In this document: piece after piece, positions 1 to 64,000 of the stretch
How the letters are laid out: each line of letters opens with the position of its first letter
Numbering within the stretch: the first letter of the stretch is position 1
Assembly: GCA_048538235.1 (NCBI GenBank)
Contig: JBLYPX010000001.1
Location: 679,554 to 743,553 of the forward strand
DNA from: Candidatus Komeilibacteria bacterium
Lineage (GTDB): Bacteria > Patescibacteriota > Patescibacteriia > UBA1558
DNA: 64,000 nucleotides
Reading direction: 5' to 3'
Notes under the pieces: model-generated
Seen by the model: the letters and a program-made list of their open reading frames with translations, nothing else
Database searches by the model: none
What the model was told of the DNA's origin: nothing
Made by a program: the position numbers and the translations under genes

Positions 1-603
1 TTTATCTTTATGATTAAATAAACTAAATTTTAAAACTACCTTTCTTTGTTTTATTGAATTAACAATAATTTGAGACCCAAGTATTATTACCAAAATAGCT
101 AATAATATGAACACGCTATAACGCTCAACACTATCCTTTACTATTGAATATCCTTCTCCTAAAAAATATCCTAAAGTTACATATAGTATATATGATGATG
201 TACCGCCTAAAACACTCCACTTCCAAGCATCTTTCCATTTACCCTGTATTATTCCATAGACAAGCATTAGATTGTGTCCAACGCCATAAGCAAGCTTACT
301 AATAACAATCGCCTTACCCATATGTCTATCAAACAAGTTCGCTAAATAATCTATCTTACGTCTACTTAAAAAAAGAACTTTACCTCTTTTTGCCAACATT
401 TTTGAACCAAACTTATAACCCACTAGATAGAATAAATAATCTCCCAATAGAACAAAGAACGGTCCTAATAATAATGGCCAAAAACTAAAGCCGTTTAAAG
501 ATAATAATATTCCACCTAGCCAATATGTGGGCTGCCCCTCAACCATTAATAGAAAATAGAATGCGAAGTAACCATATGTTTCTAAAAATGCTTGCCAATC
601 CAT
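1..603 (-). CDS. DedA/VTT-family membrane protein; start present, remainder runs off the window edge
   Basis: My own minus-strand translation from ATG ~603 (SD AGGGAG about 8 nt upstream) gives MDWQAFLETYGYFAFYFLLMVEGQPTYWLGGILL...FLSRRKIDYLANLFDRHMGKAIVISKLAYGVGHNLMLVYGI... with no stop down to position 1. It is hydrophobic with a DedA-like pattern. It is absent from the supplied ORF track, presumably because it is truncated. Confidence 0.45.
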   Translation of the reverse strand, partial: MDWQAFLETYGYFAFYFLLMVEGQPTYWLGGILLSLNGFSFWPLLLGPFFVLLGDYLFYLVGYKFGSKMLAKRGKVLFLSRRKIDYLANLFDRHMGKAIVISKLAYGVGHNLMLVYGIIQGKWKDAWKWSVLGGTSSYILYVTLGYFLGEGYSIVKDSVERYSVFILLAILVIILGSQIIVNSIKQRKVVLKFSLFNHKDK

Positions 604-608
604 ATATT

Positions 609-2045
609 CTACTCCCTGTAATTTTCAATATGCCAAGCTAGTTGTAATATTTTACTTTCAGCAAAAGCATCACCCATTAATTGTAGTCCTATTGGTAAGC
701 CCTTGCTATCTTTACCAACTGGTATAGATATTGCTGGTGAACCAATAATATTAGCAACTACTGTATAAATATCCGACAAATACATTGTTAAGGGATCGGT
801 TGTTAATTCTCCTATTTTAAAAGCCGTGGTTGGTGTGGTTGGTCCTAAAATTGCGTCATATTTCTGGTAGATCTTACTCAACTCATATTTCATGACTGTT
901 TGCACTTTTAAAGCTTTCTTGTAATACGCATCATAATATCCAGCAGAAAGTACATATGTTCCCATTAATATTCTACGTTTAACTTCTTCACCAAAATTAC
1001 GACCACGTGTTTTCTTGTATACATCCCACAGTTCTTCTGCAGGAGCTGGGTTTCCAAACCTAACTCCATCAAACTTAGCTAAATTAGCAGATACCTCAGC
1101 TGGCATAATAATATAATAAACAGCTAAAGCTTGATCTAAGATTGGTAAATCTATCTCATCAACAGTAACCCCCAATTTTTTCAAAACTTCTATCTGCTCC
1201 TTAATCCTATCTCCAACTTCTTTAGACAATCCTTCATTAAAAAATTGTTTTGGCACAGCTACTTTCATGCCCGCTACACCCTTTTTCATATCTTGAACAT
1301 AATTTGGCACAGGCCTTTGTATAGTCGTACTATCTTTTTTATCTTCGCCCGCTAATGCTTGTAATACAATAGCTGCATCTTCTACTGTTTTTGTAATTGG
1401 TCCTGCTTGATCAAATGAAGAAGCCATGGCTATAAGTCCATAGCGCGAAACCCTACCATAGGTTGGCTTCAAACCAACCACCCCACAAAAACTTGCAGGC
1501 TGTCTAATTGAACCACCCGTATCTGTACCAATAGCATAAACACAAAGATCTGCTGCCACAGCTGCTGCTGAACCACCAGATGAACCGCCTGGCACTCTAG
1601 TTAAATCATAAGGATTTAAAACTGGTCCATATGAACTATTCTCATTAGAAGAACCCATTGCAAATTCATCACAATTAGATTTACCTAAAACCACAACTCC
1701 ACTCTTCCTTAATTTCCTCATAACAGTAGAGTTATATGGTGGGATATAATCTGCTAAAATCTGTGAACCAGCAGTTGTCTGTATATCTCTGGTTACAATA
1801 ACATCTTTAATAGAAGCTGGAACACCTTCTAAGAAATCTACAGACTCAGAAGAAGCTATTCTTTCATCAACAACTCTTGCCTCATCTAAGGCCTGATCAT
1901 TATAGCTGATAAAAGTATTTAATTCTTTGTCTCTATTATTTATTTCATGCAAATAATACTGAGTAAGTTGCTCAGATGTTATTTCATGACTAGCAAGTAA
2001 TTCTCTTGCCTTAACAATGGTTAAATTTTTTAAATTATTTTCCAT
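609..2045 (-). CDS. gatA: Glu-tRNA(Gln)/Asp-tRNA(Asn) amidotransferase subunit A
   Basis: 478 aa with the amidase-signature block GSSGGSAAAVAADLCVYAIGTDTGGSIRQPASFCGVVGLKPTYGRVSRYGL. It overlaps gatC by 11 nt. Confidence 0.9.
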   Translation of the reverse strand: MENNLKNLTIVKARELLASHEITSEQLTQYYLHEINNRDKELNTFISYNDQALDEARVVDERIASSESVDFLEGVPASIKDVIVTRDIQTTAGSQILADYIPPYNSTVMRKLRKSGVVVLGKSNCDEFAMGSSNENSSYGPVLNPYDLTRVPGGSSGGSAAAVAADLCVYAIGTDTGGSIRQPASFCGVVGLKPTYGRVSRYGLIAMASSFDQAGPITKTVEDAAIVLQALAGEDKKDSTTIQRPVPNYVQDMKKGVAGMKVAVPKQFFNEGLSKEVGDRIKEQIEVLKKLGVTVDEIDLPILDQALAVYYIIMPAEVSANLAKFDGVRFGNPAPAEELWDVYKKTRGRNFGEEVKRRILMGTYVLSAGYYDAYYKKALKVQTVMKYELSKIYQKYDAILGPTTPTTAFKIGELTTDPLTMYLSDIYTVVANIIGSPAISIPVGKDSKGLPIGLQLMGDAFAESKILQLAWHIENYRE

Positions 2046-2340
2046 TCTTAAAAACAGGTTTTGTTTTAATTAAATCCTCATCTCTTTCTGGGGCACTATT
2101 TAGAATAGCTTGCCTACCAATCTCTGGTAATGTTTTAACAATATCTTCACGCCAAACATTAACGGTCTTAACAGGATCGTCAAACTTTGCAGTAGCTGGC
2201 AAACCCTCTAATGCTGTTAATTGACTTACATATTCTAAAATACCCTTTAATTGATGGTGTAACTCATCAATTTTATCTTCATCTATATGTAATTTAGCTA
2301 GCTCAGCTAAATATTCAATTTGTTCTTTTTTAAACTCCAT
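2035..2340 (-). CDS. gatC: amidotransferase subunit C
   Basis: 101 aa with a GatC-like sequence (EYLAELAKLHIDEDKIDELHHQLKGILEYVSQL...). It sits immediately upstream of gatA with a translationally coupled overlap. Confidence 0.8.
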   Translation of the reverse strand: MEFKKEQIEYLAELAKLHIDEDKIDELHHQLKGILEYVSQLTALEGLPATAKFDDPVKTVNVWREDIVKTLPEIGRQAILNSAPERDEDLIKTKPVFKNGK

Positions 2341-2366
2341 ATTTGTAAAATTATCTCTATTATACT

Positions 2367-5222
<2,856 letters not shown>

Positions 5223-5233
<11 letters not shown>

Positions 5234-5816
5234 AATATCTTGATGAAATAGCTGTTTGGTAACGTATCCATTCAGGTGTATCTAAATCTGCAGTTAATGA
5301 TTGTGTTGTTAGAGCAATTGTAACAAGTGGCTGCTGAGTATCTAATGCTCCGTACAAAACAAAAGGGTTGGTATCTGGTGTTATAAAAAACTTCATTGAA
5401 GTTACAGAAATATCTTCTGGCGTAACATCATAATATGTATCCAACTCACAATTTATAGCCTCACTGACATATCTACAAATCTCTATTTTATTATTTGTAA
5501 AATGGAAACGAATTGATTGATTATCTGTATTCTTTAAAGCAAGATAATTTAATGGTTGAGCGGCTAAATTATCTCCTCCACCAGTATAGAAATCATAATC
5601 TACCCTATTATTCCTAACCTCCCTTGCTATTAATTCAACCACATAACGTGTATCTGCCTGCAACTTTTCAGAATTAGCTAATCTTTTCTGTGCTCTATTA
5701 GTTTGAACAAAAATAGAAACCATAGCAGTCATAGCCATAACAAAAATGGCAGATACAACTAGCATCTCTAATAAAGTAAATCCTTTTTGTTTATTTATAT
5801 TATTCATTATCTCCAA
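5223..5816 (-). CDS. prepilin-type minor pilin / pseudopilin
   Basis: 197 aa. The N-terminus contains ...KQKGFTLLEMLVVSAIFVMAM, matching the class III prepilin signal (G|FTLLE followed by a hydrophobic helix). It uses a TTG start and overlaps its neighbours. Confidence 0.6.
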
Positions 5817-6418
5817 TCAAATATTCTATCTATTAACTCAACTCTTTTAGCATCACCATTAGAGGCTTGCCATTGAACAATAGATTTTAATTCATAACCA
5901 ACTCTAGTTCCAATACCAACACAACTTTCATCTATATCTAAAAATTTTAAGGCATTACTTGGATTGCCAATGTCTGTATCACATATATCTCTAAATTCTA
6001 CCTGCCTCTTAAAACTTGAATAGGTGCCAGTATCTGTGTGACTAAACAATGTATTAGTAACATACAACTTACAAACCTCACATGTATCTATAGCTTCTTC
6101 TACGCCTTCTAATACATAAGAGCTACCATTAATAGTGTCTGTAAACTTAACAATTTGTCTGTAATCATCTGTTGCTGGATCTACTGGCAAACCTGTATCC
6201 CAATCATTTCCAGCCACCCAATTTGAATCCCTGACATTTCTAATTACCTCTATAGCTTCTCGAGCTAAATTAGAAGCAATTAATCTTTTTTCACCATAAT
6301 CTGCAGCTGTTAAATTGTATGAAGTTAAAATCAAAATAGACACTATGCCTATTATCATAATGCCAATAGCTACAATCACCTCCATAAATCCCTGCCCTTT
6401 TTGATCTTTAATTATCAT
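5807..6418 (-). CDS. minor pilin-like protein with atypical prepilin motif (G-F-M-E)
   Basis: 203 aa. The N-terminus MIIKDQKGQGFMEVIVAIGIMIIGIVSIL has Glu at +3 after the putative cleavage Gly rather than the usual +5. Confidence 0.45.
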   Translation of the reverse strand: MIIKDQKGQGFMEVIVAIGIMIIGIVSILILTSYNLTAADYGEKRLIASNLAREAIEVIRNVRDSNWVAGNDWDTGLPVDPATDDYRQIVKFTDTINGSSYVLEGVEEAIDTCEVCKLYVTNTLFSHTDTGTYSSFKRQVEFRDICDTDIGNPSNALKFLDIDESCVGIGTRVGYELKSIVQWQASNGDAKRVELIDRIFDWR

Positions 6419-6420
6419 AA

Positions 6421-6975
6421 TTATTCTAATGTAAAATCTACCTTTCCAGATACTGGTGTAATACTAACCGTACCTGTTTTATTAGTTGCTCTACTATGAG
6501 TCAAACTTAAACTTGTTGTTGAAGATTGTAATACTGGATCAGCTGAACCAAGTACTGTATATATACTCACATTAGATGAGTATGGTTTAAACACTATGTG
6601 TAACTCATCATTTGTACCTGTAATTTGCAATGTGTTAATATCTGGAACCAAACTTCTTGTTTCAAGAACTGCACCATCAGCTGCTAATGTATAGACACCG
6701 TCTGCATTTACATCATTAAATATTACATAATCATTATTGTTCGCTTTAAACATAATTCCATAACCACCAACCCCAACAGATGCATTATTATAATCTGAAC
6801 CTGTTAAAGATAGGGTTTGAACCTTTCTAATATCACTAGCTATTTTTTGTGTTTCTAATCTTAATTCGTTTATAGATTCGCCAGATCTAAAATTAACAAT
6901 AACTATTAAAAACAAACTTAAAAAAACTCCCATCGCTACTACCAACTCTATTAATGTAAATCCTTTTTTATTCAT
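6421..6975 (-). CDS. prepilin-type minor pilin / pseudopilin
   Basis: 184 aa. The N-terminus MNKKGFTLIELVVAMGVFLSLF is a canonical prepilin cleavage/methylation motif. Confidence 0.65.
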   Translation of the reverse strand: MNKKGFTLIELVVAMGVFLSLFLIVIVNFRSGESINELRLETQKIASDIRKVQTLSLTGSDYNNASVGVGGYGIMFKANNNDYVIFNDVNADGVYTLAADGAVLETRSLVPDINTLQITGTNDELHIVFKPYSSNVSIYTVLGSADPVLQSSTTSLSLTHSRATNKTGTVSITPVSGKVDFTLE

Positions 6976-6980
6976 ATGTA

Positions 6981-7751
6981 TTATATAAAATTAAATAATC
7001 CTAAATACCAACTAAGTAATTCTGAACCATAAAGCCAAGTAATAACAGTTGCTAAGCTTAAAAAGGTACCAAAGGCAATTTGACTACCTCTTTCTCTTTT
7101 TTTAGTTATAAGTAAATATATACTAACAATTGCACCTAAGATATATGCTAAAAACAAAGCAACCACCACTCCTGGGAATCCTAATAATAATCCCATGACA
7201 ACACCTAAGCGAATATCTCCACCACCAATCCACTTACCCTTAGATATTACATATTGCCAACCAAACCAAGCTCCACCAAATATGCCAGCTAATAAATAAT
7301 GTACCCAATTTAATCCAAGTATAAATGTAAAAATAATAGCTATCACCATTAAAGGAATTGTAACCTTATCTAAGATCAAATGATGTAAGTGATCAAAAGT
7401 ATAAATAACTATTAAAAAGGAAATAGCTATTAAATAATATAGATATCCTAAAATAGTTAAAGCATTAAAATCTACAACTAAAACAAAATAGCCTAAAATG
7501 AATAATATGGCTGTAATAAGTTCAACTAAAGGATATTGGTATGATATTTTTTCATTACAATACCTACACCTACCTTTTAATAGAAGCCAACTAAAAAGTG
7601 GCACCAAATCCTTTACCCCTAATTGATGCTTACATTTAACACATTTTGACCTAGCATTAACTATACTGTCTTTACTCTTAAGTCTATAAATAACAGCGTT
7701 TAAAAAACTACCTATAATTAAGCCAAATATACCAATAAATACATAATTCAT
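6981..7751 (-). CDS. pilD: prepilin peptidase (A24 family)
   Basis: 256 aa, polytopic. It has the N-terminal tetracysteine motif CVKCKHQ...CRYCNEK and the conserved GGGDIRLG aspartate motif. Confidence 0.85.
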   Translation of the reverse strand: MNYVFIGIFGLIIGSFLNAVIYRLKSKDSIVNARSKCVKCKHQLGVKDLVPLFSWLLLKGRCRYCNEKISYQYPLVELITAILFILGYFVLVVDFNALTILGYLYYLIAISFLIVIYTFDHLHHLILDKVTIPLMVIAIIFTFILGLNWVHYLLAGIFGGAWFGWQYVISKGKWIGGGDIRLGVVMGLLLGFPGVVVALFLAYILGAIVSIYLLITKKRERGSQIAFGTFLSLATVITWLYGSELLSWYLGLFNFI

Positions 7752-7780
7752 AGGTCAATTATACCATTTTTTAGAGTATC

Positions 7781-7812
7781 AAAAAACCCGCTAAATAATG
7801 TTAACGGGTTTT
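7781..7812 (-). terminator. rho-independent terminator/attenuator after the major pilin gene
   Basis: On the minus strand the sequence is AAAACCCGTTAACATTATTTAGCGGGTTTTTT. This gives an 8-bp stem (one G-U pair), a 6-nt loop and a U-tract, about 20 nt downstream of the pilA stop and upstream of pilD. Confidence 0.6.
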
Positions 7813-7830
7813 AAAACTATAATCTAAATA

Positions 7831-8304
7831 TTATAAACCGCTACAAGTAGCTGCGCAGGTAATCGAACCTGGTTTTGCCTTACAAGCCAATCCTGTACCC
7901 CATTCAGTTCTAGCATTTTCTAATGTGAAACAAATTGCATAATCACCTGTAGAAGTACTATTGACTTGGTAGGCGTAAGAATTTGCTGCAACAGGATCAT
8001 CTGGGACTTGTGCCATATAAGTAGTACCAGATGCACTATCTGCCCATCCTGCTACGCTAGACAATGTAAGAGCTCCGCTACCGCCTAAAGCAAGAGCAGC
8101 TGTGGCTTGAGAAGGATAAGCAGCTTGATCATTATAATAAATTTCTAGAGCAGTCTGTATCTGTCTAATATCAGATGTACGACGTGCATCTCTAGCTTTA
8201 GAACGAGCTGAATTCAATGAAACAACTGCTAAAGTAGATAATAAGCCAATAATGGCTATAACTACCAAAAGTTCAATTAATGTGAAACCTTTTTGTTTAT
8301 TCAT
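7831..8304 (-). CDS. pilA: major type IV pilin
   Basis: 157 aa. The N-terminus is MNKQKGFTLIELLVVIAIIGLLSTLAVVSLNSARSKARDARRTSDIRQIQTALEIYY. The C-terminus has a Cys-rich disulfide region (CFTLENARTEWGTGLACKAKPGSITCAATCSGL). It has its own promoter and terminator. Confidence 0.8.
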   Translation of the reverse strand: MNKQKGFTLIELLVVIAIIGLLSTLAVVSLNSARSKARDARRTSDIRQIQTALEIYYNDQAAYPSQATAALALGGSGALTLSSVAGWADSASGTTYMAQVPDDPVAANSYAYQVNSTSTGDYAICFTLENARTEWGTGLACKAKPGSITCAATCSGL

Positions 8305-8338
8305 ATTTTTTTCTTAAATCTACTAAAAAGTAGTGTAT

Positions 8339-8367
8339 TTATTAAATATATAAGTTATCTATGTCAA
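8339..8367 (-). promoter_or_regulatory. sigma70-like promoter for pilA
   Basis: On the minus strand: TTGACA, a 17-nt spacer, then TAATAA. It lies within the 111-nt pilC-pilA gap, with a small inverted repeat CTACTTTTTAGTAG downstream. Confidence 0.4.
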
Positions 8368-8415
8368 TATTATATAATATTTCGTAAAATTCGTAAACAC
8401 CTCCTGTAGATAAGT

Positions 8416-9624
8416 CTAGAATTGGTTAGCTAAGTTGTACATAGGTAAAATAATAGCTGCAACCATACCACCAACTGCCACACCTATCAAAACCATAATA
8501 AATGGCTCTATTAAGCTAGTTAAATTAGCAACAATGTTCTCAATTTCTCTTGAATAAAAGTCTGAAACTTTAGCTAAAACATCATCAAGACGACCTGTTT
8601 TTTCACCAACACTCATCATCTGTGAAACCAGACTAGGAACTATAGGCGATTCAAGAAAAACAGTAGCCACAGAGTCACCATCTTCTACTGTGGTAATTGT
8701 TTCTTCAATAAGCTCTTGGTAAGCCGCATTGCCAACCACCTCATTTACAATTTTAAGGCCAACTGTTAAAGGAACACCACCAACGATTAAAGTAGATAAA
8801 GACCTAGTCATACGAACTAGATATATTCTCTGTAAAAGCTTACCAAAGATAGGTAGTCTTAAAACAATTATATCTTTTGTTTTCTTACCGGCTGGTGTTT
8901 TTACCAAAGCTCTAAAACCAACAATTAACACAACAACAATTATTATTAAAAGCCACCAGTAATTTCTCATAAAAGAACTTGTGCCAATCAATATCTGAGT
9001 CGTCATTGGTAATTCTTGACCAGAGGCAGTTAACATTTCTGTTAACTTTGGAATAACAAATATCATCATAACAACACCAACGCCAATAAGTCCTGAGATG
9101 ATAAAAGCCGGATAAATCATTGCACCCTTTATCTTACTACTTAAATCATAATCCTTTTCTAATTGATCGGCTAAATATTCAAGCACATTATCTAACTTAC
9201 CAGATGTTTCACCACTTTTTATCATACTGATATAGAAGTTAGAAAAGACATTACGATAGCGCTCAAGAGCAACTGAAAACTTTTGACCGCCTTCTACTTC
9301 ATCAGCCAGTTCAGATATGACGGATTTAAAATATTCACTCTCTGTTTGTTTAACAAGTATTCTCAAAGCTTGAACAATAGGCAAAGTAGCACTAATCATA
9401 ACAGATAGCTGTCTTGAAAAGATAACAATATCTTTTTGTTTTACTTTCTGAAATATTGCCAAATTAAAAGAAATGCCTTTGCCTTGACCAGACTCTTCTG
9501 CAATATTGATAATGGTAAGTCCTCTGTCATTTAAAATCTCAGACGCCGATTCAATATTCGGCGCCTCAACCATTCCAGAGGTTATGTCTTCACCTTTATG
9601 TGCTCTGTAACGAAATACTGCCAT
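8416..9624 (-). CDS. pilC: type IV pilus platform protein (GspF family)
   Basis: 402 aa with three TM regions and two GspF-like repeats. It sits in the pilus locus between pilT and pilA. Confidence 0.85.
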   Translation of the reverse strand: MAVFRYRAHKGEDITSGMVEAPNIESASEILNDRGLTIINIAEESGQGKGISFNLAIFQKVKQKDIVIFSRQLSVMISATLPIVQALRILVKQTESEYFKSVISELADEVEGGQKFSVALERYRNVFSNFYISMIKSGETSGKLDNVLEYLADQLEKDYDLSSKIKGAMIYPAFIISGLIGVGVVMMIFVIPKLTEMLTASGQELPMTTQILIGTSSFMRNYWWLLIIIVVVLIVGFRALVKTPAGKKTKDIIVLRLPIFGKLLQRIYLVRMTRSLSTLIVGGVPLTVGLKIVNEVVGNAAYQELIEETITTVEDGDSVATVFLESPIVPSLVSQMMSVGEKTGRLDDVLAKVSDFYSREIENIVANLTSLIEPFIMVLIGVAVGGMVAAIILPMYNLANQF

Positions 9625-10701
9625 TTAGAATTTTTTTAAACTATTTTCAAAATTAACTTTATCTATAACTTCTGGCAAAGCATCCTCTTTAGCAACCTCA
9701 CCTGTTCTAACAAGCTCAACTAAAGACACATCTAGTGCAAACATGCCTAATTCTCTATTACTCTGCAATATACTAAATATCTGATAAAGCTTATCTTCTT
9801 TAATAGATCCAGCTACAGCCTGATTCATTAATAATAGTTCAGCTGCCATCGCAAGTCCTCCACCAACTCTTGGTAATAATCTTTGGATTAAAACTGCCTC
9901 TAAATTATTAACTAGTAACTCTCTAATCCAACCACGCTCACTGTCTGGATAACAGTTAATAATTCTTTCTAAAGCAAGTGTTGATGTTTCTGTTGTCATT
10001 ACCACAAACACAAGCCTACCAGCTTCAGTATGTTTTAGTATTAAATTCCACTCTTCATAATTTGTCACCCCGCTTACCATCATAACGTCTATATCTTGAT
10101 CTAAAGATTGCTCTAAAGCTTCTTTAACACTATTTACATCTTTTCCAACCTCTCTTTGAGAGATAATACTCTTATTATTAGCAAGTAGAAACTCAAGTGG
10201 CTTTTCAATAGTTACTATATTCTCACTTCTTGTATTATTAATATAATTTAATAAAGCTGCCGTTGTAGTTGATCTACCAGAACCAAATGTTCCACCAACA
10301 ACCACTAAGCCTTTGGTTAGATTAGCAATCTTTTCAATATTGTGTGGTAAACCAAGAGTGCTTAAATCTGGTACCATCTCTGGAATTAAATGAATAGATA
10401 ATACTGGTATTCCCTTTTGATAAAAAACCTTTATCTTTAAACGCAACTGATTCATCCATTCATAGATTATGGTTGCATCTTTTTTATCTTTTAATTCAAC
10501 TAAACCTTCCTCAGAAAAAAAGAATCCTAATAATTGCTCAATGAAATCTGGAGTTACCACCTCTTCATTGTCTAAATTAACGAGCTTGCCATTAATTCTA
10601 AGTGAAGGATAATTACCAGCTGAGAAATGTAAATCTGATGCTTTTCTTTCAGCAGCAGTTCCTAATATTCTATTTATAATCAAAGTATCTGTTGTTCCCA
10701 T
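9625..10701 (-). CDS. PilT-like ATPase homolog with substituted catalytic motifs (predicted inactive)
   Basis: 358 aa with clear PilT-family similarity, but key motifs are substituted. Walker A is GGTFGSGRSTT (Lys replaced by Arg). The Walker B region is DVMMVSGVTN (no catalytic Glu). The His box is AGRLVFVVMTTETS (no His). Confidence 0.7.
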   Translation of the reverse strand: MGTTDTLIINRILGTAAERKASDLHFSAGNYPSLRINGKLVNLDNEEVVTPDFIEQLLGFFFSEEGLVELKDKKDATIIYEWMNQLRLKIKVFYQKGIPVLSIHLIPEMVPDLSTLGLPHNIEKIANLTKGLVVVGGTFGSGRSTTTAALLNYINNTRSENIVTIEKPLEFLLANNKSIISQREVGKDVNSVKEALEQSLDQDIDVMMVSGVTNYEEWNLILKHTEAGRLVFVVMTTETSTLALERIINCYPDSERGWIRELLVNNLEAVLIQRLLPRVGGGLAMAAELLLMNQAVAGSIKEDKLYQIFSILQSNRELGMFALDVSLVELVRTGEVAKEDALPEVIDKVNFENSLKKF

Positions 10702-10710
10702 AACAATATA

Positions 10711-11088
10711 TTAACTAATTATTTTTTCTATTTTACTAATAACTTCTGATGGCACAAAGTGTGCTTTTATTAAATAATCTACGGCTCCTAATTGTAAACA
10801 TTTCTGCACATCCTCCCTTTCACTCATATTACTTAAAACAATAACTGGTATGTCTTGTGTATTCTTATCTATTTTCAATTCTTCTAATACTTCAAAGCCA
10901 CTTTTTAATGGAATAAGTAAATCTAATAGTATAATGTCCGGCTTTAACTCTTTAGCCTTTTTTAATGCCTGAATACCATCACTAGCAGACTTTACTTCAT
11001 AACCAGCCTTAGTAAGCTTTGTGGTATACATTTGTAGCAAAAAAGAATCGTCTTCTACTATTAATATTTGTTTAATATTTTCTTCCAT
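10711..11088 (-). CDS. stand-alone CheY-like response regulator receiver
   Basis: 125 aa. It has ILIVEDD, the phospho-acceptor Asp in PDIILLDLLIP, a conserved Ser (VIVLSNMSE) and a conserved Lys (YLIKAH). Confidence 0.8.
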   Translation of the reverse strand: MEENIKQILIVEDDSFLLQMYTTKLTKAGYEVKSASDGIQALKKAKELKPDIILLDLLIPLKSGFEVLEELKIDKNTQDIPVIVLSNMSEREDVQKCLQLGAVDYLIKAHFVPSEVISKIEKIIS

Positions 11089-11092
11089 ATAT

Positions 11093-12865
11093 TTATTCTT
11101 CAGACTCTTCTTGTCTAGTTACACGTATAACTTCTTCTACGGTTGTAATACCTAGGATAGCCTTCATGAAACCATCTTGTTTCATATCATAATAACCTTG
11201 CTTAACCAATTCTTCTCTAAAATTATTTTTATCGAAATCTTCTGAAATAATATTTCTCATCTCTTTATTAATGTAAATAACTTCAGATATTACAAATCTA
11301 CCTTTATACCCTGTTTGCCCGCAATGATTACAACCTTCACCTTTATAGAACTTAAGATTATTCAAATCTACTCCCTCATAATGATACTCTGGTTTTATAT
11401 CACCAACGCTTTCCTTAACTAATTTTATTGCATCAGCTGGTACCTGATCTTCAATTTTACACTTTGGACATATTTTTCTAATAAGTCTTTGTGCGATAAC
11501 AAGATTTAAAGTTGAACCTAATAAAAATGACTCTACGCCCATATCTAAAAATCTAGGCACAGCACCTTCAGCATCGTTAGTATGAAGAGTAGAAAGAACA
11601 AAGTGACCTGTTAAAGCAGCGTGAATAGCAAGCTCTGCTGTTTCACCGTCACGAATCTCACCAACCATGACTATGTCTGGATCTTGTCTAAGCAATGACC
11701 TTAAACCAGATGCAAACTTATATCCAATATCTGCATGTACCTGCGATTGATTAACTCCAGGAATAAAATACTCAACCGGATCTTCTAGGGTAGAAATATT
11801 AACTTCTTCTTTATTTAAAATATCTAGAGCTGAAAAAAGAGTAGTAGATTTACCAGAACCAGTAGGACCAGTAACCAGGAACATTCCATTTGGTTTTTTA
11901 AGCTCTTTATGTAAAACATCTCTTTGGTGTCCCATAAATCCAAGATCTTCTAAAGATGGGGCTTTATCTGGTGATTCTAAAATACGCATAACCACCTTTT
12001 CTTTACCAACCAACGGCAGCGTAGATACACGAAAATCTACATCTTTATCGTGTATATTTAAACGAATACGTCCATCCTGTGGAATACGAGTTTCATCTAT
12101 TTTTAGATTGGATAAAACTTTAATACGAGTAACAATTGCTGAATGAACATAGGCTGGCAATGTAAGAGATGTGTGTAAAATACCATCAATACGATAACGA
12201 ACCCTTGAATCATCACCATATGGTTCAATGTGTATATCTGAAGCAGCGCCATCAACAGCGTGCCTAATAATAACAGATACCATTTTAGAAACTGGAGCAG
12301 ATTTAATTATTTCATCTAAATCTCCTTCTGCATCCTCAAGTTTAATACCTGTACCTTCTTTTTTCTTTTGAAATTTCTGTTCAGCAGCTCCTAACACCTC
12401 TCCCACTTCTTGGGTTAATGTTTCGTATTTCTTTATTGCCCAATCAAAACTAATTGTAGATATTACATAGTATTTAACTTGCAAATTATTCTTTCTTGCT
12501 AAATACTCAATAGCCTCTAAAGCTTGAAAGTTCGTTGGATCAACCAAACCTACTTGCAATTCATCATCTTTACTACCAAAAACAATCATCTGGTAATTAA
12601 GGGCTAAGTCTTGTGGTAAAAACTTCAAATGAGCATCCTCGATAGGCATGTCCTGTAAATTAACATAAGGCACATTAAGGACCTCACCCTTTACTCTAGC
12701 ATACTCTTCTGGTTCAACTAATTTGTCTTCTAAAATAATTTTCTCAATTGGACTGCTGGTTGATTCTTGCTTAGCCAAAATCTCCTGATACTGCTGAGAA
12801 GTTATCAGGCCACGTTCTATTAACTTATCTAATAGAGGATTATTTCCTTTTATTTTAGCTGCCAT
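11093..12865 (-). CDS. pilB: type IV pilus assembly ATPase (GspE family)
   Basis: 590 aa with an N-terminal GSPII_E-N-like domain. Walker A is VTGPTGSGKSTT; the Asp and His boxes are intact (DPDIVMVGEIRD...TGHFVLSTLHTND). The tetracysteine is CPKC...CNHC. Confidence 0.9.
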   Translation of the reverse strand: MAAKIKGNNPLLDKLIERGLITSQQYQEILAKQESTSSPIEKIILEDKLVEPEEYARVKGEVLNVPYVNLQDMPIEDAHLKFLPQDLALNYQMIVFGSKDDELQVGLVDPTNFQALEAIEYLARKNNLQVKYYVISTISFDWAIKKYETLTQEVGEVLGAAEQKFQKKKEGTGIKLEDAEGDLDEIIKSAPVSKMVSVIIRHAVDGAASDIHIEPYGDDSRVRYRIDGILHTSLTLPAYVHSAIVTRIKVLSNLKIDETRIPQDGRIRLNIHDKDVDFRVSTLPLVGKEKVVMRILESPDKAPSLEDLGFMGHQRDVLHKELKKPNGMFLVTGPTGSGKSTTLFSALDILNKEEVNISTLEDPVEYFIPGVNQSQVHADIGYKFASGLRSLLRQDPDIVMVGEIRDGETAELAIHAALTGHFVLSTLHTNDAEGAVPRFLDMGVESFLLGSTLNLVIAQRLIRKICPKCKIEDQVPADAIKLVKESVGDIKPEYHYEGVDLNNLKFYKGEGCNHCGQTGYKGRFVISEVIYINKEMRNIISEDFDKNNFREELVKQGYYDMKQDGFMKAILGITTVEEVIRVTRQEESEE

Positions 12866-12868
12866 TAT

Positions 12869-13204
12869 TTAAAACCTTTCTGGAATAAATTCTTTAACTT
12901 GGAATGGTTTTTCATTACCAATATCGTCATCTTTAACAACTGGCAAACCTACACCACCCTTCATTCTTTTATATATATCATACTCTGTAAAATTCATATC
13001 TAATGCTTTAATTACATCATCCACTTTTTTTGTTTTACGAACCTGCATAAAACCAGGAGACAATAAATCATTATCCAGTGTTTCATCATATTCTACTACT
13101 GCATTTTGACCTAATAACATATATGCCATTGCACCAAAACAGATGACTAGTATCACTATCATAATGGCATTTTTTTGTTTTGATGGTTTTTTCTTAGCTA
13201 GCAT
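12869..13204 (-). CDS. small membrane-anchored protein (possible PilP-like accessory protein)
   Basis: 111 aa with a single N-terminal TM. It sits between the pilO-like gene and pilB with overlapping or coupled boundaries. Confidence 0.35.
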   Translation of the reverse strand: MLAKKKPSKQKNAIMIVILVICFGAMAYMLLGQNAVVEYDETLDNDLLSPGFMQVRKTKKVDDVIKALDMNFTEYDIYKRMKGGVGLPVVKDDDIGNEKPFQVKEFIPERF

Positions 13205-13883
13205 CGTCTTGATCTAAATAGTAAGTTCTAAAATTAAATGAATATTTTTTAGTAGCTATTTCTTCTCCGTCTTGACCAACATAACTAGGTTCAGATAAAG
13301 CACTAAAGTTAACTGTTACTAAATTAAATAGTCTAACATTATCTTCTATTCTCTTTAGCAAACCTTTAAACTCATTATACCCTCCACCTTCAACAGATAT
13401 CTCAATATCTACTGCCTTAAGTTCTGAAGGTAGTCCGTCCCAATCCATAAAATCTGCTACTTGGAATTCGATTAATTGATCTATATCTGTTTTAACATCA
13501 TTAATAGATATTTGCTCTAGAATAAATCCACTTTCAGAAACAAGTCTTTCAATTTCCACAAACAAAGATTGTACATTAGCTTTATCTGGTAATATATTAT
13601 TTATCTTTTCTAATTCTCTGGAATTCTCCGCACTAGTAATATATGAATACTTTTCCTCAAGTGTTTTTAATTTACTTAAGTATAATTTTTTGTCATCTCT
13701 TTCCTGTCTCAATTCTGGCACCCTATTATTATTTTGATGTTGTATGTCGCTAAACTTTGGCCACAACACAAGCCAGACTCCCAAAACAAATACAATAACA
13801 ACAAAACCAATACTAATATATTTATAATATGTATTAAGGGTATAATTTAATTTACTTATTTCTTTTTCTTCTTTCTCTATCAT
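13194..13883 (-). CDS. PilO-like bitopic pilus alignment protein
   Basis: 229 aa with a single TM near the N-terminus and a coiled-coil-rich region. It sits after the pilM and pilN-like genes. Confidence 0.5.
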   Translation of the reverse strand: MIEKEEKEISKLNYTLNTYYKYISIGFVVIVFVLGVWLVLWPKFSDIQHQNNNRVPELRQERDDKKLYLSKLKTLEEKYSYITSAENSRELEKINNILPDKANVQSLFVEIERLVSESGFILEQISINDVKTDIDQLIEFQVADFMDWDGLPSELKAVDIEISVEGGGYNEFKGLLKRIEDNVRLFNLVTVNFSALSEPSYVGQDGEEIATKKYSFNFRTYYLDQDDAS

Positions 13884-13884
13884 A

Positions 13885-14742
13885 TTATTTCTTTTCTACA
13901 AAGTTTTGATCATAAAATACATCCCTGTATAAATTAACCAGGGCATTATAGCTAATACCAATACCTTCATCGAGTGATGCTTCAGCCACACTAAAACCAC
14001 CAAATATTTCTGGGAATCTCTCATAAGCAATTAATTGCTCAGCTACGGTTGTAAAACTTTTAGCATAGGATGCTAAATTAATATCTGAGTTAACTAATGA
14101 AGCGGTAAATCCACTGTAATATACTTCTGGTAAGGTGGTCTTTTCTAAAACATCAAAAAAGTTTGTCCAATATACATGACTTCTTAATAGACTATCTACT
14201 GCAGATAGTTTCAACTGCCAGCTCTCAGCATCATTTAAATCACCACTATACTTTGCTATTTCTTTATCTAACTCTTCAATCTCAACTTCTAATGCTAAAC
14301 CTTCTTCCGTAACTTTTAATCCGTAAAAAGAAATAACTGTAAATATACCAACTAAAATTATAATAGTAACAATCAACCAAACAGACATCATAGAAATTAA
14401 TTTGTTGGTTGAACGAAATCTAAAGGTTGCTGGTAATAAATTAACATCAAAACCTTTTCTAACTTTTTCTGAACCACCCTCTTCCAATTTCTTTTTAAGT
14501 ATTGGTTCTTTTTTAAGTTTTTCTTTCTTTACTTTAACCTCTTGAATAATTGGTTCTTTAATATCTTCTTTTGGCAAATCTGCCATCTGTTCTTTTGCAA
14601 CAGCTAACAAGTCTATTGATTCACCATCTTTTTTACCGTTAACAGGGTGTAATAAACTACGTAAAAAACTACCTTGCTTTTTTACTTTAGGTTTTTTTTC
14701 TTCCCTCTTTTCTTCTTTTTTATTTTGTAGAAAATCTACCAT
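13885..14742 (-). CDS. PilN-like bitopic protein with extended Lys-rich N-terminal region
   Basis: 285 aa. It has a single TM (LISMMSVWLIVTIIILVGIF) followed by a coiled coil. The start is 2 nt after the pilM stop. Confidence 0.5.
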   Translation of the reverse strand: MVDFLQNKKEEKREEKKPKVKKQGSFLRSLLHPVNGKKDGESIDLLAVAKEQMADLPKEDIKEPIIQEVKVKKEKLKKEPILKKKLEEGGSEKVRKGFDVNLLPATFRFRSTNKLISMMSVWLIVTIIILVGIFTVISFYGLKVTEEGLALEVEIEELDKEIAKYSGDLNDAESWQLKLSAVDSLLRSHVYWTNFFDVLEKTTLPEVYYSGFTASLVNSDINLASYAKSFTTVAEQLIAYERFPEIFGGFSVAEASLDEGIGISYNALVNLYRDVFYDQNFVEKK

Positions 14743-14744
14743 AA

Positions 14745-15881
14745 TTACATATCTCGCATAGCCAAGCCAACAGCTACGGCCATACGATTACCTATTTTAT
14801 CTAACATTGGTTTTAAGTCTGGAGAATACTCTAATTTATCCCATGGATTACCAATATATACTGGTACATTAAATAGACTTAAGAAATAATCTGGCAAGTT
14901 TGGTAAAAAGGCTGAACCACCAGATAAAAGTATTTTAGAAACTCCTTGTGAGGATTGTCCTCTATACATGTCAAAAACATAACGAACCTCATTAATAATT
15001 GGTCCAAGCGATGCTTCAATAGTTTTTGGTATTCCCTTCTTTGTTTCCCCTAAAACAAGACCAAAATCTCTCTTGAATTGTTCTGCCCTATCTTCACTAA
15101 TATTTAAACTTGCGGCAATTGCTTTTGTAACAGTTAAACCACCAACGTCTATGCTTCTATTAAGAACTGGCAAGCCGTTATCTACAATAGAAATATCTGT
15201 TGTTATAGAACCAATATCTACAATCATGGTTAGCTCTTTATCTTTACCAAGCAGAGCTCTAGACATTGCAAAAGCTTCTGTTTCTAAAGACAAAAGATTA
15301 AGACCTGCTCCTTTAAACACTTCTAAATATTTATTAACTAAAGCTTTTGGAGCAGCCGTTACCAACACCTTAGTATAATCTTTTTGTTGAGAAATAATCT
15401 TACTAGAACCACCCTCATCACCTAGTTCTGCACCTTCTTTAACTTCTTCTTTTTTCTTAAATAAACCTGAGCCAGTTTTTTCTTTAACAGTATCTTCTCT
15501 ATCTACCAGTTTCCAATCTAGTATCATATCCTCCAGTGGTAATGGTATGTATTTTTTTGCTTCCCATTTAATAGCTTCCGGCATTTCTTTATCTGGAAGC
15601 TTTGGTAGATTAATTAAAAGGGTAAAGACTGCAAAAGTTGGTAAAGCCGCAATAGCTTGTGTTGTAGAAGTGCCAGCTTTTTCCATTAACTTTTTTAACA
15701 CATCTATTAATCTTTGCTTACTCTCCGGAGTATTCTCATGAATAATATCGTTCGCAACATCAACATAACCAAAAGTATCCAGAATGGTTTTTTTTCCATC
15801 ATTTGTAAGTTGGACCAGCTTAATGCTGGCCGTACCAATATCCACTCCTAAATATGAATTCTTTTTAGAAAATAATCCCAT
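14745..15881 (-). CDS. pilM: type IV pilus assembly protein PilM (actin-like ATPase fold)
   Basis: 378 aa. The N-terminus SYLGVDIGTASIKLVQL is the PilM/FtsA-like phosphate-1 motif. Confidence 0.8.
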   Translation of the reverse strand: MGLFSKKNSYLGVDIGTASIKLVQLTNDGKKTILDTFGYVDVANDIIHENTPESKQRLIDVLKKLMEKAGTSTTQAIAALPTFAVFTLLINLPKLPDKEMPEAIKWEAKKYIPLPLEDMILDWKLVDREDTVKEKTGSGLFKKKEEVKEGAELGDEGGSSKIISQQKDYTKVLVTAAPKALVNKYLEVFKGAGLNLLSLETEAFAMSRALLGKDKELTMIVDIGSITTDISIVDNGLPVLNRSIDVGGLTVTKAIAASLNISEDRAEQFKRDFGLVLGETKKGIPKTIEASLGPIINEVRYVFDMYRGQSSQGVSKILLSGGSAFLPNLPDYFLSLFNVPVYIGNPWDKLEYSPDLKPMLDKIGNRMAVAVGLAMRDM

Positions 15882-15898
15882 TTATTTTTGTTATATTT

Positions 15899-17362
15899 TT
15901 ATCTACTCCACTCTGGTAAATAACCAACAAAGTTTCCTAGCCCTGGTGGTGTATTTAACAAAACACGACCATCATATTCAAATATTTCAGATGGTGACAA
16001 ACTACTAAAGTAAGTTCTTTCAAGAATAATTTCTTTAGCAACCACCACACCAGAAAAATCTAACTGAACTTTTGTCTCAACAGCATCTCCATCATCATCA
16101 CCTGTGTAGAATTTACCAGAACCAGCAGTTCCATTACCCAAAACTACAAATGCACCAACAACACTTGAAACACTCTTGTTTATATATACATCCCCTAGAA
16201 CGACCCATGATACAGAAGCTATTTCATTTAAATTATCTGGTACACCAGAACCATAGCCAGTCTTAGCATTAATGTATAGATCTCCATCAATAACTATAGT
16301 GCCAGCACCTGAGCCTGTAATTGCATCATCAAAATCTAAGGAAGAATTAATATTAAAATCTACACTATCTCTAGTTGTGCTAGTGAAATAGTATACATTA
16401 CCAGCCAAGGAATTATTATTTGGTAATTCAGTAATATTATATGTATCTGAATCTACATCATAATATTTATTATTTGCTTTAGATAATGCCTCTAAATAGT
16501 CTACATCTAACTGCACAATAGAAGTGCTATATGACTCACTAGCTGTAGGGAAATCTATATCTATACCACCAATTAAACATGACTTACTACTAGATAAAGT
16601 TATGTCATTATTTGAGCCAGAAATAATACAATAGGTGGCATTATATGCACCTTCTGGGGCTCTAGATCCTGTTACAGTTCCACCGCTATATATATCGCTA
16701 TACTGAGTCTTAATATATGGACCACCACTAAATGTCTCATCAAAATATATCCAACCTAAACCATCATCACCACCAGACCAAGCCCAGCCAGCTAAATAAC
16801 CATGTTCATTCAATCTAACACAATAGTTTGTTTCGTCAGGATCTACTGTATTACATTCCTCAGCTGCCCTAAATCTAATCCAAGCATTATTATTTGGATC
16901 AGTATCATTAAAAGTAGCTACAGCCCAACCCTCTAAATACCTACTCTCTACATCTAATTGAACAGTGTGAGCATAATTATCTCCACCACTTATTGTAGGT
17001 AATGAACCTACGCTGCCAGCACCAATTGTTGGACTAAAATCTATCCAGCCAGCATTAGTTGACCAAGCAAATCCATCCATAACGCCAGTCTCAGGATCAA
17101 GCTCTACAGCATAATCTGAATAACTTTCACTGGCACAATGTCTTGTTAATTGCGCATCATTTTCACCAGCATAAACATTAATACAATTCAAAGACACCCA
17201 ACCAAAAGTATCTGTCCAACCCCAACCAGTTAGCTCGCCATCTGGCAAAACAGCTGGTTCAGCAAAAGCAACTGGCTGCATATACACCATGAATAGAATA
17301 GATATTGTAAGTAGTATAAAAATGAATACTACATAATGATAAATGTTGGTAATAGTTTTCAT
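15899..17362 (-). CDS. secreted Gly/Trp/Asp-rich protein of unknown function at the head of the pilus operon
   Basis: 487 aa with an N-terminal signal-like segment (MKTITNIYHYVVFIFILLTISILFMVYMQPVAFA). It is rich in GW/WS motifs. It sits 17 nt upstream of pilM on the same strand. Confidence 0.6.
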   Translation of the reverse strand: MKTITNIYHYVVFIFILLTISILFMVYMQPVAFAEPAVLPDGELTGWGWTDTFGWVSLNCINVYAGENDAQLTRHCASESYSDYAVELDPETGVMDGFAWSTNAGWIDFSPTIGAGSVGSLPTISGGDNYAHTVQLDVESRYLEGWAVATFNDTDPNNNAWIRFRAAEECNTVDPDETNYCVRLNEHGYLAGWAWSGGDDGLGWIYFDETFSGGPYIKTQYSDIYSGGTVTGSRAPEGAYNATYCIISGSNNDITLSSSKSCLIGGIDIDFPTASESYSTSIVQLDVDYLEALSKANNKYYDVDSDTYNITELPNNNSLAGNVYYFTSTTRDSVDFNINSSLDFDDAITGSGAGTIVIDGDLYINAKTGYGSGVPDNLNEIASVSWVVLGDVYINKSVSSVVGAFVVLGNGTAGSGKFYTGDDDGDAVETKVQLDFSGVVVAKEIILERTYFSSLSPSEIFEYDGRVLLNTPPGLGNFVGYLPEWSR

Positions 17363-19042
17363 TTATTTAATTAAAAAGAGTAATTCTTGTAACTGACTTT
17401 CGTTTATACAAACTTTTCCAATACACAACTCATCGGCTACTATTGTGCCATCAACATTTGCATCCTGATCAAAATCTACATCACCAGCCACTCTTAAATT
17501 ACCATGAATACCAGTATCTCCATCTGCAAACTCAACTTCAAATCTTACTTGTCCGCCTTGTCTACTCAATATTTGAACACCTTTTGTAGCAGCTTCATAC
17601 CCAGTAAGTTGTAAGGCTTCACCAGTTACATACCAAGCGCCAGTGTCAGACTTGAAGTCTTTACCTATTGCCCATTGATCGTTTACAAAACGAATCCTGT
17701 CGCCGCTGCTTATCTGAATATCCCCATCAACTGTCAATTTATCATAGACCTTAACACCATAACTATTATCTCCATTTAAGTACAAATAATTTCCACTCGC
17801 ACCATTTATTTGAGAAATATCATCTGGAGATAAATCCATAGAAATTGTTATTGAGTCATTTGATCCACCAACTACACTAATGTTCGCTCCATCATTGATA
17901 TATAATCTATCTGCGCTACTATCTGCTTGAGGATCATCACCACTATCTACATCAATAAACTTAAATGCTTGCCCGCCAGATCCACCACCAGATGACCACT
18001 CTGTTATACAGCTATCATTTAAACAAATCTCATAATCTGTACCAGCACCACCAATTTGCACCTTTTTTGGATCAGAGGATTCAACTTTTAAAACCTCATA
18101 CTCTTCATATGTTGACGGCGTACCATTATAGCCTGGGTTATTCCAAAAAGTATTAGCTGTTTTAACTATAAACTCTGGATACCTTTCATGGGTTCCAGAA
18201 TATGTATACCAAGGAATCACGTCATTATATACATTATGTGTAGTTACAAAATTACTACCATTGCCAACTAGAATAGTACCTCTTAAATATGCTCCATAGG
18301 CTCCTGCATATGACCTTGTATGAAGTGCTACACCACGACTAGTAAAACCTTGGAAAAAACCACCATATGAATAAGCACAGAGATTAGTCTCATCGAATTC
18401 AGCTCCAGTAGAAGTTGTGCAAACGTCTGAAGAGTATGGATCAGAGCTAACATTTTTATCTGTAGTAACGCCCCAAATAGCAGCACTATTTTTTACTTGA
18501 GTAGCACCTGAATCATAACCCGTTAAAGATGAATGATTTAAATCTGCAGCTCTAGCATAAACAGCGAATCCATAAGATCCTTCCAAACCTCCATTAATAT
18601 ATATGCCATTATTACCAGGCATACTAATTGTCTGCCCCTCTTCTAAAGCTATACCACTACTAGCAACAATGATTTTATCAAAATATGTTGTTTCAGAACT
18701 GTATGTTCCCCAACAGTTATCCATATTACCGTAACAAGTTGGACTTATCTGAAATATGTCCTGAGTAGCATAAGTTGCACTTGGATTAACATCTATCTTA
18801 GAACCAACGACAAGGCCGCTACCCGAACTAATTGAGGTATCAAAAGTATCAACACCATCTCCCTGAACCGTCAAAGTATGACCTTCTTGAATTGTTCCAC
18901 CCTCAACAGTAATGGGTTCTGGACGATTACATCCAGGAGGAGCACAACTTGGATCACTCCAGGCAGCCTCCACAGGGCTTAAATTAATAACAAAAAATAA
19001 CAATCCGAAAAATAGAATTGTCATAATTACTTTACTGTTCAT
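17363..19042 (-). CDS. secreted Gly-rich protein of unknown function (first gene of the pilus array)
   Basis: 559 aa with a signal peptide (FFGLLFFVINLSPVEAAW) and conserved Cys pairs. It is directly adjacent (0-nt gap) to the next ORF. Confidence 0.6.
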   Translation of the reverse strand: MNSKVIMTILFFGLLFFVINLSPVEAAWSDPSCAPPGCNRPEPITVEGGTIQEGHTLTVQGDGVDTFDTSISSGSGLVVGSKIDVNPSATYATQDIFQISPTCYGNMDNCWGTYSSETTYFDKIIVASSGIALEEGQTISMPGNNGIYINGGLEGSYGFAVYARAADLNHSSLTGYDSGATQVKNSAAIWGVTTDKNVSSDPYSSDVCTTSTGAEFDETNLCAYSYGGFFQGFTSRGVALHTRSYAGAYGAYLRGTILVGNGSNFVTTHNVYNDVIPWYTYSGTHERYPEFIVKTANTFWNNPGYNGTPSTYEEYEVLKVESSDPKKVQIGGAGTDYEICLNDSCITEWSSGGGSGGQAFKFIDVDSGDDPQADSSADRLYINDGANISVVGGSNDSITISMDLSPDDISQINGASGNYLYLNGDNSYGVKVYDKLTVDGDIQISSGDRIRFVNDQWAIGKDFKSDTGAWYVTGEALQLTGYEAATKGVQILSRQGGQVRFEVEFADGDTGIHGNLRVAGDVDFDQDANVDGTIVADELCIGKVCINESQLQELLFLIK

Positions 19043-19066
19043 AATATTGAAATTAAACTAATTATT

Positions 19067-19095
19067 TTGACCATTTGGTGACTTTATTATACAAT
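19067..19095 (+). promoter_or_regulatory. sigma70-like promoter for the lemA-htpX transcript (divergent from the pilus array)
   Basis: TTGACC, a 17-nt spacer, then TACAAT. On the opposite strand there is an extended -10 (TGTATAAT) at ~19086..19093 for the minus-strand array. Confidence 0.45.
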
Positions 19096-19122
19096 ATATC
19101 TGTTAATCCGTAAACTAAATAT

Positions 19123-19395
19123 ATGAATACATTGAACAATCAAAAAACAACCTTAATAATTATTATTGCTGTTGTAGTAATAATTGCGGTTGCTCTAACC
19201 CTATTAAGCTACCAGCAGGGGTATAAAAGTGGTCTTAACGTAAAACAGGGTATATATGACAACCTAGAGGACAACCAATCCCTAGAGAGCGGAACAGAGA
19301 GTGTGGATGAAAATGGAATGCCTACATACAACTTAGATAGTTACGACAACGCCTTGCTAGAAAAGTATAAACATCTAAATAACGACGAACAATAA
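19123..19395 (+). CDS. small single-TM protein
   Basis: 90 aa with a hydrophobic N-terminus followed by an acidic tail. It precedes lemA. Confidence 0.45.
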   Translation: MNTLNNQKTTLIIIIAVVVIIAVALTLLSYQQGYKSGLNVKQGIYDNLEDNQSLESGTESVDENGMPTYNLDSYDNALLEKYKHLNNDEQ

Positions 19396-19399
19396 AAAT

Positions 19400-19951
19400 A
19401 TGAACACACTTATTTACATTATAATAGCAGTAGTTGTAGTTTTAATATTTTGGCTAATTGCTCTATACAATGGATTAATCAGATTAAAAAACAGAACAGA
19501 TGAAGCTTGGTCAGATATAGACGTACAACTTAAAAGACGTTATGACCTTATTCCAAACCTTATTGAAACTGTTAAAGGTTACGCTCAACATGAGAAAGAA
19601 ACATTAGAGAATGTTATTAAAGCTCGTAACTCTGCCATGAGTGCAGAAGGTAGTAAGAAGGCAGAAGCAGAAAATGCCTTGTCTGAAACATTAAAATCTA
19701 TCTTTGCTCTGTCTGAGAATTATCCTGATCTAAAGGCAAACCAAAACTTTTTACAATTACAAGATGAGTTATCAGATACAGAAAATAAAATACAAGCAGC
19801 CAGAAGGTTCTACAACACAAACGTTAGAGACTTTAATACAAAAATACAAACTTTTCCTAACAATATCATTGCTGGAAAATTAAAATTCACCAGTAAAGAA
19901 TTCTTTCAAGCAGATGATGTTGAGAAAGAAAATATTGCAGTTAAGTTCTAA
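19400..19951 (+). CDS. lemA: LemA family protein
   Basis: 183 aa with N-terminal TM and LemA-like NGLIRLKNRTDEAWSDIDVQLKRRYDLIPNLIETVKGYAQHEKETLENV. Confidence 0.8.
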   Translation: MNTLIYIIIAVVVVLIFWLIALYNGLIRLKNRTDEAWSDIDVQLKRRYDLIPNLIETVKGYAQHEKETLENVIKARNSAMSAEGSKKAEAENALSETLKSIFALSENYPDLKANQNFLQLQDELSDTENKIQAARRFYNTNVRDFNTKIQTFPNNIIAGKLKFTSKEFFQADDVEKENIAVKF

Positions 19952-19953
19952 AA

Positions 19954-20853
19954 ATGTATTCACAAATAGACTCAAATAAACGCAAAACATGGGCTTTAAT
20001 GCTCATTTTTGTGTTAGTTATATCTCTACTCGGCTATGTTTTTAACATGTGGTATGGCGATTCAAGCTACGGTATTTTAATAATAGCTGTAATATTTTCT
20101 TTACTTGGCGCAACCTTTAGCTACTACTCTGGAGATAAAGTAGCACTAGCATCAGCAGGTGCTAAACAAATACAAAAAATGGACAACCCTTATGTATACA
20201 GAATGGTTGAAAATCTTTGTATCACCTCTGGTTTGCCAGCGCCAAAGGTACATATCATACCAGATGATAGTATTAATGCTTTTGCAACCGGTAGAGATCC
20301 AGAGCACGCCTCTATTGCTATTACAACTGGTGCCATAGATAAACTTACTAATGAAGAACTTGAAGGAGTTATTGCTCACGAATTATCTCACATTAAAAAT
20401 TACGATATCAGATTAATGATGATAGTAATTATTTGTATTGGTATTATTACCCTACTGGCTGACTGGATGATTAGAGCTAGACTTTATGGAATAGGGGGTA
20501 AGAAAAGTAATGATAGTAATTCTGGACAACTTGGATCTATCATTTTAATAGTTGGCTTAATACTAGCAATCCTTTCACCAATATTTGCCAGATTAATACA
20601 ATTCGCTGTTTCTAGAAAAAGAGAGTATTTAGCAGATGCATCAGGTGCTATGCTTACTAGATATCCAGAAGGACTAGCAAACGCCCTTGAAAAGATTAAA
20701 CTGCAAAATAAACCATTAAAAAAAGTTAATAAAGCTACAGCTCATCTATATATCTCTAGCCCATTCCTAGGCGCAAAAAGGGGTCTTAGAAAAGCTTTTG
20801 CTACTCATCCAGACATAGACGATAGAATAGCTAAACTACGAAATATGGCTTAA
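19954..20853 (+). CDS. htpX: M48 zinc metalloprotease HtpX
   Basis: 299 aa with an HExxH motif (IAHELSHIKNYD) and four TM segments. Confidence 0.85.
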   Translation: MYSQIDSNKRKTWALMLIFVLVISLLGYVFNMWYGDSSYGILIIAVIFSLLGATFSYYSGDKVALASAGAKQIQKMDNPYVYRMVENLCITSGLPAPKVHIIPDDSINAFATGRDPEHASIAITTGAIDKLTNEELEGVIAHELSHIKNYDIRLMMIVIICIGIITLLADWMIRARLYGIGGKKSNDSNSGQLGSIILIVGLILAILSPIFARLIQFAVSRKREYLADASGAMLTRYPEGLANALEKIKLQNKPLKKVNKATAHLYISSPFLGAKRGLRKAFATHPDIDDRIAKLRNMA

Positions 20854-20895
20854 ATTAGCCATTATTACTATATATACAATAAAATACGGCAAATA

Positions 20896-20924
20896 TTGAC
20901 ATAAATGTGCTTTTCCGCTAGAAT
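20896..20924 (+). promoter_or_regulatory. sigma70 promoter for rpsF-ssb-rpsR
   Basis: TTGACA, a 17-nt spacer, then TAGAAT. It is followed by SD GAGGTAGG before the rpsF ATG at 21020. Confidence 0.55.
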
Positions 20925-21019
20925 AAGTACAGTTAATTTAATACTTAATCAAACCACACCTATTAGAATATTTCTATTAGGTCCTCGGAAATAGTCGATC
21001 TGAGGTAGGATTAATTCAA

Positions 21020-21493
21020 ATGGAACAAAAACATTACGAACTAACCTATATTATCTCAACCGGAGTTCCTGAAACAGAACATCCAGAGATAAAAAAAGCA
21101 GTAGATAAAATATTAGCAAAATTTGATGCTAATGTTACAGATACTCAAGACCTTGGCAAAAAGAAATTTACTTATGCCATTGAAAAAGTCAGACATGGTT
21201 TTTACCAAGTTGTAGAGTTTAATACTTTACCTGACACAATAATTAAGATCAGCGAGGAATTTAAGTTATTACCACAAGTTCTTCGTTTTTTAATTGTTAC
21301 AAAAAAAGAGCTTACTGCTGAAGAAAAAGCTAAAGAACAAGCTAGAAAGACAGCTAATGAAGAAAAGAAAGAAGAAGCTGTTAAAACAGAAACTTCTGAA
21401 GAGAAATCTAAAAAAGAAGTTAAAAAGGTTAGCCTAGAAGATCTAGATGAAAAGCTAGATGAAATCTTTGAAGGCGACACAATTGTTGAATAA
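21020..21493 (+). CDS. rpsF: 30S ribosomal protein S6 with K/E-rich C-terminal extension
   Basis: 157 aa with an N-terminal bS6 fold sequence (YELTYIISTGVPETEHPEIKKAVDK...FYQVVEF). It sits in the conserved rpsF-ssb-rpsR context. Confidence 0.85.
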   Translation: MEQKHYELTYIISTGVPETEHPEIKKAVDKILAKFDANVTDTQDLGKKKFTYAIEKVRHGFYQVVEFNTLPDTIIKISEEFKLLPQVLRFLIVTKKELTAEEKAKEQARKTANEEKKEEAVKTETSEEKSKKEVKKVSLEDLDEKLDEIFEGDTIVE

Positions 21494-21511
21494 TACTTAA
21501 CCAACAAATCT

Positions 21512-21946
21512 ATGAATCTTAATAAAGTAATGCTCATTGGTAATATTACAAGAGACCCTGAGCTAAGAACAACTCCAGCTGGAGATAGTGTAGCTAGTTT
21601 TTCTATTGCTACAAACTTTACTTGGAAAGATAGAGATGGCAACAAACAAGAAAAAGCTGAATTCCATAATATTGTTGCCTGGAGAAAGTTAGCAGAAATT
21701 ATTGGCCAATACCTAAAAAAAGGTAGCAAGATATATATTGAAGGCAGATTACAAACCAGAGATTGGGAAGACCAGAATGGTGTAAAACGTTACAGAACAG
21801 AAGTAATAGCTGAAAATATGATCATGCTAGATAGTAAAGGTGGTCAATCAAATGATTTCGCTCCTGCTCCACAATCTACTAATCAAGATGAACAACCAGC
21901 ACCTCCTGCTGAGGACGAGATAAATGTGGAAGATATTCCATTTTAA
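21512..21946 (+). CDS. ssb: single-stranded DNA-binding protein
   Basis: 144 aa with an OB-fold N-terminus (MNLNKVMLIGNITRDPELRTTPAGDSVASFSIATN) and an acidic C-terminal tail ending DIPF. Confidence 0.9.
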   Translation: MNLNKVMLIGNITRDPELRTTPAGDSVASFSIATNFTWKDRDGNKQEKAEFHNIVAWRKLAEIIGQYLKKGSKIYIEGRLQTRDWEDQNGVKRYRTEVIAENMIMLDSKGGQSNDFAPAPQSTNQDEQPAPPAEDEINVEDIPF

Positions 21947-21964
21947 GAAAGGAAAGTAAACACA

Positions 21965-22201
21965 ATGTTAAAAAACAATAACAATTCTGCACAACCAACT
22001 AAAAGATATTGCCATTTCTGTACAAACTCTGTCAGAGATATAGATTATAAGAACGTACAATTATTACAACGTTTCTTATCTTCATATGGTAAAATTGTAC
22101 CAAGAAAAAGATCTGGTGTTTGTGCTAAACATCAACGTAAATTAGCAACTGCAATTAAACGTGGACGTTTCATGGCTTTATTGCCATTCTCATCAAAATA
22201 A
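21965..22201 (+). CDS. rpsR: 30S ribosomal protein S18
   Basis: 78 aa with a bS18-like sequence (RYCHFCTNSVRDIDYKNVQLLQRFLSSYGKIVPRKRSGVCAKHQRKLATAIKRGRFMALLPF). Confidence 0.9.
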   Translation: MLKNNNNSAQPTKRYCHFCTNSVRDIDYKNVQLLQRFLSSYGKIVPRKRSGVCAKHQRKLATAIKRGRFMALLPFSSK

Positions 22202-22219
22202 ATTAAAAGATAAAAGACT

Positions 22220-22777
22220 ATGCTAGCAATGAACGAATTAAAATTGGGAACTGTTATTACTATTGATGATCAACCATATCAAATAACATTCACTCAACAC
22301 ATAAAAGTCGCTAGAGGTGGTGCATCTTTACGGACTAAGTTAAAAAATTTAGTTAGTGGTCAAGTTTTAGAAAAGACCTTCTCTTCTGGAGATAAAGCTG
22401 AGCCAGCAGACTTACAAAGACAAAAATCTAACTATCTATATAAAGAAGGAGATAAATACTTCTTTATGAATAATGAGAGCTTTGAACAGTTTGAATTAGA
22501 TGATAGTGAAATAGGTTTTGCTGGACAATTTTTAAAGGAAGGGATGACAGTAGATACTCTTATTTTTAATGATACTCCAGTATCTATTAAATTGCCTACC
22601 AAGATTGAGCTAATGGTAACTGACGCCCCTCCTGGAGTAAAGGGAGATACTGCTGGATCAGCCAGCAAACTTATTACACTTGAAACTGGCGCTGAAATAA
22701 AAGCACCTTTGTTTGTAAACAAAGGTGAAATGATAAGAGTAAACACAGAAACTGGAGAATATGTAGAAAGAGTATAA
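22220..22777 (+). CDS. efp: elongation factor P
   Basis: 185 aa with an EF-P KOW domain (KLGTVITIDDQPYQITFTQHIKVARGGASLRTKLKNL). Confidence 0.9.
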   Translation: MLAMNELKLGTVITIDDQPYQITFTQHIKVARGGASLRTKLKNLVSGQVLEKTFSSGDKAEPADLQRQKSNYLYKEGDKYFFMNNESFEQFELDDSEIGFAGQFLKEGMTVDTLIFNDTPVSIKLPTKIELMVTDAPPGVKGDTAGSASKLITLETGAEIKAPLFVNKGEMIRVNTETGEYVERV

Positions 22778-22792
22778 TTATATACATGATAA

Positions 22793-22826
22793 AAAAACAA
22801 CCACCTAATATTAGGTGGTTGTTTTG
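22793..22826. terminator. bidirectional rho-independent terminator between efp (+) and the convergent minus-strand gene
   Basis: AAACAACCACCTAA-TAT-TAGGTGGTTGTTTT gives a perfect 12-13 bp stem flanked by A/T runs on both sides. Confidence 0.65.
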
Positions 22827-22832
22827 TATATA

Positions 22833-23639
22833 TTATATTGCTAATTGCAAACTACTACCCAATGTCTGTAATTTATTCCAGTTAAACGAATTGTCCTTAG
22901 CATCTACATAGGCCATCAATATATATTTAGGCTTATCTTCGTCTAACATATTATCTATTATAGCCATAACCACCATAGCTGAATCTTCTTTAGACAACTT
23001 AAGCTTGTCTACTAAAACCATCTCTAAGGCTAAACTCAGCAAAGCTGGCGTAGGTTTTGCTTCTATCATGGTTTCTGCAATCTCATCTGTATATTTAACA
23101 GCTATATATTTTTTTAATATACCTTTAAACCTTGAATCTTGTTGCCATGTTTTTACTAACTCTCCCGTACGTGCCAACCAAGATAAAACAACAACAACTT
23201 CCTCTGCCTTGCCTAGTCCTAAACTTTTCCAAAGATAGTTTCTAATTCTTGATACATCGCCGCTAGAAATTCTTCCTAGTTCTTCCATAGACTTTGTTAA
23301 AGATTTTGGCTTAATAAAATCTTTCCAAATAGTATTCACTGGAACAGAAACACTTTCATCCTCTAATTCTTCTTCCTCTTCCTCAAAATCTTCGTCACCA
23401 TCTACATAAAATGGCTCGATAATATTTTCACTCAAGGCATCAATAAAATCGTTAGCTTTTTCTTCTTCAAAATTAAGATCTTCAATTAAAAAATCAACTG
23501 CTTCTTTATTACTTGCTTCGCCTTCTAAAATTGCCTGTGCTAATTCACCAGGAAAATAATTATATTTTAAAGCTAATAAATTCAAATCTCCTAGAACTTC
23601 TTTTCTATTTAAATATTCTTCTATTTCTTTATTCTTCAT
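22833..23639 (-). CDS. acidic hypothetical protein, translationally coupled to the upstream giant ORF
   Basis: 268 aa with an Asp/Glu-rich stretch (DGDEDFEEEEEELEDES). Its start overlaps the stop of ORF 23629..28722 by 11 nt. Confidence 0.5.
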   Translation of the reverse strand: MKNKEIEEYLNRKEVLGDLNLLALKYNYFPGELAQAILEGEASNKEAVDFLIEDLNFEEEKANDFIDALSENIIEPFYVDGDEDFEEEEEELEDESVSVPVNTIWKDFIKPKSLTKSMEELGRISSGDVSRIRNYLWKSLGLGKAEEVVVVLSWLARTGELVKTWQQDSRFKGILKKYIAVKYTDEIAETMIEAKPTPALLSLALEMVLVDKLKLSKEDSAMVVMAIIDNMLDEDKPKYILMAYVDAKDNSFNWNKLQTLGSSLQLAI

Positions 23640-26600
23640 CTTCTTGCTCGCTTGTATAATTAGAAACTATTTGTTCTATCTCATCGCCAGAAAGACCCTC
23701 TTCCTCTAAAATCACTTTCATATCTACATCCCCTCCACCGCTTGTATTAATATTACTAATCCTCTGATTAACATTAGCTATTTTATCTTGCATTTCATTG
23801 CTAAACGCTGCTTGACTAGCTCCCATCTTTTTAACTTGGGAAGATTGCTGTTCAAACCATTTCTTCATAGCCAAGAACTGTGCCATAGATAATGGTTTAC
23901 TTAAGAATGAACCACTACTTGTTTTGGGTATATTAATACCTCCCTTATTCGAGCTTTGCTTTGCTTTGCCAGCGTTAAGCATTCCTGGTGGTATATTGCT
24001 TAAAAATTGATCCATCTGTCCAGATATAACATTCATAGCCTCCTCGTCAGTACTGTTTGATGTATTATCTGTTTGTGCTAACAATTTTCTCAACTCTTCC
24101 AAAAACTTTTTATTATCTGGCTCGTTCTTTTCTTCTTCAGGTAAATTTATTTCTATTTCTTTTTCTAGAGCTTGTAAACTATTTTGTATCTGCTCTTTTG
24201 TACTATTCCTATCTGCTATCACTTTAGACAAATCACTAACCCTATCCTTAACTGAACTTTGAGTATCTCTGGCTGCTTGAGTGCTTCTAGTTGCTTCAGA
24301 GCTAGCAACAGACTCCTTCTCTGAATCTCTTGATGATGTTTGCTTGTCTTGGCCAGCACTTTCTGCCTTAGAAGTTGAAACTGTTTCTACAGATGAAGAT
24401 GATTCTCCTTGTACAGAACTTTGAGTATCTCTGGCTGCTTGAGTGCTTCTAGTTGCTTCAGAGCTAGCAACAGACTCCTTCTCTGAATCCCTTGAAGATG
24501 TTTGCTTGTCTTGGCCAGCACTTTCTGCCTTAGAAGTTGAAACTGTTTCTACAGATGAAGATGATTCTCCTTGTACAGAACTTTGAGTATCTCTGGCTTT
24601 TTCAGCACTGCTCATTGATTCTGAACTAGCCGTTGATCTATCTGAATCTCTTGATGATGTTTCTTTATTAGAACCAGCTTTCTCAGTATTTGTTGTTGAT
24701 CTGGACACCTCGTTTGCTCTAGCCCTTGCCTCTTCTGCTTTGGTTTTTTGCTTGCTAGCTAAAGATTCTAAACTCTTTATTTCTTTTTCATGTGATGTTT
24801 TATATTTCTGATTTTCTGTAGAAATCCTAGAAGCTTCTTTTCGTAAAGCATTTGCCTTCTTAGTAGCTTCATTATATCTATACATAGCTCCTTCTGGATT
24901 TACATAGTTTGGATCTTCATATTCCTTTTTAGCCTGGGCAGCATCTTTTTCATACGATTCCGCTCTACCAGTCAAGTCTTTAACCTTGCTATTATTATCA
25001 TTATAGCTCTTTGCAAATAAAGCTTTTGTAGCGTTTATTACATCTTGCGTTTTATAATAATCATCTTCTTTGGCTACAGCTTTATTCTCTTCAGACTGTC
25101 GCTTAATTTCTTCTTTATTCATAGCTTTGTTTACAACACTACTTTGGTAAACATCTAGAGCATCTTCATCTCTATCTGCATCATACCCCTGACCACCATT
25201 AACAATCATAAATTCTTCTTTTTGCTCATTGCTCATACTAGACCAATCATTTAAAGCTTGTTCCCTTAATCTTTCTTCCGTCTTCTGACGCTCTTGTTCT
25301 GAGTTAGCAGCTCTTATATTCTCTTTCCGCTCTTTTTTCATTGCCTTACGTTCTTTTCTTGATTCAAAGAAACTCTTCCCCTTTTCTACGCTTACACCAC
25401 CCTCACTGACTGTCATATCTTTTGCATTAATAATCCTATCTACAAAGGGTTGAGGAAGTTTAGGTTTAGATTTATCTATAACACCGTTCTTTCCAACATT
25501 GGCAATAGCGTCTGCCAAATATTCTTTTCTAATATCACCCTCAGTCATGTTTGGTTGATTTCTGTCTTCTCTAATATATTGACGGGCACTTTCTTTTTCA
25601 GCAACGGTCATACTATTCCACACATCTTCTTGAATAGAGCCATCCGAATCGACACCTTCAATGGTACTATGAGCTTTCTCATGACGAATTAACTGTTTGG
25701 CGTCTTTTCCTTTTCTTGATTTATTAACCAAAACCAAACCATCTGATTTTATTCTTTCTTCATCATTTAAATTGTTTAACAATTGATCAACACCACTAAC
25801 TCTTTCACCTGATTCAGTCTCAATTCCATGCAAGGTATCATTCTTTACTTGTTGTAAGTCTGCGTCTTTGCTTGGTTTTACGCCAAAATATTCTAAAGCT
25901 GTTCTGATATCTTCATCCTCCTCTGCTGATTCAAGCTCACTTTGATAAGCTTGCACCATTTCTTTCATAGCACTAGCTGCTTTAATAGCTTCTTCACCGT
26001 TAACAAACATACCAGCCTTTCTTTTCTGACCGGTTAAACCACCTTCTACTCTTTCATTCAGTTCATTGAAATCTACTGCTGTCATATTACCACTTCTAGC
26101 AAGCGATCCCATTGTAATACCTCCTTGAGTTGATTTACTTATTTTTGAATATTCTGAATATTGATCCTGATTTAAATATTCACTACTCTTTTCTTCCTCA
26201 CTTAAAGATTTATATTTGTCTGAGTTATAGAAACGCTCCCCTAAGACACTAGCATTATTTGCAACAAACTCATCCTTATTTACTTCTCTGGTTTCATCAC
26301 CCTTCTTAAGAACAACATTACTGTTTTCATTTCTACTAGTAGCTTCTTGATCAACCTGCCAATCTTTACCTTCTTCACTCATATCTGCTCTAACCATGTC
26401 TGTTGGCATAAGATTACTAATTTCATTTTCTACAGCTAAACCTGTATTTAAAATCTGATCGTCTGAAACTTGAGAATCTACCATATAATCTTTAGTGGAT
26501 TTCTTTACCTCTACATCACTAATCTTTTTAGGTTCTCCTTGAACACTTATACTTTCATTGGATAAATTTTGATCATAATATTTAGAGGCCTCGTTGCTTA

Positions 26601-28722
26601 CCTTTTCATCACTTAAATGTTTTAAGGCTTTGTACAAAGCGGCTCTTCTAGTCTCTGCCTTCTTCCTACCATCTGTACCAGGGTTTTGAGAATCTACTTT
26701 TTCATTAACTTGTTTAACTAATTTATCTACCTTATCATAAGGCATACTCTTAAACATTTCTTTAACAGCCTTACTCTTTATATCTCCCAAATTATCTTCA
26801 ACATCTCCAGCTTGAAATCTCTCTGGCTCATCTGCAAACACCCTACCCTTACGCTCAGCTAATCTCTTTTCTTTTATTTCTTTTTCAGCAGATTTATACA
26901 CCCTCTTAAGTGGATTAATAGAAGAAACTTCCTTCTTCTTATATTTTTCTTCTGCTCTAGTTGTTGCTTCGGACTTTTCTTTATTAATATATGCTTCTTT
27001 AAGCTTTGCACTACTTAAAGATTGATCGCTGTATAGATCTTCTCCCTCTTCAATATCATATTTAGTGCGCAATTCATTCTCAGCATTCGTTATAGCTCTA
27101 GCTTTATATGCATCTCTTGCCTCGTCTACAGTATTTACATCAAACTCTGTTATTAGTTCCTGCTTACGAGCATCATCAAAACCGTTCCATTCTGTACGTG
27201 CCTTATTCTTTGCCTGCTCAGTAACACTATCGTGTTCCTCTCTCATAAAAGACTCTCTAATGTCACCAGCTGCAACCTTACCAGAACCATCTCTAGCGGT
27301 ACCACCTTTATTCCATAACTTATTCGCACCCGCAGCATCTGCGTTAATAGCTTTAGAAATAGCTTCCCTTTTCGGAATCTCTGCTCTAGCAGCTAAAGCT
27401 GCATTAATATTATCTCCACCACCAAAAACTTTCTTTCTGATATTATCTGCTCTTTTATCTCTTGCTTTCTCTCTTCCTTTTAACTTATCTTCTGACCTAG
27501 CTGCCGCTAAATGTAATAATGACCCCTCTCTTGCTCCACCTTCTGTAGCGCCAACTCTTTTAGCATCCCACCTTAAAAGCGCTCCGCCCGTACCACCAGC
27601 CAACGCTTTTCCACCCGCTTTTAAACCTCTACCACCTGCCTTCATGCCAGACTTAATATATCCACCACCCTTCTTTATTCCTTTGTCAAAAACCTTGCCC
27701 ATTAGACCACCAGATTTACCTCCCATTTTTTGAGCCATCTGCATACCAACAACCAAAAGCATAATACCTAATAGGTAGTTAAGTAAAAATGGCGCTGAGG
27801 CTAATTGCCCACCAATAATACTATCGGGATTAACAGAACTTTCTTCAGCTGTAAAACGTCCACCAGTTTGTGACACAACAGACAATGTTAACCATAGGAA
27901 AAAAGCAATAGCCGGACCAACAATTAACTGCTCGCTAAACTGAGACCACCATTGTTTTGCCTGACCACCTAAACTTCCTGGTAAAGCTGAAGCTAAATAT
28001 GCAAAAGGAGACATTACAACTAATATCCATAGAATAACAATACGATAAGCAAGCATAGCAACAACAGCAACCAAAACCACTAACAATATTAACGAAATAA
28101 GTAGACCAAAAATCATGCCAAGGATAAGGGCAAAATTATCTTGCTCTATTTCTCCAGAGGCATCCATTGAACTTGCTAAGGATTTTAACTTATTCAAACC
28201 AAAAGCCTCTGTAAAACCAACAATAATAGAATCTCTAAAAGCAGCTACAAAAGTTAACATGATAACTTGAGAAACATCTATTAAAAATCCTGCTATTGTC
28301 TTTGAAAAGTTAATCAATATAGCCATAATAATAACTTTCCTCAAAAAGTTCTTATAACTATATGATTCAACACCTAAAACTGTACCAACAGAGATGATAA
28401 GTAATATGACTATAAAGAACATATTACATATATCTCTAACAAGCACCCAACCAGTTGTTACAGCAGCCGCTGAAGTAAATTCATTAAACTGAGCAATATT
28501 AATGAGAACGGATAACACTAAGGTTATAAGTGAGCCTATCAAACTCATCAATAAATCCAGTATCCAGGCAAATACATTAGTCATTGCATCAGCTATACCA
28601 GCTGCATGACTAATAAAAGGTACTAAAATAATTAAACTTAAAACGAAAACAACCAAGGCTAACCGTTTAGTCACCTTGGTGTTTGCAAACTTCTTTATTC
28701 TAAGAATTAGATTTTTAAGCAT
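23629..28722 (-). CDS. giant membrane protein: N-terminal polytopic TrbL/VirB6-like domain plus ~1350-aa K/E/S-rich repetitive extension
   Basis: 1697 aa. It has a signal-like N-terminus, six or more TM helices in the first ~340 aa, a Gly/Lys linker, a long charged coiled-coil-like region, an S/T/E-rich segment with a 54-aa tandem repeat, and an acidic C-terminus. The TrbL/VirB6 assignment is by topology and architecture only. Confidence 0.55.
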   Translation of the reverse strand: MLKNLILRIKKFANTKVTKRLALVVFVLSLIILVPFISHAAGIADAMTNVFAWILDLLMSLIGSLITLVLSVLINIAQFNEFTSAAAVTTGWVLVRDICNMFFIVILLIISVGTVLGVESYSYKNFLRKVIIMAILINFSKTIAGFLIDVSQVIMLTFVAAFRDSIIVGFTEAFGLNKLKSLASSMDASGEIEQDNFALILGMIFGLLISLILLVVLVAVVAMLAYRIVILWILVVMSPFAYLASALPGSLGGQAKQWWSQFSEQLIVGPAIAFFLWLTLSVVSQTGGRFTAEESSVNPDSIIGGQLASAPFLLNYLLGIMLLVVGMQMAQKMGGKSGGLMGKVFDKGIKKGGGYIKSGMKAGGRGLKAGGKALAGGTGGALLRWDAKRVGATEGGAREGSLLHLAAARSEDKLKGREKARDKRADNIRKKVFGGGDNINAALAARAEIPKREAISKAINADAAGANKLWNKGGTARDGSGKVAAGDIRESFMREEHDSVTEQAKNKARTEWNGFDDARKQELITEFDVNTVDEARDAYKARAITNAENELRTKYDIEEGEDLYSDQSLSSAKLKEAYINKEKSEATTRAEEKYKKKEVSSINPLKRVYKSAEKEIKEKRLAERKGRVFADEPERFQAGDVEDNLGDIKSKAVKEMFKSMPYDKVDKLVKQVNEKVDSQNPGTDGRKKAETRRAALYKALKHLSDEKVSNEASKYYDQNLSNESISVQGEPKKISDVEVKKSTKDYMVDSQVSDDQILNTGLAVENEISNLMPTDMVRADMSEEGKDWQVDQEATSRNENSNVVLKKGDETREVNKDEFVANNASVLGERFYNSDKYKSLSEEEKSSEYLNQDQYSEYSKISKSTQGGITMGSLARSGNMTAVDFNELNERVEGGLTGQKRKAGMFVNGEEAIKAASAMKEMVQAYQSELESAEEDEDIRTALEYFGVKPSKDADLQQVKNDTLHGIETESGERVSGVDQLLNNLNDEERIKSDGLVLVNKSRKGKDAKQLIRHEKAHSTIEGVDSDGSIQEDVWNSMTVAEKESARQYIREDRNQPNMTEGDIRKEYLADAIANVGKNGVIDKSKPKLPQPFVDRIINAKDMTVSEGGVSVEKGKSFFESRKERKAMKKERKENIRAANSEQERQKTEERLREQALNDWSSMSNEQKEEFMIVNGGQGYDADRDEDALDVYQSSVVNKAMNKEEIKRQSEENKAVAKEDDYYKTQDVINATKALFAKSYNDNNSKVKDLTGRAESYEKDAAQAKKEYEDPNYVNPEGAMYRYNEATKKANALRKEASRISTENQKYKTSHEKEIKSLESLASKQKTKAEEARARANEVSRSTTNTEKAGSNKETSSRDSDRSTASSESMSSAEKARDTQSSVQGESSSSVETVSTSKAESAGQDKQTSSRDSEKESVASSEATRSTQAARDTQSSVQGESSSSVETVSTSKAESAGQDKQTSSRDSEKESVASSEATRSTQAARDTQSSVKDRVSDLSKVIADRNSTKEQIQNSLQALEKEIEINLPEEEKNEPDNKKFLEELRKLLAQTDNTSNSTDEEAMNVISGQMDQFLSNIPPGMLNAGKAKQSSNKGGINIPKTSSGSFLSKPLSMAQFLAMKKWFEQQSSQVKKMGASQAAFSNEMQDKIANVNQRISNINTSGGGDVDMKVILEEEGLSGDEIEQIVSNYTSEQEDEE
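24257..24615. repeat. 162-bp direct tandem repeat (~2.2 copies) inside the giant ORF
   Basis: CTTTGAGTATCTCTGGCTGCTTGAGTGCTTCTAGTTGCTTCAGAGCTAGCAACAGACTCC... recurs at ~24257, ~24419 and (partially) ~24581. This encodes the 54-aa repeat ARDTQSSVQGESSSSVETVSTSKAESAGQDKQTSSRDSEKESVASSEATRSTQA. Confidence 0.85.
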
Positions 28723-28795
28723 TAAAAAATCTTAGTAATCTATCTTTATTATACTTAAAAAAAGAAATAAAATCAAGGAAAAACAATACCTAATA

Positions 28796-28824
28796 TTGAC
28801 AAAAACATAAAAATGGTGTATTAT
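28796..28824 (+). promoter_or_regulatory. sigma70 promoter for the first T9SS-CTD gene
   Basis: TTGACA, a 17-nt spacer, then TATTAT. SD AGGAGAG lies before the ATG at 28907. Confidence 0.55.
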
Positions 28825-28906
28825 ACTATATTACTTTATTATTTGATCTTTTATAACAAAATTAATAGCACATACAAAATCTCAAGGAATTGAGTAGGAG
28901 AGTAAA

Positions 28907-30139
28907 ATGAAGACTTTAAACTTATTAACTGCGTTAATGTTTGTATTTATTTCGATCGTACATGGTGACTGGATAAACATAACTAACCCAGACACTGATG
29001 ACGATGATTTAAACACAATGGTAAGAACGGAAAATGATATGTTTCACATGTTTGGAGAAGATGGTACATATATTAGGGGGATTAATTTCTCACTATCAAA
29101 TCAACCATCGCCGGCTGGACTTGAAACAGATTATTTTAAAGCTTTTGCCGTAAACAACACTATCTATATATGTGGGGAAGAAAATACTATCCTTAAATCT
29201 ATAGATAGTGGTAATAACTGGAATGTCCAGTTCCAAGGCAATGACGATGACTTATCATTTTATGCAATGAGCTTCTGGAGTGAAAACTCCGGCGTTGTAG
29301 GTGGAGACAATCTCACTATCATGCTTACAACCGACGGACAAACATACACAGAAGTGATGAGTAATCCAAACGGCGGATGCATAAAATACATTCATCAAGT
29401 ATCTTCTAATGTTTTCCTTGCTGGCGGTTGGGATTATGAGAACAATGGAATACTTTTCCGCTCTCAAGATAGGTGTGAAACGTGGAATACAGTAAATATC
29501 AATACAAGTGATGATGTTTTCCACATAACCAGTCTTGGCGAAACCGTATTAATTGCCACCAAAGGAAGCTCGCACTGTTTGAGAAGTGACGATGGAGGAG
29601 TTAGTTTTTACTACTTAAACACGCCAACAAACAACGGAGTGAACGGTTTCAAGATTATTTCCAATGATCTGATCTTTATGTACAAGGGCGTTGAGTTGTA
29701 TTCTTCAACCGACTCGTGTGCAACCTGGACGCTCGAACATGAAACCGATGACACGATTAGAGATATGTATGTTGACACAACAAACCATATTAGTTGGTTA
29801 ACTGGAAGAAATGGAATAGTTTCATACAATTCATCATTTCTAGTCTCTATCGACCCCATCAATCAACAAGTGCCAAATGGTTATGTGTTAAACCAGAATT
29901 ATCCAAATCCATTCAACCCAAACACGACAGTTGAGTATTCTATTCCTGCTGATGGAATGTGTACTCTTACGATATACGATTTCCGTGGCAAAGAAATCAA
30001 AACTGTTGTAAACGAATTCCAGTCTGCTGGAACTCATCGGGTTGCAATTGACGGTAGTAATCTACCTTCTGGCGCCTACATCTACAAGTTGCAATCCGGT
30101 GGAATTTCATTATCCCACAAAATGCTACTTGTAAAATAA
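28907..30139 (+). CDS. secreted BNR/Asp-box repeat protein with T9SS (Por) type-A C-terminal sorting domain
   Basis: 410 aa with a signal peptide and Asp-box repeats (SIDSGNNW, SQDRCETW, SDDGGVSF, STDSCATW). The C-terminus LNQNYPNPFNPNTTVEYSIPADGMCTLTIYDFRGKEIKTVVNEFQSAGTHRVAIDGSNLPSGAYIYKLQSGGISLSHKMLLVK is a textbook Por_Secre_tail. GC is noticeably above the window background. Confidence 0.85.
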   Translation: MKTLNLLTALMFVFISIVHGDWINITNPDTDDDDLNTMVRTENDMFHMFGEDGTYIRGINFSLSNQPSPAGLETDYFKAFAVNNTIYICGEENTILKSIDSGNNWNVQFQGNDDDLSFYAMSFWSENSGVVGGDNLTIMLTTDGQTYTEVMSNPNGGCIKYIHQVSSNVFLAGGWDYENNGILFRSQDRCETWNTVNINTSDDVFHITSLGETVLIATKGSSHCLRSDDGGVSFYYLNTPTNNGVNGFKIISNDLIFMYKGVELYSSTDSCATWTLEHETDDTIRDMYVDTTNHISWLTGRNGIVSYNSSFLVSIDPINQQVPNGYVLNQNYPNPFNPNTTVEYSIPADGMCTLTIYDFRGKEIKTVVNEFQSAGTHRVAIDGSNLPSGAYIYKLQSGGISLSHKMLLVK

Positions 30140-30161
30140 CCTGCATTTAATAATCAACAAA

Positions 30162-30189
30162 CCCTCACCTAATTAAAGGTGGGGGTTTT
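30162..30189 (+). terminator. rho-independent terminator
   Basis: CCCTCACCT-AATTAA-AGGTGGGGG followed by TTTT. Confidence 0.6.
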
Positions 30190-30227
30190 ACATATTTACT
30201 TATTTTAACCTCAAATATTAGTAAACC

Positions 30228-30256
30228 TTGACAAAATACATTAAATAGTGTATTAT
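30228..30256 (+). promoter_or_regulatory. sigma70 promoter for the second T9SS-CTD gene (paralogous to the promoter at 28796)
   Basis: TTGACAAAATACATTAAATAGTGTATTAT gives TTGACA, a 17-nt spacer, then TATTAT. SD AGGAGG sits within a small hairpin before the ATG at 30334. Confidence 0.55.
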
Positions 30257-30333
30257 TATATGTTATCATTAAATAGGTAACAGAACCTTGAAAAACCAAA
30301 CAAACAAAGAGGCTAAGCCTCTAGGAGGAAATC

Positions 30334-31560
30334 ATGAAAAAATTGATGATTACTATCGTGATGGCCGCTCTGGTGGCCATGCCTGTATTTGTATTTGCCG
30401 AGTGGCAAGTTGTACCGTATGCATACACATCTGACTTGCAATCAATATCTGCTACCCCCAACGGAACTGTACATACAGTCGGATGGTATGGTCTTTATGC
30501 CAGCGGAACCCTTAACGGTTTAGACGCACAGCCATATCCTGAAGGAACTAATGAAGCAACTGACTGGAATGTAGTAAGGGCTATTAACAATGATGTCATC
30601 TATATTGGTGGCGAAAGCATTGTTAAGTCATTAGATGGTGGCGAAAGCTGGACAGAACAATTCGAATTCTCCACCGACGATGCAGTATACGATATGGATT
30701 TTTGGAATCCTGACTCTGGCATCGCTGGTGGCGATAATCTAACCATACTGCTTTATACGGGTTCTGACTGGAACATAGTATATAGCATCCCTGATGGCGG
30801 GATGATTCGATCTGTCAAGCGCATTGCATATAACACGTTTCTTGCTGGCGGCTGGGATCAGAACTACGAAGGAATCATGCTTCGTTCCGACGACGGCGGA
30901 AGCAGCTGGACAGAGATTGAGCTTAGCACCTCTGATTTCGTAAACGGAATCACGAGTCTAAATTCAACAGTATATGTTGCTGGTCCAAACTCAATCCGTA
31001 AAAGTACAGACAACGGCCTCAGCTTTTTCTCCGTTCCTCAACCAACAGAGGCGCTCGGTACCACGGGTATAGCTATTGTCTCTACAGATGAACTTTACGC
31101 TTGGTCAAGTAATGCCCTCTATCACAGTCCAAACGGTGGGTTGAGCTGGGAGAGCGTGTATAGCTTTGGTTATACAATCGCTGATCTAGATATCGACACG
31201 GAAACTGGGGAAGCGTGGCTTTGTGGCGATGACGGTCTTATTGCCTACAACCAATCCCTTCCTTTGTCTGTGGACCGAGTCAGCGATGTAATTCCTAACG
31301 GATACACGCTTGAACAAAACTATCCCAACCCATTTAACCCATCAACCAACATTGAATACTCTATCCCGATCAATGAGAGTGTAAATATAATTATTTACAA
31401 CTCACTCGGTCAAACGATAGATGTTCTTGTTGATGAGCTCCAGTCTGCTGGAACTTACAAAGTTAACTGGAATGGGAATAGCTTACCTTCGGGTATGTAC
31501 TTCTACCAAATCAGCACACCAACTTTTACCAGAACCATGAAAATGGTGCTGGTAAAATAA
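30334..31560 (+). CDS. secreted BNR/Asp-box repeat protein with T9SS type-A C-terminal sorting domain (paralog of 28907..30139)
   Basis: 408 aa with a signal peptide and Asp-boxes (SLDGGESWTE, RSDDGGSSWTE, STDNGLSF, SPNGGLSWES). The C-terminus is LEQNYPNPFNPSTNIEYSIP...SGMYFYQIS...MKMVLVK. GC is roughly 42-47% by hand count. Confidence 0.85.
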   Translation: MKKLMITIVMAALVAMPVFVFAEWQVVPYAYTSDLQSISATPNGTVHTVGWYGLYASGTLNGLDAQPYPEGTNEATDWNVVRAINNDVIYIGGESIVKSLDGGESWTEQFEFSTDDAVYDMDFWNPDSGIAGGDNLTILLYTGSDWNIVYSIPDGGMIRSVKRIAYNTFLAGGWDQNYEGIMLRSDDGGSSWTEIELSTSDFVNGITSLNSTVYVAGPNSIRKSTDNGLSFFSVPQPTEALGTTGIAIVSTDELYAWSSNALYHSPNGGLSWESVYSFGYTIADLDIDTETGEAWLCGDDGLIAYNQSLPLSVDRVSDVIPNGYTLEQNYPNPFNPSTNIEYSIPINESVNIIIYNSLGQTIDVLVDELQSAGTYKVNWNGNSLPSGMYFYQISTPTFTRTMKMVLVK

Positions 31561-31581
31561 CACTTGTCCATAATGGACAAT

Positions 31582-31612
31582 AAAACCCCCTATCTCAAAA
31601 AGGGGGTTTTAT
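31582..31612. terminator. bidirectional rho-independent terminator
   Basis: AAAACCCCCT-ATCTCAAAA-AGGGGGTTTT sits between the + gene ending at 31560 and the convergent giant gene ending at 31634. Confidence 0.65.
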
Positions 31613-31633
31613 TATTAATAAAATATTTTTTAT

Positions 31634-34600
31634 TTAAGGAATTAATATAATTTCGCCATCATATCCTTCCCACCCAATAATTGCCTCAAAAATACCATCT
31701 CCATTTGTATCAACACCACAGTTACTACCACTTCCTTTACTACAAAAACCCCAATTATCCTCTACGTACACCTTTGGTGTATACACACAAGCTGGTTTAC
31801 CATCGACTTCCGTAGGCGGATTGCTACAAATATATGTGTGATTAAAACTAAAATAACCTATACCATTCTCGTAGTCATCCACACAATAATTAAGATCATT
31901 ACCGATGTTTTTTGGAACACACAAATTATTAGTTCCTGTACACTCAGCATTACTTCTACAACCCTGTCTTAACTTAAGGTTCTTTATTTGATAGCTTTGA
32001 TCAGAAGATAAACCTGGCGTATGATTCAACCTGCCAACCCCCAAATCCCTCAAACAATTACCACTTGTATTATTATCATTATAACAACTCGTTACCATTT
32101 CCTCTGGTATAGTTACTGTGCTACTGTAATGACACCAACCATCTTCTAAAGTTTCTGTACCATCTGGACAACCGGAATTAGTATTTGGTATGTAACTCAC
32201 ACCATTCACAACATTACTCAAAGAAGTTGTATCTGCGAATGGTAAATAAGGATAGCTTTCAGTCTGGCCGGGTAACAACAAGTTAGATTGAGAACAATAT
32301 CCGGTTGAATAACACCAATAATTAGCCATTGATCTTGTCGCAGTAATATTGTTACTTATTTTAAAATCATATTCTAGGGTTACAACATCTCCGGCTGTAA
32401 ATTTTTCATCTGCTATCTCTGTGTTTCTATATATTACCCAATTGTCATCCCTGCTCGATGTTTGTGTAATAGTAGTTATACCAGTTGACGTATTTTCCGT
32501 CGCAGTACCACCCCAAGATGTGGTTGGATTAAAATCATTCCAATAATTATCATCTGAAATTGAGTTGGTACAACTGTTAACACATATATTTTTGTGATTT
32601 TTCAAGCTAACAGTTTCATCATTCTCTCCAAAAATCGACGAACCATCATCCCAATCCACCATCAATCTACTTAATGGTAATTGATCACCAGTCTCATTAT
32701 ATGCATAAAACTTAACTGTTGCGTTATAGATATTCGATTCCATAAGAATGTTACCACTATTTTTATCGTTAATAGTTATCCCTGTATTTCCCTCCGAAAC
32801 TACACCGTTTGAATCTAATTCAACTTGACGTAGATCTACATTATCGCCAGAACTAATAGTAGAAATCTCACTAAATGATGCTTGTTCATATCTGTCTTGA
32901 CCATAATCCCAAGAAAATTTTTCTATAAGCCTTGCAAACAAATTCTTTAACCATTGCAATCCATTGTTATCACCTCCATTAAAATTTGAATTTATTGCCG
33001 AAACCAAATCTTGATCTTCACTATCAACTCCATAATAATGACCATCTATATTTGAAGACCCGTCTAACATACCTATAACACCTGATTGAGAAACTGAATA
33101 TGGTGTACCGGCAACTACCCCACTCAAACTAGTATTCTCATTTTCGACCTGTATAAACTGGTTATAATTATTCAAATTAAAATCTACGTTACTCATTCCA
33201 TACCAGCTATAATATTGGTCTATGTCTAAAGATATTTCATTGTCATCAACATCTTTAAATGTGGCCATACCATTTATAAAATTATTAAACTTAGGCGAGC
33301 CTACCCGAATAAAATCAGTACATATTTCTGTTGCAGAAGTGTCTGGTTGTAGATAGTTTACCGTAACGTTGTATATATAACCCTGAACTATATTATAATA
33401 ACCATCCATATACTCAAGCGGATTAATAAAAGAAACTTCATAACGAGACACGTTATCTACTCCATCAAAATCACCATCTTGAAAACCAACAATAAAAAAT
33501 GCATACATAGCATACTCATTCCAGTTATTGCAATTCGCATAACCACCAGCAAATTCATTAGCAGACAAACATCCATCCTCTCCATCTAAAAACGGGAAGA
33601 CACCCCCATTATTTCTTGTAAAATTATGCCAAATAAAAGATTCATCATCAAATGTTATGCCCGGGTTGCCGCCAACACTATCTATCGTGTAAAATGCCTT
33701 AACCCATATCTTTGAATCCTCTGGACCGCAAAAATCTTCATTAATATTACCACCAACGCAACTATATTCATCTTCACTCGTTAGCGTAATAGTGCTTGAA
33801 CCATTTATATTAAGTAACATACACTCATCTGGATCGTTACCATAAATATCATCTTGACACTTTAAAACACCATCCGTTCCTATACCATTAACAAAATAAT
33901 CGTCATGCCCTGGTATCTGCCAACCAGCCGCAACATTGTTGAATTCAATACTCTCAATGACTGATTCTTCTTTACCAAAACTATCTTCATCCCATATTTC
34001 AACATCTTGATTACTAACACCTACTGAAACATTAGGATACTGCTGACCACCATTCATGCATAAAGCTATTGTAGAATTGTCTTGAAAACCAGCATATGGT
34101 GAAACAATCTCAGGAGTTCTTGCGTAATAATCTTCCATCCAATAATAACCACAATGTTGCCAATCCCATACATAGCTCTCATTTTCTGGCGCCTGCTCAC
34201 CAAGATCTAACGAAACTGGAATAGACACGTCCCCTGCATAAGGATAATTACCTTCTGACTGTAAACAATAGTACATATTATCAAAATCCAAATTTAGGTC
34301 ATCAGCTATATTGACACCAGATGGGTTATATTCACCACTTAAAATATCTAATGGCATCCAAGTTAAACAAGGGTGTGTGCTGCCGGCATATCCAATTATC
34401 GTTCTTGAATAATCATATTCAAGACAGAAGCCCCAAAAACCGCGATAATTATTAACTGATTTAATTTGAGAATCGCCAATAGCAGTAAATCCATTATAAT
34501 TAGATCTATAATACCTAGTCTCACCTTGTGTGTAATTAACCTCTGTATAATCACACTCACAACCAGCGCCCTGAGAGCAGAAATTCGCTTGAGGCATCTG

Positions 34601-37600
34601 CAAAGGCTTGGTAATAATATTTCCATCATCATCAAACTCAATATTTAACCCTATTGTCGAAAAAGGAGCATCAGAATCAGGGAACAACCTACACGTTGGT
34701 TCAACAGTTATTCCATTAAAACCTACACCCGCTGTATCGTCACTTTCGTTGGACAACCTCAATACACCATCTTTATTTTTAGCCAACAAAGATTCTAAAT
34801 TAAACTTATTCAACAATGAGTAACCAGAATATTCTTGTCCTGACCAACCAGTTTCTCTGGCCGTATATACATCCTCAGTTAATATTTCATCACCTTTTTC
34901 TAACCAAGAAATACAAGTATTACCACTAGGAGATAACTCCGTACACCTGCCAAGGTCATAACAATACTCTTTCACACTTCCATCTATTTCTGTGGCATAA
35001 CTTGAAGATCTACAAGCTAGCCATTCGCTACACTCTCTATTTTTAGTTACTTTAATAACTTCATTACTATCACTTAAACAATCATCATCCTCTGGGGAGC
35101 ATCCTGTAACAACTGTTAAATTACCATTGTTTACTAAACTGTTATTATAGCTAGCATTACTGTCATATTGTCTTATTATCTCTCCATCACTATCTACATT
35201 AGATGTATCCAACATTAATACACAACCGCTTTCCCAAGAAACCTGTCCATTACAATCTGCACCATTTATACTGTTGCCGTTTATATAATAATATGACTGC
35301 GTCTCACTAATACCAACATTATCTAGATAGAATGTAGAATTGGTATCATTACCGAAAGCTATTGAACACCTTATGTTGTTATTACTTGAATCTGCTCTAA
35401 ATTTACCTGTAAAAGTTGAATATCTATCTGTTCTTGTTTGGGAACTTTTAATTAACATTTTATACACTCCACCACCCACACCTATAAATGAATCGTCATA
35501 TGATTCTATAGTAGCTCCTTCACAATATAGACCAACCGAATAACTACCAATACCCGTTGTACCAGCTAATGCATGAGCTACATTTATAAATCTTGGCAAA
35601 TTAAACGACATATCTTCTGCCTCCTCCTCACTTGGAGGTTGTTGGTCTCCACTAATAAATCTTAGATCAAACTTAACAGTATAATCTTTACCGCCATTTA
35701 TTGAGAAACTCTGTCTAAATGATTCATTACTACTTGGAGTATAATAATCTACATTTACAGCATTTGTATTATCCCTTCCTGATCCATTAAGATATGAAGT
35801 AAAGCCGTCACAGCTAGTATTATCTTCACACCAAAAATCTGGTATCTCTGGATCGTTATTTACATTTCCTAATTTCGTGTTTATTTCAAAATCTCCATTA
35901 AACAGCAAATTATCTCCTTGTGTTCCTTGAGGATCTATAAACTCTGTACAACCAACCGCAGCAGAATTACATTCTCCAGCAAACCCTATCCAATCAACAT
36001 CTCTTCTCTTATATAATTCACCGCTTTCATTACATGGTATTTTGTCTGCTTGGTTAGCATTATTAACGGATGATGTTAAATACCAACCAGTTAATTTCTG
36101 ACCATTAGACTCATAATTATCTAAGAAGGTACAAGTTCTTTCTCCTGGGTCTCTCATATACACAGTCTGTCCATCTGATTGATAAGCTTCACAATTTAAA
36201 GCATCCGTACCACAAAGCGTTAAATCATATCTTTCAGGATCATTTATTAAATATATATCTTCCCAAGAATCTATAACATTTGCATTATTATTATCAACTG
36301 CAAATTGAGGAGCACCCAAAACAGTACAACCCTTATCTCTACTACTGCAATAATATTGATTATCATCTACCAAATAAATTAATTCGTCTGCCTCTGTAGT
36401 TATATTTTGATCATCTGTATCCCAAGTCTGCGCACCAATTGCTTTAGTGTTTTTTGTATCAATAAACATTGAACAGCCAACAGATGATTCAGAGCACAAA
36501 CTATTGAAGCTGCTCAAATAATGAGTATTGCCTAATCTATCCTCATATTCATCACAACCCAAATCCTCAACAGTACATTGATCTGGTGTATTCCAAGAAT
36601 CTTTAACTAAATATAGATCTGAGTTGATTTCTTTCAAGACTATATTATCTATATAGTAATATGAATTATTTGCTGGGAAGTTCAAATTAAAACTAAGTAT
36701 ATTATTGGATGACGTGTCATCAAAATATACTGGACCTAGATTATACTGTTTCCATACACTCCTAACATCTAAACTGAAACTTGGGGCAAATAAATAATCA
36801 TTATCATTATTAAAGGATATCTGTGCTTGTGTTCTGGCTGCAGTACTAGCCTTTAACCAGAAAGATAATGTATATGATTTACCAGAACGAATACTTACAT
36901 TCTTTGAAAGAATTGTTTCACTATTAGCTTTGTATGAATGCCCACCTGTTACAACAGATTCTGAACTTAATGAGCCACCTGTCCAACCATGTGTTCCGGC
37001 CTCAAAATCATCGACAAACAATCTTCTGACATTACTACCATCACTACCCTTATATACTTTACAACCAACAGCCTCTGCTGAACACGAACCCGATTCAGAA
37101 GTTAAAACTAATGCCATATCTGCACTATCTATTGCTCTTCTTAACTGAACACAGCTATTACTTGCTTTAACAACACTGCTTTCTCTTACTAAATATTCAT
37201 CGTTATTCTCATCAACAAACCAACGACAGGCAGGATCATCTTCTTCTACACAAGTGTCTACACCATTAACTGTATCGTTACAAACATTAGTTGTTCCATT
37301 ATACATAACACTAGTACAAGGACCGTCGTTAATATCACTCTTTAATAAACTCCAAGATCTTAATTCAAAACCAGTTGTTTCAGATCCTTCCCAGGTATAA
37401 TATGTTGTAACGTCTGGGTCTGTATCTGGAACACACATTCTTAAAGAATTATAATACTCAACAGTTTCACCAGCTGTCATATTAGTAAAGGCTTCACAAC
37501 CAACCTCTTCTAAACTACAACTCTGAGCTGTGTCAGCAATGAAACTATCGTAAGTTATGATATCATCTGCGCCAAACCACCTATCTATTTCTGTATTTTC

Positions 37601-40258
37601 CTGTAAATATTGTTCATAACCACTACATTCAGATGAACAATAGTCACGACTACTCACTATTCCCGGTATTGATGGATCGCCATTAGTTGGAATGTATAAT
37701 TCACAACCAAGTTCATCTGCTTCACAACTTGGAGCATAATTATCACAAGCAGGAACCCAATTATTTTCACAATCTAAATAATCTGGAGCTTTTTTAATAT
37801 AGCTAATATTCTTAGATCCATAATTTACATAATTATTTGCCCTAGATCCAACTTCTAATTGAATATTATCAAACCACAAAGACCCTCCACTACTTGTCAA
37901 AACTCTGACTCTTGCTGAAGCAACTTTATCATTTGTAAAAAATGTACAACTACTCCTTTCCATATTTCTACTAACTGGAGTAAATTGTAAATCTACATTT
38001 TGTGGGTGTCCGCCAACACCAATAGAACAATCTCCCGCACCAATAGCAAAGGCTTGGCTATTATCACCACAATTTTTATTATTATCACATAGTTGCACTA
38101 TTACTCTAGCAGCAACCTCTTCACTGTTTGAAATTTGAGCGGCTGAAGCAGAAATAGTATATTGAGCATTTGGAGCTACTTTTACATTTGACTGAGCAAC
38201 ATTCCAGTTATAACTTTGTTTTATCTTACCATCTGAATATTCATCAGCTGTTCCCCAATTGTCTGGTTGAGCGCCGTCTGTGCTTTGACTAAAATCACCA
38301 TTATAAACCAAGTTAACACCTGGCTCTATTTTTATTAATTCTGAACAACCAGCATTCTGTCCCTCACAAGTACCGGCTTGAGCATTTAATCTTATCTGAG
38401 AATTTTCATCCCATATAGTTTCATTATCTCCATATGAAGAAACGGTTGTACTATACCAACGACAACCAACTTCATCTGCTGTACAGAAATCTAATGTATC
38501 TTTAATATAATAATCTGTTCCCTGATCGCTAGTATAAGAACGGCAAGAAGCATAAGCAGACAAACATTGCTCACCACCAAACTGCCATACATTTTTTTCA
38601 CGCGTACAATAACCCCACGCACCAGGTAAACACTCGCCATTACCATCTGTTTTTAAGCAAGTTTGAGCATCAACACAGATCTCACTTCTGTTTGTACTAC
38701 TTGGTGTTTCTAGAACAGGTCCATAACCACTAGCCCTACATTGAGCAGCTGGTGCTACTAATATCCAATCTGGGTCAATTAAACTTTCATAATCACTCCC
38801 AGAAACATTAAACTGGGCAATAACCTCACCTAGAGTTACTGGGCTATCTACTGGACTCTTTGATGCAGCTATTTCCCAACCCAAAGGTATAAATCTAGCC
38901 AGTCTCATCTTTTGTAAATTAGAATAACACAAAGCATCTTTGTGACAGTACTGTAAGTCACTATGTAGATGACTGTCTTTAGATATTAAAGGCGTATTAG
39001 CATCTATCAGTCTTAATTGAATTGCCTCTGCTACTGTAATTGGTTCATTCTTACTAAATGCAGAATAAAACTTTGGATCCATTACGCAATTATTCAAATT
39101 ACGAATATTTTCATCAGGACATATAACAAAATCATTAGCTGGATCATATTGTTCGATACTACTAGGTGAGACCGCAAACGCCTCTGAATAATATTTCTCT
39201 ATAGTTTGCGTATTTACAGGGTTTGCATATGGATTAACATTTAAATTCAAATCACTATTATCTGTACCGGGTGTTGAAGTGGCATAGGGAGTGCCAAATA
39301 AAAAATTATTAAGATTGAAATTTTTATATGTATTTATATCATACAAACCATTAATAAGATTTTCTAAAAATGTAGATGTTAGCGTGTTAGTAAATGTCGC
39401 TGCAGCACGAGCTAAAACAGGATGTTCAGAATTGGCAGCAACCTGCAATTTAAGACCTTGGAATTGTAAACCCATATTAGCCGGAGCTTGAGCAGCGCTC
39501 TGAACATCCTCAGCACCACTTTTCACCTGAGTTTTAGTAGTATTAAGCACTGGCCTATAGGTACTCTTTAAAGTTTGTATTATTTCATCCCTTTCTTGAG
39601 TTTCTTTTTTAGCTATTAACTTATCATTTAAAGATAGTTGGGCTGAAAAATCACTCTTACCTGGTCTAAATTGAATTTGTAGTCCTTCTACTAAAGCGGC
39701 CTGAGCTGCATCTCGCTCTGCTTGAGTACAACCTTCACCGAACAAACATGCCTGTTCTGCAACAAAAGACTCCCAGTTTCTGACAATGTTTGCCAAATCA
39801 CACCTAGGCTGTATTATTTGATCGTTCTTCAATAAAGACATTGTAATAGTAGCCTTTATATCTAAATCTGGATTACAAAGATCAATTCCTAGGTCTGACC
39901 ATTCATCACTTAAACCACCAATAAAATCACCAGCTGCTGCCCCTGCTGCATCTTTAAGAATGTTTTGAAAGACTCTTCCTTCAAATAACGTTCCTTGCCC
40001 CCTATCACCAGTGGCTAGTGAAACAGCTGTTTCGTAAGCAAATTTCTGCAAAAACATATCTGATGCATCTATAACCAATTGCTTAACTGTTAGTGTAACA
40101 AAATTTTTAACAACGTCTTTAATTTTCTGCCACGTAAATTCTATAACAGTGGCCGCATCAAAGGTCGGTAAAGCGTATGCTTGTTGCGGAGCTAGTGCAG
40201 CGCCAAAAATAGTAGTTAAAAAGCACACCGTTAAGATAATTGTTGTTATTTTACTCAT
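31634..40258 (-). CDS. giant (2874 aa) secreted Cys/Asn/Gly/Tyr-rich surface protein of unknown function
   Basis: It has a signal peptide (MSKITTIILTVCFLTTIFGAALAPQQAYA) and one uninterrupted 8.6 kb frame with no TM segments after the signal. It contains many Cys pairs. It is co-transcribed with the upstream 243-aa protein (6-nt gap). Confidence 0.7.
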   Translation of the reverse strand: MSKITTIILTVCFLTTIFGAALAPQQAYALPTFDAATVIEFTWQKIKDVVKNFVTLTVKQLVIDASDMFLQKFAYETAVSLATGDRGQGTLFEGRVFQNILKDAAGAAAGDFIGGLSDEWSDLGIDLCNPDLDIKATITMSLLKNDQIIQPRCDLANIVRNWESFVAEQACLFGEGCTQAERDAAQAALVEGLQIQFRPGKSDFSAQLSLNDKLIAKKETQERDEIIQTLKSTYRPVLNTTKTQVKSGAEDVQSAAQAPANMGLQFQGLKLQVAANSEHPVLARAAATFTNTLTSTFLENLINGLYDINTYKNFNLNNFLFGTPYATSTPGTDNSDLNLNVNPYANPVNTQTIEKYYSEAFAVSPSSIEQYDPANDFVICPDENIRNLNNCVMDPKFYSAFSKNEPITVAEAIQLRLIDANTPLISKDSHLHSDLQYCHKDALCYSNLQKMRLARFIPLGWEIAASKSPVDSPVTLGEVIAQFNVSGSDYESLIDPDWILVAPAAQCRASGYGPVLETPSSTNRSEICVDAQTCLKTDGNGECLPGAWGYCTREKNVWQFGGEQCLSAYASCRSYTSDQGTDYYIKDTLDFCTADEVGCRWYSTTVSSYGDNETIWDENSQIRLNAQAGTCEGQNAGCSELIKIEPGVNLVYNGDFSQSTDGAQPDNWGTADEYSDGKIKQSYNWNVAQSNVKVAPNAQYTISASAAQISNSEEVAARVIVQLCDNNKNCGDNSQAFAIGAGDCSIGVGGHPQNVDLQFTPVSRNMERSSCTFFTNDKVASARVRVLTSSGGSLWFDNIQLEVGSRANNYVNYGSKNISYIKKAPDYLDCENNWVPACDNYAPSCEADELGCELYIPTNGDPSIPGIVSSRDYCSSECSGYEQYLQENTEIDRWFGADDIITYDSFIADTAQSCSLEEVGCEAFTNMTAGETVEYYNSLRMCVPDTDPDVTTYYTWEGSETTGFELRSWSLLKSDINDGPCTSVMYNGTTNVCNDTVNGVDTCVEEDDPACRWFVDENNDEYLVRESSVVKASNSCVQLRRAIDSADMALVLTSESGSCSAEAVGCKVYKGSDGSNVRRLFVDDFEAGTHGWTGGSLSSESVVTGGHSYKANSETILSKNVSIRSGKSYTLSFWLKASTAARTQAQISFNNDNDYLFAPSFSLDVRSVWKQYNLGPVYFDDTSSNNILSFNLNFPANNSYYYIDNIVLKEINSDLYLVKDSWNTPDQCTVEDLGCDEYEDRLGNTHYLSSFNSLCSESSVGCSMFIDTKNTKAIGAQTWDTDDQNITTEADELIYLVDDNQYYCSSRDKGCTVLGAPQFAVDNNNANVIDSWEDIYLINDPERYDLTLCGTDALNCEAYQSDGQTVYMRDPGERTCTFLDNYESNGQKLTGWYLTSSVNNANQADKIPCNESGELYKRRDVDWIGFAGECNSAAVGCTEFIDPQGTQGDNLLFNGDFEINTKLGNVNNDPEIPDFWCEDNTSCDGFTSYLNGSGRDNTNAVNVDYYTPSSNESFRQSFSINGGKDYTVKFDLRFISGDQQPPSEEEAEDMSFNLPRFINVAHALAGTTGIGSYSVGLYCEGATIESYDDSFIGVGGGVYKMLIKSSQTRTDRYSTFTGKFRADSSNNNIRCSIAFGNDTNSTFYLDNVGISETQSYYYINGNSINGADCNGQVSWESGCVLMLDTSNVDSDGEIIRQYDSNASYNNSLVNNGNLTVVTGCSPEDDDCLSDSNEVIKVTKNRECSEWLACRSSSYATEIDGSVKEYCYDLGRCTELSPSGNTCISWLEKGDEILTEDVYTARETGWSGQEYSGYSLLNKFNLESLLAKNKDGVLRLSNESDDTAGVGFNGITVEPTCRLFPDSDAPFSTIGLNIEFDDDGNIITKPLQMPQANFCSQGAGCECDYTEVNYTQGETRYYRSNYNGFTAIGDSQIKSVNNYRGFWGFCLEYDYSRTIIGYAGSTHPCLTWMPLDILSGEYNPSGVNIADDLNLDFDNMYYCLQSEGNYPYAGDVSIPVSLDLGEQAPENESYVWDWQHCGYYWMEDYYARTPEIVSPYAGFQDNSTIALCMNGGQQYPNVSVGVSNQDVEIWDEDSFGKEESVIESIEFNNVAAGWQIPGHDDYFVNGIGTDGVLKCQDDIYGNDPDECMLLNINGSSTITLTSEDEYSCVGGNINEDFCGPEDSKIWVKAFYTIDSVGGNPGITFDDESFIWHNFTRNNGGVFPFLDGEDGCLSANEFAGGYANCNNWNEYAMYAFFIVGFQDGDFDGVDNVSRYEVSFINPLEYMDGYYNIVQGYIYNVTVNYLQPDTSATEICTDFIRVGSPKFNNFINGMATFKDVDDNEISLDIDQYYSWYGMSNVDFNLNNYNQFIQVENENTSLSGVVAGTPYSVSQSGVIGMLDGSSNIDGHYYGVDSEDQDLVSAINSNFNGGDNNGLQWLKNLFARLIEKFSWDYGQDRYEQASFSEISTISSGDNVDLRQVELDSNGVVSEGNTGITINDKNSGNILMESNIYNATVKFYAYNETGDQLPLSRLMVDWDDGSSIFGENDETVSLKNHKNICVNSCTNSISDDNYWNDFNPTTSWGGTATENTSTGITTITQTSSRDDNWVIYRNTEIADEKFTAGDVVTLEYDFKISNNITATRSMANYWCYSTGYCSQSNLLLPGQTESYPYLPFADTTSLSNVVNGVSYIPNTNSGCPDGTETLEDGWCHYSSTVTIPEEMVTSCYNDNNTSGNCLRDLGVGRLNHTPGLSSDQSYQIKNLKLRQGCRSNAECTGTNNLCVPKNIGNDLNYCVDDYENGIGYFSFNHTYICSNPPTEVDGKPACVYTPKVYVEDNWGFCSKGSGSNCGVDTNGDGIFEAIIGWEGYDGEIILIP

Positions 40259-40264
40259 ATATAT

Positions 40265-40996
40265 TTAATAAGATATTTGATTTTCATTTAAAGCCTCCTC
40301 ATACATTACCATCAAGTCCTCGTCTGAAATTACTGCTAATTCTTCTTCTGATATTCCAGAATTAAGTAGCATAGCCCTTACCTCCTCAACAGACACATTA
40401 TAAAGTCCACTCGCTGCGTCAGTCGCACCTTGTCCTGACAAAACTAAAGTGGTTTGCTCGTAAAGCTCAACCATATCCTGTGTAGACAAAACATTAATTT
40501 CACTTTCTGGATAACCTAATTTAACAAGTTCTGTGATTAAACCTTCTTTTCCACCATATGATTCAATGGTCATGTCTAAATCCGTTGGAATTTGATCAAA
40601 TAAATTAGTATTACAGCCGTCTGGATTACTGCATAATGGATCTGCACCAGAAACAACCTCTATTCTATCTCCTAAACCATCTGAATCTGTATCTTCAATG
40701 TATGCAGATGTTCCATAAACATACAATTCTAAATAATCTGACAAACCATCCCCATCTGAATCCATTTTTTTTAACTCTTCTGCGTCTTGAAGATCAACCT
40801 GATCACTCTTTTCCACCTCAACATTAGCAAATCTAGCCATGCCAATTTTAAAAGGCTCCTTAATATTACTTTGAGCCTGGTAAAACGAAAAACTAAAGAC
40901 TAATAAAGCTACAGCTAGAACGCCTAAATAGTAGTACGGACTTTCTGTATTAATCTTTAAAACTTTCTTTAGTTTTTCTAGTAAATTATTAAACAT
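40265..40996 (-). CDS. membrane-anchored protein with a dockerin-like pair of EF-hand Ca-binding loops
   Basis: 243 aa with an N-terminal TM (YYYLGVLAVALLVFSFSFY). It has two 12-residue DxDxDGxxDxxE loops (DSDGDGLSDYLE and DTDSDGLGDRIE) spaced 23 residues apart. Each is followed by a hydrophobic helix, as in type-I dockerin F-hand duplications. Confidence 0.55.
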   Translation of the reverse strand: MFNNLLEKLKKVLKINTESPYYYLGVLAVALLVFSFSFYQAQSNIKEPFKIGMARFANVEVEKSDQVDLQDAEELKKMDSDGDGLSDYLELYVYGTSAYIEDTDSDGLGDRIEVVSGADPLCSNPDGCNTNLFDQIPTDLDMTIESYGGKEGLITELVKLGYPESEINVLSTQDMVELYEQTTLVLSGQGATDAASGLYNVSVEEVRAMLLNSGISEEELAVISDEDLMVMYEEALNENQISY

Positions 40997-41018
40997 TTAT
41001 AAAGTAAAAACTACTGAT

Positions 41019-41047
41019 ATTATAACAGTAATTTACTAGTACGTCAA
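41019..41047 (-). promoter_or_regulatory. sigma70 promoter for the 243-aa plus giant-protein operon
   Basis: On the minus strand: TTGACG, a 17-nt spacer, then TATAAT (TTGACGTACTAGTAAATTACTGTTATAAT), just upstream of 40996. Confidence 0.55.
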
Positions 41048-41062
41048 AATGATAACAAACTA

Positions 41063-41908
41063 TTAAATTAGTAGTTTAGATAAGTGAATCCAATCATCAA
41101 TGCTGAGCTCTTGAGCTCTAATATTTTGATCTAATTTTAACTTATTTAACGAATTAGTAATAACCTCCTTATCTAAATGTAAACTATTACTTAAATTATT
41201 AACCAAAGTTTTTCTTTTATTTGAAAAACCACTTTTAACTACTGACCAAAAATCTTTCTCGCTTACTTTTTCTTTTTTAATAATATCTAAGAATCTATTA
41301 TCTATAACAATCTGTATAACAGCTGAATCTACTTTAGGTTCAGGCCAAAAACATGTCTTTGGTACTATTCTTACTATCTTAGGCACACCGTAAAACTGAA
41401 CACTTATTGCTAATTTACTTAAATCACCAGCTTTTGCTACTATTCTTTCTGCCACTTCTTTTTGTACAAGTAATGTTAAACTGCTTGGCTTTGGCTCAAA
41501 CGTTAAAAACTTTTGTATTATCTTTGAAGTTATTTGATAGGGTATATTTGCCACCACCATATAATCTTCTGTTAAGTGTTCAGCTATTTTATCATTCTTA
41601 ACTCTAAGAATATCTTCATTAATAATTTGTAAATTATTATTAACATCTGCTAACTTCTGAATTAAAGGTATTAATTGTTTATCATACTCTACTGCTAGCA
41701 CCTTACCAGCCTTTTTTATTAATTCTTTAGTCATAACACCAAGACCTGGCCCTATTTCTAATACATTATCTTCCTTTTGTATATCTGAAGATTCTAAAAT
41801 AGCTTCCAATATATCCTCACAAATTAAAAAGTTTTGTCCTGCGACAAAACCTGGCTTTATCTTATGAGCACGTATTAAATATTTTGTTTGTTCAAGTAGT
41901 TCTCCCAT
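41063..41908 (-). CDS. rsmA: 16S rRNA (adenine1518/1519-N6)-dimethyltransferase
   Basis: The RsmA/KsgA sequence starts at internal Met (MGELLEQTKYLIRAHKIKPGFVAGQNFL...LEIGPGLGVMT). The supplied ORF (to 42019) was extended upstream through the neighbouring gene, so I trimmed the start to 41908. Confidence 0.8.
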   Translation of the reverse strand: MGELLEQTKYLIRAHKIKPGFVAGQNFLICEDILEAILESSDIQKEDNVLEIGPGLGVMTKELIKKAGKVLAVEYDKQLIPLIQKLADVNNNLQIINEDILRVKNDKIAEHLTEDYMVVANIPYQITSKIIQKFLTFEPKPSSLTLLVQKEVAERIVAKAGDLSKLAISVQFYGVPKIVRIVPKTCFWPEPKVDSAVIQIVIDNRFLDIIKKEKVSEKDFWSVVKSGFSNKRKTLVNNLSNSLHLDKEVITNSLNKLKLDQNIRAQELSIDDWIHLSKLLI

Positions 41909-41910
41909 AT

Positions 41911-43077
41911 TTAGAGTAGAGTATATAGCCACGTAGCAATACCAGCTGTAATAAAGACAATATAGAACGGTAACAAACCACCCGTGAAGATGGATAATAA
42001 TCCAAATACCAATATACAAGTAATTAATTTACCAATAGCTAAAGATAGTTCAAAGACTAATACTTGGTGCATAACTGTATGATTCTTAGCATTCTCATAA
42101 GTTATGGCCGTTAAAGGAACAACAACTGTATTCTTAGAAATTCTAGATAAACCATCTACTAAAAATACTCCCCATTGACCTTGAATAATCATTCTTAAAA
42201 ACCAAGACAAGGAATAAAACATAGCACCACCCCTTAATATTTTCCTCTTGTCCATTTTATCTGACAACCTACCAATAACAAAGGTTACTAGCATAGTAAG
42301 AAAAGTAGTAACAGCAACCAGCCCACCAATAGAAAGCATATCTTTTACAAATAGCGATATAAATATTGGCCAGACAACTACTACTAATATTTCCTCACCA
42401 AAACCAAGATAGGCAAAAAACTTTTTTCTATTATTTTTATGGAATAGTCTTTTATAACTATACTCATAATCTACTGGATCTGAAACAAATCTTTCTTTAG
42501 TGAGCAACATCGGAACATTAGATAAAAGAAATATTGATGCTACTACAATAAATAAAACGTGAAATCCCCATTCGTGAAGAATAAACCCACCAACAACTGG
42601 TCCAATAATAAAAGTTAAAGAAGTAAGAATGTTTAGAGTGCCAATTTCTCTTCCCTCTTCTGAATCAGCTGAGTATTTAGAAAAATTTGCATGATAAGCA
42701 GGCCAATATAATGATTTCTGGGCTGCATAAAATAATGGAGTAATGTAGAAAAATATAGAATGAGCTTCAATTAAATATAAACCTAAATATAATAGTATCC
42801 AAAAAAATGTTCCATAAAACATGGTGTGTTCATAACCAAACTTTTCCGCCACTTTAGCTCCCAATGGAATACACAACACATAAAAGAAATATACCATCAC
42901 CCAAAACAACATTATTTGTTGTAATGAATAGCCCAACCTAAATAAATAAATTGGTTCAAAGATAAAAATTAAAGCTAAGCCAAAATTAAGAATTAAGGTA
43001 GCTGTAAATAGCTCCTTAATTTCTGGTTTCATTCTTTTTGGAAGAAAAGATATTAAATTATGGACTGCACGAATCAT
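41911..43077 (-). CDS. polytopic MFS-like transporter (paralog of 43930..45129)
   Basis: 388 aa with about 10-12 TM segments. It shares motifs with its paralog (FFAYLGFGEE vs FWAYFGDG; WPIFI; GRLSDK vs GDLTDK). Confidence 0.65.
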   Translation of the reverse strand: MIRAVHNLISFLPKRMKPEIKELFTATLILNFGLALIFIFEPIYLFRLGYSLQQIMLFWVMVYFFYVLCIPLGAKVAEKFGYEHTMFYGTFFWILLYLGLYLIEAHSIFFYITPLFYAAQKSLYWPAYHANFSKYSADSEEGREIGTLNILTSLTFIIGPVVGGFILHEWGFHVLFIVVASIFLLSNVPMLLTKERFVSDPVDYEYSYKRLFHKNNRKKFFAYLGFGEEILVVVVWPIFISLFVKDMLSIGGLVAVTTFLTMLVTFVIGRLSDKMDKRKILRGGAMFYSLSWFLRMIIQGQWGVFLVDGLSRISKNTVVVPLTAITYENAKNHTVMHQVLVFELSLAIGKLITCILVFGLLSIFTGGLLPFYIVFITAGIATWLYTLL

Positions 43078-43189
43078 AGAATCCTCAACTTTATTGCTTC
43101 TATTATAACACTATAAGCCCTCTGGACAAAAAAATATATATATTGTAAGACTATAGGACAGTTCGTTAACAAAAAACCTGGGAGGGGTT

Positions 43190-43900
43190 ATGAATAGATT
43201 TATAGATTATATCAGTACAGGATTATCAAGATTAAACGATTGGAGAGACACGTGGGTACAAAGCAAAATAAGGGCATATCTCCAAGATTTTAAACAAAGA
43301 TCTATTGCTAAAAAAGAGTACAGAATTGAAAAACTCTTTAAGCCGCTAATAGACAAAAAGATAACCACCGCGGCAAATCTAATATCTATATTTAGAGGTT
43401 TAATGGCTTTGCCACTTTTCATCTTTATACTAGATGAGAGGTTTGGACTGTCGCTTGCATTTTTTATCTTCATAATGATACTTGATGCGGTTGATGGACC
43501 ACTTGCAAAGGTATTAAATGAACAAAGCGACTTAGGAGAAATTCTCGATCCTACTGGAGACAAGCTAGTTTTTGCAGCAGTGTTTCTAACTCTAGGCTCT
43601 GGCTATCTTTCTACCTGGTTGTTTACCTCAATTATTATTATTGAATTAATAATTGTGGCAATGGCTCTACTGCTTAGACCAATAGGTAAAAGATTAAACA
43701 TTACGTTTAAAAAAAATGCCACCATATGGGGTAAAATTAAACTCACCCTACAAACATTTGGGTGTGGTTTTATCCTAGTAGACAAATTAGGCTTTGTAAG
43801 GATGACACCAATTGTTAGTACAATCTTTATTACTTGCCTAGTATTGGCAATAGCTTCAATCTTCAACTACTTTAAAAGTGTTGAAAAAACGACCCTATAA
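43190..43900 (+). CDS. CDP-alcohol phosphatidyltransferase family protein
   Basis: 236 aa, polytopic, with the family motif D-x2-DG-x2-A(K)-x8-G-x3-D-x3-D (DAVDGPLAKVLNEQSDLGEILDPTGDK). Confidence 0.75.
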   Translation: MNRFIDYISTGLSRLNDWRDTWVQSKIRAYLQDFKQRSIAKKEYRIEKLFKPLIDKKITTAANLISIFRGLMALPLFIFILDERFGLSLAFFIFIMILDAVDGPLAKVLNEQSDLGEILDPTGDKLVFAAVFLTLGSGYLSTWLFTSIIIIELIIVAMALLLRPIGKRLNITFKKNATIWGKIKLTLQTFGCGFILVDKLGFVRMTPIVSTIFITCLVLAIASIFNYFKSVEKTTL

Positions 43901-43915
43901 CCAGGGTCGTTTTAC
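43883..43915. terminator. bidirectional rho-independent terminator
   Basis: AAAAAACGACCCT-ATAACC-AGGGTCGTTTTAC sits between the convergent genes. Confidence 0.65.
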
Positions 43916-43929
43916 TTTTACAAATATTT

Positions 43930-45129
43930 TTATTCAGATTTTTCTAAATCATAATCCACTTGATGAAGCATGGCGTTCATTAACAAAGAAGATACAGCTG
44001 CTATTATGAATGTATAATTGATTGGTAAATAAATTGCTAAACCTATCATAAGAATAAGAGCTACCACTCTACCAAAATTTAAAATCATTTCTCTAACAAC
44101 TGTATATTCATCCATAAAATGACCCCAATCCGCAGATTGATCATACATACTAGCATCAAAAGGAGTACGCATAATAATTGCTGCTAAATTATGGTACGCA
44201 GAAATAATAAACACATGAAAAGCAGTTACTACAAAAATCTTAAACAACCAACCAATTGAATATAGTAAAGTTCCGGCTCTTAAAATTTTATTCTGATCAT
44301 ACTTATCTGTTAGATCTCCAACTACTAATCTTAAAACCATACTTACTAAAATAACCAGAGCGGTTATAAATCCAACCGACTGGTAACTTTCATCAAATAA
44401 TAGCCATATAAATATTGGCCAAATAACAGAACCAACCATAGATTGCATGCCGTCGCCAAAATATGCCCAAAAAGTTGTTCTATTCTTTTTATCAAAAACT
44501 TCTTTAACTGTTCTCTTAACTGACCAGGTAAAGCTTTCATTAACAGCTGGAAGAGTAAGCAATGGGAATATAGATAACATTTGAATAATCAAAACAAGGA
44601 TAAACAAATAATTAAATCCAAAAGTTACGATTAAGAAACTACTTACCAAAGGAACAAATATCTGAATTGTATCTGACATTAATGTTAATAATGCCATTTC
44701 CCTACCACGCCTACCAGAGTGCGAGAATGAAGCAAAGCTAGTATGATAAGGTATCCAATACATAGCCTTATATATATTAAGCAAAAAGTAAGCAAGCATA
44801 CCCATCCATAAAAAATTAATTTCTGCAAAATATAGAGTGGCATAAAAAGCACAAATAAAAGGTGTTGAAAGTATGATAGACTTCCTAATACCAAGTTTAT
44901 TCATTAATTTAGCACCTGGTATTACCATTAGCATTTGTAAACCAAAGTTCCAAACGTACAAAAGCATTACAACTACTAAAGATAAATCAAAATGAATATA
45001 CCAAAATACTGGCAAAAACAATGCCAGTAAACTTCCTGCTACAGAACTTAAAGTTCTATTTGTGTATAGTAGTGCTAAACCTTTAGATATCTTTGTCCTT
45101 TGATAATCTCCTAAAATTCTTAATCCCAT
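43930..45129 (-). CDS. polytopic MFS-like transporter (paralog of 41911..43077)
   Basis: 399 aa with multiple TM segments and motifs shared with its paralog. Confidence 0.65.
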   Translation of the reverse strand: MGLRILGDYQRTKISKGLALLYTNRTLSSVAGSLLALFLPVFWYIHFDLSLVVVMLLYVWNFGLQMLMVIPGAKLMNKLGIRKSIILSTPFICAFYATLYFAEINFLWMGMLAYFLLNIYKAMYWIPYHTSFASFSHSGRRGREMALLTLMSDTIQIFVPLVSSFLIVTFGFNYLFILVLIIQMLSIFPLLTLPAVNESFTWSVKRTVKEVFDKKNRTTFWAYFGDGMQSMVGSVIWPIFIWLLFDESYQSVGFITALVILVSMVLRLVVGDLTDKYDQNKILRAGTLLYSIGWLFKIFVVTAFHVFIISAYHNLAAIIMRTPFDASMYDQSADWGHFMDEYTVVREMILNFGRVVALILMIGLAIYLPINYTFIIAAVSSLLMNAMLHQVDYDLEKSE

Positions 45130-45140
45130 TTTTGTTTTAT

Positions 45141-47513
45141 TTAAATAACAATATTAACTAATTTATTTGGAACATAAATTACTTTCTTTGGCTCATTACC
45201 TTCCAAAAACTTTTGTACTCTTTCCGAGCTTTTAACAAGCTCTTCAACTTCTTTCTGAGTTATACCAACTTTAACATTTAGTTTATCTCTGACTTTACCA
45301 TTAACTTGAAACACTAATTCAAAACTATCTTCTTTCAAATATTTCTCATCATAATTTGGCCACTTTTCTTTAAAGATAGATTCTTTATTACCCAAGTTAA
45401 ACCACAACTCTTCACATAAATGAGGAGCAAAAGGAGCTAGTATGATTAAGAATTTTTCATACGATTCTTTATCTAAAGCCTTTACTTCATTGATTAAGAT
45501 CATCATAGCAGAAATAGCTGTATTAAATCTAAAGTCAGCAATATCTTCTCCTACCTTTTTAATGGTTTTGTGTAACAAAGAAATATGACTATCTCCTAAA
45601 TTAATATCTTCAACTTTTAATGCATTCACCTTATCTAAAAATCTTCTAATTCCAATAATACCCTTTGTATCCCAAGGCTTTGCATCCTCAAGTGGACCCA
45701 TAAACATTTCATACATTCTTAATGTGTCTGCACCATATGCTTCAACAACTTCATCTGGATTAATTACATTACCACGAGACTTAGACATCTTTTCTCCGTC
45801 AGGTCCTAAAATAAGGCCTTGGTTAATTAACTTTGCAAAAGGTTCTTCAATAGGAACATGACCTAAATCAAATAAAACCATATTCCAAAAACGTGCATAT
45901 AGTAAATGTAATACTGCATGTTCTGCACCTCCAACATATACATTTACTGGTAACCAATGTTTTAATTTCTTTTTATCTGCAAATTCTTTTGAATTAGTAG
46001 GATCAATAAATCTTAACCAATACCAAGATGATCCAGCCCATTGAGGCATGGTGTTTGTTTCTCTCTTTGCAGACGCCTTACACTTTGGACACTTAACATT
46101 TACCCATTCTTCAATACCACCCAGTGGTGATTCACCTGTACCAGTTGGTTCATACCTATCTACTTCAGGAAGCTCTAAAGGTAATTCTTTCTCATTAACA
46201 GGTAAAATACCACATTTATCACAATGTATTAATGGAATTGGCTCACCCCAATATCTTTGTCTAGAAAACACCCAATCACGTAGTTTATAATTTATAGCTG
46301 CCTTACCTAACTTTTCTTTTTCTAACCACTTAATAATTTTTTTCTTAAAATCTTGTGTCTTTAAACCATCATATTCACCAGAGTTCACAGCAATGCCATC
46401 GCCAGCAAATAATTCATCATCTCCGCCTTCAACAACTTTAATAATTTCTAAACCATATTGCTTGGCAAACTCATAGTCTCTTTCATCATGAGCAGGTACT
46501 GCCATAATTGCACCCGTGCCATAGGAAGCCAAAACATAGTCTGCGACCCAAACAGGTATCTCTTTATTATTAACTGGATTGATTGCTTTTATACCTTTTA
46601 ATTCAACTCCAGTTTTTTCTTTAGCCAAATCTGTTCTTTCTAAGTCAGATTTATTTTTAGCATTTTCTATATATTCTACAACCTCAGTATAATTATCTAT
46701 CTTATCTTTAAACTTTGTAATCATTTCATGTTCTGGAGCTACTACCATATAGGTTGCGCCAAATAAAGTATCTGGTCTAGTAGTAAACACTTTTAATAAA
46801 TAATCCTCTATCTTAAAATCTACCTCAGCTCCTTCTGACCTACCAATCCAATTCTTTTGTAAGGCCTTAATAGATTCTGGCCAATCTAATTTATCTAAAC
46901 CATTAAGCAATCTGTCTGCATAGGCTGTAATTTTTAACATCCATTGCTTCATATCTTTCTTTTCAACTTCAGTATGACATCTATCGCACTTACCTTGTAC
47001 TACTTCTTCATTAGCAAGGCCTGTCTTACATGAAGGACACCAATTAATTGGTACTACTGCCTCATAAGCAAGTCCCTTATTAAATAATTGTAAAAATATC
47101 CACTGCGTCCATTTAAAATATTCTGGATCGGTTGTATTAACTTCTCTTGACCAATCATATGAAAAACCTAAAGACATTATCTGTCTTTTAAAGTTGGCAA
47201 TATTTTTAATAGTTGTTTCTCTTGGATGAGTACCGGTTTTAATTGCATAATTCTCAGCTGGAAGTCCAAAAGCATCCCAGCCCATTGGATGTAAAACATT
47301 CATTCCCTTAAACCTTAAATACCTACAATATATATCTGTAGCTGTATAACCCTCTGGGTGACCAACATGAAGGCCTTGTCCAGAAGGATAAGGAAACATA
47401 TCTAAAACATAGACATTGTCTTTTTTTGAATCGCCATTGCACTTATTCACTTGCCATTCCTCCCACTTTGTCTGCCACTTTGGCTCTATTTCTTTGTGAT
47501 TATATTTATCCAT
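45141..47513 (-). CDS. leuS: leucyl-tRNA synthetase
   Basis: 790 aa with HIGH (LHVGHPEGY), KMSKS ([10 protein letters not shown]), and LeuRS-type CP1/Zn and anticodon-binding regions. Confidence 0.9.
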
Positions 47514-47584
47514 ATTATATTATTAATAACTACTCCAGTTTAACAGAAAAAATGGGTAAAATCAACTAAAAAATAGGGCATATA

Positions 47585-47613
47585 TTGACCACATACGCTA
47601 AATAGGGTATATT
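47585..47613 (+). promoter_or_regulatory. sigma70-like promoter upstream of the LysM/M23 gene
   Basis: TTGACC, a 17-nt spacer, then TATATT. Confidence 0.4.
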
Positions 47614-47739
47614 TTACTTCGTTATAAACTTAATAGCTTTTGGCTGGTTGTCTAAATTATTTTTAAACAAAAAACCAATTGCTATAGGATATACAATCGT
47701 ATAAGTTTACGATTTAAACAATTTGGATTAAAACTAGTT

Positions 47740-49041
47740 TTGACTTTAATGAAGTTGTTTTATTATATTGGACGCGGCTTTTGGTCCGCTTTTTTGTTTA
47801 TCACAAAACCAATAGTTTGGCTCTTTAATATTAGTTTTAAAATATTACTTGTTCCTTTTTATTCATATATAAGAAAAGTAATATTTTGGACTAGAGAAAT
47901 TTATAGGAATAAAAATAAAATATATAAAATTGCGTCAAAATATTTATCTTATTCTATTTTAATACTGCTAGTATTACTTACTGGCTGGCAAGGACTTGAA
48001 GCTAAAAATGTTACGCCTGAAGAATTTGGAAAAAACTCATTAATTTATTCTTTAACAACTACTGGTGAAGATTTTGCAGAGAATGAAGAAATAATTGAAG
48101 GACCTATTAGTGGTAATGTTGCTCCGACTGATCACTTTTTAGACGATGCAGTATTAAGTGAGAATGATTTTATTATAGAACCAGACATTCCGTCATCATG
48201 GCGAGACAGTTTAGCTATTCTAACTCCAGATGAATCTGCTTTAGAAGCTCCAGATATTAGTGACCCATCCTTAGTACAAACAAAGAGATCTGAATCTATT
48301 GAATACATTGTTGAAAGCGGAGATATATTAGGAAGTATTGCTGAAAAGTTTGAACTAAATATCTCATCATTATTATGGGCTAATGATCTAAGTTTTTATA
48401 GCACTATTAGACCTGGTCAAAAATTAATAATTCCTCCTGTTGATGGATTAAGTTATAAGATAAAAAAGGGAGACACTTTAGAATCTATTGCTAAAAAATA
48501 CCAATCAGATATAAATGATATAGTTGAATTTAACAAACTTGTATCTGTAAATGATATTGTGGCTGGTCAAGAGATTATGATACCTGGTGGTGTTAAACCA
48601 ACTGTTGTTGCACCAACTCCTACACGTACAATTGCTAGCGTGTTTACCAAACCAGTAACAACTCCTGCTACAGAAACTGGGGGTAAATTACTATGGCCAA
48701 CTAGTTGTAGAACTATTACTCAATATTATGGTTGGCGTCACTCTGGACTTGATGTCGGTTGTCCTACTGGACAACCAATCTATGCATCTGAAGCTGGTAA
48801 AGTAACAACTGCTGGTTGGAATAATGGTGGTTATGGTTATTATGTAATTATTAACCATGGTAATGGACTTGAAACATTGTATGCTCACGCATCTAAGCTT
48901 TATGTTCAAAAAGGAGAGTCTGTATCTAGGGGAGATATTATAGCTGCTATTGGTTCAACTGGTAGATCAACTGGGCCACACATTCACTATGAAGTTAGAG
49001 TTAATGGGGTAAGAAAGAATCCGCTGGAATATATTAAATAG
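47740..49041 (+). CDS. LysM-domain M23 family metallopeptidase (cell-wall hydrolase)
   Basis: 433 aa with an N-terminal TM and two LysM repeats (YIVESGDILGSIAEKF..., YKIKKGDTLESIAKKY...). The C-terminal M23 has HxxxD and HxH-type motifs (GLDVG...YAHASKL...GPHIHYEV). Confidence 0.85.
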   Translation: MTLMKLFYYIGRGFWSAFLFITKPIVWLFNISFKILLVPFYSYIRKVIFWTREIYRNKNKIYKIASKYLSYSILILLVLLTGWQGLEAKNVTPEEFGKNSLIYSLTTTGEDFAENEEIIEGPISGNVAPTDHFLDDAVLSENDFIIEPDIPSSWRDSLAILTPDESALEAPDISDPSLVQTKRSESIEYIVESGDILGSIAEKFELNISSLLWANDLSFYSTIRPGQKLIIPPVDGLSYKIKKGDTLESIAKKYQSDINDIVEFNKLVSVNDIVAGQEIMIPGGVKPTVVAPTPTRTIASVFTKPVTTPATETGGKLLWPTSCRTITQYYGWRHSGLDVGCPTGQPIYASEAGKVTTAGWNNGGYGYYVIINHGNGLETLYAHASKLYVQKGESVSRGDIIAAIGSTGRSTGPHIHYEVRVNGVRKNPLEYIK

Positions 49042-49049
49042 ATATAACA

Positions 49050-49083
49050 AAAACACCCCCGGTATATCCGGGGGTGTTTTTTA
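49050..49083. terminator. bidirectional rho-independent terminator
   Basis: ACACCCCCGG-TATAT-CCGGGGGTGT gives a 10-bp GC-rich stem followed by TTTTT. It sits between the convergent M23 gene and gyrA. Confidence 0.7.
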
Positions 49084-49089
49084 TTAACT

Positions 49090-51633
49090 TTAAACAAATG
49101 TTAATTTTGCAGCCTTATCTTCAGGATCTTTAAATTTCATTAATCTCACACCCTGTGTATCTCTACCAATAACATTAACCTGTTTTATCTTAAGTCTAAT
49201 AACTTGTCCTTTTTCAGATATAATAACTATATCTTCTTTCTCACGCTTAGCGTCTACTATAAATCCGTTAATAATGGTGCCGGTCTTGGCTGTTATCTTA
49301 GCTGTTCTAATACCAGTGCCACCTCTATGTTGAATCTTGTAAGCGTTTAACTTTGTTCTCTTACCATAACCATTAGTCATAACAACTAATAATTGTTCAG
49401 TTGAGGCTGCTTTACCACCATCTAAGATATCCATACCTACAACATGATCATCACCTTTAAGTTTTATACCCCTAACACCAGCTGCTGCCCTACCCATTTC
49501 TCTAACATCTTCTTCTTTAAATCTAATTGCTTGTCCATTGGCAGTAATTAAAACTATATTATCTTTACCACTACTTGGCTTAACCCATTGCAAAGCATCG
49601 CCATCTTTAAGTTTAATAGCAATAAGTCCAGATCTTCTAACATTAGAAAATGAATCTAAAGACACTCTCTTGATAAAAGCACCTTTAGTAACCATAACTA
49701 AGTTTTTGAACGAGGACATGTCTTCTAAAGAAAGAATTGAAGACACTTTTTCTTCTGGGGCAAGTTGTAAGAAATTTACAATAGCCTGTCCTTTAGCTTG
49801 TCTACTACCACTTGGCACTTCATATGACTTTAATTTGAATACTCTACCACGAGTAGTAAAGAACATTAAGTCTGCATGGGTATTAGTGGTGAAGAAATGC
49901 TCTACCATATCTTCTTCTTTGGTGGTTAAACCAATAACGCCCTTACCGCCTCTAGATTGAGCTCTAAAAGTATCCGGTGGTAAACGTTTAATGTATCCAT
50001 CACGTGTTACCATAATAACAGTAGGTTCATTTGGTATTAAATCTTCAGCTGAGAATTTATTAACCGCGGACTTAACAACCTTAGTTCTTCTTTCATCGCC
50101 ATACTTTTCTTTAAGATCTTTAAGTTCTTTCTTAATAATATCTAAAATCTTCTTAGAACTGTTTAATATGGCTGTTAATTCTTTAATTAAAGTTTTCTTT
50201 TCTTTCAATTCTGTTTCAACTTTAACTCTTTCTAAGTTAGCAAGTTGTTGCAACTTCATTTCTAGAATTGCAGTTGCCTGAATTTCACTAAGCTTAAATT
50301 TCTTTACCAAATTAATCTTAGCATCATCCCTATCTTTAGATTTTTTAATAGTTGTAATAACTTTATCTATATCGTGAAGAGCAAGTACCAAACCTTCTAA
50401 AATATGTGCTCTATCTTTAGCTTTATCTAAATCAAACTGTGTACGTCTTCTAACAACTTCCTGCCTATGTTTGATAAACTCTTCCAAAACCATCTTTAAT
50501 GTTAAAACCTTTGGTTGAATACCATCTACCAAAGCTAACATATTTACATGAAAGCTAGTCTGTAACTGAGTTTGTTTGTATAGAGCATTAAGCACTTTCT
50601 TTGGATAAGCATCTTTCTTTAATTCAATAAAGACTCTAACACCATCTTTATCTGACTCATCTCTTAAATCTCTAATGCCATCTAATTTCTTATCCTTAAC
50701 TAGATTAGCAATAGTTTCAATCATAGTTGCTTTGTTCACCTGGAATGGAACCTCAGAAATTACTATATTAAATCTACCTTTATTATCTTCAACTATTTCT
50801 GCCCTACCTCTAATTACAATAGATCCTTTACCAGTAGCATAAGCAGATTTAATTTCATCAATATTATATATAATGCCACCCGTTGGGAAGTCTGGTCCTG
50901 TAACAAACTGCATTAAATCATCTACTGTTGCATCCTTATTATCTATTAAATGTGTAATACCATCGATCAATTCTGTTAAATTATGTGGCGGTATATTTGT
51001 AGCCATACCAACAGCAATACCCATAGTACCATTAAGTAATAGGTTTGGAAGTTTAGCTGGTAAAACAGATGGCTCTTTTTGTGATCCATCATAGTTTGGT
51101 ATGAAATCTACAGTATCTTTTTCTAAATCATATAGCATCTCCTCAGCAACATTTCTAAGCTTAGCTTCTGTATAACGCATAGCAGCGGCTGAGTCACCAT
51201 CCATAGAACCAAAGTTACCTTGTCCATTTACAAGTGGATAGCGCATTGAGAAATCTTGAGCCATACGGACCATAGATTCGTATACAGCTGAATCACCATG
51301 AGGATGATACTTACCCAAAACTTCACCAACAACTGTTGCTGACTTTCTATGTTTTGCTCCAGCTTTCAAACCAATACTCCACATAGCATAAAGAATGCGT
51401 CTGTGTACTGGCTTCATACCATCACGAACATCTGGTAAGGCTCTTTGCACAATAACACTCATCGCATAATCTAAATACGATGTTTCCATCTCAGTTACTA
51501 TTTGTAAGCCCTCAATTCTTCCGCCTGGAGAGGAAACAACTTTAGCAGATTTCTTAACCTCCTTTTTTACTGACTTTTTCTTTGCTACTTTTTTAGGAGC
51601 AGCTTTTCTTTTGGGTTTATTCTTTGCTACCAT
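49090..51633 (-). CDS. gyrA: DNA gyrase subunit A with Lys-rich N-terminal extension
   Basis: 847 aa with the active-site Tyr motif ([10 protein letters not shown]), a QRDR-like region and C-terminal beta-pinwheel repeats. The first ~35 aa are [33 protein letters not shown]. Confidence 0.9.
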
Positions 51634-52343
51634 TATTTTATATTTGAAATTATTAATTTAATTATTGAATCTAACTCTTCATCTAGAGTATATTCTAAAC
51701 TATATACTAATTCATTCTTCTCCCAATAGATTACACCCGTATCTCTATCTTCTTTATAATCTACCTCATACATTTCTAATTCAGTATTTGTATCTATAGC
51801 TACATAACCTGTAATATTTCCTAAATCTCTATTAATCTGCTCATCTAAATATTCTGTTAGTGGTAAGGAATTAATATTGTCTGGCAAATCCTCAACAGAA
51901 TACTTATTGATTGTTAAATAGATATTGTCTTCTAAGCCCAATTTAATCATATTGTCTTCAGTGGATAATATCCAATCTGCTGGATATTTAAAGCTAATAT
52001 TCTCACCAGCATATTCAAGCCAAGAATCTAACTTTATTGTTTCTAATTTATTCTTAATTGTTTCTACTATTTCTACGTTCTGCTTCTCTTGGTTAAACTT
52101 ATTCTTTAAACTATCTGCAACATTACTTAAATTTACATCATTGCTTGAAAGTTCTGTATTAAAATTTTCTAAACTCTTTTCAAAATTAGCAAGTAGATTC
52201 TGAACAGAACCTTCATCCTTGTTCTTATCTGCGTTGAACAAAGTAAAGCTTAAAGACATAATCCAAGCAATAATTATAACAGCTAAAAACACACTGACAA
52301 TAGCTGTCATCTGTTGTCTTTTTGCTTGTCTGTCTTTTGTCAT
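51633..52343 (-). CDS. membrane-anchored hypothetical protein
   Basis: 236 aa with a single N-terminal TM. Its stop overlaps the gyrA start, and its start abuts the upstream ORF. Confidence 0.5.
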
Positions 52344-52936
52344 TAATTTTGTTGTTCTAAAATAACCATCTGCATATCTTCTTGAGGCACATCTTTCTGT
52401 TTAATAGATAGCTTATCCATTGATTCAGATTTAACTCCAATCTGCTTATTGAAATTCTCTAAAGTGTCTAGCTTATCTTTTATCTTTGGTATCTTGTAAA
52501 AAATTGGAATTACAATCTTTGGTTCAATTTGGTTAACAAGTTTTGCAGCAACCTTTGCATCTTCTCCTACTGGGACAAGTAAAACATCTACACTTTCAAA
52601 CATTTCTAATTGTTTTGCTGTTAGCTCTGCTTTACTAGAATTTCCTAAGTGCCCAACCGTAACCCCATTAACATCTAAAAAGTATAGGGTATTACCATTA
52701 TTTGAAACTCCATTAATAAATATACCCTTAACCTCATATTCGCCTGGTGAATCTATTGTAAATTTATCTCCACTAATAGAAGAGGCGGCTGCCTTTAATT
52801 TATCTGATGTTAACAATAGTATATCTGCAGCCATACGAGGAGATTTTATAGAACTCTCTTTATATGGATCAATAGCAATGGTTGTACCATTATCTTGTAT
52901 TTTTATACATGTTTGTCCGTACCAATTTATGTGCAT
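52343..52936 (-). CDS. MBL-fold protein lacking the HxHxDH metal-binding motif (probably non-catalytic)
   Basis: 197 aa. The N-terminus MHINWYGQTCIKIQDNGTTIAIDPY resembles UPF0173/MBL-fold hydrolases. The position of the HxHxDH motif reads ILLLTSDKLKA. Confidence 0.5.
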   Translation of the reverse strand: MHINWYGQTCIKIQDNGTTIAIDPYKESSIKSPRMAADILLLTSDKLKAAASSISGDKFTIDSPGEYEVKGIFINGVSNNGNTLYFLDVNGVTVGHLGNSSKAELTAKQLEMFESVDVLLVPVGEDAKVAAKLVNQIEPKIVIPIFYKIPKIKDKLDTLENFNKQIGVKSESMDKLSIKQKDVPQEDMQMVILEQQN

Positions 52937-53197
52937 AAATTTATATATTTATATTAAAAGTTAACTAAAAATAGACTCTAAAATCTAGTCGTAAATCTAC
53001 TTTATTTTAGCATAAAATAGGGGCGAAATCAAGTGCATTTCCAGCCTATTATACAAGCAAAAAGTGTAAAAAACTAGGAAAACTAGACCCTTGCCAAAAA
53101 TTAAAAAATATTGTAAGCTTATCAAGCTAAATTAATTAATAAACCCCAGAATTTGGGGGCTCAGATCACTAGATTTGGGTTAACATTTAATCATTAA

Positions 53198-54394
53198 ATG
53201 TCTAATCAACTAACAGAAAATACAAAACAAAAATCAACTGCAATGGCAGATCTTTTAGAAAAAGAAAAAGATTCTACTATTGTTCCACAAGTTGGAGAAT
53301 TAATAGAAGGTGTTGTTGTCAGTATTGGTAAAAATGAAGTTTTACTAGATATTGACGGTATTCATACTGGTGTAGTACGTGGAAAAGAAATACTAGACGA
53401 ATCAGGTGATGCTTCTAATTTAAAAATTGGAGATAAAATTGCCGCTACTGTTCTAGAACTAGATAATGAAAATGGTGAATTAGAGCTATCATTTAGATTT
53501 GCCGGTCACCAAAAAGCTTGGGAGAATCTTGAAGAGCTACAAAAAGCTGGAGATGTTGTAGAAGCTAAAATCATGGATGCTAATAAAGGTGGTCTTATGA
53601 TAAAAGTTGGCAATGTACTAGGTTTCTTACCTGTATCTCAATTAACAACTGAACATTATCCTAGAGTAGAAGGTGGAGATAAGAATAAAATATTAACTCA
53701 CTTAAAAAGTTTCGCTGGTCAAAGTTTCAGAGTTAAAATTATTGATGTAAATGAAGCTGAAGAAAAATTAATTGTTTCAGAAAAGGCTGCTTGGGAAGAA
53801 AAGCAACAAAGTGCAATTTCTAAATATAAGGTGGGAGATAAAGTTAAAGGTGTTATCACTGGTGTTGTAGACTTCGGTGCTTTTGTTGAATTCGGAGATA
53901 ATTTAGAAGGCTTAATCCATATCTCAGAACTTGCTTGGCAAAGAATAGATAATCCTAGAGATATTATTCATGTAGGAGATAAAGTAGAGGCTGCTATTAT
54001 TGCAATAGAAAACTCAAAGATTTCTTTATCTATAAAGAAACTACAAGAAGATCCATGGGAACTTGTTGCTAAGAAATATAAAGTAGGTCAGTCTGTTAAG
54101 GGTAAAGTATTAAAGGTAAATCCTTTTGGTGCTTTTATTGAACTAGATGATGACATTCATGGACTTGCTCACGTTTCAGAATTATCTGAAAAAGAAATTT
54201 CTAGCCCAACCGATGTGGTAGAAATTGGTGAAACATATAAATTTAATATCATTTCTATAGAGCCAGCTAATCATAGATTAGGATTATCTATGATTCATAA
54301 GACTGCTCCAAAAGAAGAGCCTAAGGAGGAAAAGAAAGAGGAAGTAAAAGAAGAGAAAGAAGAAACTCCAAAGGAAGAAGAAAAAACTGAATAA
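53198..54394 (+). CDS. rpsA: 30S ribosomal protein S1 (short 4-domain form) with K/E-rich C-terminal tail
   Basis: 398 aa with four S1 (OB) domains containing the typical G..V.G.V....FG.FV motifs (GDKVKGVITGVVDFGAFVEFG, GQSVKGKVLKVNPFGAFIELD). The C-terminal tail is KEEPKEEKKEEVKEEKEETPKEEEKTE. Confidence 0.85.
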   Translation: MSNQLTENTKQKSTAMADLLEKEKDSTIVPQVGELIEGVVVSIGKNEVLLDIDGIHTGVVRGKEILDESGDASNLKIGDKIAATVLELDNENGELELSFRFAGHQKAWENLEELQKAGDVVEAKIMDANKGGLMIKVGNVLGFLPVSQLTTEHYPRVEGGDKNKILTHLKSFAGQSFRVKIIDVNEAEEKLIVSEKAAWEEKQQSAISKYKVGDKVKGVITGVVDFGAFVEFGDNLEGLIHISELAWQRIDNPRDIIHVGDKVEAAIIAIENSKISLSIKKLQEDPWELVAKKYKVGQSVKGKVLKVNPFGAFIELDDDIHGLAHVSELSEKEISSPTDVVEIGETYKFNIISIEPANHRLGLSMIHKTAPKEEPKEEKKEEVKEEKEETPKEEEKTE

Positions 54395-54420
54395 AATCTT
54401 AGCATTAACATAAATAATAT

Positions 54421-56238
54421 ATGAAGAAGAATAATCTAACGAAAAACTTTTTCATCTTTTTTATTGTCTTTATTGCTATTGCTTCATTGTTTAGCCTATA
54501 CGGCTCTCAACAAGTTAAACCTGAAGAGATATCTTTGAATAAGCTTGTTACATATATTAATGATGAGCAAGTTAATAATATAGACATTAATGAAGAATTA
54601 CTTACTATTCGTTTAAAGGATGGTGGTGAAAAAATAGCCAAGAAAGAAACTGGTGAATCTTTAAGTAATACTTTGAGTAATTTAGGAGTAGACACTACTA
54701 AGTTACAACAAGTTGAATTAATGGTAGTTACAAATACGGAAAGATCTTTCTGGTTAAACACTATCTTGCCTTTCATAATTCCAATACTATTCATTGTTGT
54801 TTTCATCTGGTTCATGTTTAGACAGGTACAAGGTGCAAATAATAGAGCTATGAGTTTTGGACAGTCTGGAGCTAAAATTAGCCCTATGAATAAAAACTCT
54901 GTAACCTTTAATGATGTTGCTGGAGCAGAAGAATCTAAACAAGAATTAGCAGAGATTGTTGAGTTTTTAAAGAACCCAACCAAATTTACATCCTTAGGAG
55001 CTAAAATTCCTAAAGGTATATTACTATTGGGTTCACCGGGAACAGGTAAAACATTATTAGCAAGAGCTGTAGCTGGCGAAGCAAAGGTTCCTTTTTTTCA
55101 TATCTCTGGTTCAGAATTTGTAGAAATGTTTGTTGGTGTTGGCGCTTCACGTGTTAGAGATTTATTTAAGAAAGCAAAAAAAAGTTCTCCTTGTATTGTG
55201 TTTATAGATGAAATAGATGCGGTTGGTAGAAAACGTGGTGCTGGCCTTGGTGGATCTCATGATGAAAGAGAACAAACTTTAAACCAAATACTAGTTGAGA
55301 TGGATGGTTTTGAACAAAGTACAAATGTTATTGTTCTGGCTGCTACTAATAGACCAGATGTATTAGACAATGCTCTTTTAAGACCTGGTCGTTTTGACAG
55401 ACAAGTAATAATAGATTTGCCAGATATTAAAGAAAGAGAAGCAATCTTAAATATTCACGCTAAGAACAAACCATTCTCAGCAGATATTACTATGAAAACT
55501 ATTGCTCAAAGAACACCTGGTTTATCTGGAGCTGACTTAGAAAACATTCTTAATGAGGCTGCTATTCTAGCAGGCCGTTCTAGTCGTAAAAAGATTATCA
55601 TGGAAGATCTATTAGAAGCTTTAGAGAAAGTTACTATTGGTCCACAAAGAAAATCTCACGTATTGTCAGATAAAGAGAAAAAGATAACAGCTTATCATGA
55701 AGCTGGTCATGCATTACTAGCGCACGTTATCCCTGAAGCAGATCCAGTTCATAAGGTTTCAATCATATCTCGTGGTAGAGCAGCTGGCTATACAATGAAA
55801 TTACCAGACACAGATAAACATCTACACTCATACTCTGATCATATTGCAGACATAGTTGTGCTATTAGGTGGATATGTTGCTGAAAAAGAAATATTTGGTG
55901 AAGTAACAACTGGTGCTAGTAGTGATTTAAAAAGAGCTACTAAGCTGGCTCAGAGTTTAGTCACTCAATATGGTATGAGTAAAGATCTTGGCCCTAGAAC
56001 CTTTGGTGAAAAAGAAGAAATGGTTTTCTTAGGCAATGAAATTCATGAAAGAAGAGATTATAGTGAAGAAACAGCAACAGCCATAGATAAAGAAGTGTCT
56101 GCAATCATTAATGATGCTGCTGTTAAAGCTAAAGATCTAATCTTAAAAAACAAGAAACAATTAGAGAAAATAACTAATGAACTATTAAGAAAAGAAACTA
56201 TTGAGAAGGATGAATTCTCTGCTCTTTTCGTAGACTAG
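54421..56238 (+). CDS. ftsH: ATP-dependent zinc metalloprotease FtsH
   Basis: 605 aa with two N-terminal TM segments, AAA Walker A ([18 protein letters not shown]), SRH, and the zinc HEAGHAL motif. Confidence 0.9.
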
Positions 56239-56296
56239 TTATTATTGTATAATATAGCTGTTAAGTACAACTATTAACTTTAAGGAGGAAATCTCT

Positions 56297-57277
56297 ATGA
56301 CATCATTATATAGAACCATTCTTACTAAGGCTTGGGAAATAACCAAACGTTTTAAATTTTTGTGGTTATTTGGTTTCTTCGCAGCCTTTTTAGGAAATGC
56401 TGGTGAATACAAAGCTCTATTTAAACAAATAGATATTATTAAGAACAATCCAGACTCATTGTTTAATTTAAGCTATAAATTAGATTTATGGGGTTCTGTT
56501 TTTAAATCTATTGGAGAATTACCAACTATTAATTTACTAGCTTTGATTCTAACCCTACTATTCACACTGCTAGTTGCTTTAATCGTAATTTGGTTAATGG
56601 TTGTATCTCAAGCTGCTATTATTAACTCTGCTAGTAAAATAAATGAGGACAAGAAGGTATCTTTGAAAAAGAGTTTTCTAGATAGTGCGCCTTATGCATG
56701 GAAGGTATTTGTATTAAATGCTTTTGCAAAAATAGTTGTCTGTATACTATTATCATTATTCATTGGTCCATTACTAACAGTACTAATCGCTAAAGGAGCT
56801 AAGATATCTTTACTACTTACAATAATAGCTATTGTAATATTTGTACCAATCGCTATCATTATTGGCTTTGTAACAAAATATGCAATTGCTTATGTTGTTC
56901 TAAAAGGACAAAAATGTTGGGAAGCTCTTGGACACGGTTGGAGATTATTTACAAGACATTGGCTTATTAGTATTGAGATGGCACTAATTGTATTAGTTAT
57001 TAACCTAGCTTTAGCTTTCCTACTAATGATATTAAGCGTCATATTAATTTCACCATTTATACTTCTTGGTTTAAGTTCTGGATCTTCACAAATGCTTTAC
57101 TTACTAATGGGTGGTTCAATTGGTGTAATGGCTATTATTTTCTTGTTTGCAGCTGCAGTATTTGCAACTTGGCAAAATACAGCTTGGACATTACTATTTA
57201 TTAAACTGGAAAAAGGTGGAGTCTTTCCAAAGATAGTTAGATGGGTAGCTAGTAAAATTGCAAAAAAAGAAGCTTAA
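56297..57277 (+). CDS. polytopic membrane protein of unknown function
   Basis: 326 aa with about seven predicted TM segments. SD AAGGAGG lies upstream. It sits immediately upstream of the second GspE-family ATPase. Confidence 0.5.
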   Translation: MTSLYRTILTKAWEITKRFKFLWLFGFFAAFLGNAGEYKALFKQIDIIKNNPDSLFNLSYKLDLWGSVFKSIGELPTINLLALILTLLFTLLVALIVIWLMVVSQAAIINSASKINEDKKVSLKKSFLDSAPYAWKVFVLNAFAKIVVCILLSLFIGPLLTVLIAKGAKISLLLTIIAIVIFVPIAIIIGFVTKYAIAYVVLKGQKCWEALGHGWRLFTRHWLISIEMALIVLVINLALAFLLMILSVILISPFILLGLSSGSSQMLYLLMGGSIGVMAIIFLFAAAVFATWQNTAWTLLFIKLEKGGVFPKIVRWVASKIAKKEA

Positions 57278-57292
57278 AATATATATACAAAA

Positions 57293-57317
57293 AGACTAGT
57301 GTAAACTAGTTTTTTTG
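57293..57317 (+). terminator. weak rho-independent terminator
   Basis: ACTAGT-GTAA-ACTAGT (a self-complementary hexamer stem) followed by TTTTTTT. Confidence 0.4.
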
Positions 57318-57366
57318 TTTGTCTAATATTGTCTTAAACGCTAAAAAATAGTATCCTATACATACA

Positions 57367-59058
57367 ATGTCAGAAGATAAAACTACAAAACTAAATATTA
57401 CTTCTGGAGATAAATCTGAAGAGCTATCTAAAAAACTTAGCTCTATACATGATGCAGATCTTGAAAAGGAAGTAGAAAAACAAGCCATCGCTGATGGTTT
57501 TGACTATATTAATTTTAAAGGCTTTCCTATTGGTTCAGATGCACTAGCCTTAATACCCCTAGAAGAAGCTAAAGAAAATGGCGTTCTTTGTTTTTATTAC
57601 ACTGGCGAAGAAATGCGCTATGCAACCACAACTCCTAAGGATGAAAAAGTAAAAGAATACTGCAAAAAAAAGGCTGAAGAGCTGCATGCTAGTTTCAACA
57701 TATACCAGATATCTAAACTAAGTTGGGAAATAGCTATTAAGGCATATGAAAAAGTTCCTAAGCTTAGAAAAATTGAAAAAGGAGTAAGTATTACAGAAGA
57801 AGAGCTTGAAGAAATGAAAAAGCAGATTAATACTCATGAAGACTTACAAAAAAAATTAACAGAAGTAAGTACAACACAAGTTATTGGTTTAATAATAGCT
57901 TCTGCTCTTAAATTTGATACCTCAGATATACATATAGAAGCTGAGGAAAAAGATGTTAAGTTAAGACTACGTGTAGATGGCGAACTTGCTACAGTAGCTA
58001 CTATGCCAAAAGAAATGTGGCCAAAGATAATATCTCGTGTAAAACTATTATCTGACCTTAAACTTAATTTAACAACTGCCCCACAAGATGGTAGATTTAC
58101 TATTAAACTAACTGACGATAAAATAGACGTTCGTGTTTCTACCATGCCAACTGCTTTTGGTGAAAGTGTTGTTATGCGTTTATTAAAATCTTCAGCAACT
58201 TCTCTAGCTTTCTCAGATTTAGGTTTACAAGGAAAATCTAAAAAAGATTTAGAATATAATATTAAAAGACCTAATGGTATGATTATTACCACTGGTCCTA
58301 CTGGTTCTGGTAAAACAACAACTCTTTATGCAATTCTAAATGAATTAAATGATGAGGCTACAAAGATTATCACCATGGAAGATCCAATTGAATATAAGCT
58401 ACAAGGATTAAATCAAAGCCAGGTTGATCCAAGTAAGGGCTATACTTTTGCTGATGGGTTAAAGTCTATTCTAAGACAAGATCCTGATATAGTAATGGTT
58501 GGAGAAATTAGAGACTTGGAAACAGCAGAGACTGCTATTAACGCAGCTTTGACTGGTCACTTAATGATATCTACAATTCATACTAATTCAGCAGCTGGTG
58601 CTATACCAAGATTCTTAGCAATGGGCGTTAAACCATTTTTATTAGCTCCATCTATTAATGCTATCATGGGTCAAAGATTATTAAGAAGACTTTGTAAAGA
58701 ATGTAAAAAAGAATATACACCTGAACCAGAAATGATGGAAAAGGTTAAAAAGCTATTATCTGAAATATCTCCAGCTTCTGGTGATCAATTATCTGAAGAA
58801 GAATTAAATAATCTTAAATTCTATAAAGCTGATGGTTGTGATAAATGCCATGGTGGTTATAAAGGCAGAGTTGGTGTTTATGAAGTACTAACAATGAATG
58901 AAGAAATAGAGCAGATGATATTATCTGGTAAAGTTTCTGAAGCAGAGGCTCAAACTATTGCTATTAAATCTGGTATGGTTACTATGGTTCAAGATGCCTT
59001 AATTAAAGCAAAAGATGGCATTACTTCTTTAGAAGAAGTGTTTGACAAGACTGAATAA
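57367..59058 (+). CDS. second GspE/PilB-family secretion ATPase (motifs intact)
   Basis: 563 aa. Walker A is TTGPTGSGKTTT, Asp box is DPDIVMVGEIRD, His box is TGHLMISTIHTNSA, and the tetracysteine is CKECKK...CDKCHG. It has a GspE-N-like N-terminal region. Confidence 0.85.
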   Translation: MSEDKTTKLNITSGDKSEELSKKLSSIHDADLEKEVEKQAIADGFDYINFKGFPIGSDALALIPLEEAKENGVLCFYYTGEEMRYATTTPKDEKVKEYCKKKAEELHASFNIYQISKLSWEIAIKAYEKVPKLRKIEKGVSITEEELEEMKKQINTHEDLQKKLTEVSTTQVIGLIIASALKFDTSDIHIEAEEKDVKLRLRVDGELATVATMPKEMWPKIISRVKLLSDLKLNLTTAPQDGRFTIKLTDDKIDVRVSTMPTAFGESVVMRLLKSSATSLAFSDLGLQGKSKKDLEYNIKRPNGMIITTGPTGSGKTTTLYAILNELNDEATKIITMEDPIEYKLQGLNQSQVDPSKGYTFADGLKSILRQDPDIVMVGEIRDLETAETAINAALTGHLMISTIHTNSAAGAIPRFLAMGVKPFLLAPSINAIMGQRLLRRLCKECKKEYTPEPEMMEKVKKLLSEISPASGDQLSEEELNNLKFYKADGCDKCHGGYKGRVGVYEVLTMNEEIEQMILSGKVSEAEAQTIAIKSGMVTMVQDALIKAKDGITSLEEVFDKTE

Positions 59059-59079
59059 AACCAAAAAACAGCTAAAATA

Positions 59080-59107
59080 AACACCTTTTGAGAGGTGTTT
59101 TTGTTTT
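59080..59107 (+). terminator. rho-independent terminator
   Basis: AACACCT-TTTGAG-AGGTGTT followed by TTTGTTTT. Confidence 0.55.
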
Positions 59108-59111
59108 ACTA

Positions 59112-59140
59112 TTGACAAATAATAGATTAGATGTTAATCT
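59112..59140 (+). promoter_or_regulatory. sigma70-like promoter
   Basis: TTGACA, a 17-nt spacer, then TAATCT. It is followed by SD GGAGGG before the ATG at ~59170. Confidence 0.4.
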
Positions 59141-59169
59141 TAAACACTGTCAATATGGAGGGTTTTGAC

Positions 59170-59475
59170 ATGAACAAAATAGAAGTTTTGGGAGACAAGC
59201 TAGTATCTCTACAAGCAGAAGAGTATCGCCACTTGGCTGATGAGATTAAAAAGATCATCAAAGCAATTAAAGATAGTGGTAGAGAAATTCATGGTGAATT
59301 ATCCTCCCCACTATTGTTCACAAACCTTAACATTGGACTAAGCTTTATTTGGAGACGAGAAGGCATTTCTACTATCCAAACAATCGGCCCAGGTCCTGTG
59401 GGTACAGTACATTTTGTCTTCACTGACGGTGGCGAATGCTACATATTTGAAGACGAAATAAAAGAGTTAATTTGA
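59170..59475 (+). CDS. small hypothetical protein
   Basis: The supplied ORF starts at 59131, but the best SD (GGAGGG, 7-nt spacing) precedes the internal Met (MNKIEVLGDKLVSL...). No recognisable motifs. Confidence 0.4.
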   Translation: MNKIEVLGDKLVSLQAEEYRHLADEIKKIIKAIKDSGREIHGELSSPLLFTNLNIGLSFIWRREGISTIQTIGPGPVGTVHFVFTDGGECYIFEDEIKELI

Positions 59476-59506
59476 AAACACCGACGAGAACGCCGGTGTT
59501 TTTCTT
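59475..59506. terminator. bidirectional rho-independent terminator
   Basis: AACACCGACG-AGAA-CGCCGGTGTT is flanked by A/T runs on both sides. It sits between convergent genes. Confidence 0.6.
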
Positions 59507-60531
59507 TATTCTTTTTCTTTAATTTTATCTAAGACTTCTTGCATAGCATCTCTAGCCCTGACTATACTCCGTTCTTCTCTTTCACTAATCTTAACCTTTG
59601 AGTTCTCTAAATATTCTGTTAGTTCTTTTACACCGGTTGAAAAAATATTAATAATCCAAGCATTGTACTTTTCTTTACCCATTGTTTTCTCAAGAGGTTT
59701 AGTCTTATCTGTTAAATCCATCATCTTTCTAAAATCTATAGGATCGCCAGTTACATCATCCCTGCCATAATCTGAAGCTTTCTCTTGCAAGAAAAATCTT
59801 GGCACGTGACCATATTCTAATCTATCTGGTATAGTAACAACTGGTTTATGTATAATAGAACTTTTTTTACCCGGATCCTCGTTAGCAGATCTTTGAATAG
59901 CAAGATGAACAATATTAGCTGGATCAGATTCTTCCTTACCAGCTAGCCTGTCTGTATCAATAACTATAAACTCATCTATCTGGTCTAAATAATCCTCCCT
60001 TGGTCTTGATTCAACAGCATTAACCCCTTCAATCCCAAGCTCTCTTATTCCTTTTACAAAAACTTTACTATCATGATCACGAGATTCAATTCCATTATTA
60101 CCTTTATCTGGACTAACAAAATTAAATTTTTCTGTTAAATGCTTTGATGTTTCTCCTCTTTTATTAACAGTTTCCTGATGCAATGAATAGAAAATCTCCT
60201 GATTAGACATTCCTTTGTTTCTTCTATTAAACTTTACATCAGCATAATCTTGAAAGGTTCGATCTATCAAAGCTAGATAATCTGCCACTGTTATTTCTAA
60301 ATCGTTATGCTCTACACTCCAAGATACTTTAATAATATCATCTGCACGCAATGGTATTCTACTATCATTAACTAAAATAGGGTGTTCACAGTTATATTTA
60401 CCTTTAATAACCCTAAACTTTTCTCCATCTGGCAATGGTAGCTCTTTTCTAATAATTTTTTTTCTTACAACTATTTTCTTTTCTTGTTTAGGCTCTTCTA
60501 AATTATCTAATTTTAATCCTTCAAATCCCAT
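59506..60531 (-). CDS. hypothetical protein translationally coupled to valS
   Basis: 341 aa and hydrophilic, with no motif I can assign. Its start lies 2-4 nt after the valS stop. Confidence 0.5.
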   Translation of the reverse strand: MGFEGLKLDNLEEPKQEKKIVVRKKIIRKELPLPDGEKFRVIKGKYNCEHPILVNDSRIPLRADDIIKVSWSVEHNDLEITVADYLALIDRTFQDYADVKFNRRNKGMSNQEIFYSLHQETVNKRGETSKHLTEKFNFVSPDKGNNGIESRDHDSKVFVKGIRELGIEGVNAVESRPREDYLDQIDEFIVIDTDRLAGKEESDPANIVHLAIQRSANEDPGKKSSIIHKPVVTIPDRLEYGHVPRFFLQEKASDYGRDDVTGDPIDFRKMMDLTDKTKPLEKTMGKEKYNAWIINIFSTGVKELTEYLENSKVKISEREERSIVRARDAMQEVLDKIKEKE

Positions 60532-60535
60532 ATTA

Positions 60536-63500
60536 TTATTTTAATTTATTTAACTTTTCTTCTGCCTCCGCTAATTTTTCCTTTTCTTTATTTACAACCT
60601 CAGCAGGAGCATTGCTTACAAAATTATCATTACCAAGTTTTTTTTGCAAGGTTTCAATATATCTTTCTAACTCTTCCCTTTGCTTTGATTGCATTTTGTT
60701 GGCCTCACTCTTATCTATGTCTAAGGCAATATCTACGCCTTTAATATGTAGCTCTAACCAACTTTTATCCTTGGTTGGGACTATCTTTACTTTTGCCAAT
60801 TTCTCAATAACACCAACATTACTACTAATAACCGTGTTTAAATCTAATTTACAATTAATAACTTTAGCTGGATCTAATTTATTCTCTCCTTTAGCATTTC
60901 TAATACCTGTGATGATATCCATTACAATGTTAAATTCTTTATTTCTATTCTTTTTTAAGAAATTAAACAAACCATGTTTATTTGCTGGCCACTGACTAAT
61001 TATTAATTGACCATTATTGAAATTACTCCAAATAGCTTCTGTTACATATGGCGCGAATGGATGCCATAGTTTTAATAGCTGTCCTAGAATATATAACAAG
61101 ATATCATCCTTATTTGTTTCAACCTTACTAATCTCAATATACCAATCTGCAAACTTTGACCAAGTAAATTCATATAATCTTTCAATGGCTGGAGAAAACT
61201 TTAATTCGTCTAAATCTTTAGTTGTACTATCAACTAATAAATCCAGTTCAGATAATATCCATTCGTCTGCAATTGTTTTTGCCTTAGATTTGCTAGTTAT
61301 AACTTTAACATCTTTAACAGAGCTTAAAATATATCTAGAAATATTCCAAAGCTTATTTACAAAGTTTCTATAACCCTCAATCTTTTCTTCATAAAGCCTC
61401 ATATCATTACCAGGTGTTGCTCCCACCATCATAGAAAGTCTTAAAGCATCAGCACCAAACTTATCTATCATTTCAATAGGATCAATACCATTGCCCAGTG
61501 ACTTACTCATCTTTCTGCCTTGCTTATCTCTAATTAAGCCATGAAGATAAACTGTTTCAAAAGGAATCTCATCAAGTAGATAAGTGGTCATAATAATCAT
61601 ACGAGCTACCCAAAAGAAAAGAATATCATAACCTGTTTCCATAACAGAGGTTGGATGAAAATTCTTTAAGTCTGGGCTATTCTTTACCCATTCTTCCCAA
61701 GAGCTATATTTAGAAAAATCTTGATCAAGCAATGTTGAGAATGTCCAAAGTGCAGATGAAAACCAAGTATCTAGTGTATCTTCATCTTGCTCCCATTCTT
61801 TAAGATTATAGCTACCGTCTGGTAAAGAGTAACGAACAAAGTTACCGAAAAGTGGTTTGTAATCACTTAACTCTTTTGCATCTCCACCTTTAATTAACAT
61901 TTCTAAAGATCTAATAAATGCATTATGCGTAATAACTAATATTTTCTGTCCTGCATATTTTTCATCTACTTTCTTTAGAAATTCTTCTCCTCTTTTCATC
62001 ATTGACTCATAGGTTTCTTCTTCGTCTCCTGGAATGTCGTAATTTATTTTATCCTTATAATAATCTGGATTATCTTTTTTAATATCTTTAACAAGTTTTC
62101 CTTCAAATGAACCATAATTACGCTCAACTACTAATTCATCTACTTCATAATCTACTCCCAACTCTTCACTAATAACCTCAGCCGTTTGTCTAGAGCGCAT
62201 TAGAGGGGAACAAATAATCTTTGCTATTTTTTCTTCTTTAAGTTGAGCTACCTTATCTTTTATCTCTCCCACTTTTTTTTCATCAAGTGGTGTGTCTGTC
62301 TGCCCCTGAACGCGTCCTTCTTGATTCCAATCTGTAAGACCGTGCCTGCTAATAATTAATTCTGTAATATACCTTGGTACTAATTTTTCGTCTCCTTTAT
62401 ACCAAACTGGAATTCTATGCCCCCACCAAATCTGACGAGAAATACACCAATCATGTAAATTATTCATCCAATTAAAATATACCTTTTCAAACTTATCTGG
62501 CATTATATCTATATCTCCAGATTTTACAGCATTGATAGATAATTCTTTCAAACTCTTACCTTTACTTGGTATTTTTTTATTAACATCTACAAACCATTGT
62601 TCTGATGGCAAAGGCTCTATTGGAGTATTACATCTATAGCAAACAGATAAATTATGTTCATAATCTTCGTCAATGTGATCTATAAGTCCCATCTTCTCCA
62701 TATCCTTTAAAATGGCCTCTCTAGCATCAGTAGTTGTCATTCCTGCATATTTACCACAATTAGCCATCATCTTACCGTCTTCATCTATTATTTGACGCAT
62801 AGGTATATTATTCTTAAGCGCCATCTCATTGTCTATAAAACTATGAGCTGGGGTAACTTTAACAGCACCTGAACCAAATTCTGGATCAACTGCTTTATCT
62901 GTAATAACTCTAACTTTAAATTCTCCTAAAACACCTGGTATCATATAATCTTTACCAACCATATCTTTATACCGGTCGTCATCTGGATTAACAGCTACAG
63001 CCGTGTCACCAAGTTTTGTTTCTGGGCGAGTAGTGGCCAGTACAAAAGGACCATATTTTATCCAATACAGTTTTGTTTTCTTATTCTCATACTCTACTTC
63101 ATCATCAGCTAGGGTTGAATGACAACGAGGACACCAATTAACAATTCTATGACCACGGTAAATTAAACCATCATCATACATTTTCTTAAAAGCCATATTA
63201 ACAGCTTTAGACAAACCATCTGAAAATGTATAACGTTCTCTACTCCAATCTACAGAAGAACCCATTCTCCTTATCTGATTACGAATAGTATCTTGTGATT
63301 CACCAACATAGGTTTTAACTCTATCTAAAAACTTTTCTCTGCCTAAATCTTCTTTAGTCTTATTATCTTCCTGAGCAATAATCTTTTCTACTTTATTCTG
63401 AGTGGCAATAGCTGCATGATCTGTACCTGGTACCCATAGAGTGTTTTCACCAAGCATTCTATGATAACGAACCATAGTATCTTGGTAGGCGAGCATAGCT

Positions 63501-63670
63501 GCGTGTCCTAAATGTAAAACACCAGTTGCATTTGGTGGTGGCAGAGCTACTGAAAAATGTTTTTTCTTTGTTTTAAGATTATCTGGATTAAATAATCCAG
63601 AATTCTCCCACTGACTATATATATCTTGCTCAAATTCTTGAGCATTATAGTTTTTAGCTATTTCTTTCAT
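60536..63670 (-). CDS. valS: valyl-tRNA synthetase carrying an inserted histidine-phosphatase (PGAM-like) domain
   Basis: 1044 aa with HIGH (HLGHAAM), the ValRS signature TRPETKLGDTAVAV, WCISRQIWWGHRIP, DTLDTWFSSALW, KMSKS (GRKMSKSLGN) and a C-terminal coiled coil. Residues ~433-628 form an extra domain carrying RHGLTDWN, SPLMRSRQTAEV, ERNYGSFEG and VITHNAFIRSL. Confidence 0.9.
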   Translation of the reverse strand: MKEIAKNYNAQEFEQDIYSQWENSGLFNPDNLKTKKKHFSVALPPPNATGVLHLGHAAMLAYQDTMVRYHRMLGENTLWVPGTDHAAIATQNKVEKIIAQEDNKTKEDLGREKFLDRVKTYVGESQDTIRNQIRRMGSSVDWSRERYTFSDGLSKAVNMAFKKMYDDGLIYRGHRIVNWCPRCHSTLADDEVEYENKKTKLYWIKYGPFVLATTRPETKLGDTAVAVNPDDDRYKDMVGKDYMIPGVLGEFKVRVITDKAVDPEFGSGAVKVTPAHSFIDNEMALKNNIPMRQIIDEDGKMMANCGKYAGMTTTDAREAILKDMEKMGLIDHIDEDYEHNLSVCYRCNTPIEPLPSEQWFVDVNKKIPSKGKSLKELSINAVKSGDIDIMPDKFEKVYFNWMNNLHDWCISRQIWWGHRIPVWYKGDEKLVPRYITELIISRHGLTDWNQEGRVQGQTDTPLDEKKVGEIKDKVAQLKEEKIAKIICSPLMRSRQTAEVISEELGVDYEVDELVVERNYGSFEGKLVKDIKKDNPDYYKDKINYDIPGDEEETYESMMKRGEEFLKKVDEKYAGQKILVITHNAFIRSLEMLIKGGDAKELSDYKPLFGNFVRYSLPDGSYNLKEWEQDEDTLDTWFSSALWTFSTLLDQDFSKYSSWEEWVKNSPDLKNFHPTSVMETGYDILFFWVARMIIMTTYLLDEIPFETVYLHGLIRDKQGRKMSKSLGNGIDPIEMIDKFGADALRLSMMVGATPGNDMRLYEEKIEGYRNFVNKLWNISRYILSSVKDVKVITSKSKAKTIADEWILSELDLLVDSTTKDLDELKFSPAIERLYEFTWSKFADWYIEISKVETNKDDILLYILGQLLKLWHPFAPYVTEAIWSNFNNGQLIISQWPANKHGLFNFLKKNRNKEFNIVMDIITGIRNAKGENKLDPAKVINCKLDLNTVISSNVGVIEKLAKVKIVPTKDKSWLELHIKGVDIALDIDKSEANKMQSKQREELERYIETLQKKLGNDNFVSNAPAEVVNKEKEKLAEAEEKLNKLK

Positions 63671-63900
63671 AAATATATTATACCTTTAATAAATAAAAAA
63701 ATCCCTACATATATAAGGACTCTTATTTAAGAGCGGTACCACCTTATTTCCCTATTTATTAACAGGACTCTTATTAACAGCTATAACAGGCTTACCTGGT
63801 CAGTTCTACTCGTCTAAATAACTTTCTTCTGACAGCTTGCCGGGGGACATTAAATCCCGACTTTTAGCGCTTTTATGTAATAATAAGTTAACATATATAT
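63671..63900 (-). promoter_or_regulatory. T-box-like leader (tRNA-sensing riboswitch) upstream of valS
   Basis: On the minus strand, GGGAAATAAGGTGGTACCGCTCTT (plus ~63731..63753) closely matches the T-box consensus AAUUAGGGUGGUACCGCG. An antiterminator-style arrangement is visible. UAGGGA...[bulge AAUAAGGUGGUACC]...GCUCUU-AAAU-AAGAGU...UCCUUA competes with the terminator UCCUUA-UAUAUG-UAGGGA plus U7 (plus ~63694..63719), about 25 nt before the valS SD/ATG. Confidence 0.55.
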
Positions 63901-63906
63901 TAAGAT

Positions 63907-63935
63907 TTGACAAATTTTAACATGCAGCGTAATAT
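63907..63935 (+). promoter_or_regulatory. sigma70 promoter pointing out of the window (divergent from valS)
   Basis: TTGACA, a 17-nt spacer, then TAATAT. A possible SD GGAGGG plus ATG at ~63974 begins a plus-strand ORF that runs off the window. Confidence 0.35.
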
Positions 63936-64000
63936 GGCTAACACAGTAGCGAACCATGAACCATGGAGGGACAATGTTGTTGATACGGAAGTTTCAACTC

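Follow-up and report, generated by a model that had tools for sequence, protein, structure and literature searches.

What kind of system is encoded where the gene for a small membrane protein with two calcium-type loops is followed, 6 nt later, by the gene for a giant protein of 2874 amino acids? Such a pair lies on the minus strand of the 64-kb stretch of DNA analysed here (the window), which comes from a Candidatus Komeilibacteria MAG, a tiny-genome Patescibacteria (CPR) bacterium. The original prediction described a promoter, a 243-aa ORF and the giant ORF in succession and found no known system to match them; both statements hold, and the layout is confirmed as a bicistronic unit (Table 1). 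Its analogy between the small protein and a type I dockerin does not (below). The pair is probably a cell-surface contact device and not a dockerin-cohesin system, and surface display or attachment would be its most plausible function.

Table 1. Features of the gene pair and of its downstream neighbours in the window; aa numbers refer to the protein in question.
Feature	Position	Strand	Remarks
268-aa acidic protein	22833..23639	-	Kin to family after VirB6-like gene in other genomes; no Pfam match
1697-aa VirB6/TrbL-like polytopic membrane protein	23629..28722	-	About 8 predicted TM in aa 15-335; charged tail of about 1350 aa
Terminator-like hairpin	31586..31605	-	Just 3' of giant stop codon
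Giant, 2874-aa secreted Cys-rich protein	31634..40258	-	NCBI locus tag ACKKL6_03470, "hypothetical protein"
Giant, C-terminal domain	31637..32761	-	Conserved D-W-[GD]-D-G ... H.Y.C ... P[RK]V.V.DNWG[WF]C ... G.I.V.P
Giant, lineage-variable distal region, aa 2010-2500	32759..34231	-	
Giant, conserved Cys-rich region, aa 1650-2010	34229..35311	-	
Giant, third jelly-roll-like module, aa 1455-1650	35309..35896	-	Lineage-specific; by motif only
Giant, C-x6-C hairpin modules, aa 1215-1450	35909..36616	-	
Giant, beta-jelly roll 2, CBM4_9/CBM22-like, aa 1078-1212	36623..37027	-	CBM_4_9 E 0.009; E 7e-10 to 4xup
Giant, Cys-rich beta modules, aa 818-1075	37034..37807	-	Invariant cysteines
Giant, beta-jelly roll 1, CBM4/9/16-like, aa 647-817	37808..38320	-	Profile vs PDB E 1.6e-5
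Giant, Cys-rich beta-hairpin modules, aa 507-645	38324..38740	-	Include C-x6-C motifs CTADEVGC, CEGQNAGC
Giant, family-specific compact alpha/beta domain, aa 372-507	38738..39145	-	Carries NLxKxRxARIIPxGWEIAA, LIDPxWVLK
Giant, conserved N-terminal region, aa 30-345	39224..40171	-	Predicted long helices, low confidence (pLDDT 30-55); candidate small-protein docking site
Giant, Sec signal peptide, aa 1-29	40172..40258	-	Predicted cleavage AYA|LP; PxPAxA conserved in homologues
Small protein, 243-aa single-pass membrane protein (predicted N-in, C-out)	40265..40996	-	Two TSP3 repeats; conserved giant partner
Small protein, two helical motifs (L..G.s..EL..lSdeeLm.mYee), C-terminal ectodomain	40292..40549	-	Alignment
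Small protein, two TSP3 Ca loops (aa 79-90, 102-113), YGTSAY linker, then invariant pair C122/C128	40658..40762	-	Pfam TSP3_bac, invariant D/E positions
Small protein, transmembrane helix, aa 21-39	40880..40936	-	Lys-rich tail before; hydropathy, alignment
Sigma-70-type promoter, TTGACG-17-(TGt)TATAAT, extended -10	41019..41047	-	11/12; position conserved in related loci

The predicted TTGACG-17-TATAAT promoter is borne out by its score (11/12, with a TG extended -10; it is the top site within 11.5 kb) and by its conserved position, while promoter-like sites in the region as a whole are at expectation (56 versus 52.5 ± 7.7 in shuffled sequence). Matches of at least 10/12 are present upstream of the small gene in 21 of 76 related loci versus 11 of 380 random windows, and nearly all of those in related loci are TGnTATAAT.

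The gene pair is undescribed and has been retained by at least 587 related species. The giant family is unannotated and forms 1,099 clusters at 50% identity; a word-index search with the giant gave 41 matches, all "hypothetical" and from Patescibacteria, as are all informative records of the family. The conserved domain is always near residue 350–390, in giants of roughly 2,500–3,600 aa. Directly upstream of the giant, and in the same orientation, 75 of 85 loci encode a homologue of the small protein; in two more it is no more than 560 bp away, and those without it are at contig edges, save one. The gap between the two genes has a median of 7.5 nt (66 of 78 gaps fall within -60 to +40 nt), and the common gene order is LeuRS-Sua5-MFS-RsmA-small-giant. 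This conservation across hundreds of species had been missed in the original prediction. The pair is best explained as a surface module that Parcubacteria-group Patescibacteria (Komeili-, Uhr-, Falkow-, Kerfeld- and Buchananbacteria) inherit vertically.

Sequence, hydropathy and alignment agree with the prediction that the small protein is N-terminally anchored and has two Ca-type loops 23 residues apart (counted from start to start), the first being DSDGDGLSDYLE and the second DTDSDGLGDRIE; D1, D3, D5, D9 and E12 are invariant in both in an alignment of 32 homologues. Pfam TSP3_bac matches 32 of 32 family members (best E 4.7e-11), Dockerin_1 is absent among the families listed for them, and the 23-residue period, together with the conserved linker YGTSPY, is the pattern of thrombospondin type-3 (TSP3) repeats, so that by their sequence both loops are TSP3 repeats of the bacterial kind. 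Among TSP3_bac (PF18884) proteins, the cell-cohesion proteins MtsC and MtsD and the gliding protein CglD of Myxococcus have the same DxDxDGxxDxxE Ca loops and GT.P.. linker. They too work on the cell surface, in adhesion or cohesion, and the small protein matches their TSP3 regions weakly. Unlike these proteins, it has just two repeats on a 243-aa single-pass protein, an obligate giant neighbour and a family-specific C-terminal helical motif (no significant Pfam match for this region). It was rejected as an Mts or CglD orthologue, scoring 31 bits against an NCBIfam cut-off of 800.

In dockerins the F-hand loops start about 33–35 residues apart, with a helix after each loop. The small protein shares with the type I dockerins of cellulosomes two 12-residue EF-hand-type Ca loops, here on a membrane anchor beside a secreted giant, and the general idea of docking extracellular proteins through Ca. 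On such a reading it would be a dockerin fixed in the membrane, and the giant would offer it a cohesin-like module to bind. At the sequence level, however, this is contradicted by the TSP3 matches, by the loop period (23 versus about 34 residues, with the TSP3-type linker) and by the absent cohesin: the Pfam check for Dockerin_1 and cohesin that was proposed with the prediction lists TSP3_bac and not Dockerin_1, with no cohesin module in the giant or the neighbouring genes, and F-hand helices are not evident in the small protein. We consider such a system here extremely improbable.

That the giant has a signal peptide and no other TM segment is upheld, its one hydrophobic segment being N-terminal (aa 1–25). 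The prediction that it is secreted and disulfide-rich is likewise supported by the signal peptide, by its 97 Cys (3.4%) and by cysteine parity, the Cys count of the mature protein being even in 31 of 33 members (80–206 Cys; binomial p ~6e-8); about 45 Cys positions are invariant in the family. MdbA-like/VKOR disulfide machinery has been reported in CPR bacteria (10.1101/335083). The giant is indeed enriched in Ser, Asn, Gly and Tyr (9.4, 8.8, 7.9 and 5.3%), but "extreme" overstated its composition. Pfam, NCBIfam, PADLOC and PDB sequence searches found no catalytic, enzyme or toxin domain in it, in agreement with the earlier remark that no catalytic motif was recognisable.

The N-terminal half of the giant is conserved and the distal half variable, the variable part being internal and the C-terminal end (no Pfam or PDB match) conserved; identity in the family is about 30% over 1,450 aa across orders. 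The alpha/beta domain flanks the most conserved stretch, and the third jelly-roll-like module is gapped in 81% of distant members. Jelly rolls 1 and 2 match CBM4/9/16/22 modules by profile (Table 1) and CBM4/16/22 by fold (Foldseek TM ~0.6). Unlike those modules they come without an attached glycoside hydrolase, and the window giant reaches 16.9 bits in Pfam, below the 25.9 cut-off. Judging from the fold alone, we assume that they bind glycans. Pairwise distances of the small protein best track those of giant aa 30–345 (r 0.74; partial r 0.54 with the core domain controlled; n = 33 loci), a co-variation of two fast-evolving regions, taken without significance control, that weakly suggests contact between them.

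Of 61 loci, 36 have a VirB6/TrbL-like gene downstream of the giant in the same orientation, 19 of them within 60 bp; the 25 loci without it are mostly Uhrbacteria-type. The window copy is 3 kb downstream, displaced by two inserted genes. Pfam TrbL matches 7 of 24 members of the VirB6-like family; the window copy has no significant match itself and is assigned through relatives (37.5, 29.4 and 28.5 bits versus a cut-off of 25.9). VirB6/TrbL proteins with long C-terminal extensions include TcpH of pCW3 and RvhB6 of the Rickettsiales, and the giant's usual next gene is built in the same way, with a polytopic, TrbL-matching N-terminal domain and a very long hydrophilic tail. This usual continuation of the pair had also been missed.

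The explanation that we prefer, and hold at about even confidence, is that the giant is a surface adhesin which binds glycans, is anchored by its partner and possibly works together with a type IV secretion-like conduit. The strong extended -10 promoter would give a single mRNA on which the two genes are translationally coupled. The small protein would insert N-in, C-out and display its two TSP3 Ca2+ loops outside, along with a short disulfide loop and one or two helical motifs. The giant would be exported by Sec, lose its signal peptide and fold outside the cell with all cysteines paired. It has no further TM-like segment, lipobox, LPXTG, SLH-type anchor or hydrophobic tail, so the small partner most likely keeps it on the cell surface, presumably via the giant's conserved helical N-terminus. 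The conserved proximal half (family-specific domain, CBM-like jelly rolls and C-x6-C hairpins) would then form a stalk, and the distal half, which diverges rapidly, would make contact with the glycans of another cell. The VirB6/TrbL-like gene that frequently comes next suggests that the pair cooperates with a membrane conduit of type IV secretion-like kind.

The giant might instead be structural and tile the cell as a Ca-stabilised envelope or S-layer, with the TSP3 protein fastening it to the membrane and the giant's jelly rolls binding the cell's own wall polymers; it would then play no specific part in contact with a host. S-layer systems typically have Ca-binding partners and keep their wall-proximal parts conserved. 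The giant's gene occupies a single locus among housekeeping genes and is inherited vertically, its strong promoter is conserved in position, and surface layers have been observed on groundwater CPR cells, with no protein known to have been assigned to them. On the other hand, no S-layer anchoring domain of a known kind (SLH, CWB2 or another) was found in the giant, 2,500–4,250 aa and 80–206 cysteines are atypical of S-layer proteins, which also usually keep less identity across orders than the giants do, and the VirB6-like linkage is left unexplained; we think a structural layer unlikely. Still less can be said for a released toxin or enzyme that attacks other cells or degrades polymers, which we judge highly unlikely. 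Foldseek does match the giant to the jelly-roll domains of Cry toxins and CDTb, CBM-like modules are often found alongside glycoside hydrolases, and a SpvB/TcdB/RHS gene is downstream in one locus (L051), but the searches above found no such domain, polymorphic toxins have the opposite layout to this internal variation with a conserved C-terminal end, the giant is not followed by any immunity-like small gene, and the obligate membrane partner would be without explanation.

The VirB6-like neighbour could also mean that giant and partner are the outer arm of a VirB6-based translocon exchanging DNA or macromolecules with a host, as a mating-pair or contact adhesin or channel extension that takes the place of the PrgB-type adhesins of monoderm conjugation systems. 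Adhesin genes precede channel genes in monoderm T4SS operons, the order seen here, and besides the linkage and the TrbL assignment there is in some loci an M23 peptidase gene between the giant and the VirB6-like gene. However, no VirB4, VirD4, VirB3 or VirB8 homologue was found within the window, the cluster is adjoined in loci L001 and L002 by housekeeping genes (MetK, NusA) and not by T4SS ATPases, the neighbour families F10, F13 and W268 have no recognisable T4SS domain, and the VirB6-like gene is missing from the remaining loci; we rate this arrangement as doubtful as the structural layer. In favour of a link to type IV secretion, a preprint places KsgA/RsmA near virB4 in CPR and finds no PrgB-type adhesin there (10.1101/2025.01.22.634366). 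The partner-anchored adhesin that we favour differs from giant Gram-positive surface adhesins and T4SS adhesins, such as PrgB (pCF10) and the sortase-anchored Ig-repeat adhesins, in lacking an LPXTG or sortase signal, an Ig/Big repeat array and any sequence similarity to them, in its extreme disulfide richness and in its presumed anchoring via a separate membrane protein, but it resembles them in being a large, secreted, multi-domain surface protein whose distal part varies and whose gene stands upstream of VirB6-type channel genes.

The small protein (identical to ACKKL6_03475) and the giant (identical to ACKKL6_03470), both annotated as "hypothetical proteins" in a Candidatus Komeilibacteria MAG (contig of 860,445 bp), are encoded by a bicistronic operon in this genome, since a terminator-like hairpin follows the giant's stop codon and a promoter lies upstream of the small gene. 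The ORF pair, its 6-nt gap and the promoter are all present as the original prediction described them, and the promoter is the top promoter-like site in 11.5 kb. The total number of such sites in the region is not above the shuffled expectation, so the match by itself is weak evidence. The position of the promoter is conserved across the related loci, however, with matches of at least 10/12 (nearly all of them TGnTATAAT) no more than 150 nt 5' of the small gene in 21 of 76 loci, versus 11 of 380 random windows of the same loci. The upstream RsmA ORF (41063..42019(-), TTG start) overlaps the MFS gene upstream of it (41911..43077(-)) by 109 nt, and its Pfam match starts only at amino acid 60; its real start is probably further downstream.

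Features of the giant locus and of the type IV pilus genes in the window
Feature	Coordinates	Strand	Remarks
Small-protein ORF, 243 aa	40265..40996	-	6 nt from giant ORF
Giant ORF, 2874 aa	31634..40258	-	6 nt from small-protein ORF
Promoter TTGACG-17-TATAAT	41047..41019	-	preceded by TG (extended -10); score 11/12
Terminator-like hairpin	31605..31586	-	3' of the giant's stop codon
BNR/Asp-box sortilin-like + Por_Secre_tail protein	28907..30139	+	GC 0.38
BNR/Asp-box sortilin-like + Por_Secre_tail protein	30334..31560	+	GC 0.45
VirB6/TrbL-like protein, 1697 aa	23629..28722	-	~8 TM-like segments at aa 15-335, then ~1,350-aa charged tail
W268 gene (268-aa acidic protein)	22833..23639	-	weakly related to the family 3' of the VirB6-like gene elsewhere
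Type IV pilus pilin	5223..5816	-	
Prepilin peptidase	6981..7751	-	
PilC	8416..9624	-	
PilT	9625..10701	-	
PilB	11093..12865	-	
PilO-like	13194..13883	-	
PilM	14745..15881	-	
Two ORFs upstream of pilM	15899..17362 and 17363..19042	-	no Pfam match
Second PilB-like ATPase	57367..59058	+	

The giant belongs to a large family that is new, as are its domains, its partner and its locus; no source in the literature searched describes or names it, and none of the 41 homologues found with a word index (about 1,900-4,250 aa) carries a functional name. A phmmer search with the giant's most conserved 281 residues returned 1,099 clusters at 50% identity (1,047 at E <= 1e-10), in which the match nearly always begins at about residue 350-390 of proteins of 2,500-3,600 aa, and this uniformity of match position and protein size indicates a single architecture. 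Relatives are present in at least 587 genomes in a scan that took one genome per species. Where the titles of the records listed are informative, they name Komeili-, Uhr-, Falkow-, Kerfeld- or Buchananbacteria or "Patescibacteria group" (NCBI taxonomy places the window organism in the Patescibacteria group, Parcubacteria group). A phage origin was rejected, as no relative was found among 2.9 million viral contigs.

Searched with an HMM of the small protein, 75 of 85 loci have a homologue immediately 5' of the giant in the same orientation, and two more have one within 560 bp; the other loci, with a single exception, begin at a contig edge. The median intergenic gap is 7.5 nt, which suggests translational coupling, and the conserved pair lies under a dedicated promoter. 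The gene order LeuRS, Sua5/YrdC, MFS, RsmA, small protein, giant recurs in several orders, indicating vertical inheritance in a housekeeping neighbourhood. Many of the loci L007-L083 (those with CA* accessions) are titled "uncultured Gammaproteobacteria bacterium" but have the LeuRS-Sua5-MFS-RsmA synteny of named Patescibacteria, and these titles look wrong. In one Falkowbacteria MAG the giant appears to be broken into two ORFs (L071:5956-10677, 1573 aa, and L071:10950-14207, 1086 aa), the result of a frameshift, of faulty assembly or of decay to a pseudogene.

The small protein has one TM helix and two TSP3 calcium loops. The window protein matches Pfam TSP3_bac (PF18884) at 25.0 bits against a gathering cut-off of 25 (E 1.7e-5), all 32 of the homologues examined match the same family (best E 4.7e-11), and in NCBIfam it weakly matches the TSP3 regions of Myxococcus MtsD, MtsC and CglD. 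The putative ligands, at loop positions 1, 3, 5, 9 and 12 (D79, D81, D83, D87, E90 and D102, D104, D106, D110, E113), are invariant in the 32 sequences, and the loops are linked by Y.YGTSpY; at sequence level, calcium binding is well supported. The alignment also shows a Lys-rich N-terminal tail, the TM helix, a "PF" motif, an invariant Cys pair (C122/C128) and a helical motif, L..G.s.eeL..iSDeeLm.mYee, that is present once or twice. The positive-inside tail and the invariant Cys pair suggest an N-in, C-out orientation. The original prediction had correctly seen two 12-residue loops 23 residues apart (they start at amino acids 79 and 102) and a single N-terminal hydrophobic segment in each of the two proteins, but it took the spacing for that of a type I dockerin. 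A period of 23 is that of TSP3 repeats, whereas dockerin loops start about 33-35 residues apart and are each followed by a helix, so the dockerin analogy finds no support in the sequence. Neither the hmmscan matches of the window protein (E <= 0.1) nor those listed for 32 family members (E <= 1; 25 of 44 weakly matched families) include Dockerin_1, and the search for a cohesin partner that had been suggested, run with Pfam on the giant and 37 further ORFs of the window, gave no match. We therefore reject the dockerin or cohesin reading.

The giant has a conserved proximal and a variable distal half. According to BLAST mapping and to identity computed in windows, amino acids 1-1450 are collinear and conserved among family members, with a maximum at 451-600 (43% mean identity among distant members), and a second conserved stretch follows at 1650-2010; amino acids 1501-1650, 2101-2250 and 2551-2700 are variable or replaced. 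The giant contains 97 cysteines, about 45 of which are invariant. There are 96 in the mature protein, and 31 of 33 family members have an even number in the mature form (range 80-206; binomial p ~6e-8 by our own arithmetic). Such even counts are strong evidence, from sequence, for the pairing of all cysteines in disulfides and so for folding of the protein outside the cell. CPR bacteria have been reported to have MdbA-like/VKOR oxidation machinery (10.1101/335083). Fourteen C-x6-C pairs are present, mostly of the form C-x3-[VLA]-G-C-x2-[YF] (for example CTADEVGC, CEADELGC and CSAEAVGC), and the DNA encoding the giant has no tandem repeat in a scan of 22800..41100.

Searches of the PDB with the giant covered its N-terminal half, its C-terminal 420 residues and its C-terminal 1,660 residues. 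With a profile built from 67 N-terminal halves, the only matches were to modules of the CBM4/9/16/22 type; they fall at two positions (E 1.6e-5 and 7e-10, the latter to the CBM22 structure 4xup). The AF2 model of amino acids 28-1215, built on only 27 alignment rows, has a mean pLDDT of 62. Long helices of low confidence make up 30-345; a compact alpha/beta domain and two jelly rolls (pLDDT about 80-88) are modelled with confidence, and there is a beta-rich Cys domain. Foldseek found only jelly-roll-containing proteins in the PDB (CBMs, reelin repeats, Cry domains and CDTb), with TM to target of 0.56-0.67 for the jelly rolls. The two jelly rolls thus have, in the model, a fold related to CBM4/9/16/22 and are putative carbohydrate-binding modules. 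The C-terminal 420 residues share a conserved D-W-[GD]-D-G ... DNWG[WF]C motif, but neither Pfam nor a PDB sequence search gave a match for them; the PDB likewise has nothing that matches the C-terminal 1,660 residues. The DWGDG...HxY...VxVxDNWG pattern gave us the impression of a PKD domain, an impression of the motif only, and a PKD/Ig-like reading was rejected, since none of 58 C-terminal segments matches Pfam PKD and the PDB gave no match.

A VirB6-like gene is frequently linked to the giant. Of the 61 loci with enough flank, 36 have it 3' of the giant in the same orientation, and in 19 of these it is no more than 60 bp away. Seven of 24 N-terminal domains of this family match Pfam TrbL/VirB6, and three database relatives exceed the Pfam cut-off (37.5, 29.4 and 28.5 bits versus 25.9). 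Another family, F13, occasionally intervenes; neither it nor the family found 3' of the VirB6-like gene in other genomes has a Pfam match, and the neighbour families F10 and W268 likewise have none. In the window the two BNR/Por_Secre_tail genes, which encode paralogues with 39% identity, occupy the site where in other genomes the giant is followed directly by the VirB6-like gene. Their higher GC (the window mean is 0.338), their opposite strand and their exact position suggest that they are probably an insertion or horizontal acquisition; Por_Secre_tail is a T9SS-type C-terminal sorting domain, here in a member of a bacterial group considered monoderm. Within 22800..41100 the sole tandem repeat is a 162-nt duplication (24254..24598, 2.1 copies, 98% identical), which falls in the Ser/Glu/Lys-rich tail of the VirB6-like protein. 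In some genomes (loci L042, L080 and L082, e.g. L082:16530-18158) the giant and the VirB6-like gene are separated by an M23 peptidase gene; the window's M23/LysM gene (47740..49041) is instead near LeuRS.

We infer that the giant is kept at the cell surface by the small protein, probably through the giant's helical N-terminus. The giant's stalk would then carry lineage-specific distal modules through which glycan-mediated contact is made with a second cell, a contact that may serve a T4SS-like conduit. The giant is secreted, with strong sequence evidence that its cysteines are paired, and it has no anchor of its own: LP.[TSA][GANS] occurs nowhere in it, and its C-terminus (...GEIILIP) has no hydrophobic tail. 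Among 33 loci, the small protein's pairwise distances follow those of giant amino acids 30-345 more closely than those of the core domain, with partial r of 0.54 for one direction and 0.11 for the other, values that carry no significance test; as a sign of contact between the two proteins this co-variation is weak. In concept this would be a giant adhesin of the cell surface whose anchor is a separate protein, and systems of that kind are known.

Besides dockerin-cohesin pairing, three other readings compete with that of an adhesin held by its partner. The giant could be a scaffold of the S-layer or envelope, a toxin or enzyme released from the cell, or a dedicated arm of a T4SS. SLH, CWB2 and similar S-layer anchors have no Pfam or NCBIfam match in the giant. 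The original prediction had seen no catalytic motif, and the giant did not resolve into any known enzyme or toxin family in Pfam, NCBIfam, PADLOC or PDB searches, Foldseek giving jelly rolls only. A polymorphic toxin of the Rhs/CdiA kind is disfavoured by the conserved C-terminal end, the internal position of the variable segments and the failure to find a toxin domain; a defence role was rejected for want of a PADLOC match. In locus L051 (16882-20502), two ORFs 3' of the giant, there is a 1207-aa SpvB/TcdB-mid/FG-GAP/RHS toxin-like protein.

The linkage described above speaks for the T4SS arm, as it gives the cluster the VirB6/TrbL-like polytopic protein expected of a monoderm MPF_FATA-like T4SS. 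A preprint on the Patescibacteria T4SS found KsgA/RsmA frequently near virB4 in CPR and did not find a PrgB-type adhesin there (10.1101/2025.01.22.634366). Against a full T4SS, Pfam finds no VirB4 ATPase or coupling protein among 38 window ORFs (nor was VirD4 found in the 64 kb), neither VirB4 nor VirD4 was found next to the cluster in four related loci (L001, L002, L003 and L005), and 25 of the 61 loci have no VirB6-like neighbour. A more far-reaching reading, rather unlikely in our estimation, makes the giant and its TSP3 anchor the extracellular contact arm that has been missing from Patescibacteria, a family-specific adhesin of new fold that would link recognition of a host cell to a VirB6-based conduit for uptake of DNA or metabolites. 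If true, one large CPR clade would have an organelle that defines its lineage, and the way these episymbionts attach could be approached directly.

Patescibacteria are mostly uncultured, and to our knowledge their means of attachment to and exchange with other cells are largely undescribed outside Saccharibacteria. The giant is a concrete, testable candidate for the surface contact structure of a whole CPR clade: an unannotated family, encoded at a fixed housekeeping locus and accounting for about 1% of an 860-kb contig that probably represents most of the genome, with an obligate membrane partner that has predicted calcium loops and often a VirB6-like neighbour. It yields new domains, including one confidently modelled domain without a fold relative, and the dockerin idea is removed. 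Elsewhere in the window there is a type IV pilus cluster (5223..19042(-)), and the valyl-tRNA synthetase (60536..63670(-)) has a His_Phos_1 domain inserted at amino acids 438-626 (E 1e-38).

What the first reader, a model, noticed from the sequence alone, without database searches (positions are those of the whole stretch)
61787..62374. Histidine-phosphatase (PGAM-like) domain inserted in-frame into the catalytic core of ValRS
In E. coli ValRS the conserved blocks WCISRQxWWGHRIP and DVLDTWFSSALW are about 35 aa apart. Here they are about 205 aa apart. The extra ~195 aa carry every hallmark of branch-1 histidine phosphatases, in the correct order. The motifs are LIISRHGLTDWN (RHG motif with the phospho-acceptor His), CSPLMRSRQTAEV (second Arg), VERNYGSFEG (general-acid Glu, compare ERHYGxLxG of dPGM) and ILVITHNAFIRSL (second His). 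The reading frame is continuous and the flanking synthetase motifs are intact, so this is not a disrupted gene. I do not know of an aminoacyl-tRNA synthetase described with an embedded, apparently catalytically competent phosphatase domain. The domain could act in tRNA 3'-end or nucleotide processing, regulation, or moonlighting.
Basis: partly seen in the sequence, partly recalled or inferred. Interest (0 to 1): 0.85.

Follow-up and report, generated by a model that had tools for sequence, protein, structure and literature searches.

The report
Phosphatase domain embedded inside valyl-tRNA synthetase
The valyl-tRNA synthetase of this Candidate-Phyla-Radiation bacterium really does carry a complete, apparently active histidine-phosphatase domain spliced into a surface hairpin next to its active site; I found no paper describing this architecture, yet it recurs in hundreds of ValRS and IleRS genes of these bacteria, and its purpose is unknown.

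Summary
The ORF at 60536-63670 (-) encodes a 1044-aa ValRS with HIGH, KMSKS and editing motifs intact. Residues 438-626 are a full-length His_Phos_1 domain (Pfam E=1e-38).

The insertion sits in the CP3 hairpin, the zinc knuckle of T. thermophilus ValRS, between two active-site motifs. H443, R492, E516 and H582 are invariant in 62 of 62 insert-bearing homologues, so catalysis appears to be under selection.

New findings:
- CP3 is an insertion hot spot holding 1-4 phosphatase domains, a serine hydrolase and unknown modules.
- Syntenic orthologues 89-93% identical differ by a clean presence/absence of the domain.
- In the query's own clade, bodies 86% identical carry phosphatase cassettes only 31% identical, at a different insertion point.
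- Peregrinibacteria IleRS carries two tandem His_Phos_1 domains at the same site.

Best reading: a working ValRS with a dispensable accessory phosphomonoesterase. The substrate is unknown, and a tRNA 3'-end role is possible but untested. I found no paper describing this.

The parts
60536..63670 (-). Complete valS ORF: 1044-aa ValRS with an embedded phosphatase domain, stop codon included
   Evidence: ORF list. NCBIfam valS equivalog NF004349 scores 974 bits against a cutoff of 704. The full model matches T. thermophilus ValRS 1GAX with TM 0.85 normalised to the target.
62378..63670 (-). N-terminal ValRS part (res 1-431): first half of the Rossmann fold, CP1 editing domain, CP2 and the WCISRQ motif
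   Evidence: Pfam tRNA-synt_1 covers residues 17-431, profile 2-255 of 414. It aligns to 1GAX residues 5-421.
63503..63514 (-). HIGH signature (HLGH, res 53-56)
   Evidence: H53, G55 and H56 are invariant across 79 ValRS with and without the insert.
62831..63034 (-). CP1 editing-site motifs TTRPETKLGD (213-222) and TPAHSFID (273-280)
   Evidence: T213, R215, E217, T218 and D280 are invariant in alignment A1.
62408..62449 (-). WCISRQIWWGHRIP (res 408-421), the 'CP2-CP3 linker' motif on the upstream flank of the insertion site
   Evidence: It is invariant in homologues. The equivalent IleRS motif lines the tRNA A76 / reveromycin pocket (PMC7955072).
62360..62407 (-). First strand of the CP3 hairpin plus linker (VWYKGDEKLVPRYITE, res 422-437). 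The phosphatase leaves the hairpin here.
   Evidence: DSSP strands 423-425 and 428-430 in the AF2 model. Comparison with insert-less orthologues.
61793..62359 (-). His_Phos_1 domain (res 438-626), PhoE/PspA/CobC-like capped phosphomonoesterase fold
62342..62347 (-). R442-H443 of the RHG motif; H443 is the predicted phospho-acceptor nucleophile
   Evidence: H443 is conserved in 100% and R442 in 90% of 62 insert-bearing ValRS. It aligns with the RHA motif of PspA.
62195..62197 (-). R492, second phosphate-binding arginine
   Evidence: 100% conserved.
62123..62125 (-). E516, predicted general acid
   Evidence: 100% conserved.
61925..61927 (-). H582, second catalytic histidine
   Evidence: 100% conserved.
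61754..61792 (-). Return strand of the CP3 hairpin and the QDEDTLDTWFSS motif (res 627-639), on the downstream flank of the insertion
   Evidence: It aligns to 1GAX residues 447-459. The Trp of DTWFSS corresponds to T. thermophilus W456; that this residue lines the valine pocket is from my recollection of the literature.
61499..61513 (-). KMSKS signature (res 720-724)
   Evidence: K720, S722, K723 and S724 are invariant.
60863..61267 (-). Anticodon-binding domain (res 802-936)
   Evidence: Pfam Anticodon_1 E=1.8e-31.
60539..60697 (-). C-terminal coiled-coil tRNA-binding arm (res 992-1044)
   Evidence: Pfam Val_tRNA-synt_C E=4e-11. Long helices 987-1043 in the AF2 model.

Best explanation
This is the ValRS of a Candidatus Komeilibacteria (Patescibacteria/CPR) genome. 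Its CP3 surface hairpin hosts a complete, catalytically competent histidine phosphatase of the PhoE/PspA/CobC subgroup. This hairpin is the zinc knuckle of T. thermophilus ValRS. It lies between the WCISRQxWWGHxIP motif, which lines the tRNA-A76/adenylate pocket, and the DTWFSS motif, which lines the valine pocket.

Shown: one polypeptide with two complete catalytic units. The synthetase keeps HIGH, KMSKS and its editing motifs. The phosphatase keeps R442/H443, R492, E516 and H582 in every homologue examined. The domain is inherited mostly vertically, evolves somewhat faster than the body, and is repeatedly deleted cleanly or swapped for a divergent His_Phos cassette. It is therefore an accessory module, not needed for aminoacylation.

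Inferred: ValRS charges tRNA-Val normally. The inserted domain works by the standard family mechanism: H443 attacks a phosphomonoester to form a phospho-histidine, E516 protonates the leaving group, and water releases phosphate. Its fold includes the cap subdomain of small-molecule phosphatases, and its best subfamily match is to a ribose-5'-phosphate (alpha-ribazole-P) phosphatase. The substrate is therefore most likely a small phosphomonoester or a nucleotide-like or RNA-terminal phosphate, not a folded phosphoprotein.

Not shown: whether the reaction is mechanistically coupled to aminoacylation (for example on a phosphorylated tRNA 3' end, or on AMP), or whether ValRS merely carries the enzyme. 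I put roughly equal weight on the two.
For: Domain identity and completeness. An intact ValRS. Confident fold of the whole protein including the insert (pLDDT 91.2, pTM 0.84; insert blocks 85-96).

Catalytic residues in 62 of 62 insert-bearing ValRS: H443, R492, E516 and H582 at 100%, N449 at 97%, R442 at 90%.

Not an artefact: the architecture appears in dozens of 90%-identity clusters from NCBI, JGI, ENA and Logan. P0006 is found with identical sequence on at least 24 contigs. There is no compositional break at the junctions.

Site is CP3, next to the A76 pocket.

Dispensable and modular: the syntenic orthologues P0006/P0076 (89% identical) and the pair P0058/P0098 (93% identical) differ by a clean indel. 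Body and insert identity correlate (r=0.61), but P0001 and P0003 have bodies 86% identical and inserts 31% identical at a different insertion point.

Recurrence in a second synthetase: Peregrinibacteria IleRS has two tandem RH[GA] domains at the same site, in 111 of 118 sequences examined.
Against: No substrate is identified. The domain scores below the cutoff of every curated phosphatase equivalog.

The domain is acidic (pI 5.0, net charge -9). Embedded domains are no more basic than stand-alone ones (median pI 6.2 against 5.9), which gives no support for extensive tRNA binding.

The relative geometry of the two active sites could not be measured, because no coordinates or PAE are returned.

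Whether this genome has a second, insert-less ValRS could not be checked. The genome scan found none in 80 assemblies, but the test is weak.

Clean loss in close relatives shows the activity is not essential, so a near-neutral 'permissive site plus insertable domain' history cannot be excluded. The strict conservation of catalytic residues argues against a purely structural role.
Confidence: 0.6

Rival explanations
1. tRNA-end repair or detox module. The phosphatase, together with the serine-hydrolase and ASCH modules seen at or near the same site in relatives, acts in cis on the 3' end of tRNA-Val before or after charging. It would remove a 3'-phosphate or pyrophosphate (of the kind installed by toxSAS toxins) or other blocking groups, so that the synthetase repairs its own substrate.
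For: The insertion emerges between two active-site motifs, one of which lines the A76 pocket. The distribution is patchy, with clean losses and cassette swapping between near-identical hosts, a pattern often seen in conflict-related modules. The same site collects other hydrolases (Ser_hydrolase PF06821), and a genuine ASCH domain is inserted nearby in P0058. The same domain family was acquired by two different class Ia synthetases. tRNA-specific 3'-CCA pyrophosphorylation by toxSAS is an established kind of damage (10.1101/2021.04.30.441581; PMC11559606). From my own knowledge, the HD domain of the E. coli CCA-adding enzyme is a precedent for a phosphatase fused to a tRNA 3'-end enzyme.
Against: The domain is acidic and is not enriched in basic residues. 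Its fold is the capped small-molecule type. There is no PADLOC match. There is no toxin or RelA_SpoT gene in the window. From my own knowledge, histidine phosphatases are not known to act on RNA 3' ends, and the known toxSAS antidotes are HD-domain hydrolases.
Confidence: 0.15
2. Pure hitch-hiking fusion. A general metabolic phosphatase (for example for phosphoserine, sugar phosphates or a vitamin intermediate) is expressed as a domain inside ValRS because CP3 is a permissive loop and His_Phos_1 has adjacent termini. There is no functional coupling to translation.
For: The closest solved relatives are metabolic phosphatases: PspA, PhoE, the riboflavin-pathway HFP and GpgP. Stand-alone 177-aa proteins are as similar to the insert (38-39% identity) as IleRS-embedded domains are (30-33%). 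The pattern may be complementary: Peregrinibacteria carry the domains in IleRS, while the seven Peregrinibacteria/Peribacteria ValRS loci recovered are of insert-less length. Stand-alone tandem di-His_Phos proteins exist. Clean loss is tolerated.
Against: This does not explain why the same family was inserted repeatedly at the same internal site of two essential synthetases rather than at a terminus or in other proteins. It does not explain arrays of up to four phosphatases plus a hydrolase. It does not explain why a cassette was replaced by a 31%-identical one in hosts 86% identical.
Confidence: 0.3
3. Regulatory protein phosphatase. The domain dephosphorylates ValRS itself, for example after phosphorylation by a Hip-like kinase, or another translation factor, as PGAM5, Sts and SixA do for proteins.
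Confidence: 0.07
4. Inactive structural or tRNA-docking pseudo-enzyme, or an assembly or annotation artefact.
For: Some related cassettes have lost the Arg of RHG (FPHG or FVHG variants in P0016, P0029, P0064, P0034 and others).
Against: In the query's cassette type, all catalytic residues are present and are invariant across 62 sequences. The architecture is reproduced in many independent assemblies. The fold is confident.
Confidence: 0.03

Closest known systems
Bacterial ValRS (T. thermophilus ValRS, PDB 1GAX/1IVS)
   Same: It has the same domain order, signature motifs and editing domain. The model superposes on 1GAX with TM 0.85 normalised to the target, and the valS equivalog HMM scores above its cutoff.
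   Different: T. thermophilus residues ~422-446 (the CP3 zinc knuckle) are replaced by a hairpin that carries a 190-aa enzyme domain. The four zinc-binding cysteines are absent in the query.
PhoE / PspA / CobC-type branch-1 histidine phosphatases (PDB 1H2E, 4IJ5, 9MMH, 6E4B)
   Different: Identity is only 18-24% in the structural alignment. It scores below the cutoff of every curated subfamily (ribazole_cobC 100 bits against 163; PspA 79 against 350). It is embedded in another enzyme rather than free-standing.
Peregrinibacteria IleRS with two tandem His_Phos_1 domains (e.g. Ca. Peribacter riflensis, P0341)
   Same: The same domain family is inserted at the same CP3 position, between WxISRxRxWG and DxWFES, of a sister class Ia synthetase, with catalytic motifs retained.
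   Different: The host enzyme is different, there are two domains instead of one, and they are only ~30-33% identical to the ValRS insert. In the searches made here it appears only in databases and automatic annotations, not in a paper.
Other synthetases with accreted domains: IleRS with a GNAT domain (NCBIfam NF040702); cyanobacterial CAAD insertions in ValRS/IleRS/LeuRS/GluRS (CAAD from my own knowledge)
   Same: These are housekeeping class I synthetases that acquired an extra, non-editing domain.
   Different: The domain families are different (an acetyltransferase and a membrane anchor). I did not establish their insertion positions; my recollection is that CAAD is not inserted in CP3. 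Neither is a phosphatase.
Nucleic-acid enzymes fused to phosphatases: Rv2228c-type RNase H/CobC-like acid phosphatase (NCBIfam NF005567); yeast TFIIIC tau55 histidine-phosphatase domain (PDB 2YN0/6YJ6); the HD phosphatase domain of the E. coli CCA-adding enzyme (the last from my own knowledge)
   Different: The first two are terminal fusions, and their roles are largely unexplained; none involves an aminoacyl-tRNA synthetase. The CCA-enzyme phosphatase belongs to the unrelated HD family.

Membership tests
Valine--tRNA ligase (class Ia aaRS) | Score above the curated equivalog cutoff for valS | tested here: met
   NF004349 scores 974 bits against a cutoff of 704. TIGR00422 scores 909 bits against 612.
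Valine--tRNA ligase (class Ia aaRS) | HIGH and KMSKS signatures, CP1 editing motifs, anticodon-binding domain and C-terminal coiled coil | tested here: met
   HLGH at 53-56, KMSKS at 720-724, TTRPET at 213-218 and D280. Anticodon_1 and Val_tRNA-synt_C are detected.
Valine--tRNA ligase (class Ia aaRS) | Overall fold of a solved ValRS | tested here: met
   Foldseek top hit is 1GAX, E=6e-62, TM 0.85 normalised to the target.
Valine--tRNA ligase (class Ia aaRS) | Aminoacylates tRNA-Val and is the cell's only ValRS | not testable with these tools
   This needs enzymology and the whole genome. No second copy was seen in 80 related assemblies, but the scan could have missed one.
Histidine phosphatase superfamily, branch 1 (Pfam PF00300) | Significant full-length profile match | tested here: met
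   E=1e-38, 133 bits against a cutoff of 21.7, profile 1-191 of 194.
Histidine phosphatase superfamily, branch 1 (Pfam PF00300) | Catalytic residues present: RHG His nucleophile with its Arg, second Arg, acid Glu, second His | tested here: met
   R442/H443, R492, E516 and H582 are present. H443, R492, E516 and H582 are invariant and R442 is in 90% of 62 homologues, in register with PspA.
Histidine phosphatase superfamily, branch 1 (Pfam PF00300) | Alpha/beta fold of the family | tested here: met
Histidine phosphatase superfamily, branch 1 (Pfam PF00300) | Phosphatase or mutase activity through a phospho-histidine intermediate | not testable with these tools
   This requires an assay of the purified protein and of the H443A mutant.
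Alpha-ribazole phosphatase CobC (TIGR03162) | Score above the equivalog cutoff | tested here: not met
   100.6 bits against a cutoff of 162.9. It is the best-scoring subfamily, but the domain is not a member.
Phosphoserine phosphatase PspA (NF045917) and dPGM (NF038349, TIGR01258) | Score above the equivalog cutoff | tested here: not met
   PspA scores 79 bits against 350. dPGM_arch scores 67 bits against 225.
Known anti-phage defence proteins (PADLOC-DB) | Match to any defence-system model | tested here: not met
   No hits at E<=0.01 for the insert, the downstream ORF, or the hydrolase and unknown modules of relatives.

The most novel reading that the evidence does not exclude
The CP3 hairpin of CPR class Ia synthetases is a docking site for exchangeable 'acceptor-end maintenance' cassettes: histidine phosphatases, a serine esterase and unidentified modules, with an ASCH domain inserted nearby in one relative. 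These would act in cis on tRNA-Val or tRNA-Ile 3' ends, removing phosphate or pyrophosphate or blocking acyl groups installed by toxins or damage. That would make this an aaRS-embedded tRNA repair or counter-defence system whose cassettes turn over under conflict-type selection.
Probability: 0.12. Interest if true: 0.9.

Novelty: new variant of a known kind. Interest (0 to 1): 0.68.

Why it matters
Aminoacyl-tRNA synthetases are among the most conserved enzymes known. In bacteria they rarely acquire whole foreign catalytic domains, and to my knowledge hardly ever inside the catalytic core.

Here a second, apparently active enzyme sits between two active-site motifs of ValRS. The same solution recurs in IleRS of another CPR phylum, and the site behaves as a modular slot:
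- it holds 1-4 phosphatases, an esterase and unknown modules;
- the domain is lost cleanly in close relatives;
- one cassette has been replaced by a divergent one in nearly identical hosts.

If the phosphatase is coupled to the tRNA acceptor end or to aminoacylation products, it would be a new layer of tRNA quality control or repair. If it is not coupled, it is a clear natural example of domain-insertion tolerance in an essential enzyme and of genome economisation in ultra-small bacteria.

There is also a practical consequence. NCBI names these proteins only 'class I tRNA ligase family protein', so pipelines may score such genomes as lacking ValRS or IleRS, or may count the insert as a glycolytic phosphoglycerate mutase. 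The system is easy to test, because one recombinant protein carries two assayable activities.

Tried and rejected
- Assembly chimera: rejected. The architecture is reproduced in many independent assemblies, and there is no GC or skew break at the junctions.
- Exact-sequence lookup of the query protein: no contig is on record in that index, although the protein itself is in NCBI on an 860-kb contig.
- RNA elements: no Rfam family and no tRNA gene anywhere in the window.
This is inconclusive, because the search patterns came from the query.
- Basic-surface test for tRNA binding: negative. Insert pI is 5.0, and embedded domains are no more basic than free ones.
- Defence-system link: no PADLOC hits. 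The small RelA_SpoT gene seen 4.4 kb from valS in locus L001 has no counterpart in the window.
- ASCH assignment for the ~140-aa modules of P0029 and P0030: not supported by Pfam even at E<=1, so I call them unknown. Only P0058 has a significant ASCH domain, and it lies after DTWFSS.
- Literature: seven full-text searches found no paper describing a histidine phosphatase inside an aaRS. Mukai et al. 2017 (PMC5370408) describe other CPR aaRS domain swaps only.
- AFDB fold search: that library was unavailable.
Full report
**1. The observation**

The region lies in one uninterrupted ORF, 60536..63670 on the minus strand, encoding 1044 aa. Pfam finds tRNA-synt_1 in two pieces; the first ends at residue 431, at profile position 255 of 414. 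It also finds a full-length His_Phos_1 domain at residues 438-626 (E=1e-38, profile 1-191 of 194), then Anticodon_1 and the ValRS C-terminal arm.

NCBIfam's valS equivalogs score far above their cutoffs: 974 bits against 704, and 909 against 612. The insert scores best against alpha-ribazole phosphatase CobC (100 bits, below the 163 cutoff), then PspA, dPGM and PhoE-like models, all below cutoff.

The finding's coordinates correspond exactly to residues 433-628. The spacing between WCISRQ and DTWFSS is 226 residues, against 40-48 in insert-less relatives.

**2. It is real and folded**

The identical protein is in NCBI on an 860-kb contig of a 'Candidatus Komeilibacteria' MAG. Among the 120 best homologues, about 70 clusters from NCBI, JGI, ENA and Logan carry the same ValRS plus PF00300 architecture, down to 49% identity. 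One homologue, P0006, is found with identical sequence on at least 24 contigs from different samples.

Base composition shows no break at the junctions.

- AlphaFold2 on a 79-sequence alignment gives mean pLDDT 91.2 and pTM 0.84. The insert blocks score 85-96.
- The body matches T. thermophilus ValRS 1GAX with TM 0.85 normalised to the target.
- The domain modelled alone has pLDDT 93.

**3. Where it sits**

Alignment to 1GAX shows the insert replaces T. thermophilus residues ~422-446. In many relatives this segment is a CxxC...CxxC zinc knuckle.

In IleRS nomenclature, the WxxSRxRxWG motif is the 'CP2-CP3 linker' that lines the tRNA-A76 / reveromycin pocket. The segment that follows it is CP3, which carries a zinc motif in T. 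thermophilus IleRS (PMC7955072 and PMC7191050). The downstream flank DTWFSS contains the Trp equivalent to T. thermophilus W456. That this residue lines the valine pocket is my recollection of Fukai et al. 2000; I did not check it here.

The phosphatase is therefore grafted onto a surface hairpin whose two ends are active-site elements. The distance between the two active sites could not be measured, because coordinates are not returned.

**4. Both enzymes look functional**

Across 79 ValRS with and without inserts, the following are invariant: HIGH (H53, G55, H56), KMSKS (K720, S722-S724), the editing motifs (T213, R215, E217, T218, D280) and both flanking motifs.

Across 62 insert-bearing ValRS, conservation in the phosphatase is as follows:

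| Residue | Conserved |
|---|---|
| H443, R492, E516, H582, S488, E552 | 100% |
| R560, G520 | 98% |
| N449 | 97% |
| R442 | 90% |

The rest of the domain is only ~30-60% conserved. That pattern indicates selection on catalysis, not only on fold.

**5. The site is a hot spot and the cassette is dynamic**

*Other contents of the site.* Between the same two motifs, other CPR ValRS carry:
- two His_Phos_1 domains (P0064);
- phosphatase, unknown module, phosphatase (P0016);
- the same plus a Ser_hydrolase (P0029);
- phosphatase plus alpha/beta hydrolase (P0061);
- a Ser_hydrolase alone (P0094);
- an unknown ~120-aa module inside the zinc knuckle (P0030, P0050, P0074), or that module plus a phosphatase (P0072).

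A ValRS fragment, P0121, carries four RHG domains, one of them upstream of the WCISRQ motif. P0058 additionally has a genuine ASCH domain (E=1.6e-9) inserted after DTWFSS.

*Patchy presence.* On a neighbour-joining tree of the ValRS body, insert presence is patchy. P0006 (insert) and P0076 (no insert) are 89% identical and lie in syntenic loci: trigger factor, TsaD, TsaE, valS, L32, NusB, RNase III, SMC. P0058 and P0098 are 93% identical and differ by a clean 177-aa indel.

*Cassette types.* The inserts fall into three sequence clusters plus a singleton, and use two insertion points: before the hairpin, or inside it as in the query.

*Inheritance.* Insert and body identities correlate overall (r=0.61), so inheritance is mostly vertical. 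The query's own clade is the exception. P0001 and P0002 carry cluster-1 cassettes, while P0003 and P0004 carry cluster-2 cassettes at the other insertion point. Their bodies are 79-86% identical, yet their inserts are only 23-36% identical. That is a cassette replacement.

**6. The same thing happens in IleRS**

An exhaustive HMMER search with the insert found His_Phos_1 domains inside proteins that score above the ileS equivalog cutoff. A follow-up search shows that all 120 best relatives of one of them carry PF00300. They include the IleRS of the 1.25-Mb Candidatus Peribacter riflensis contig.

In 111 of 118 of these IleRS sequences, the gap between WxISRxRxWG and DxWFES is ~450 aa and holds two RH[GA] domains. 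JGI's pipeline auto-names some of them 'isoleucyl-tRNA synthetase/bisphosphoglycerate-dependent phosphoglycerate mutase'.

The seven Peregrinibacteria/Peribacteria ValRS loci recovered are of insert-less length. The LeuRS encoded in this window (45141-47513, 790 aa) has no insert. Stand-alone 177-aa phosphatases are as close to the query insert (38-39% identity) as the IleRS-embedded ones are (30-33%). This suggests separate captures.

**7. Function**

*Shown.* Two complete catalytic units on one chain. The phosphatase is dispensable for ValRS, since it is lost cleanly, but it is under catalytic constraint where present.

*Inferred.* The phosphatase uses the family mechanism: an H443 phospho-intermediate with E516 as the acid. 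It probably acts on a small or terminal phosphomonoester, given the capped PhoE-like fold and the best match to a ribose-5'-phosphate phosphatase family.

*Open.* I could not discriminate between two possibilities: (a) cis action on something at the synthetase active site, such as a phosphorylated tRNA 3' end or AMP, and (b) a metabolic phosphatase that simply travels inside ValRS.

- For (a): the position between active-site motifs, recurrence in two synthetases, the accompanying hydrolase modules, and conflict-like turnover. tRNA-specific 3'-CCA pyrophosphorylation by toxSAS is a real kind of damage (10.1101/2021.04.30.441581; PMC11559606).
- Against (a): the domain is acidic and no more basic than free homologues. 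There is no PADLOC hit. No histidine phosphatase is known to act on RNA ends.
- For (b): the closest relatives are metabolic enzymes, the ValRS/IleRS distribution looks complementary, and loss is tolerated.

**8. Novelty**

Seven full-text searches found no paper describing a histidine phosphatase embedded in a synthetase. The sequences are in public databases, and some carry automatic bifunctional names. Both component families are well known, and domain accretion by synthetases is known. I therefore rate this a new variant of a known kind. It has an unusual internal location, a broad distribution and a modular evolutionary behaviour that I could not find described in the searched literature.

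Noticed in passing
related proteins P0016, P0029, P0061, P0064, P0072, P0094, P0030, P0050, P0074, P0092, P0121: The CP3 hairpin of CPR ValRS is an insertion hot spot. Between WCISRQ and DTWFSS these relatives carry two or more His_Phos_1 domains, a Ser_hydrolase (PF06821), an alpha/beta hydrolase, and ~120-140-aa modules with no Pfam match. The ValRS fragment P0121 carries four RHG domains in all, one of them upstream of WCISRQ. Some phosphatase copies have lost the Arg of RHG (FPHG or FVHG).
   Followed up: partly
related proteins P0127, P0133, P0200, P0280-P0398 (incl. P0341, Ca. Peribacter riflensis): Peregrinibacteria IleRS carries two tandem His_Phos_1 domains at the equivalent CP3 site, conserved across the 120 best hits. 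In P0133 the second phosphatase domain maps after the KMSKS region, just before the anticodon-binding domain.
   Followed up: partly
P0058, residues 647-732: A genuine ASCH domain (Pfam E=1.6e-9) is inserted after the DTWFSS motif of a ValRS that also carries a CP3 phosphatase. This is a second insertion site in the same enzyme.
   Followed up: no
P0001/P0002 versus P0003/P0004: The query's closest relatives have bodies 79-86% identical but carry a different phosphatase cassette (23-36% identical) at a different point of the hairpin. This indicates a recent cassette replacement by an unknown mechanism.
   Followed up: partly
window 59506-60531 (-): A 341-aa ORF starts 5 nt downstream of the valS stop codon on the same strand, so it is probably co-transcribed. 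It has no Pfam or PADLOC match and is not syntenic with valS in locus L001.
   Followed up: partly
window 31634-40258 (-) and 23629-28722 (-): Two giant ORFs of 2874 and 1697 aa have no Pfam family at E<=1e-5. Two further ORFs of 559 and 487 aa (17363-19042 and 15899-17362) also have no match.
   Followed up: no
window 45141-47513 (-): The LeuRS of the same genome is short (790 aa) and has no inserted domain, which makes it an internal control showing that the insertion is specific to ValRS here.
   Followed up: partly
window 11093-12865 (-) and 57367-59058 (+): Two PilB/T2SSE-type secretion ATPases lie in one 64-kb window, the second only 1.5 kb from valS. FtsH, an S1-domain protein, GyrA, NAD-dependent DNA ligase and an amidase were also identified.
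   Followed up: no
L001 537-1601 (-), absent from syntenic L004: A 354-aa RelA_SpoT-domain protein lies 4.4 kb from the insert-bearing valS of P0006. It is missing at that position in the insert-less orthologous locus, which has a Fic-domain gene there. This is a single anecdote, and there is no homologue in the query window.
   Followed up: partly
L007 (DATJQC010000108.1): A contig binned as 'Candidatus Nanoarchaeia archaeon' encodes a bacterial-type ValRS of insert-bearing length (3048 nt, 42% identity to the query). This is either mis-binning or transfer between CPR and DPANN.
   Followed up: no
window 1-64000: No tRNA gene and no Rfam family at gathering threshold in 64 kb. GC skew is strongly negative over most of the window, which goes with the predominance of minus-strand ORFs.
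   Followed up: no
database annotation of P0001 and relatives: NCBI names these proteins only 'class I tRNA ligase family protein', although the valS equivalog HMM scores above its cutoff. Automated pipelines may therefore report ValRS or IleRS as missing, or count the insert as a phosphoglycerate mutase.
   Followed up: no

Follow-up and report, generated by a model that had tools for sequence, protein, structure and literature searches.

A probable tRNA-Val T-box leader with a short Stem I upstream of valS in Patescibacteria

The valS gene in a 64 kb stretch of a Patescibacteria genome, hereafter called the window, is preceded by a leader RNA that sequence comparison confirms as a real tRNA-sensing T-box. 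It is probably a tRNA-Val T-box in which a decoding half of the class III type is joined to a canonical sensing half, and 17 distinct homologous leaders of the same architecture were found in Patescibacteria-like contigs. More tentatively, and with slightly less than even confidence, we regard these leaders as a natural T-box family without tRNA-elbow contact, which would act co-transcriptionally via an intrinsic terminator and would be described here for the first time in Patescibacteria (CPR).

Position, detection and homologues of the leader

The regulated gene valS (60536..63670, minus strand) is an ORF of 1044 aa with its ATG at 63668-70, and the encoded ValS displays the Pfam domains tRNA-synt_1, Anticodon_1 and Val_tRNA-synt_C as well as an inserted His_Phos_1 domain. 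The whole leader extends over 63691..63876 on the same strand, to which all positions given below refer, beginning where the Rfam model match starts (AUAAAAGCG) and ending with the U tract of the terminator. Its T-box sequence GGGAAAUAAGGUGGUACCGCUCUU lies 5' of valS at 63729..63752, with the UGGUACC bulge (63735..63741) 65-71 nt 5' of the ATG, and the further structured leader that had been predicted upstream of it was recovered as about 130 nt reaching up to 63876. An SD-like AAAGG is situated at 63683-87, outside the terminator hairpin. A promoter scan detected no convincing sigma-70 promoter on the leader strand. The hexamer TAACTT, 7-8 nt 5' of the leader start, is kept in the window and in a close relative (L091), and to take it for a -10 box is only a guess.

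The original prediction of a T-box upstream of valS was corroborated by the Rfam T-box model RF00230, which matched 63712..63876 over model positions 1-219, i.e., the full model, with 55.2 bits (E = 2.1e-11 for a 501-nt stretch and 2.7e-9 for the whole window) and was the sole Rfam match in the window with E <= 0.01. A score below the gathering threshold of this model had been named beforehand as evidence against the prediction, and at gathering threshold the scan of the whole window indeed gave no match, as RF00230 has a gathering score of 93. However, the shortfall is misleading as a refutation, because the low score comes from the deletion of distal Stem I, for which only 25 nt stand in for 86 consensus positions in the alignment. 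L090, a valS T-box of the canonical kind with a long Stem I found in another metagenome, likewise stayed below 93, with 89.2 bits, and the RF00230 threshold is therefore a weak negative.

The homologous leaders were obtained from two sources, six of them upstream of Patescibacteria valS in genome assemblies and the rest from a pattern scan of metagenomes. A regex motif search of 80 related valS loci yielded these six leaders and one more that was cut at its 5' end, so that with seven positive loci out of 80 most Patescibacteria valS genes are without the element. The pattern scan returned 30 loci, among them 13 chance matches, mostly in coding sequence, and several duplicates, with an ordinary ileS T-box (L106) and the canonical L090 as by-catch. 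Downstream valS was confirmed for 14 of the 17 leaders; in L093 and L097 the contig ends before valS, and L083 was left out of the membership. T-box and valS are separated in L103 by a gene on the reverse strand.

A covariance model built from seven sequences, R1, recovered the ten remaining homologues at 67-100 bits (E <= 1e-16) and matched the window at 63698..63866 with 161 bits, while on the same 80 valS loci it gave no further leaders, and the rest of the window and some 73 other valS loci were without a match. Against RF00230 the short-Stem-I valS leaders reach 32-55 bits with a gathering score of 93, and they therefore escape standard annotation pipelines; a model made for them, for instance R1, would recover them.

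In the model-fitted alignment, on which the covariation counts rest, 93.7% of 539 cells were paired and 28/35 pairs showed double changes. These values were reached by none of 500 shuffles, and slid controls were paired in 26-58% of cells. Independently, RNAalifold on a plain MAFFT alignment recovered Stem II, IIA, Stem III, A1 and A2, with 19/29 pairs compensatory. The homologous sequences are only 46% identical per column, and their helices are kept by compensatory changes. The same is seen at short distance in L091, whose ValS is 87% identical to that of the window: a G-C pair of Stem II is changed to A-U, a U-A pair of A2 to A-U and an A-U pair of IIA to G-C, all helices being kept, and terminator, U tract and SD region are 100% identical. 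That the likeness to a T-box arose by chance, or is what remains of a decaying element without function, in front of a constitutive valS, could be argued from the RF00230 score below threshold, the weak terminator and non-canonical K-turn described below, the presence in only 7/80 related loci and the separation of T-box and valS in L103; however, the E-value of 2.7e-9 window-wide, the compensatory changes holding all helices at so low an identity and the structure-preserving nature of every change in L091 make this very improbable.

The decoding half: Stem I to Stem III

Stem I (63834..63871) is a short hairpin of -7.9 kcal/mol, composed of a lower helix (AGC 63869-71 / GCU 63834-36), an asymmetric internal loop in K-turn position (GCUAAAA / AA), an upper helix (GUCGGG 63856-61 / CCCGGC 63839-44), all six pairs of which covary among the 17 homologues, and an apical loop of 11 nt, AUUUAAUGUCC, at 63845-55. 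Across the homologues the helix comprises 5-9 bp of varied sequence and the apical loop 8-11 nt, with U(A/U)AUGUC unchanged in each of the 17 loops. Judged from this conservation and from the valS context, the specifier codon is GUC (Val) at 63846..63848, on the 3' side of the apical loop and inside the invariant UAAUGUC. A C in the third specifier position is a rule for T-boxes (PMC7583486), to which GUC conforms. The base 3' of GUC is C in the window and A, G or C across the family.

No tRNA gene was found by a tRNA search of the 64 kb window, and only L087 yielded a tRNA-Val, encoded on its contig. This tRNA has the anticodon GAC and an A73-CCA end and is complementary to both GUC and UGGU. 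As UAAUGUC also holds AAU (Asn), AUG (Met) and UGU (Cys), each as conserved as GUC, and elongator tRNA-Met has A73 as well, the loop might be thought to read another tRNA. This is highly improbable, for the downstream gene is valS wherever it is readable, GUC is backed by the rule for the third position and by its use in the canonical valS T-box L090, and the location of the codon on the loop's 3' side matches that of AUC in CCAUCA, the loop of N. farcinica.

At the K-turn position the window and L091 carry A-A (GCUAAAA / AA, a 7-nt/2-nt loop) where a tandem G-A is expected, and in a by-eye comparison with N. farcinica (GGC-GAC-GA...GA-GCC) two homologues, L024 and L081, were seen to carry GA/GA. 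For short-Stem-I T-boxes to bind tRNA, the K-turn is reported as indispensable (PMC7583486).

Stem II (63799..63833) is closed by an outer helix, GUCAG 63829-33 / CUGAC 63799-803, with double changes in 5/5 pairs, followed by the S-turn strands AAGAAA (63823-28) and GAGUAGAA (63804-11), both invariant when aligned with the aptamers of N. farcinica and M. tuberculosis, and by a variable inner hairpin (63812-22), the sequence of which is not conserved among the 17 homologues. It is in this region that the original prediction had sought the specifier, reading the leader as a canonical class I T-box of the Firmicutes type with GUU in an internal loop (GAAAGUUAUU) and with UAGGGA/UCCUUA as outer helix of the antiterminator. 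GUU is indeed a Val codon followed by A, GUC is found at the same place in L091, and UAGGGA is complementary to UCCUUA. However, GAA in this stretch belongs to the S-turn of Stem II, as its 5' strand, and is likewise invariant in the class III aptamers of ileS; the bases after it belong to an arm of the variable hairpin (63812..63822) and differ in every other homologue (e.g., AUCUAAAG, AUUCGG, ACCAAAU); and Rfam places the stretch in Stem II, not in Stem I. The proposed outer helix would furthermore produce a 14-nt bulge instead of the invariant one of 7 nt, and UAGGGA serves Stem III as its 3' arm, pairing there with UCCU in a helix with 7/7 covarying pairs. Together with the missing distal Stem I, which forms the tRNA-elbow platform, this leaves the canonical reading exceedingly improbable, and GUC in the Stem I loop is retained as specifier.

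Directly 3' of Stem II lies the Stem IIA/B pseudoknot (63779..63798). IIA is formed by CAGG 63795-98 / CCUG 63787-90, with pairs kept in 95.6% of cells, the latter strand being part of the F-box CCUGUUA (63784-90), and IIB by AGC 63790-92 with GCU 63779-81. In-register IIB of at least 3 bp is present in 14/17 homologues and in both actinobacterial references, the third pair alternating between A-U and C-G. Stem III (63749..63772) consists of UCCU 63764-67 / GGGA 63749-52 with a 5' purine run AAGAG (63768-72) and AA after it; its pairs covary where it is present, and it is missing in about 5-7 homologues. The succession RRRNG-Stem III-AA is a described T-box motif (PMC7778990), into which AAGAG-[UCCU...GGGA]-AA of the window fits.

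Antiterminator, terminator and mode of control

Two mutually exclusive structures, antiterminator and terminator, had been proposed for the 3' part of the leader, and both were recovered with CCUUAU common to them. The antiterminator (63713..63747; -8.8 kcal/mol) comprises helix A1, AUAAGG 63742-47 / CCUUAU 63713-18, which directly flanks the 7-nt bulge UGGUACC (63735-41) and replaces the outer helix of the original prediction, and helix A2, GCUCUU 63729-34 / AAGAGU 63719-24 with the loop AAAU, in which 7/7 pairs covary and which is identical with the inner hairpin predicted (63719..63734). AAGGUGGUACC is invariant in 17 sequences, and UGGU in the bulge is, as expected, able to pair with the ACCA 3' end of the tRNA.

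The intrinsic terminator (63691..63718) is built from the 5' arm CCUUAU (63713-18), the loop AUAU and the 3' arm GUAGGG (63703-08), a hairpin of -4.5 to -5.3 kcal/mol, followed by A and then UUUUUUUAUUU (63691-701), a U7AU3 run; the predicted order UCCUUA...UAGGGA and U7 is thus present at 63691..63719. A1 and terminator overlap exactly in CCUUAU 63713-18, which serves the one as 3' strand and the other as 5' arm. Since this strand is shared with a U7-tailed hairpin, control of valS in the window is most likely exerted by transcription termination. With 6-7 bp, two of them G-U, and about -5 kcal/mol versus -8.8 for the antiterminator alone, the stem of the terminator is weak, and its G-C pairs are too few for a consensus terminator scan, which missed it.

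When folding was constrained as the original prediction had suggested, the best fold with the antiterminator enforced had -14.7 kcal/mol versus -21.8 for the unconstrained minimum, which contains the terminator. The single-sequence fold was not stabler than shuffles (z = -0.89), a value that is uninformative because the RNA is a switch and AT-rich. A pairing of UAAGAG, 5' of Stem III, with CUCUUA, the A2 5' strand, by which the off-state arrives at -21.8, was dismissed as incidental, as it is impossible in L091.

The sequences themselves show the motifs, the covariation of the helices, the collinearity with solved class III aptamers and the strand that A1 shares exactly with the terminator. 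From these we infer tRNA binding, charge sensing and termination of the Patescibacteria RNA polymerase at the hairpin and U7. During transcription tRNA-Val(GAC) would pair with GUC, and the purine string of Stem II would clamp the duplex. If the tRNA is uncharged, its ACCA-3' would pair with UGGU and stabilise A1 (AUAAGG/CCUUAU), so that CCUUAU would be unavailable for the CCUUAU/GUAGGG terminator before U7 and RNA polymerase would read into valS. If it is charged, A1 would not be stabilised, the terminator would form and transcription would stop.

Control of translation initiation, alone or together with termination, in which the ribosome binding site would be masked by an alternative structure, has to be weighed against this, as it is mostly the mode of class III T-boxes. 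In two homologues, L070 and L081, AAGGA or GGGAGA occurs within the terminal hairpin's 3' arm, 7-11 nt ahead of the AUG, and the minimum-energy fold of the window pairs UACC of the bulge with GGUA at the SD-like site. However, the latter pairing amounts to only 4-5 bp and was seen in the window fold. Moreover, no SD sequestrator was seen in the window, where the 3' arm of the switch hairpin ends 32 nt before AUG and is followed by U7AU3, the SD-like AAAGG (63683-87) lying 16 nt downstream, after this run and outside the hairpin. A U-run directly after the hairpin, which sequestration does not need, is furthermore found in 16/17 full-length homologues, the exception being L081, whose hairpin and U run lie roughly 110 nt farther downstream; the leader L060, cut at its 5' end, showed no U run. 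Translational control is hence rather unlikely for the window, and termination remains the preferred mode. Across the family, the overlap between terminator and A1 is only 1-3 nt, at the stem base, in 8/17 homologues (including L004, L024, L025 and L087), and simple strand competition therefore does not explain the whole family. If termination holds throughout, this small-overlap half would need a mode of blocking other than full strand competition.

Relation to known T-box classes

Class III ileS T-box riboswitches were reportedly treated by Sherwood et al. in 2015. They are known from the ileS leaders of N. farcinica and M. tuberculosis/smegmatis, with the structures 6UFM and 6UFG (PMC7583486, PMC10482949). 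The decoding half of the window leader is collinear with the ileS aptamers T99 of N. farcinica and T87 of M. tuberculosis (sequences from the supplement of PMC10651847), with AAGAA, GUAGA and the pseudoknot positions invariant in the alignment. Common to both are a short Stem I without interdigitated T-loop platform and with the codon at the 3' side of the apical loop, a lower helix and an internal loop in K-turn position, a 5-bp base of Stem II followed by AAGAA ... AGUAGAA (S-turn and purine string), and a IIA/B pseudoknot directly 3' of Stem II with IIB in the same register; the F-box reads CCUGUUA in the window and CCGUCA in the ileS aptamers. In contrast to class III, the leader belongs to valS with GUC instead of ileS with AUC, and to Patescibacteria instead of Actinobacteria; its apical loop has 8-11 nt (11 in the window) with a conserved UAAU 5' of the codon, whereas penta- or hexaloops are found there (PMC10482949); the base 3' of the codon is not the purine conserved in known T-boxes; A-A replaces the tandem G-A of the K-turn in the window; and a hairpin with U-run overlapping A1 takes the place of the SD sequestrator, which is usual in class III but not strictly defining.

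With class I (B. subtilis tyrS type, RF00230) the leader shares the S-turn of Stem II, the IIA/B pseudoknot, Stem III with its flanking purines, A1 and A2 with the UGGNACC bulge, and the competition of terminator and antiterminator, and the class I valS example L090 has a GUC specifier as in the window. However, the Stem I of the window is without the specifier internal loop, the S-turn of its own and the AG bulge of class I, and the distal platform of interdigitated T-loops by which classes I and II stack on the tRNA elbow is missing as well.

A long Stem I was stated to be generally required in transcriptional T-boxes (PMC7583486), and together with the elbow contact it was associated with kinetically driven transcriptional switches, whereas a short Stem I was ascribed to translational switches, essentially ileS in Actinobacteria (PMC7583486, PMC10482949). 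The window leader would thus combine a short-Stem-I decoding module, a rare type so far described for actinobacterial ileS, with a terminator and tRNA-Val. If true, this contradicts the published rationale that transcriptional T-boxes need a long Stem I for fast tRNA capture, and if the leader works as proposed, a natural RNA of about 185 nt allows the kinetic argument to be put to a direct test. With regard to CPR biology, at least some Patescibacteria would sense tRNA charging by an RNA switch, and the leader, being compact, is a candidate native regulatory part for them. In the literature covered, no link of T-boxes with Patescibacteria or CPR was found. The original prediction had also regarded the T-box, known mainly from Firmicutes and some other monoderm lineages, as relevant to the taxonomy of the contig, but its presence here does not point to Firmicutes: the nearest relatives of the ValS come nearly all from assemblies labelled Patescibacteria/CPR, not Firmicutes.

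T-box leader upstream of valS

The gene valS (60536..63670, minus strand, an ORF of 1044 aa) is preceded on its strand by a non-coding stretch of about 265 nt, which holds the T-box riboswitch candidate (63691..63876, minus strand). All strings quoted in the original prediction were recovered on the valS strand, namely the T-box sequence GGGAAAUAAGGUGGUACCGCUCUU (63729..63752), the hairpin GCUCUU-AAAU-AAGAGU (63719..63734) and UCCUUA...UAGGGA followed by U7AU3 (down to 63691). Its core reading, that valS has a tRNA-sensing T-box leader, is confirmed, while specifier, outer antiterminator helix, architecture class and taxonomic inference had to be revised. The antiterminator in the window reads AUAAGG - UGGUACC - GCUCUU/AAGAGU - CCUUAU (minus strand), and its outer helix A1 is AUAAGG/CCUUAU instead of the proposed UAGGGA/UCCUUA.

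At gathering thresholds a scan of the whole window with Rfam yielded zero matches, tRNAs included. With E-value thresholds the T-box model RF00230 matched 63712..63876 over model positions 1-219 with 55.2 bits (E = 2.1e-11 in a 501-nt stretch, 2.7e-9 in the whole window on both strands), and this was the sole match with E <= 0.01 across both strands; no tRNA, rRNA or Rfam family other than T-box was found in the 64 kb. The suggested comparison with RF00230 thus gave a window-wide significant match to the full model, but one below the gathering score of 93, because distal Stem I is collapsed, with 86 consensus positions replaced by 25 nt; Stem II, pseudoknot helix IIA, Stem III and antiterminator were aligned with high posterior probability. 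A canonical valS T-box with long Stem I from another metagenome (L090), found by accident, also remained under 93 (89.2 bits), so that a sub-threshold score says little.

Homologous leaders, comparative support and host

valS is preceded by AAGGUGGUACC, at a distance of 50-90 nt, in L004, L005, L024, L025, L060 (leader cut at the 5' end) and L070, and four of these leaders gave full-length sub-threshold RF00230 matches of 32-52 bits, again with collapsed Stem I. Scanning metagenomes with the pattern ATGTC...GTAGA...AAGGTGGTACC returned 30 loci, which contributed 11 more distinct leaders after duplicates and chance matches had been dropped, resulting in a family of 17 distinct full-length leaders including that of the window. 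valS lies downstream in every case with enough sequence to tell. A covariance model trained on seven leaders (R1) recovered the remaining ten at 67-100 bits and gave no further match in the window or in the approximately 73 remaining valS loci; the distribution of the element is thus patchy, with about seven of 80 related species carrying it.

When an ordinary MAFFT alignment of seven leaders was analyzed with RNAalifold, Stem II, IIA, Stem III, A1 and the inner antiterminator helix A2 were recovered, with compensatory changes in 19 of 29 pairs. The model-based alignment of all 17 leaders showed standard pairs in 93.7% of 539 cells and changes on both sides in 28 of 35 pairs, figures that are somewhat inflated, as this alignment was fitted to the structure; none of 500 shuffles of it reached any of five measures, and sliding partners by 1-3 columns lowered pairing to 26-58%. 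Neither the MAFFT-based result nor the anchor-based Stem I parse is subject to this bias. In the close relative L091, whose ValS is 87% identical, differences from the window leader are mainly structure-preserving (G-C to A-U in Stem II, U-A to A-U in A2, A-U to G-C in IIA), and terminator, U tract and Shine-Dalgarno-like (SD) region are identical.

The best 80 genomic ValS relatives, the closest of them 72% identical, are almost all labelled as Patescibacteria, Parcubacteria or other CPR groups, with evidently automatic 'Gammaproteobacteria' labels on a number of them; GC content of the window is 32-37%. By these labels of the relatives the host of the element is a CPR bacterium and not a Firmicute, the lineage with which the original prediction mainly associated T-box control. 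As a family the leaders are comparatively well supported and unannotated, and would combine, in CPR bacteria, decoding of the class III type with a terminator; an in vitro test is readily feasible.

Decoding region and relation to known T-box classes

On the minus strand, Stem I of the window consists of a lower helix of 3 bp (AGC 63869-71 / GCU 63834-36), an asymmetric internal loop (GCUAAAA / AA), an upper helix (GUCGGG/CCCGGC) and an apical loop of 11 nt (AUUUAAUGUCC). In the family as a whole, this upper helix comprises 5-9 bp and is very diverse (CUUAAG/CUUAAG, GCGCGG/CCGCGC, CUUUGAG/CUCAAAG and others), and the anchor-based parse always placed U(A/U)AUGUC in the apical loop. The invariant valine codon is GUC (63846-48) on the 3' side of this loop, in line with the known bias of third specifier bases towards C (PMC7583486), and the canonical L090 has a GUC specifier as well. 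The GUU (63820-22) first put forward as specifier is located in the first arm of the variable hairpin atop the S-turn of Stem II and was rejected, as other members carry unrelated sequence at that place. A tRNA-Val on the contig of L087 (anticodon GAC, discriminator A73, encoded CCA) shows exact complementarity to GUC as well as UGGU, a match seen for L087, whereas the window contains no tRNA genes; the invariant AU 5' of GUC could, we infer, lengthen the duplex by pairing with A37 and U38 of this tRNA.

Stem II (minus strand) is formed by a 5-bp helix (GUCAG/CUGAC) with a GAA/AGUA S-turn above it (AAGAAA in the 5' strand, GAGUAGAA in the 3' strand) and a variable hairpin as cap, directly followed by the IIA/B pseudoknot (CAGG-UAAG-CCUG, F-box CCUGUUA). 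In IIB, AGC of the loop is paired with GCU, which is located two bases past the F-box; in-register IIB of at least 3 bp is present in 14 of 17 members, its third pair alternating between A-U and C-G. Stem III is weak in the window, where AAGAG and AA flank it, and missing in about 5-7 members; its flanks correspond to the RRRNG...AA motif published for this stem (PMC7778990).

Of the four classes into which T-boxes are divided, class III, the N. farcinica ileS type, has a short Stem I without elbow-binding platform, presents its specifier in an apical loop of five or six nucleotides, depends on Stem II and acts 'mostly' on translation (PMC10482949). Five family members were aligned with the aptamer sequences N. 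farcinica T99 and M. tuberculosis T87 (PMC10651847 supplement) and proved collinear with both, starting at the Stem I 3' arm, sharing AAGAA, GUAGA and the pseudoknot positions C, G and G.CC.GU.A..GC, all invariant, as well as IIB in the same register. By this collinearity and these invariant positions the decoding half of the leader is a class III module. As to differences, codon and gene are GUC/valS instead of AUC/ileS, the phylum is different, the apical loop is larger with a conserved UAAU, and the purine after the codon is not conserved (C in the window); the tandem G-A of the class III K-turn is A-A in the window, whereas relatives including L024 and L081 keep GA/GA. Full-text literature searches found neither a link of T-boxes to Patescibacteria or CPR nor a description of a valS T-box with apical-loop specifier, and the short-Stem-I model of TBDB was applied only to Actinobacteria and truncated class I matches (PMC7778990). 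As the wording 'mostly' leaves room for exceptions possibly already known, the family is regarded as a variation of a known T-box type rather than a new kind.

Expression platform and neighbouring genes

In the window CCUUAU (63713-18) serves twice, as 3' strand of A1 and as 5' arm in the hairpin CCUUAU-AUAU-GUAGGG, directly after which A and then UUUUUUUAUUU follow. The SD-like AAAGG and the AUG lie 16 and 32 nt downstream of this hairpin, so that the ribosome binding site is unlikely to be sequestered and predicted transcription termination is the natural reading for the window. By itself the terminator hairpin is weak, with about -5 kcal/mol versus -8.8 for A1 plus A2; the unconstrained minimum, terminator included, is -21.8 kcal/mol and the best antiterminator-enforced fold -14.7. 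AAGAGUCCU is present in two copies within 63719..63773 (minus strand), one located 5' of Stem III, the other serving as A2 3' strand plus terminator 5' arm, and GCUCUU is therefore able to pair with either copy. The upstream pairing (UAAGAG with CUCUUA) gives the lowest-energy off-state (-21.8 kcal/mol) and is impossible in L091; being window-specific, this part of the energy gap was not relied on.

A hairpin directly followed by a U-run is present in all 17 full-length members except L081; no U run was found in the 5'-cut leader L060. Terminator and A1 overlap by at least 4 nt in eight members, the window among them, but by only 1-3 nt in L004, L005, L024, L025, L087, L095, L097 and L108, where the terminator lies directly 3' of A1 and only the base of its stem is affected. 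The terminator of L004 is a hairpin of about 25 bp (about -30 kcal/mol). Classical strand competition fails as an explanation of antitermination in these short-overlap members; speculatively, blocking closure of the last base pairs beside the U tract might be enough. In L070 and L081 the hairpin 3' arm also contains an SD-like sequence near the AUG, so that control may extend to translation in some members.

Regarding neighbouring genes, L082 (5296..6282, minus strand) and L093 carry an adenosine deaminase family gene (329 aa; A_deaminase, E 5e-48) between T-box and valS; purine salvage and control by valine tRNA make an odd pair. In L103 (300..955) a reverse-strand ORF of 140 aa of the PD-(D/E)XK nuclease family (PDDEXK_3) is found in this place, within 711 nt that separate terminator and valS start codon, and T-box and valS may not be coupled there. 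In the window, an ORF of 341 aa without Pfam match (59506..60531, minus strand), conserved downstream of valS in L001 (53% identity), is probably co-transcribed with valS under the same T-box, because it starts only 4 nt past the valS stop.

ValS itself contains a histidine-phosphatase domain (His_Phos_1, E 1e-38; residues 438-626; 61793..62359, minus strand) inserted between catalytic core and anticodon-binding domain. The same insertion is found in valS of L091/L102, L096, L004, L005, L085, L001 and L002, five of these loci also having the T-box leader; other T-box-bearing valS genes are without it. A divergent ORF beginning MANTVANHEPWRDNVV (63934..64000, plus strand) has its start 58 nt upstream of the leader and extends beyond the window; its ATG is overlapped by the sole match to a sigma-70-like promoter around there (TTGACA-17-TAATAT, 63907..63935, plus strand). 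Among the ORFs of the window two are very large, with 2874 aa (31634..40258) and 1697 aa (23629..28722), both on the minus strand.
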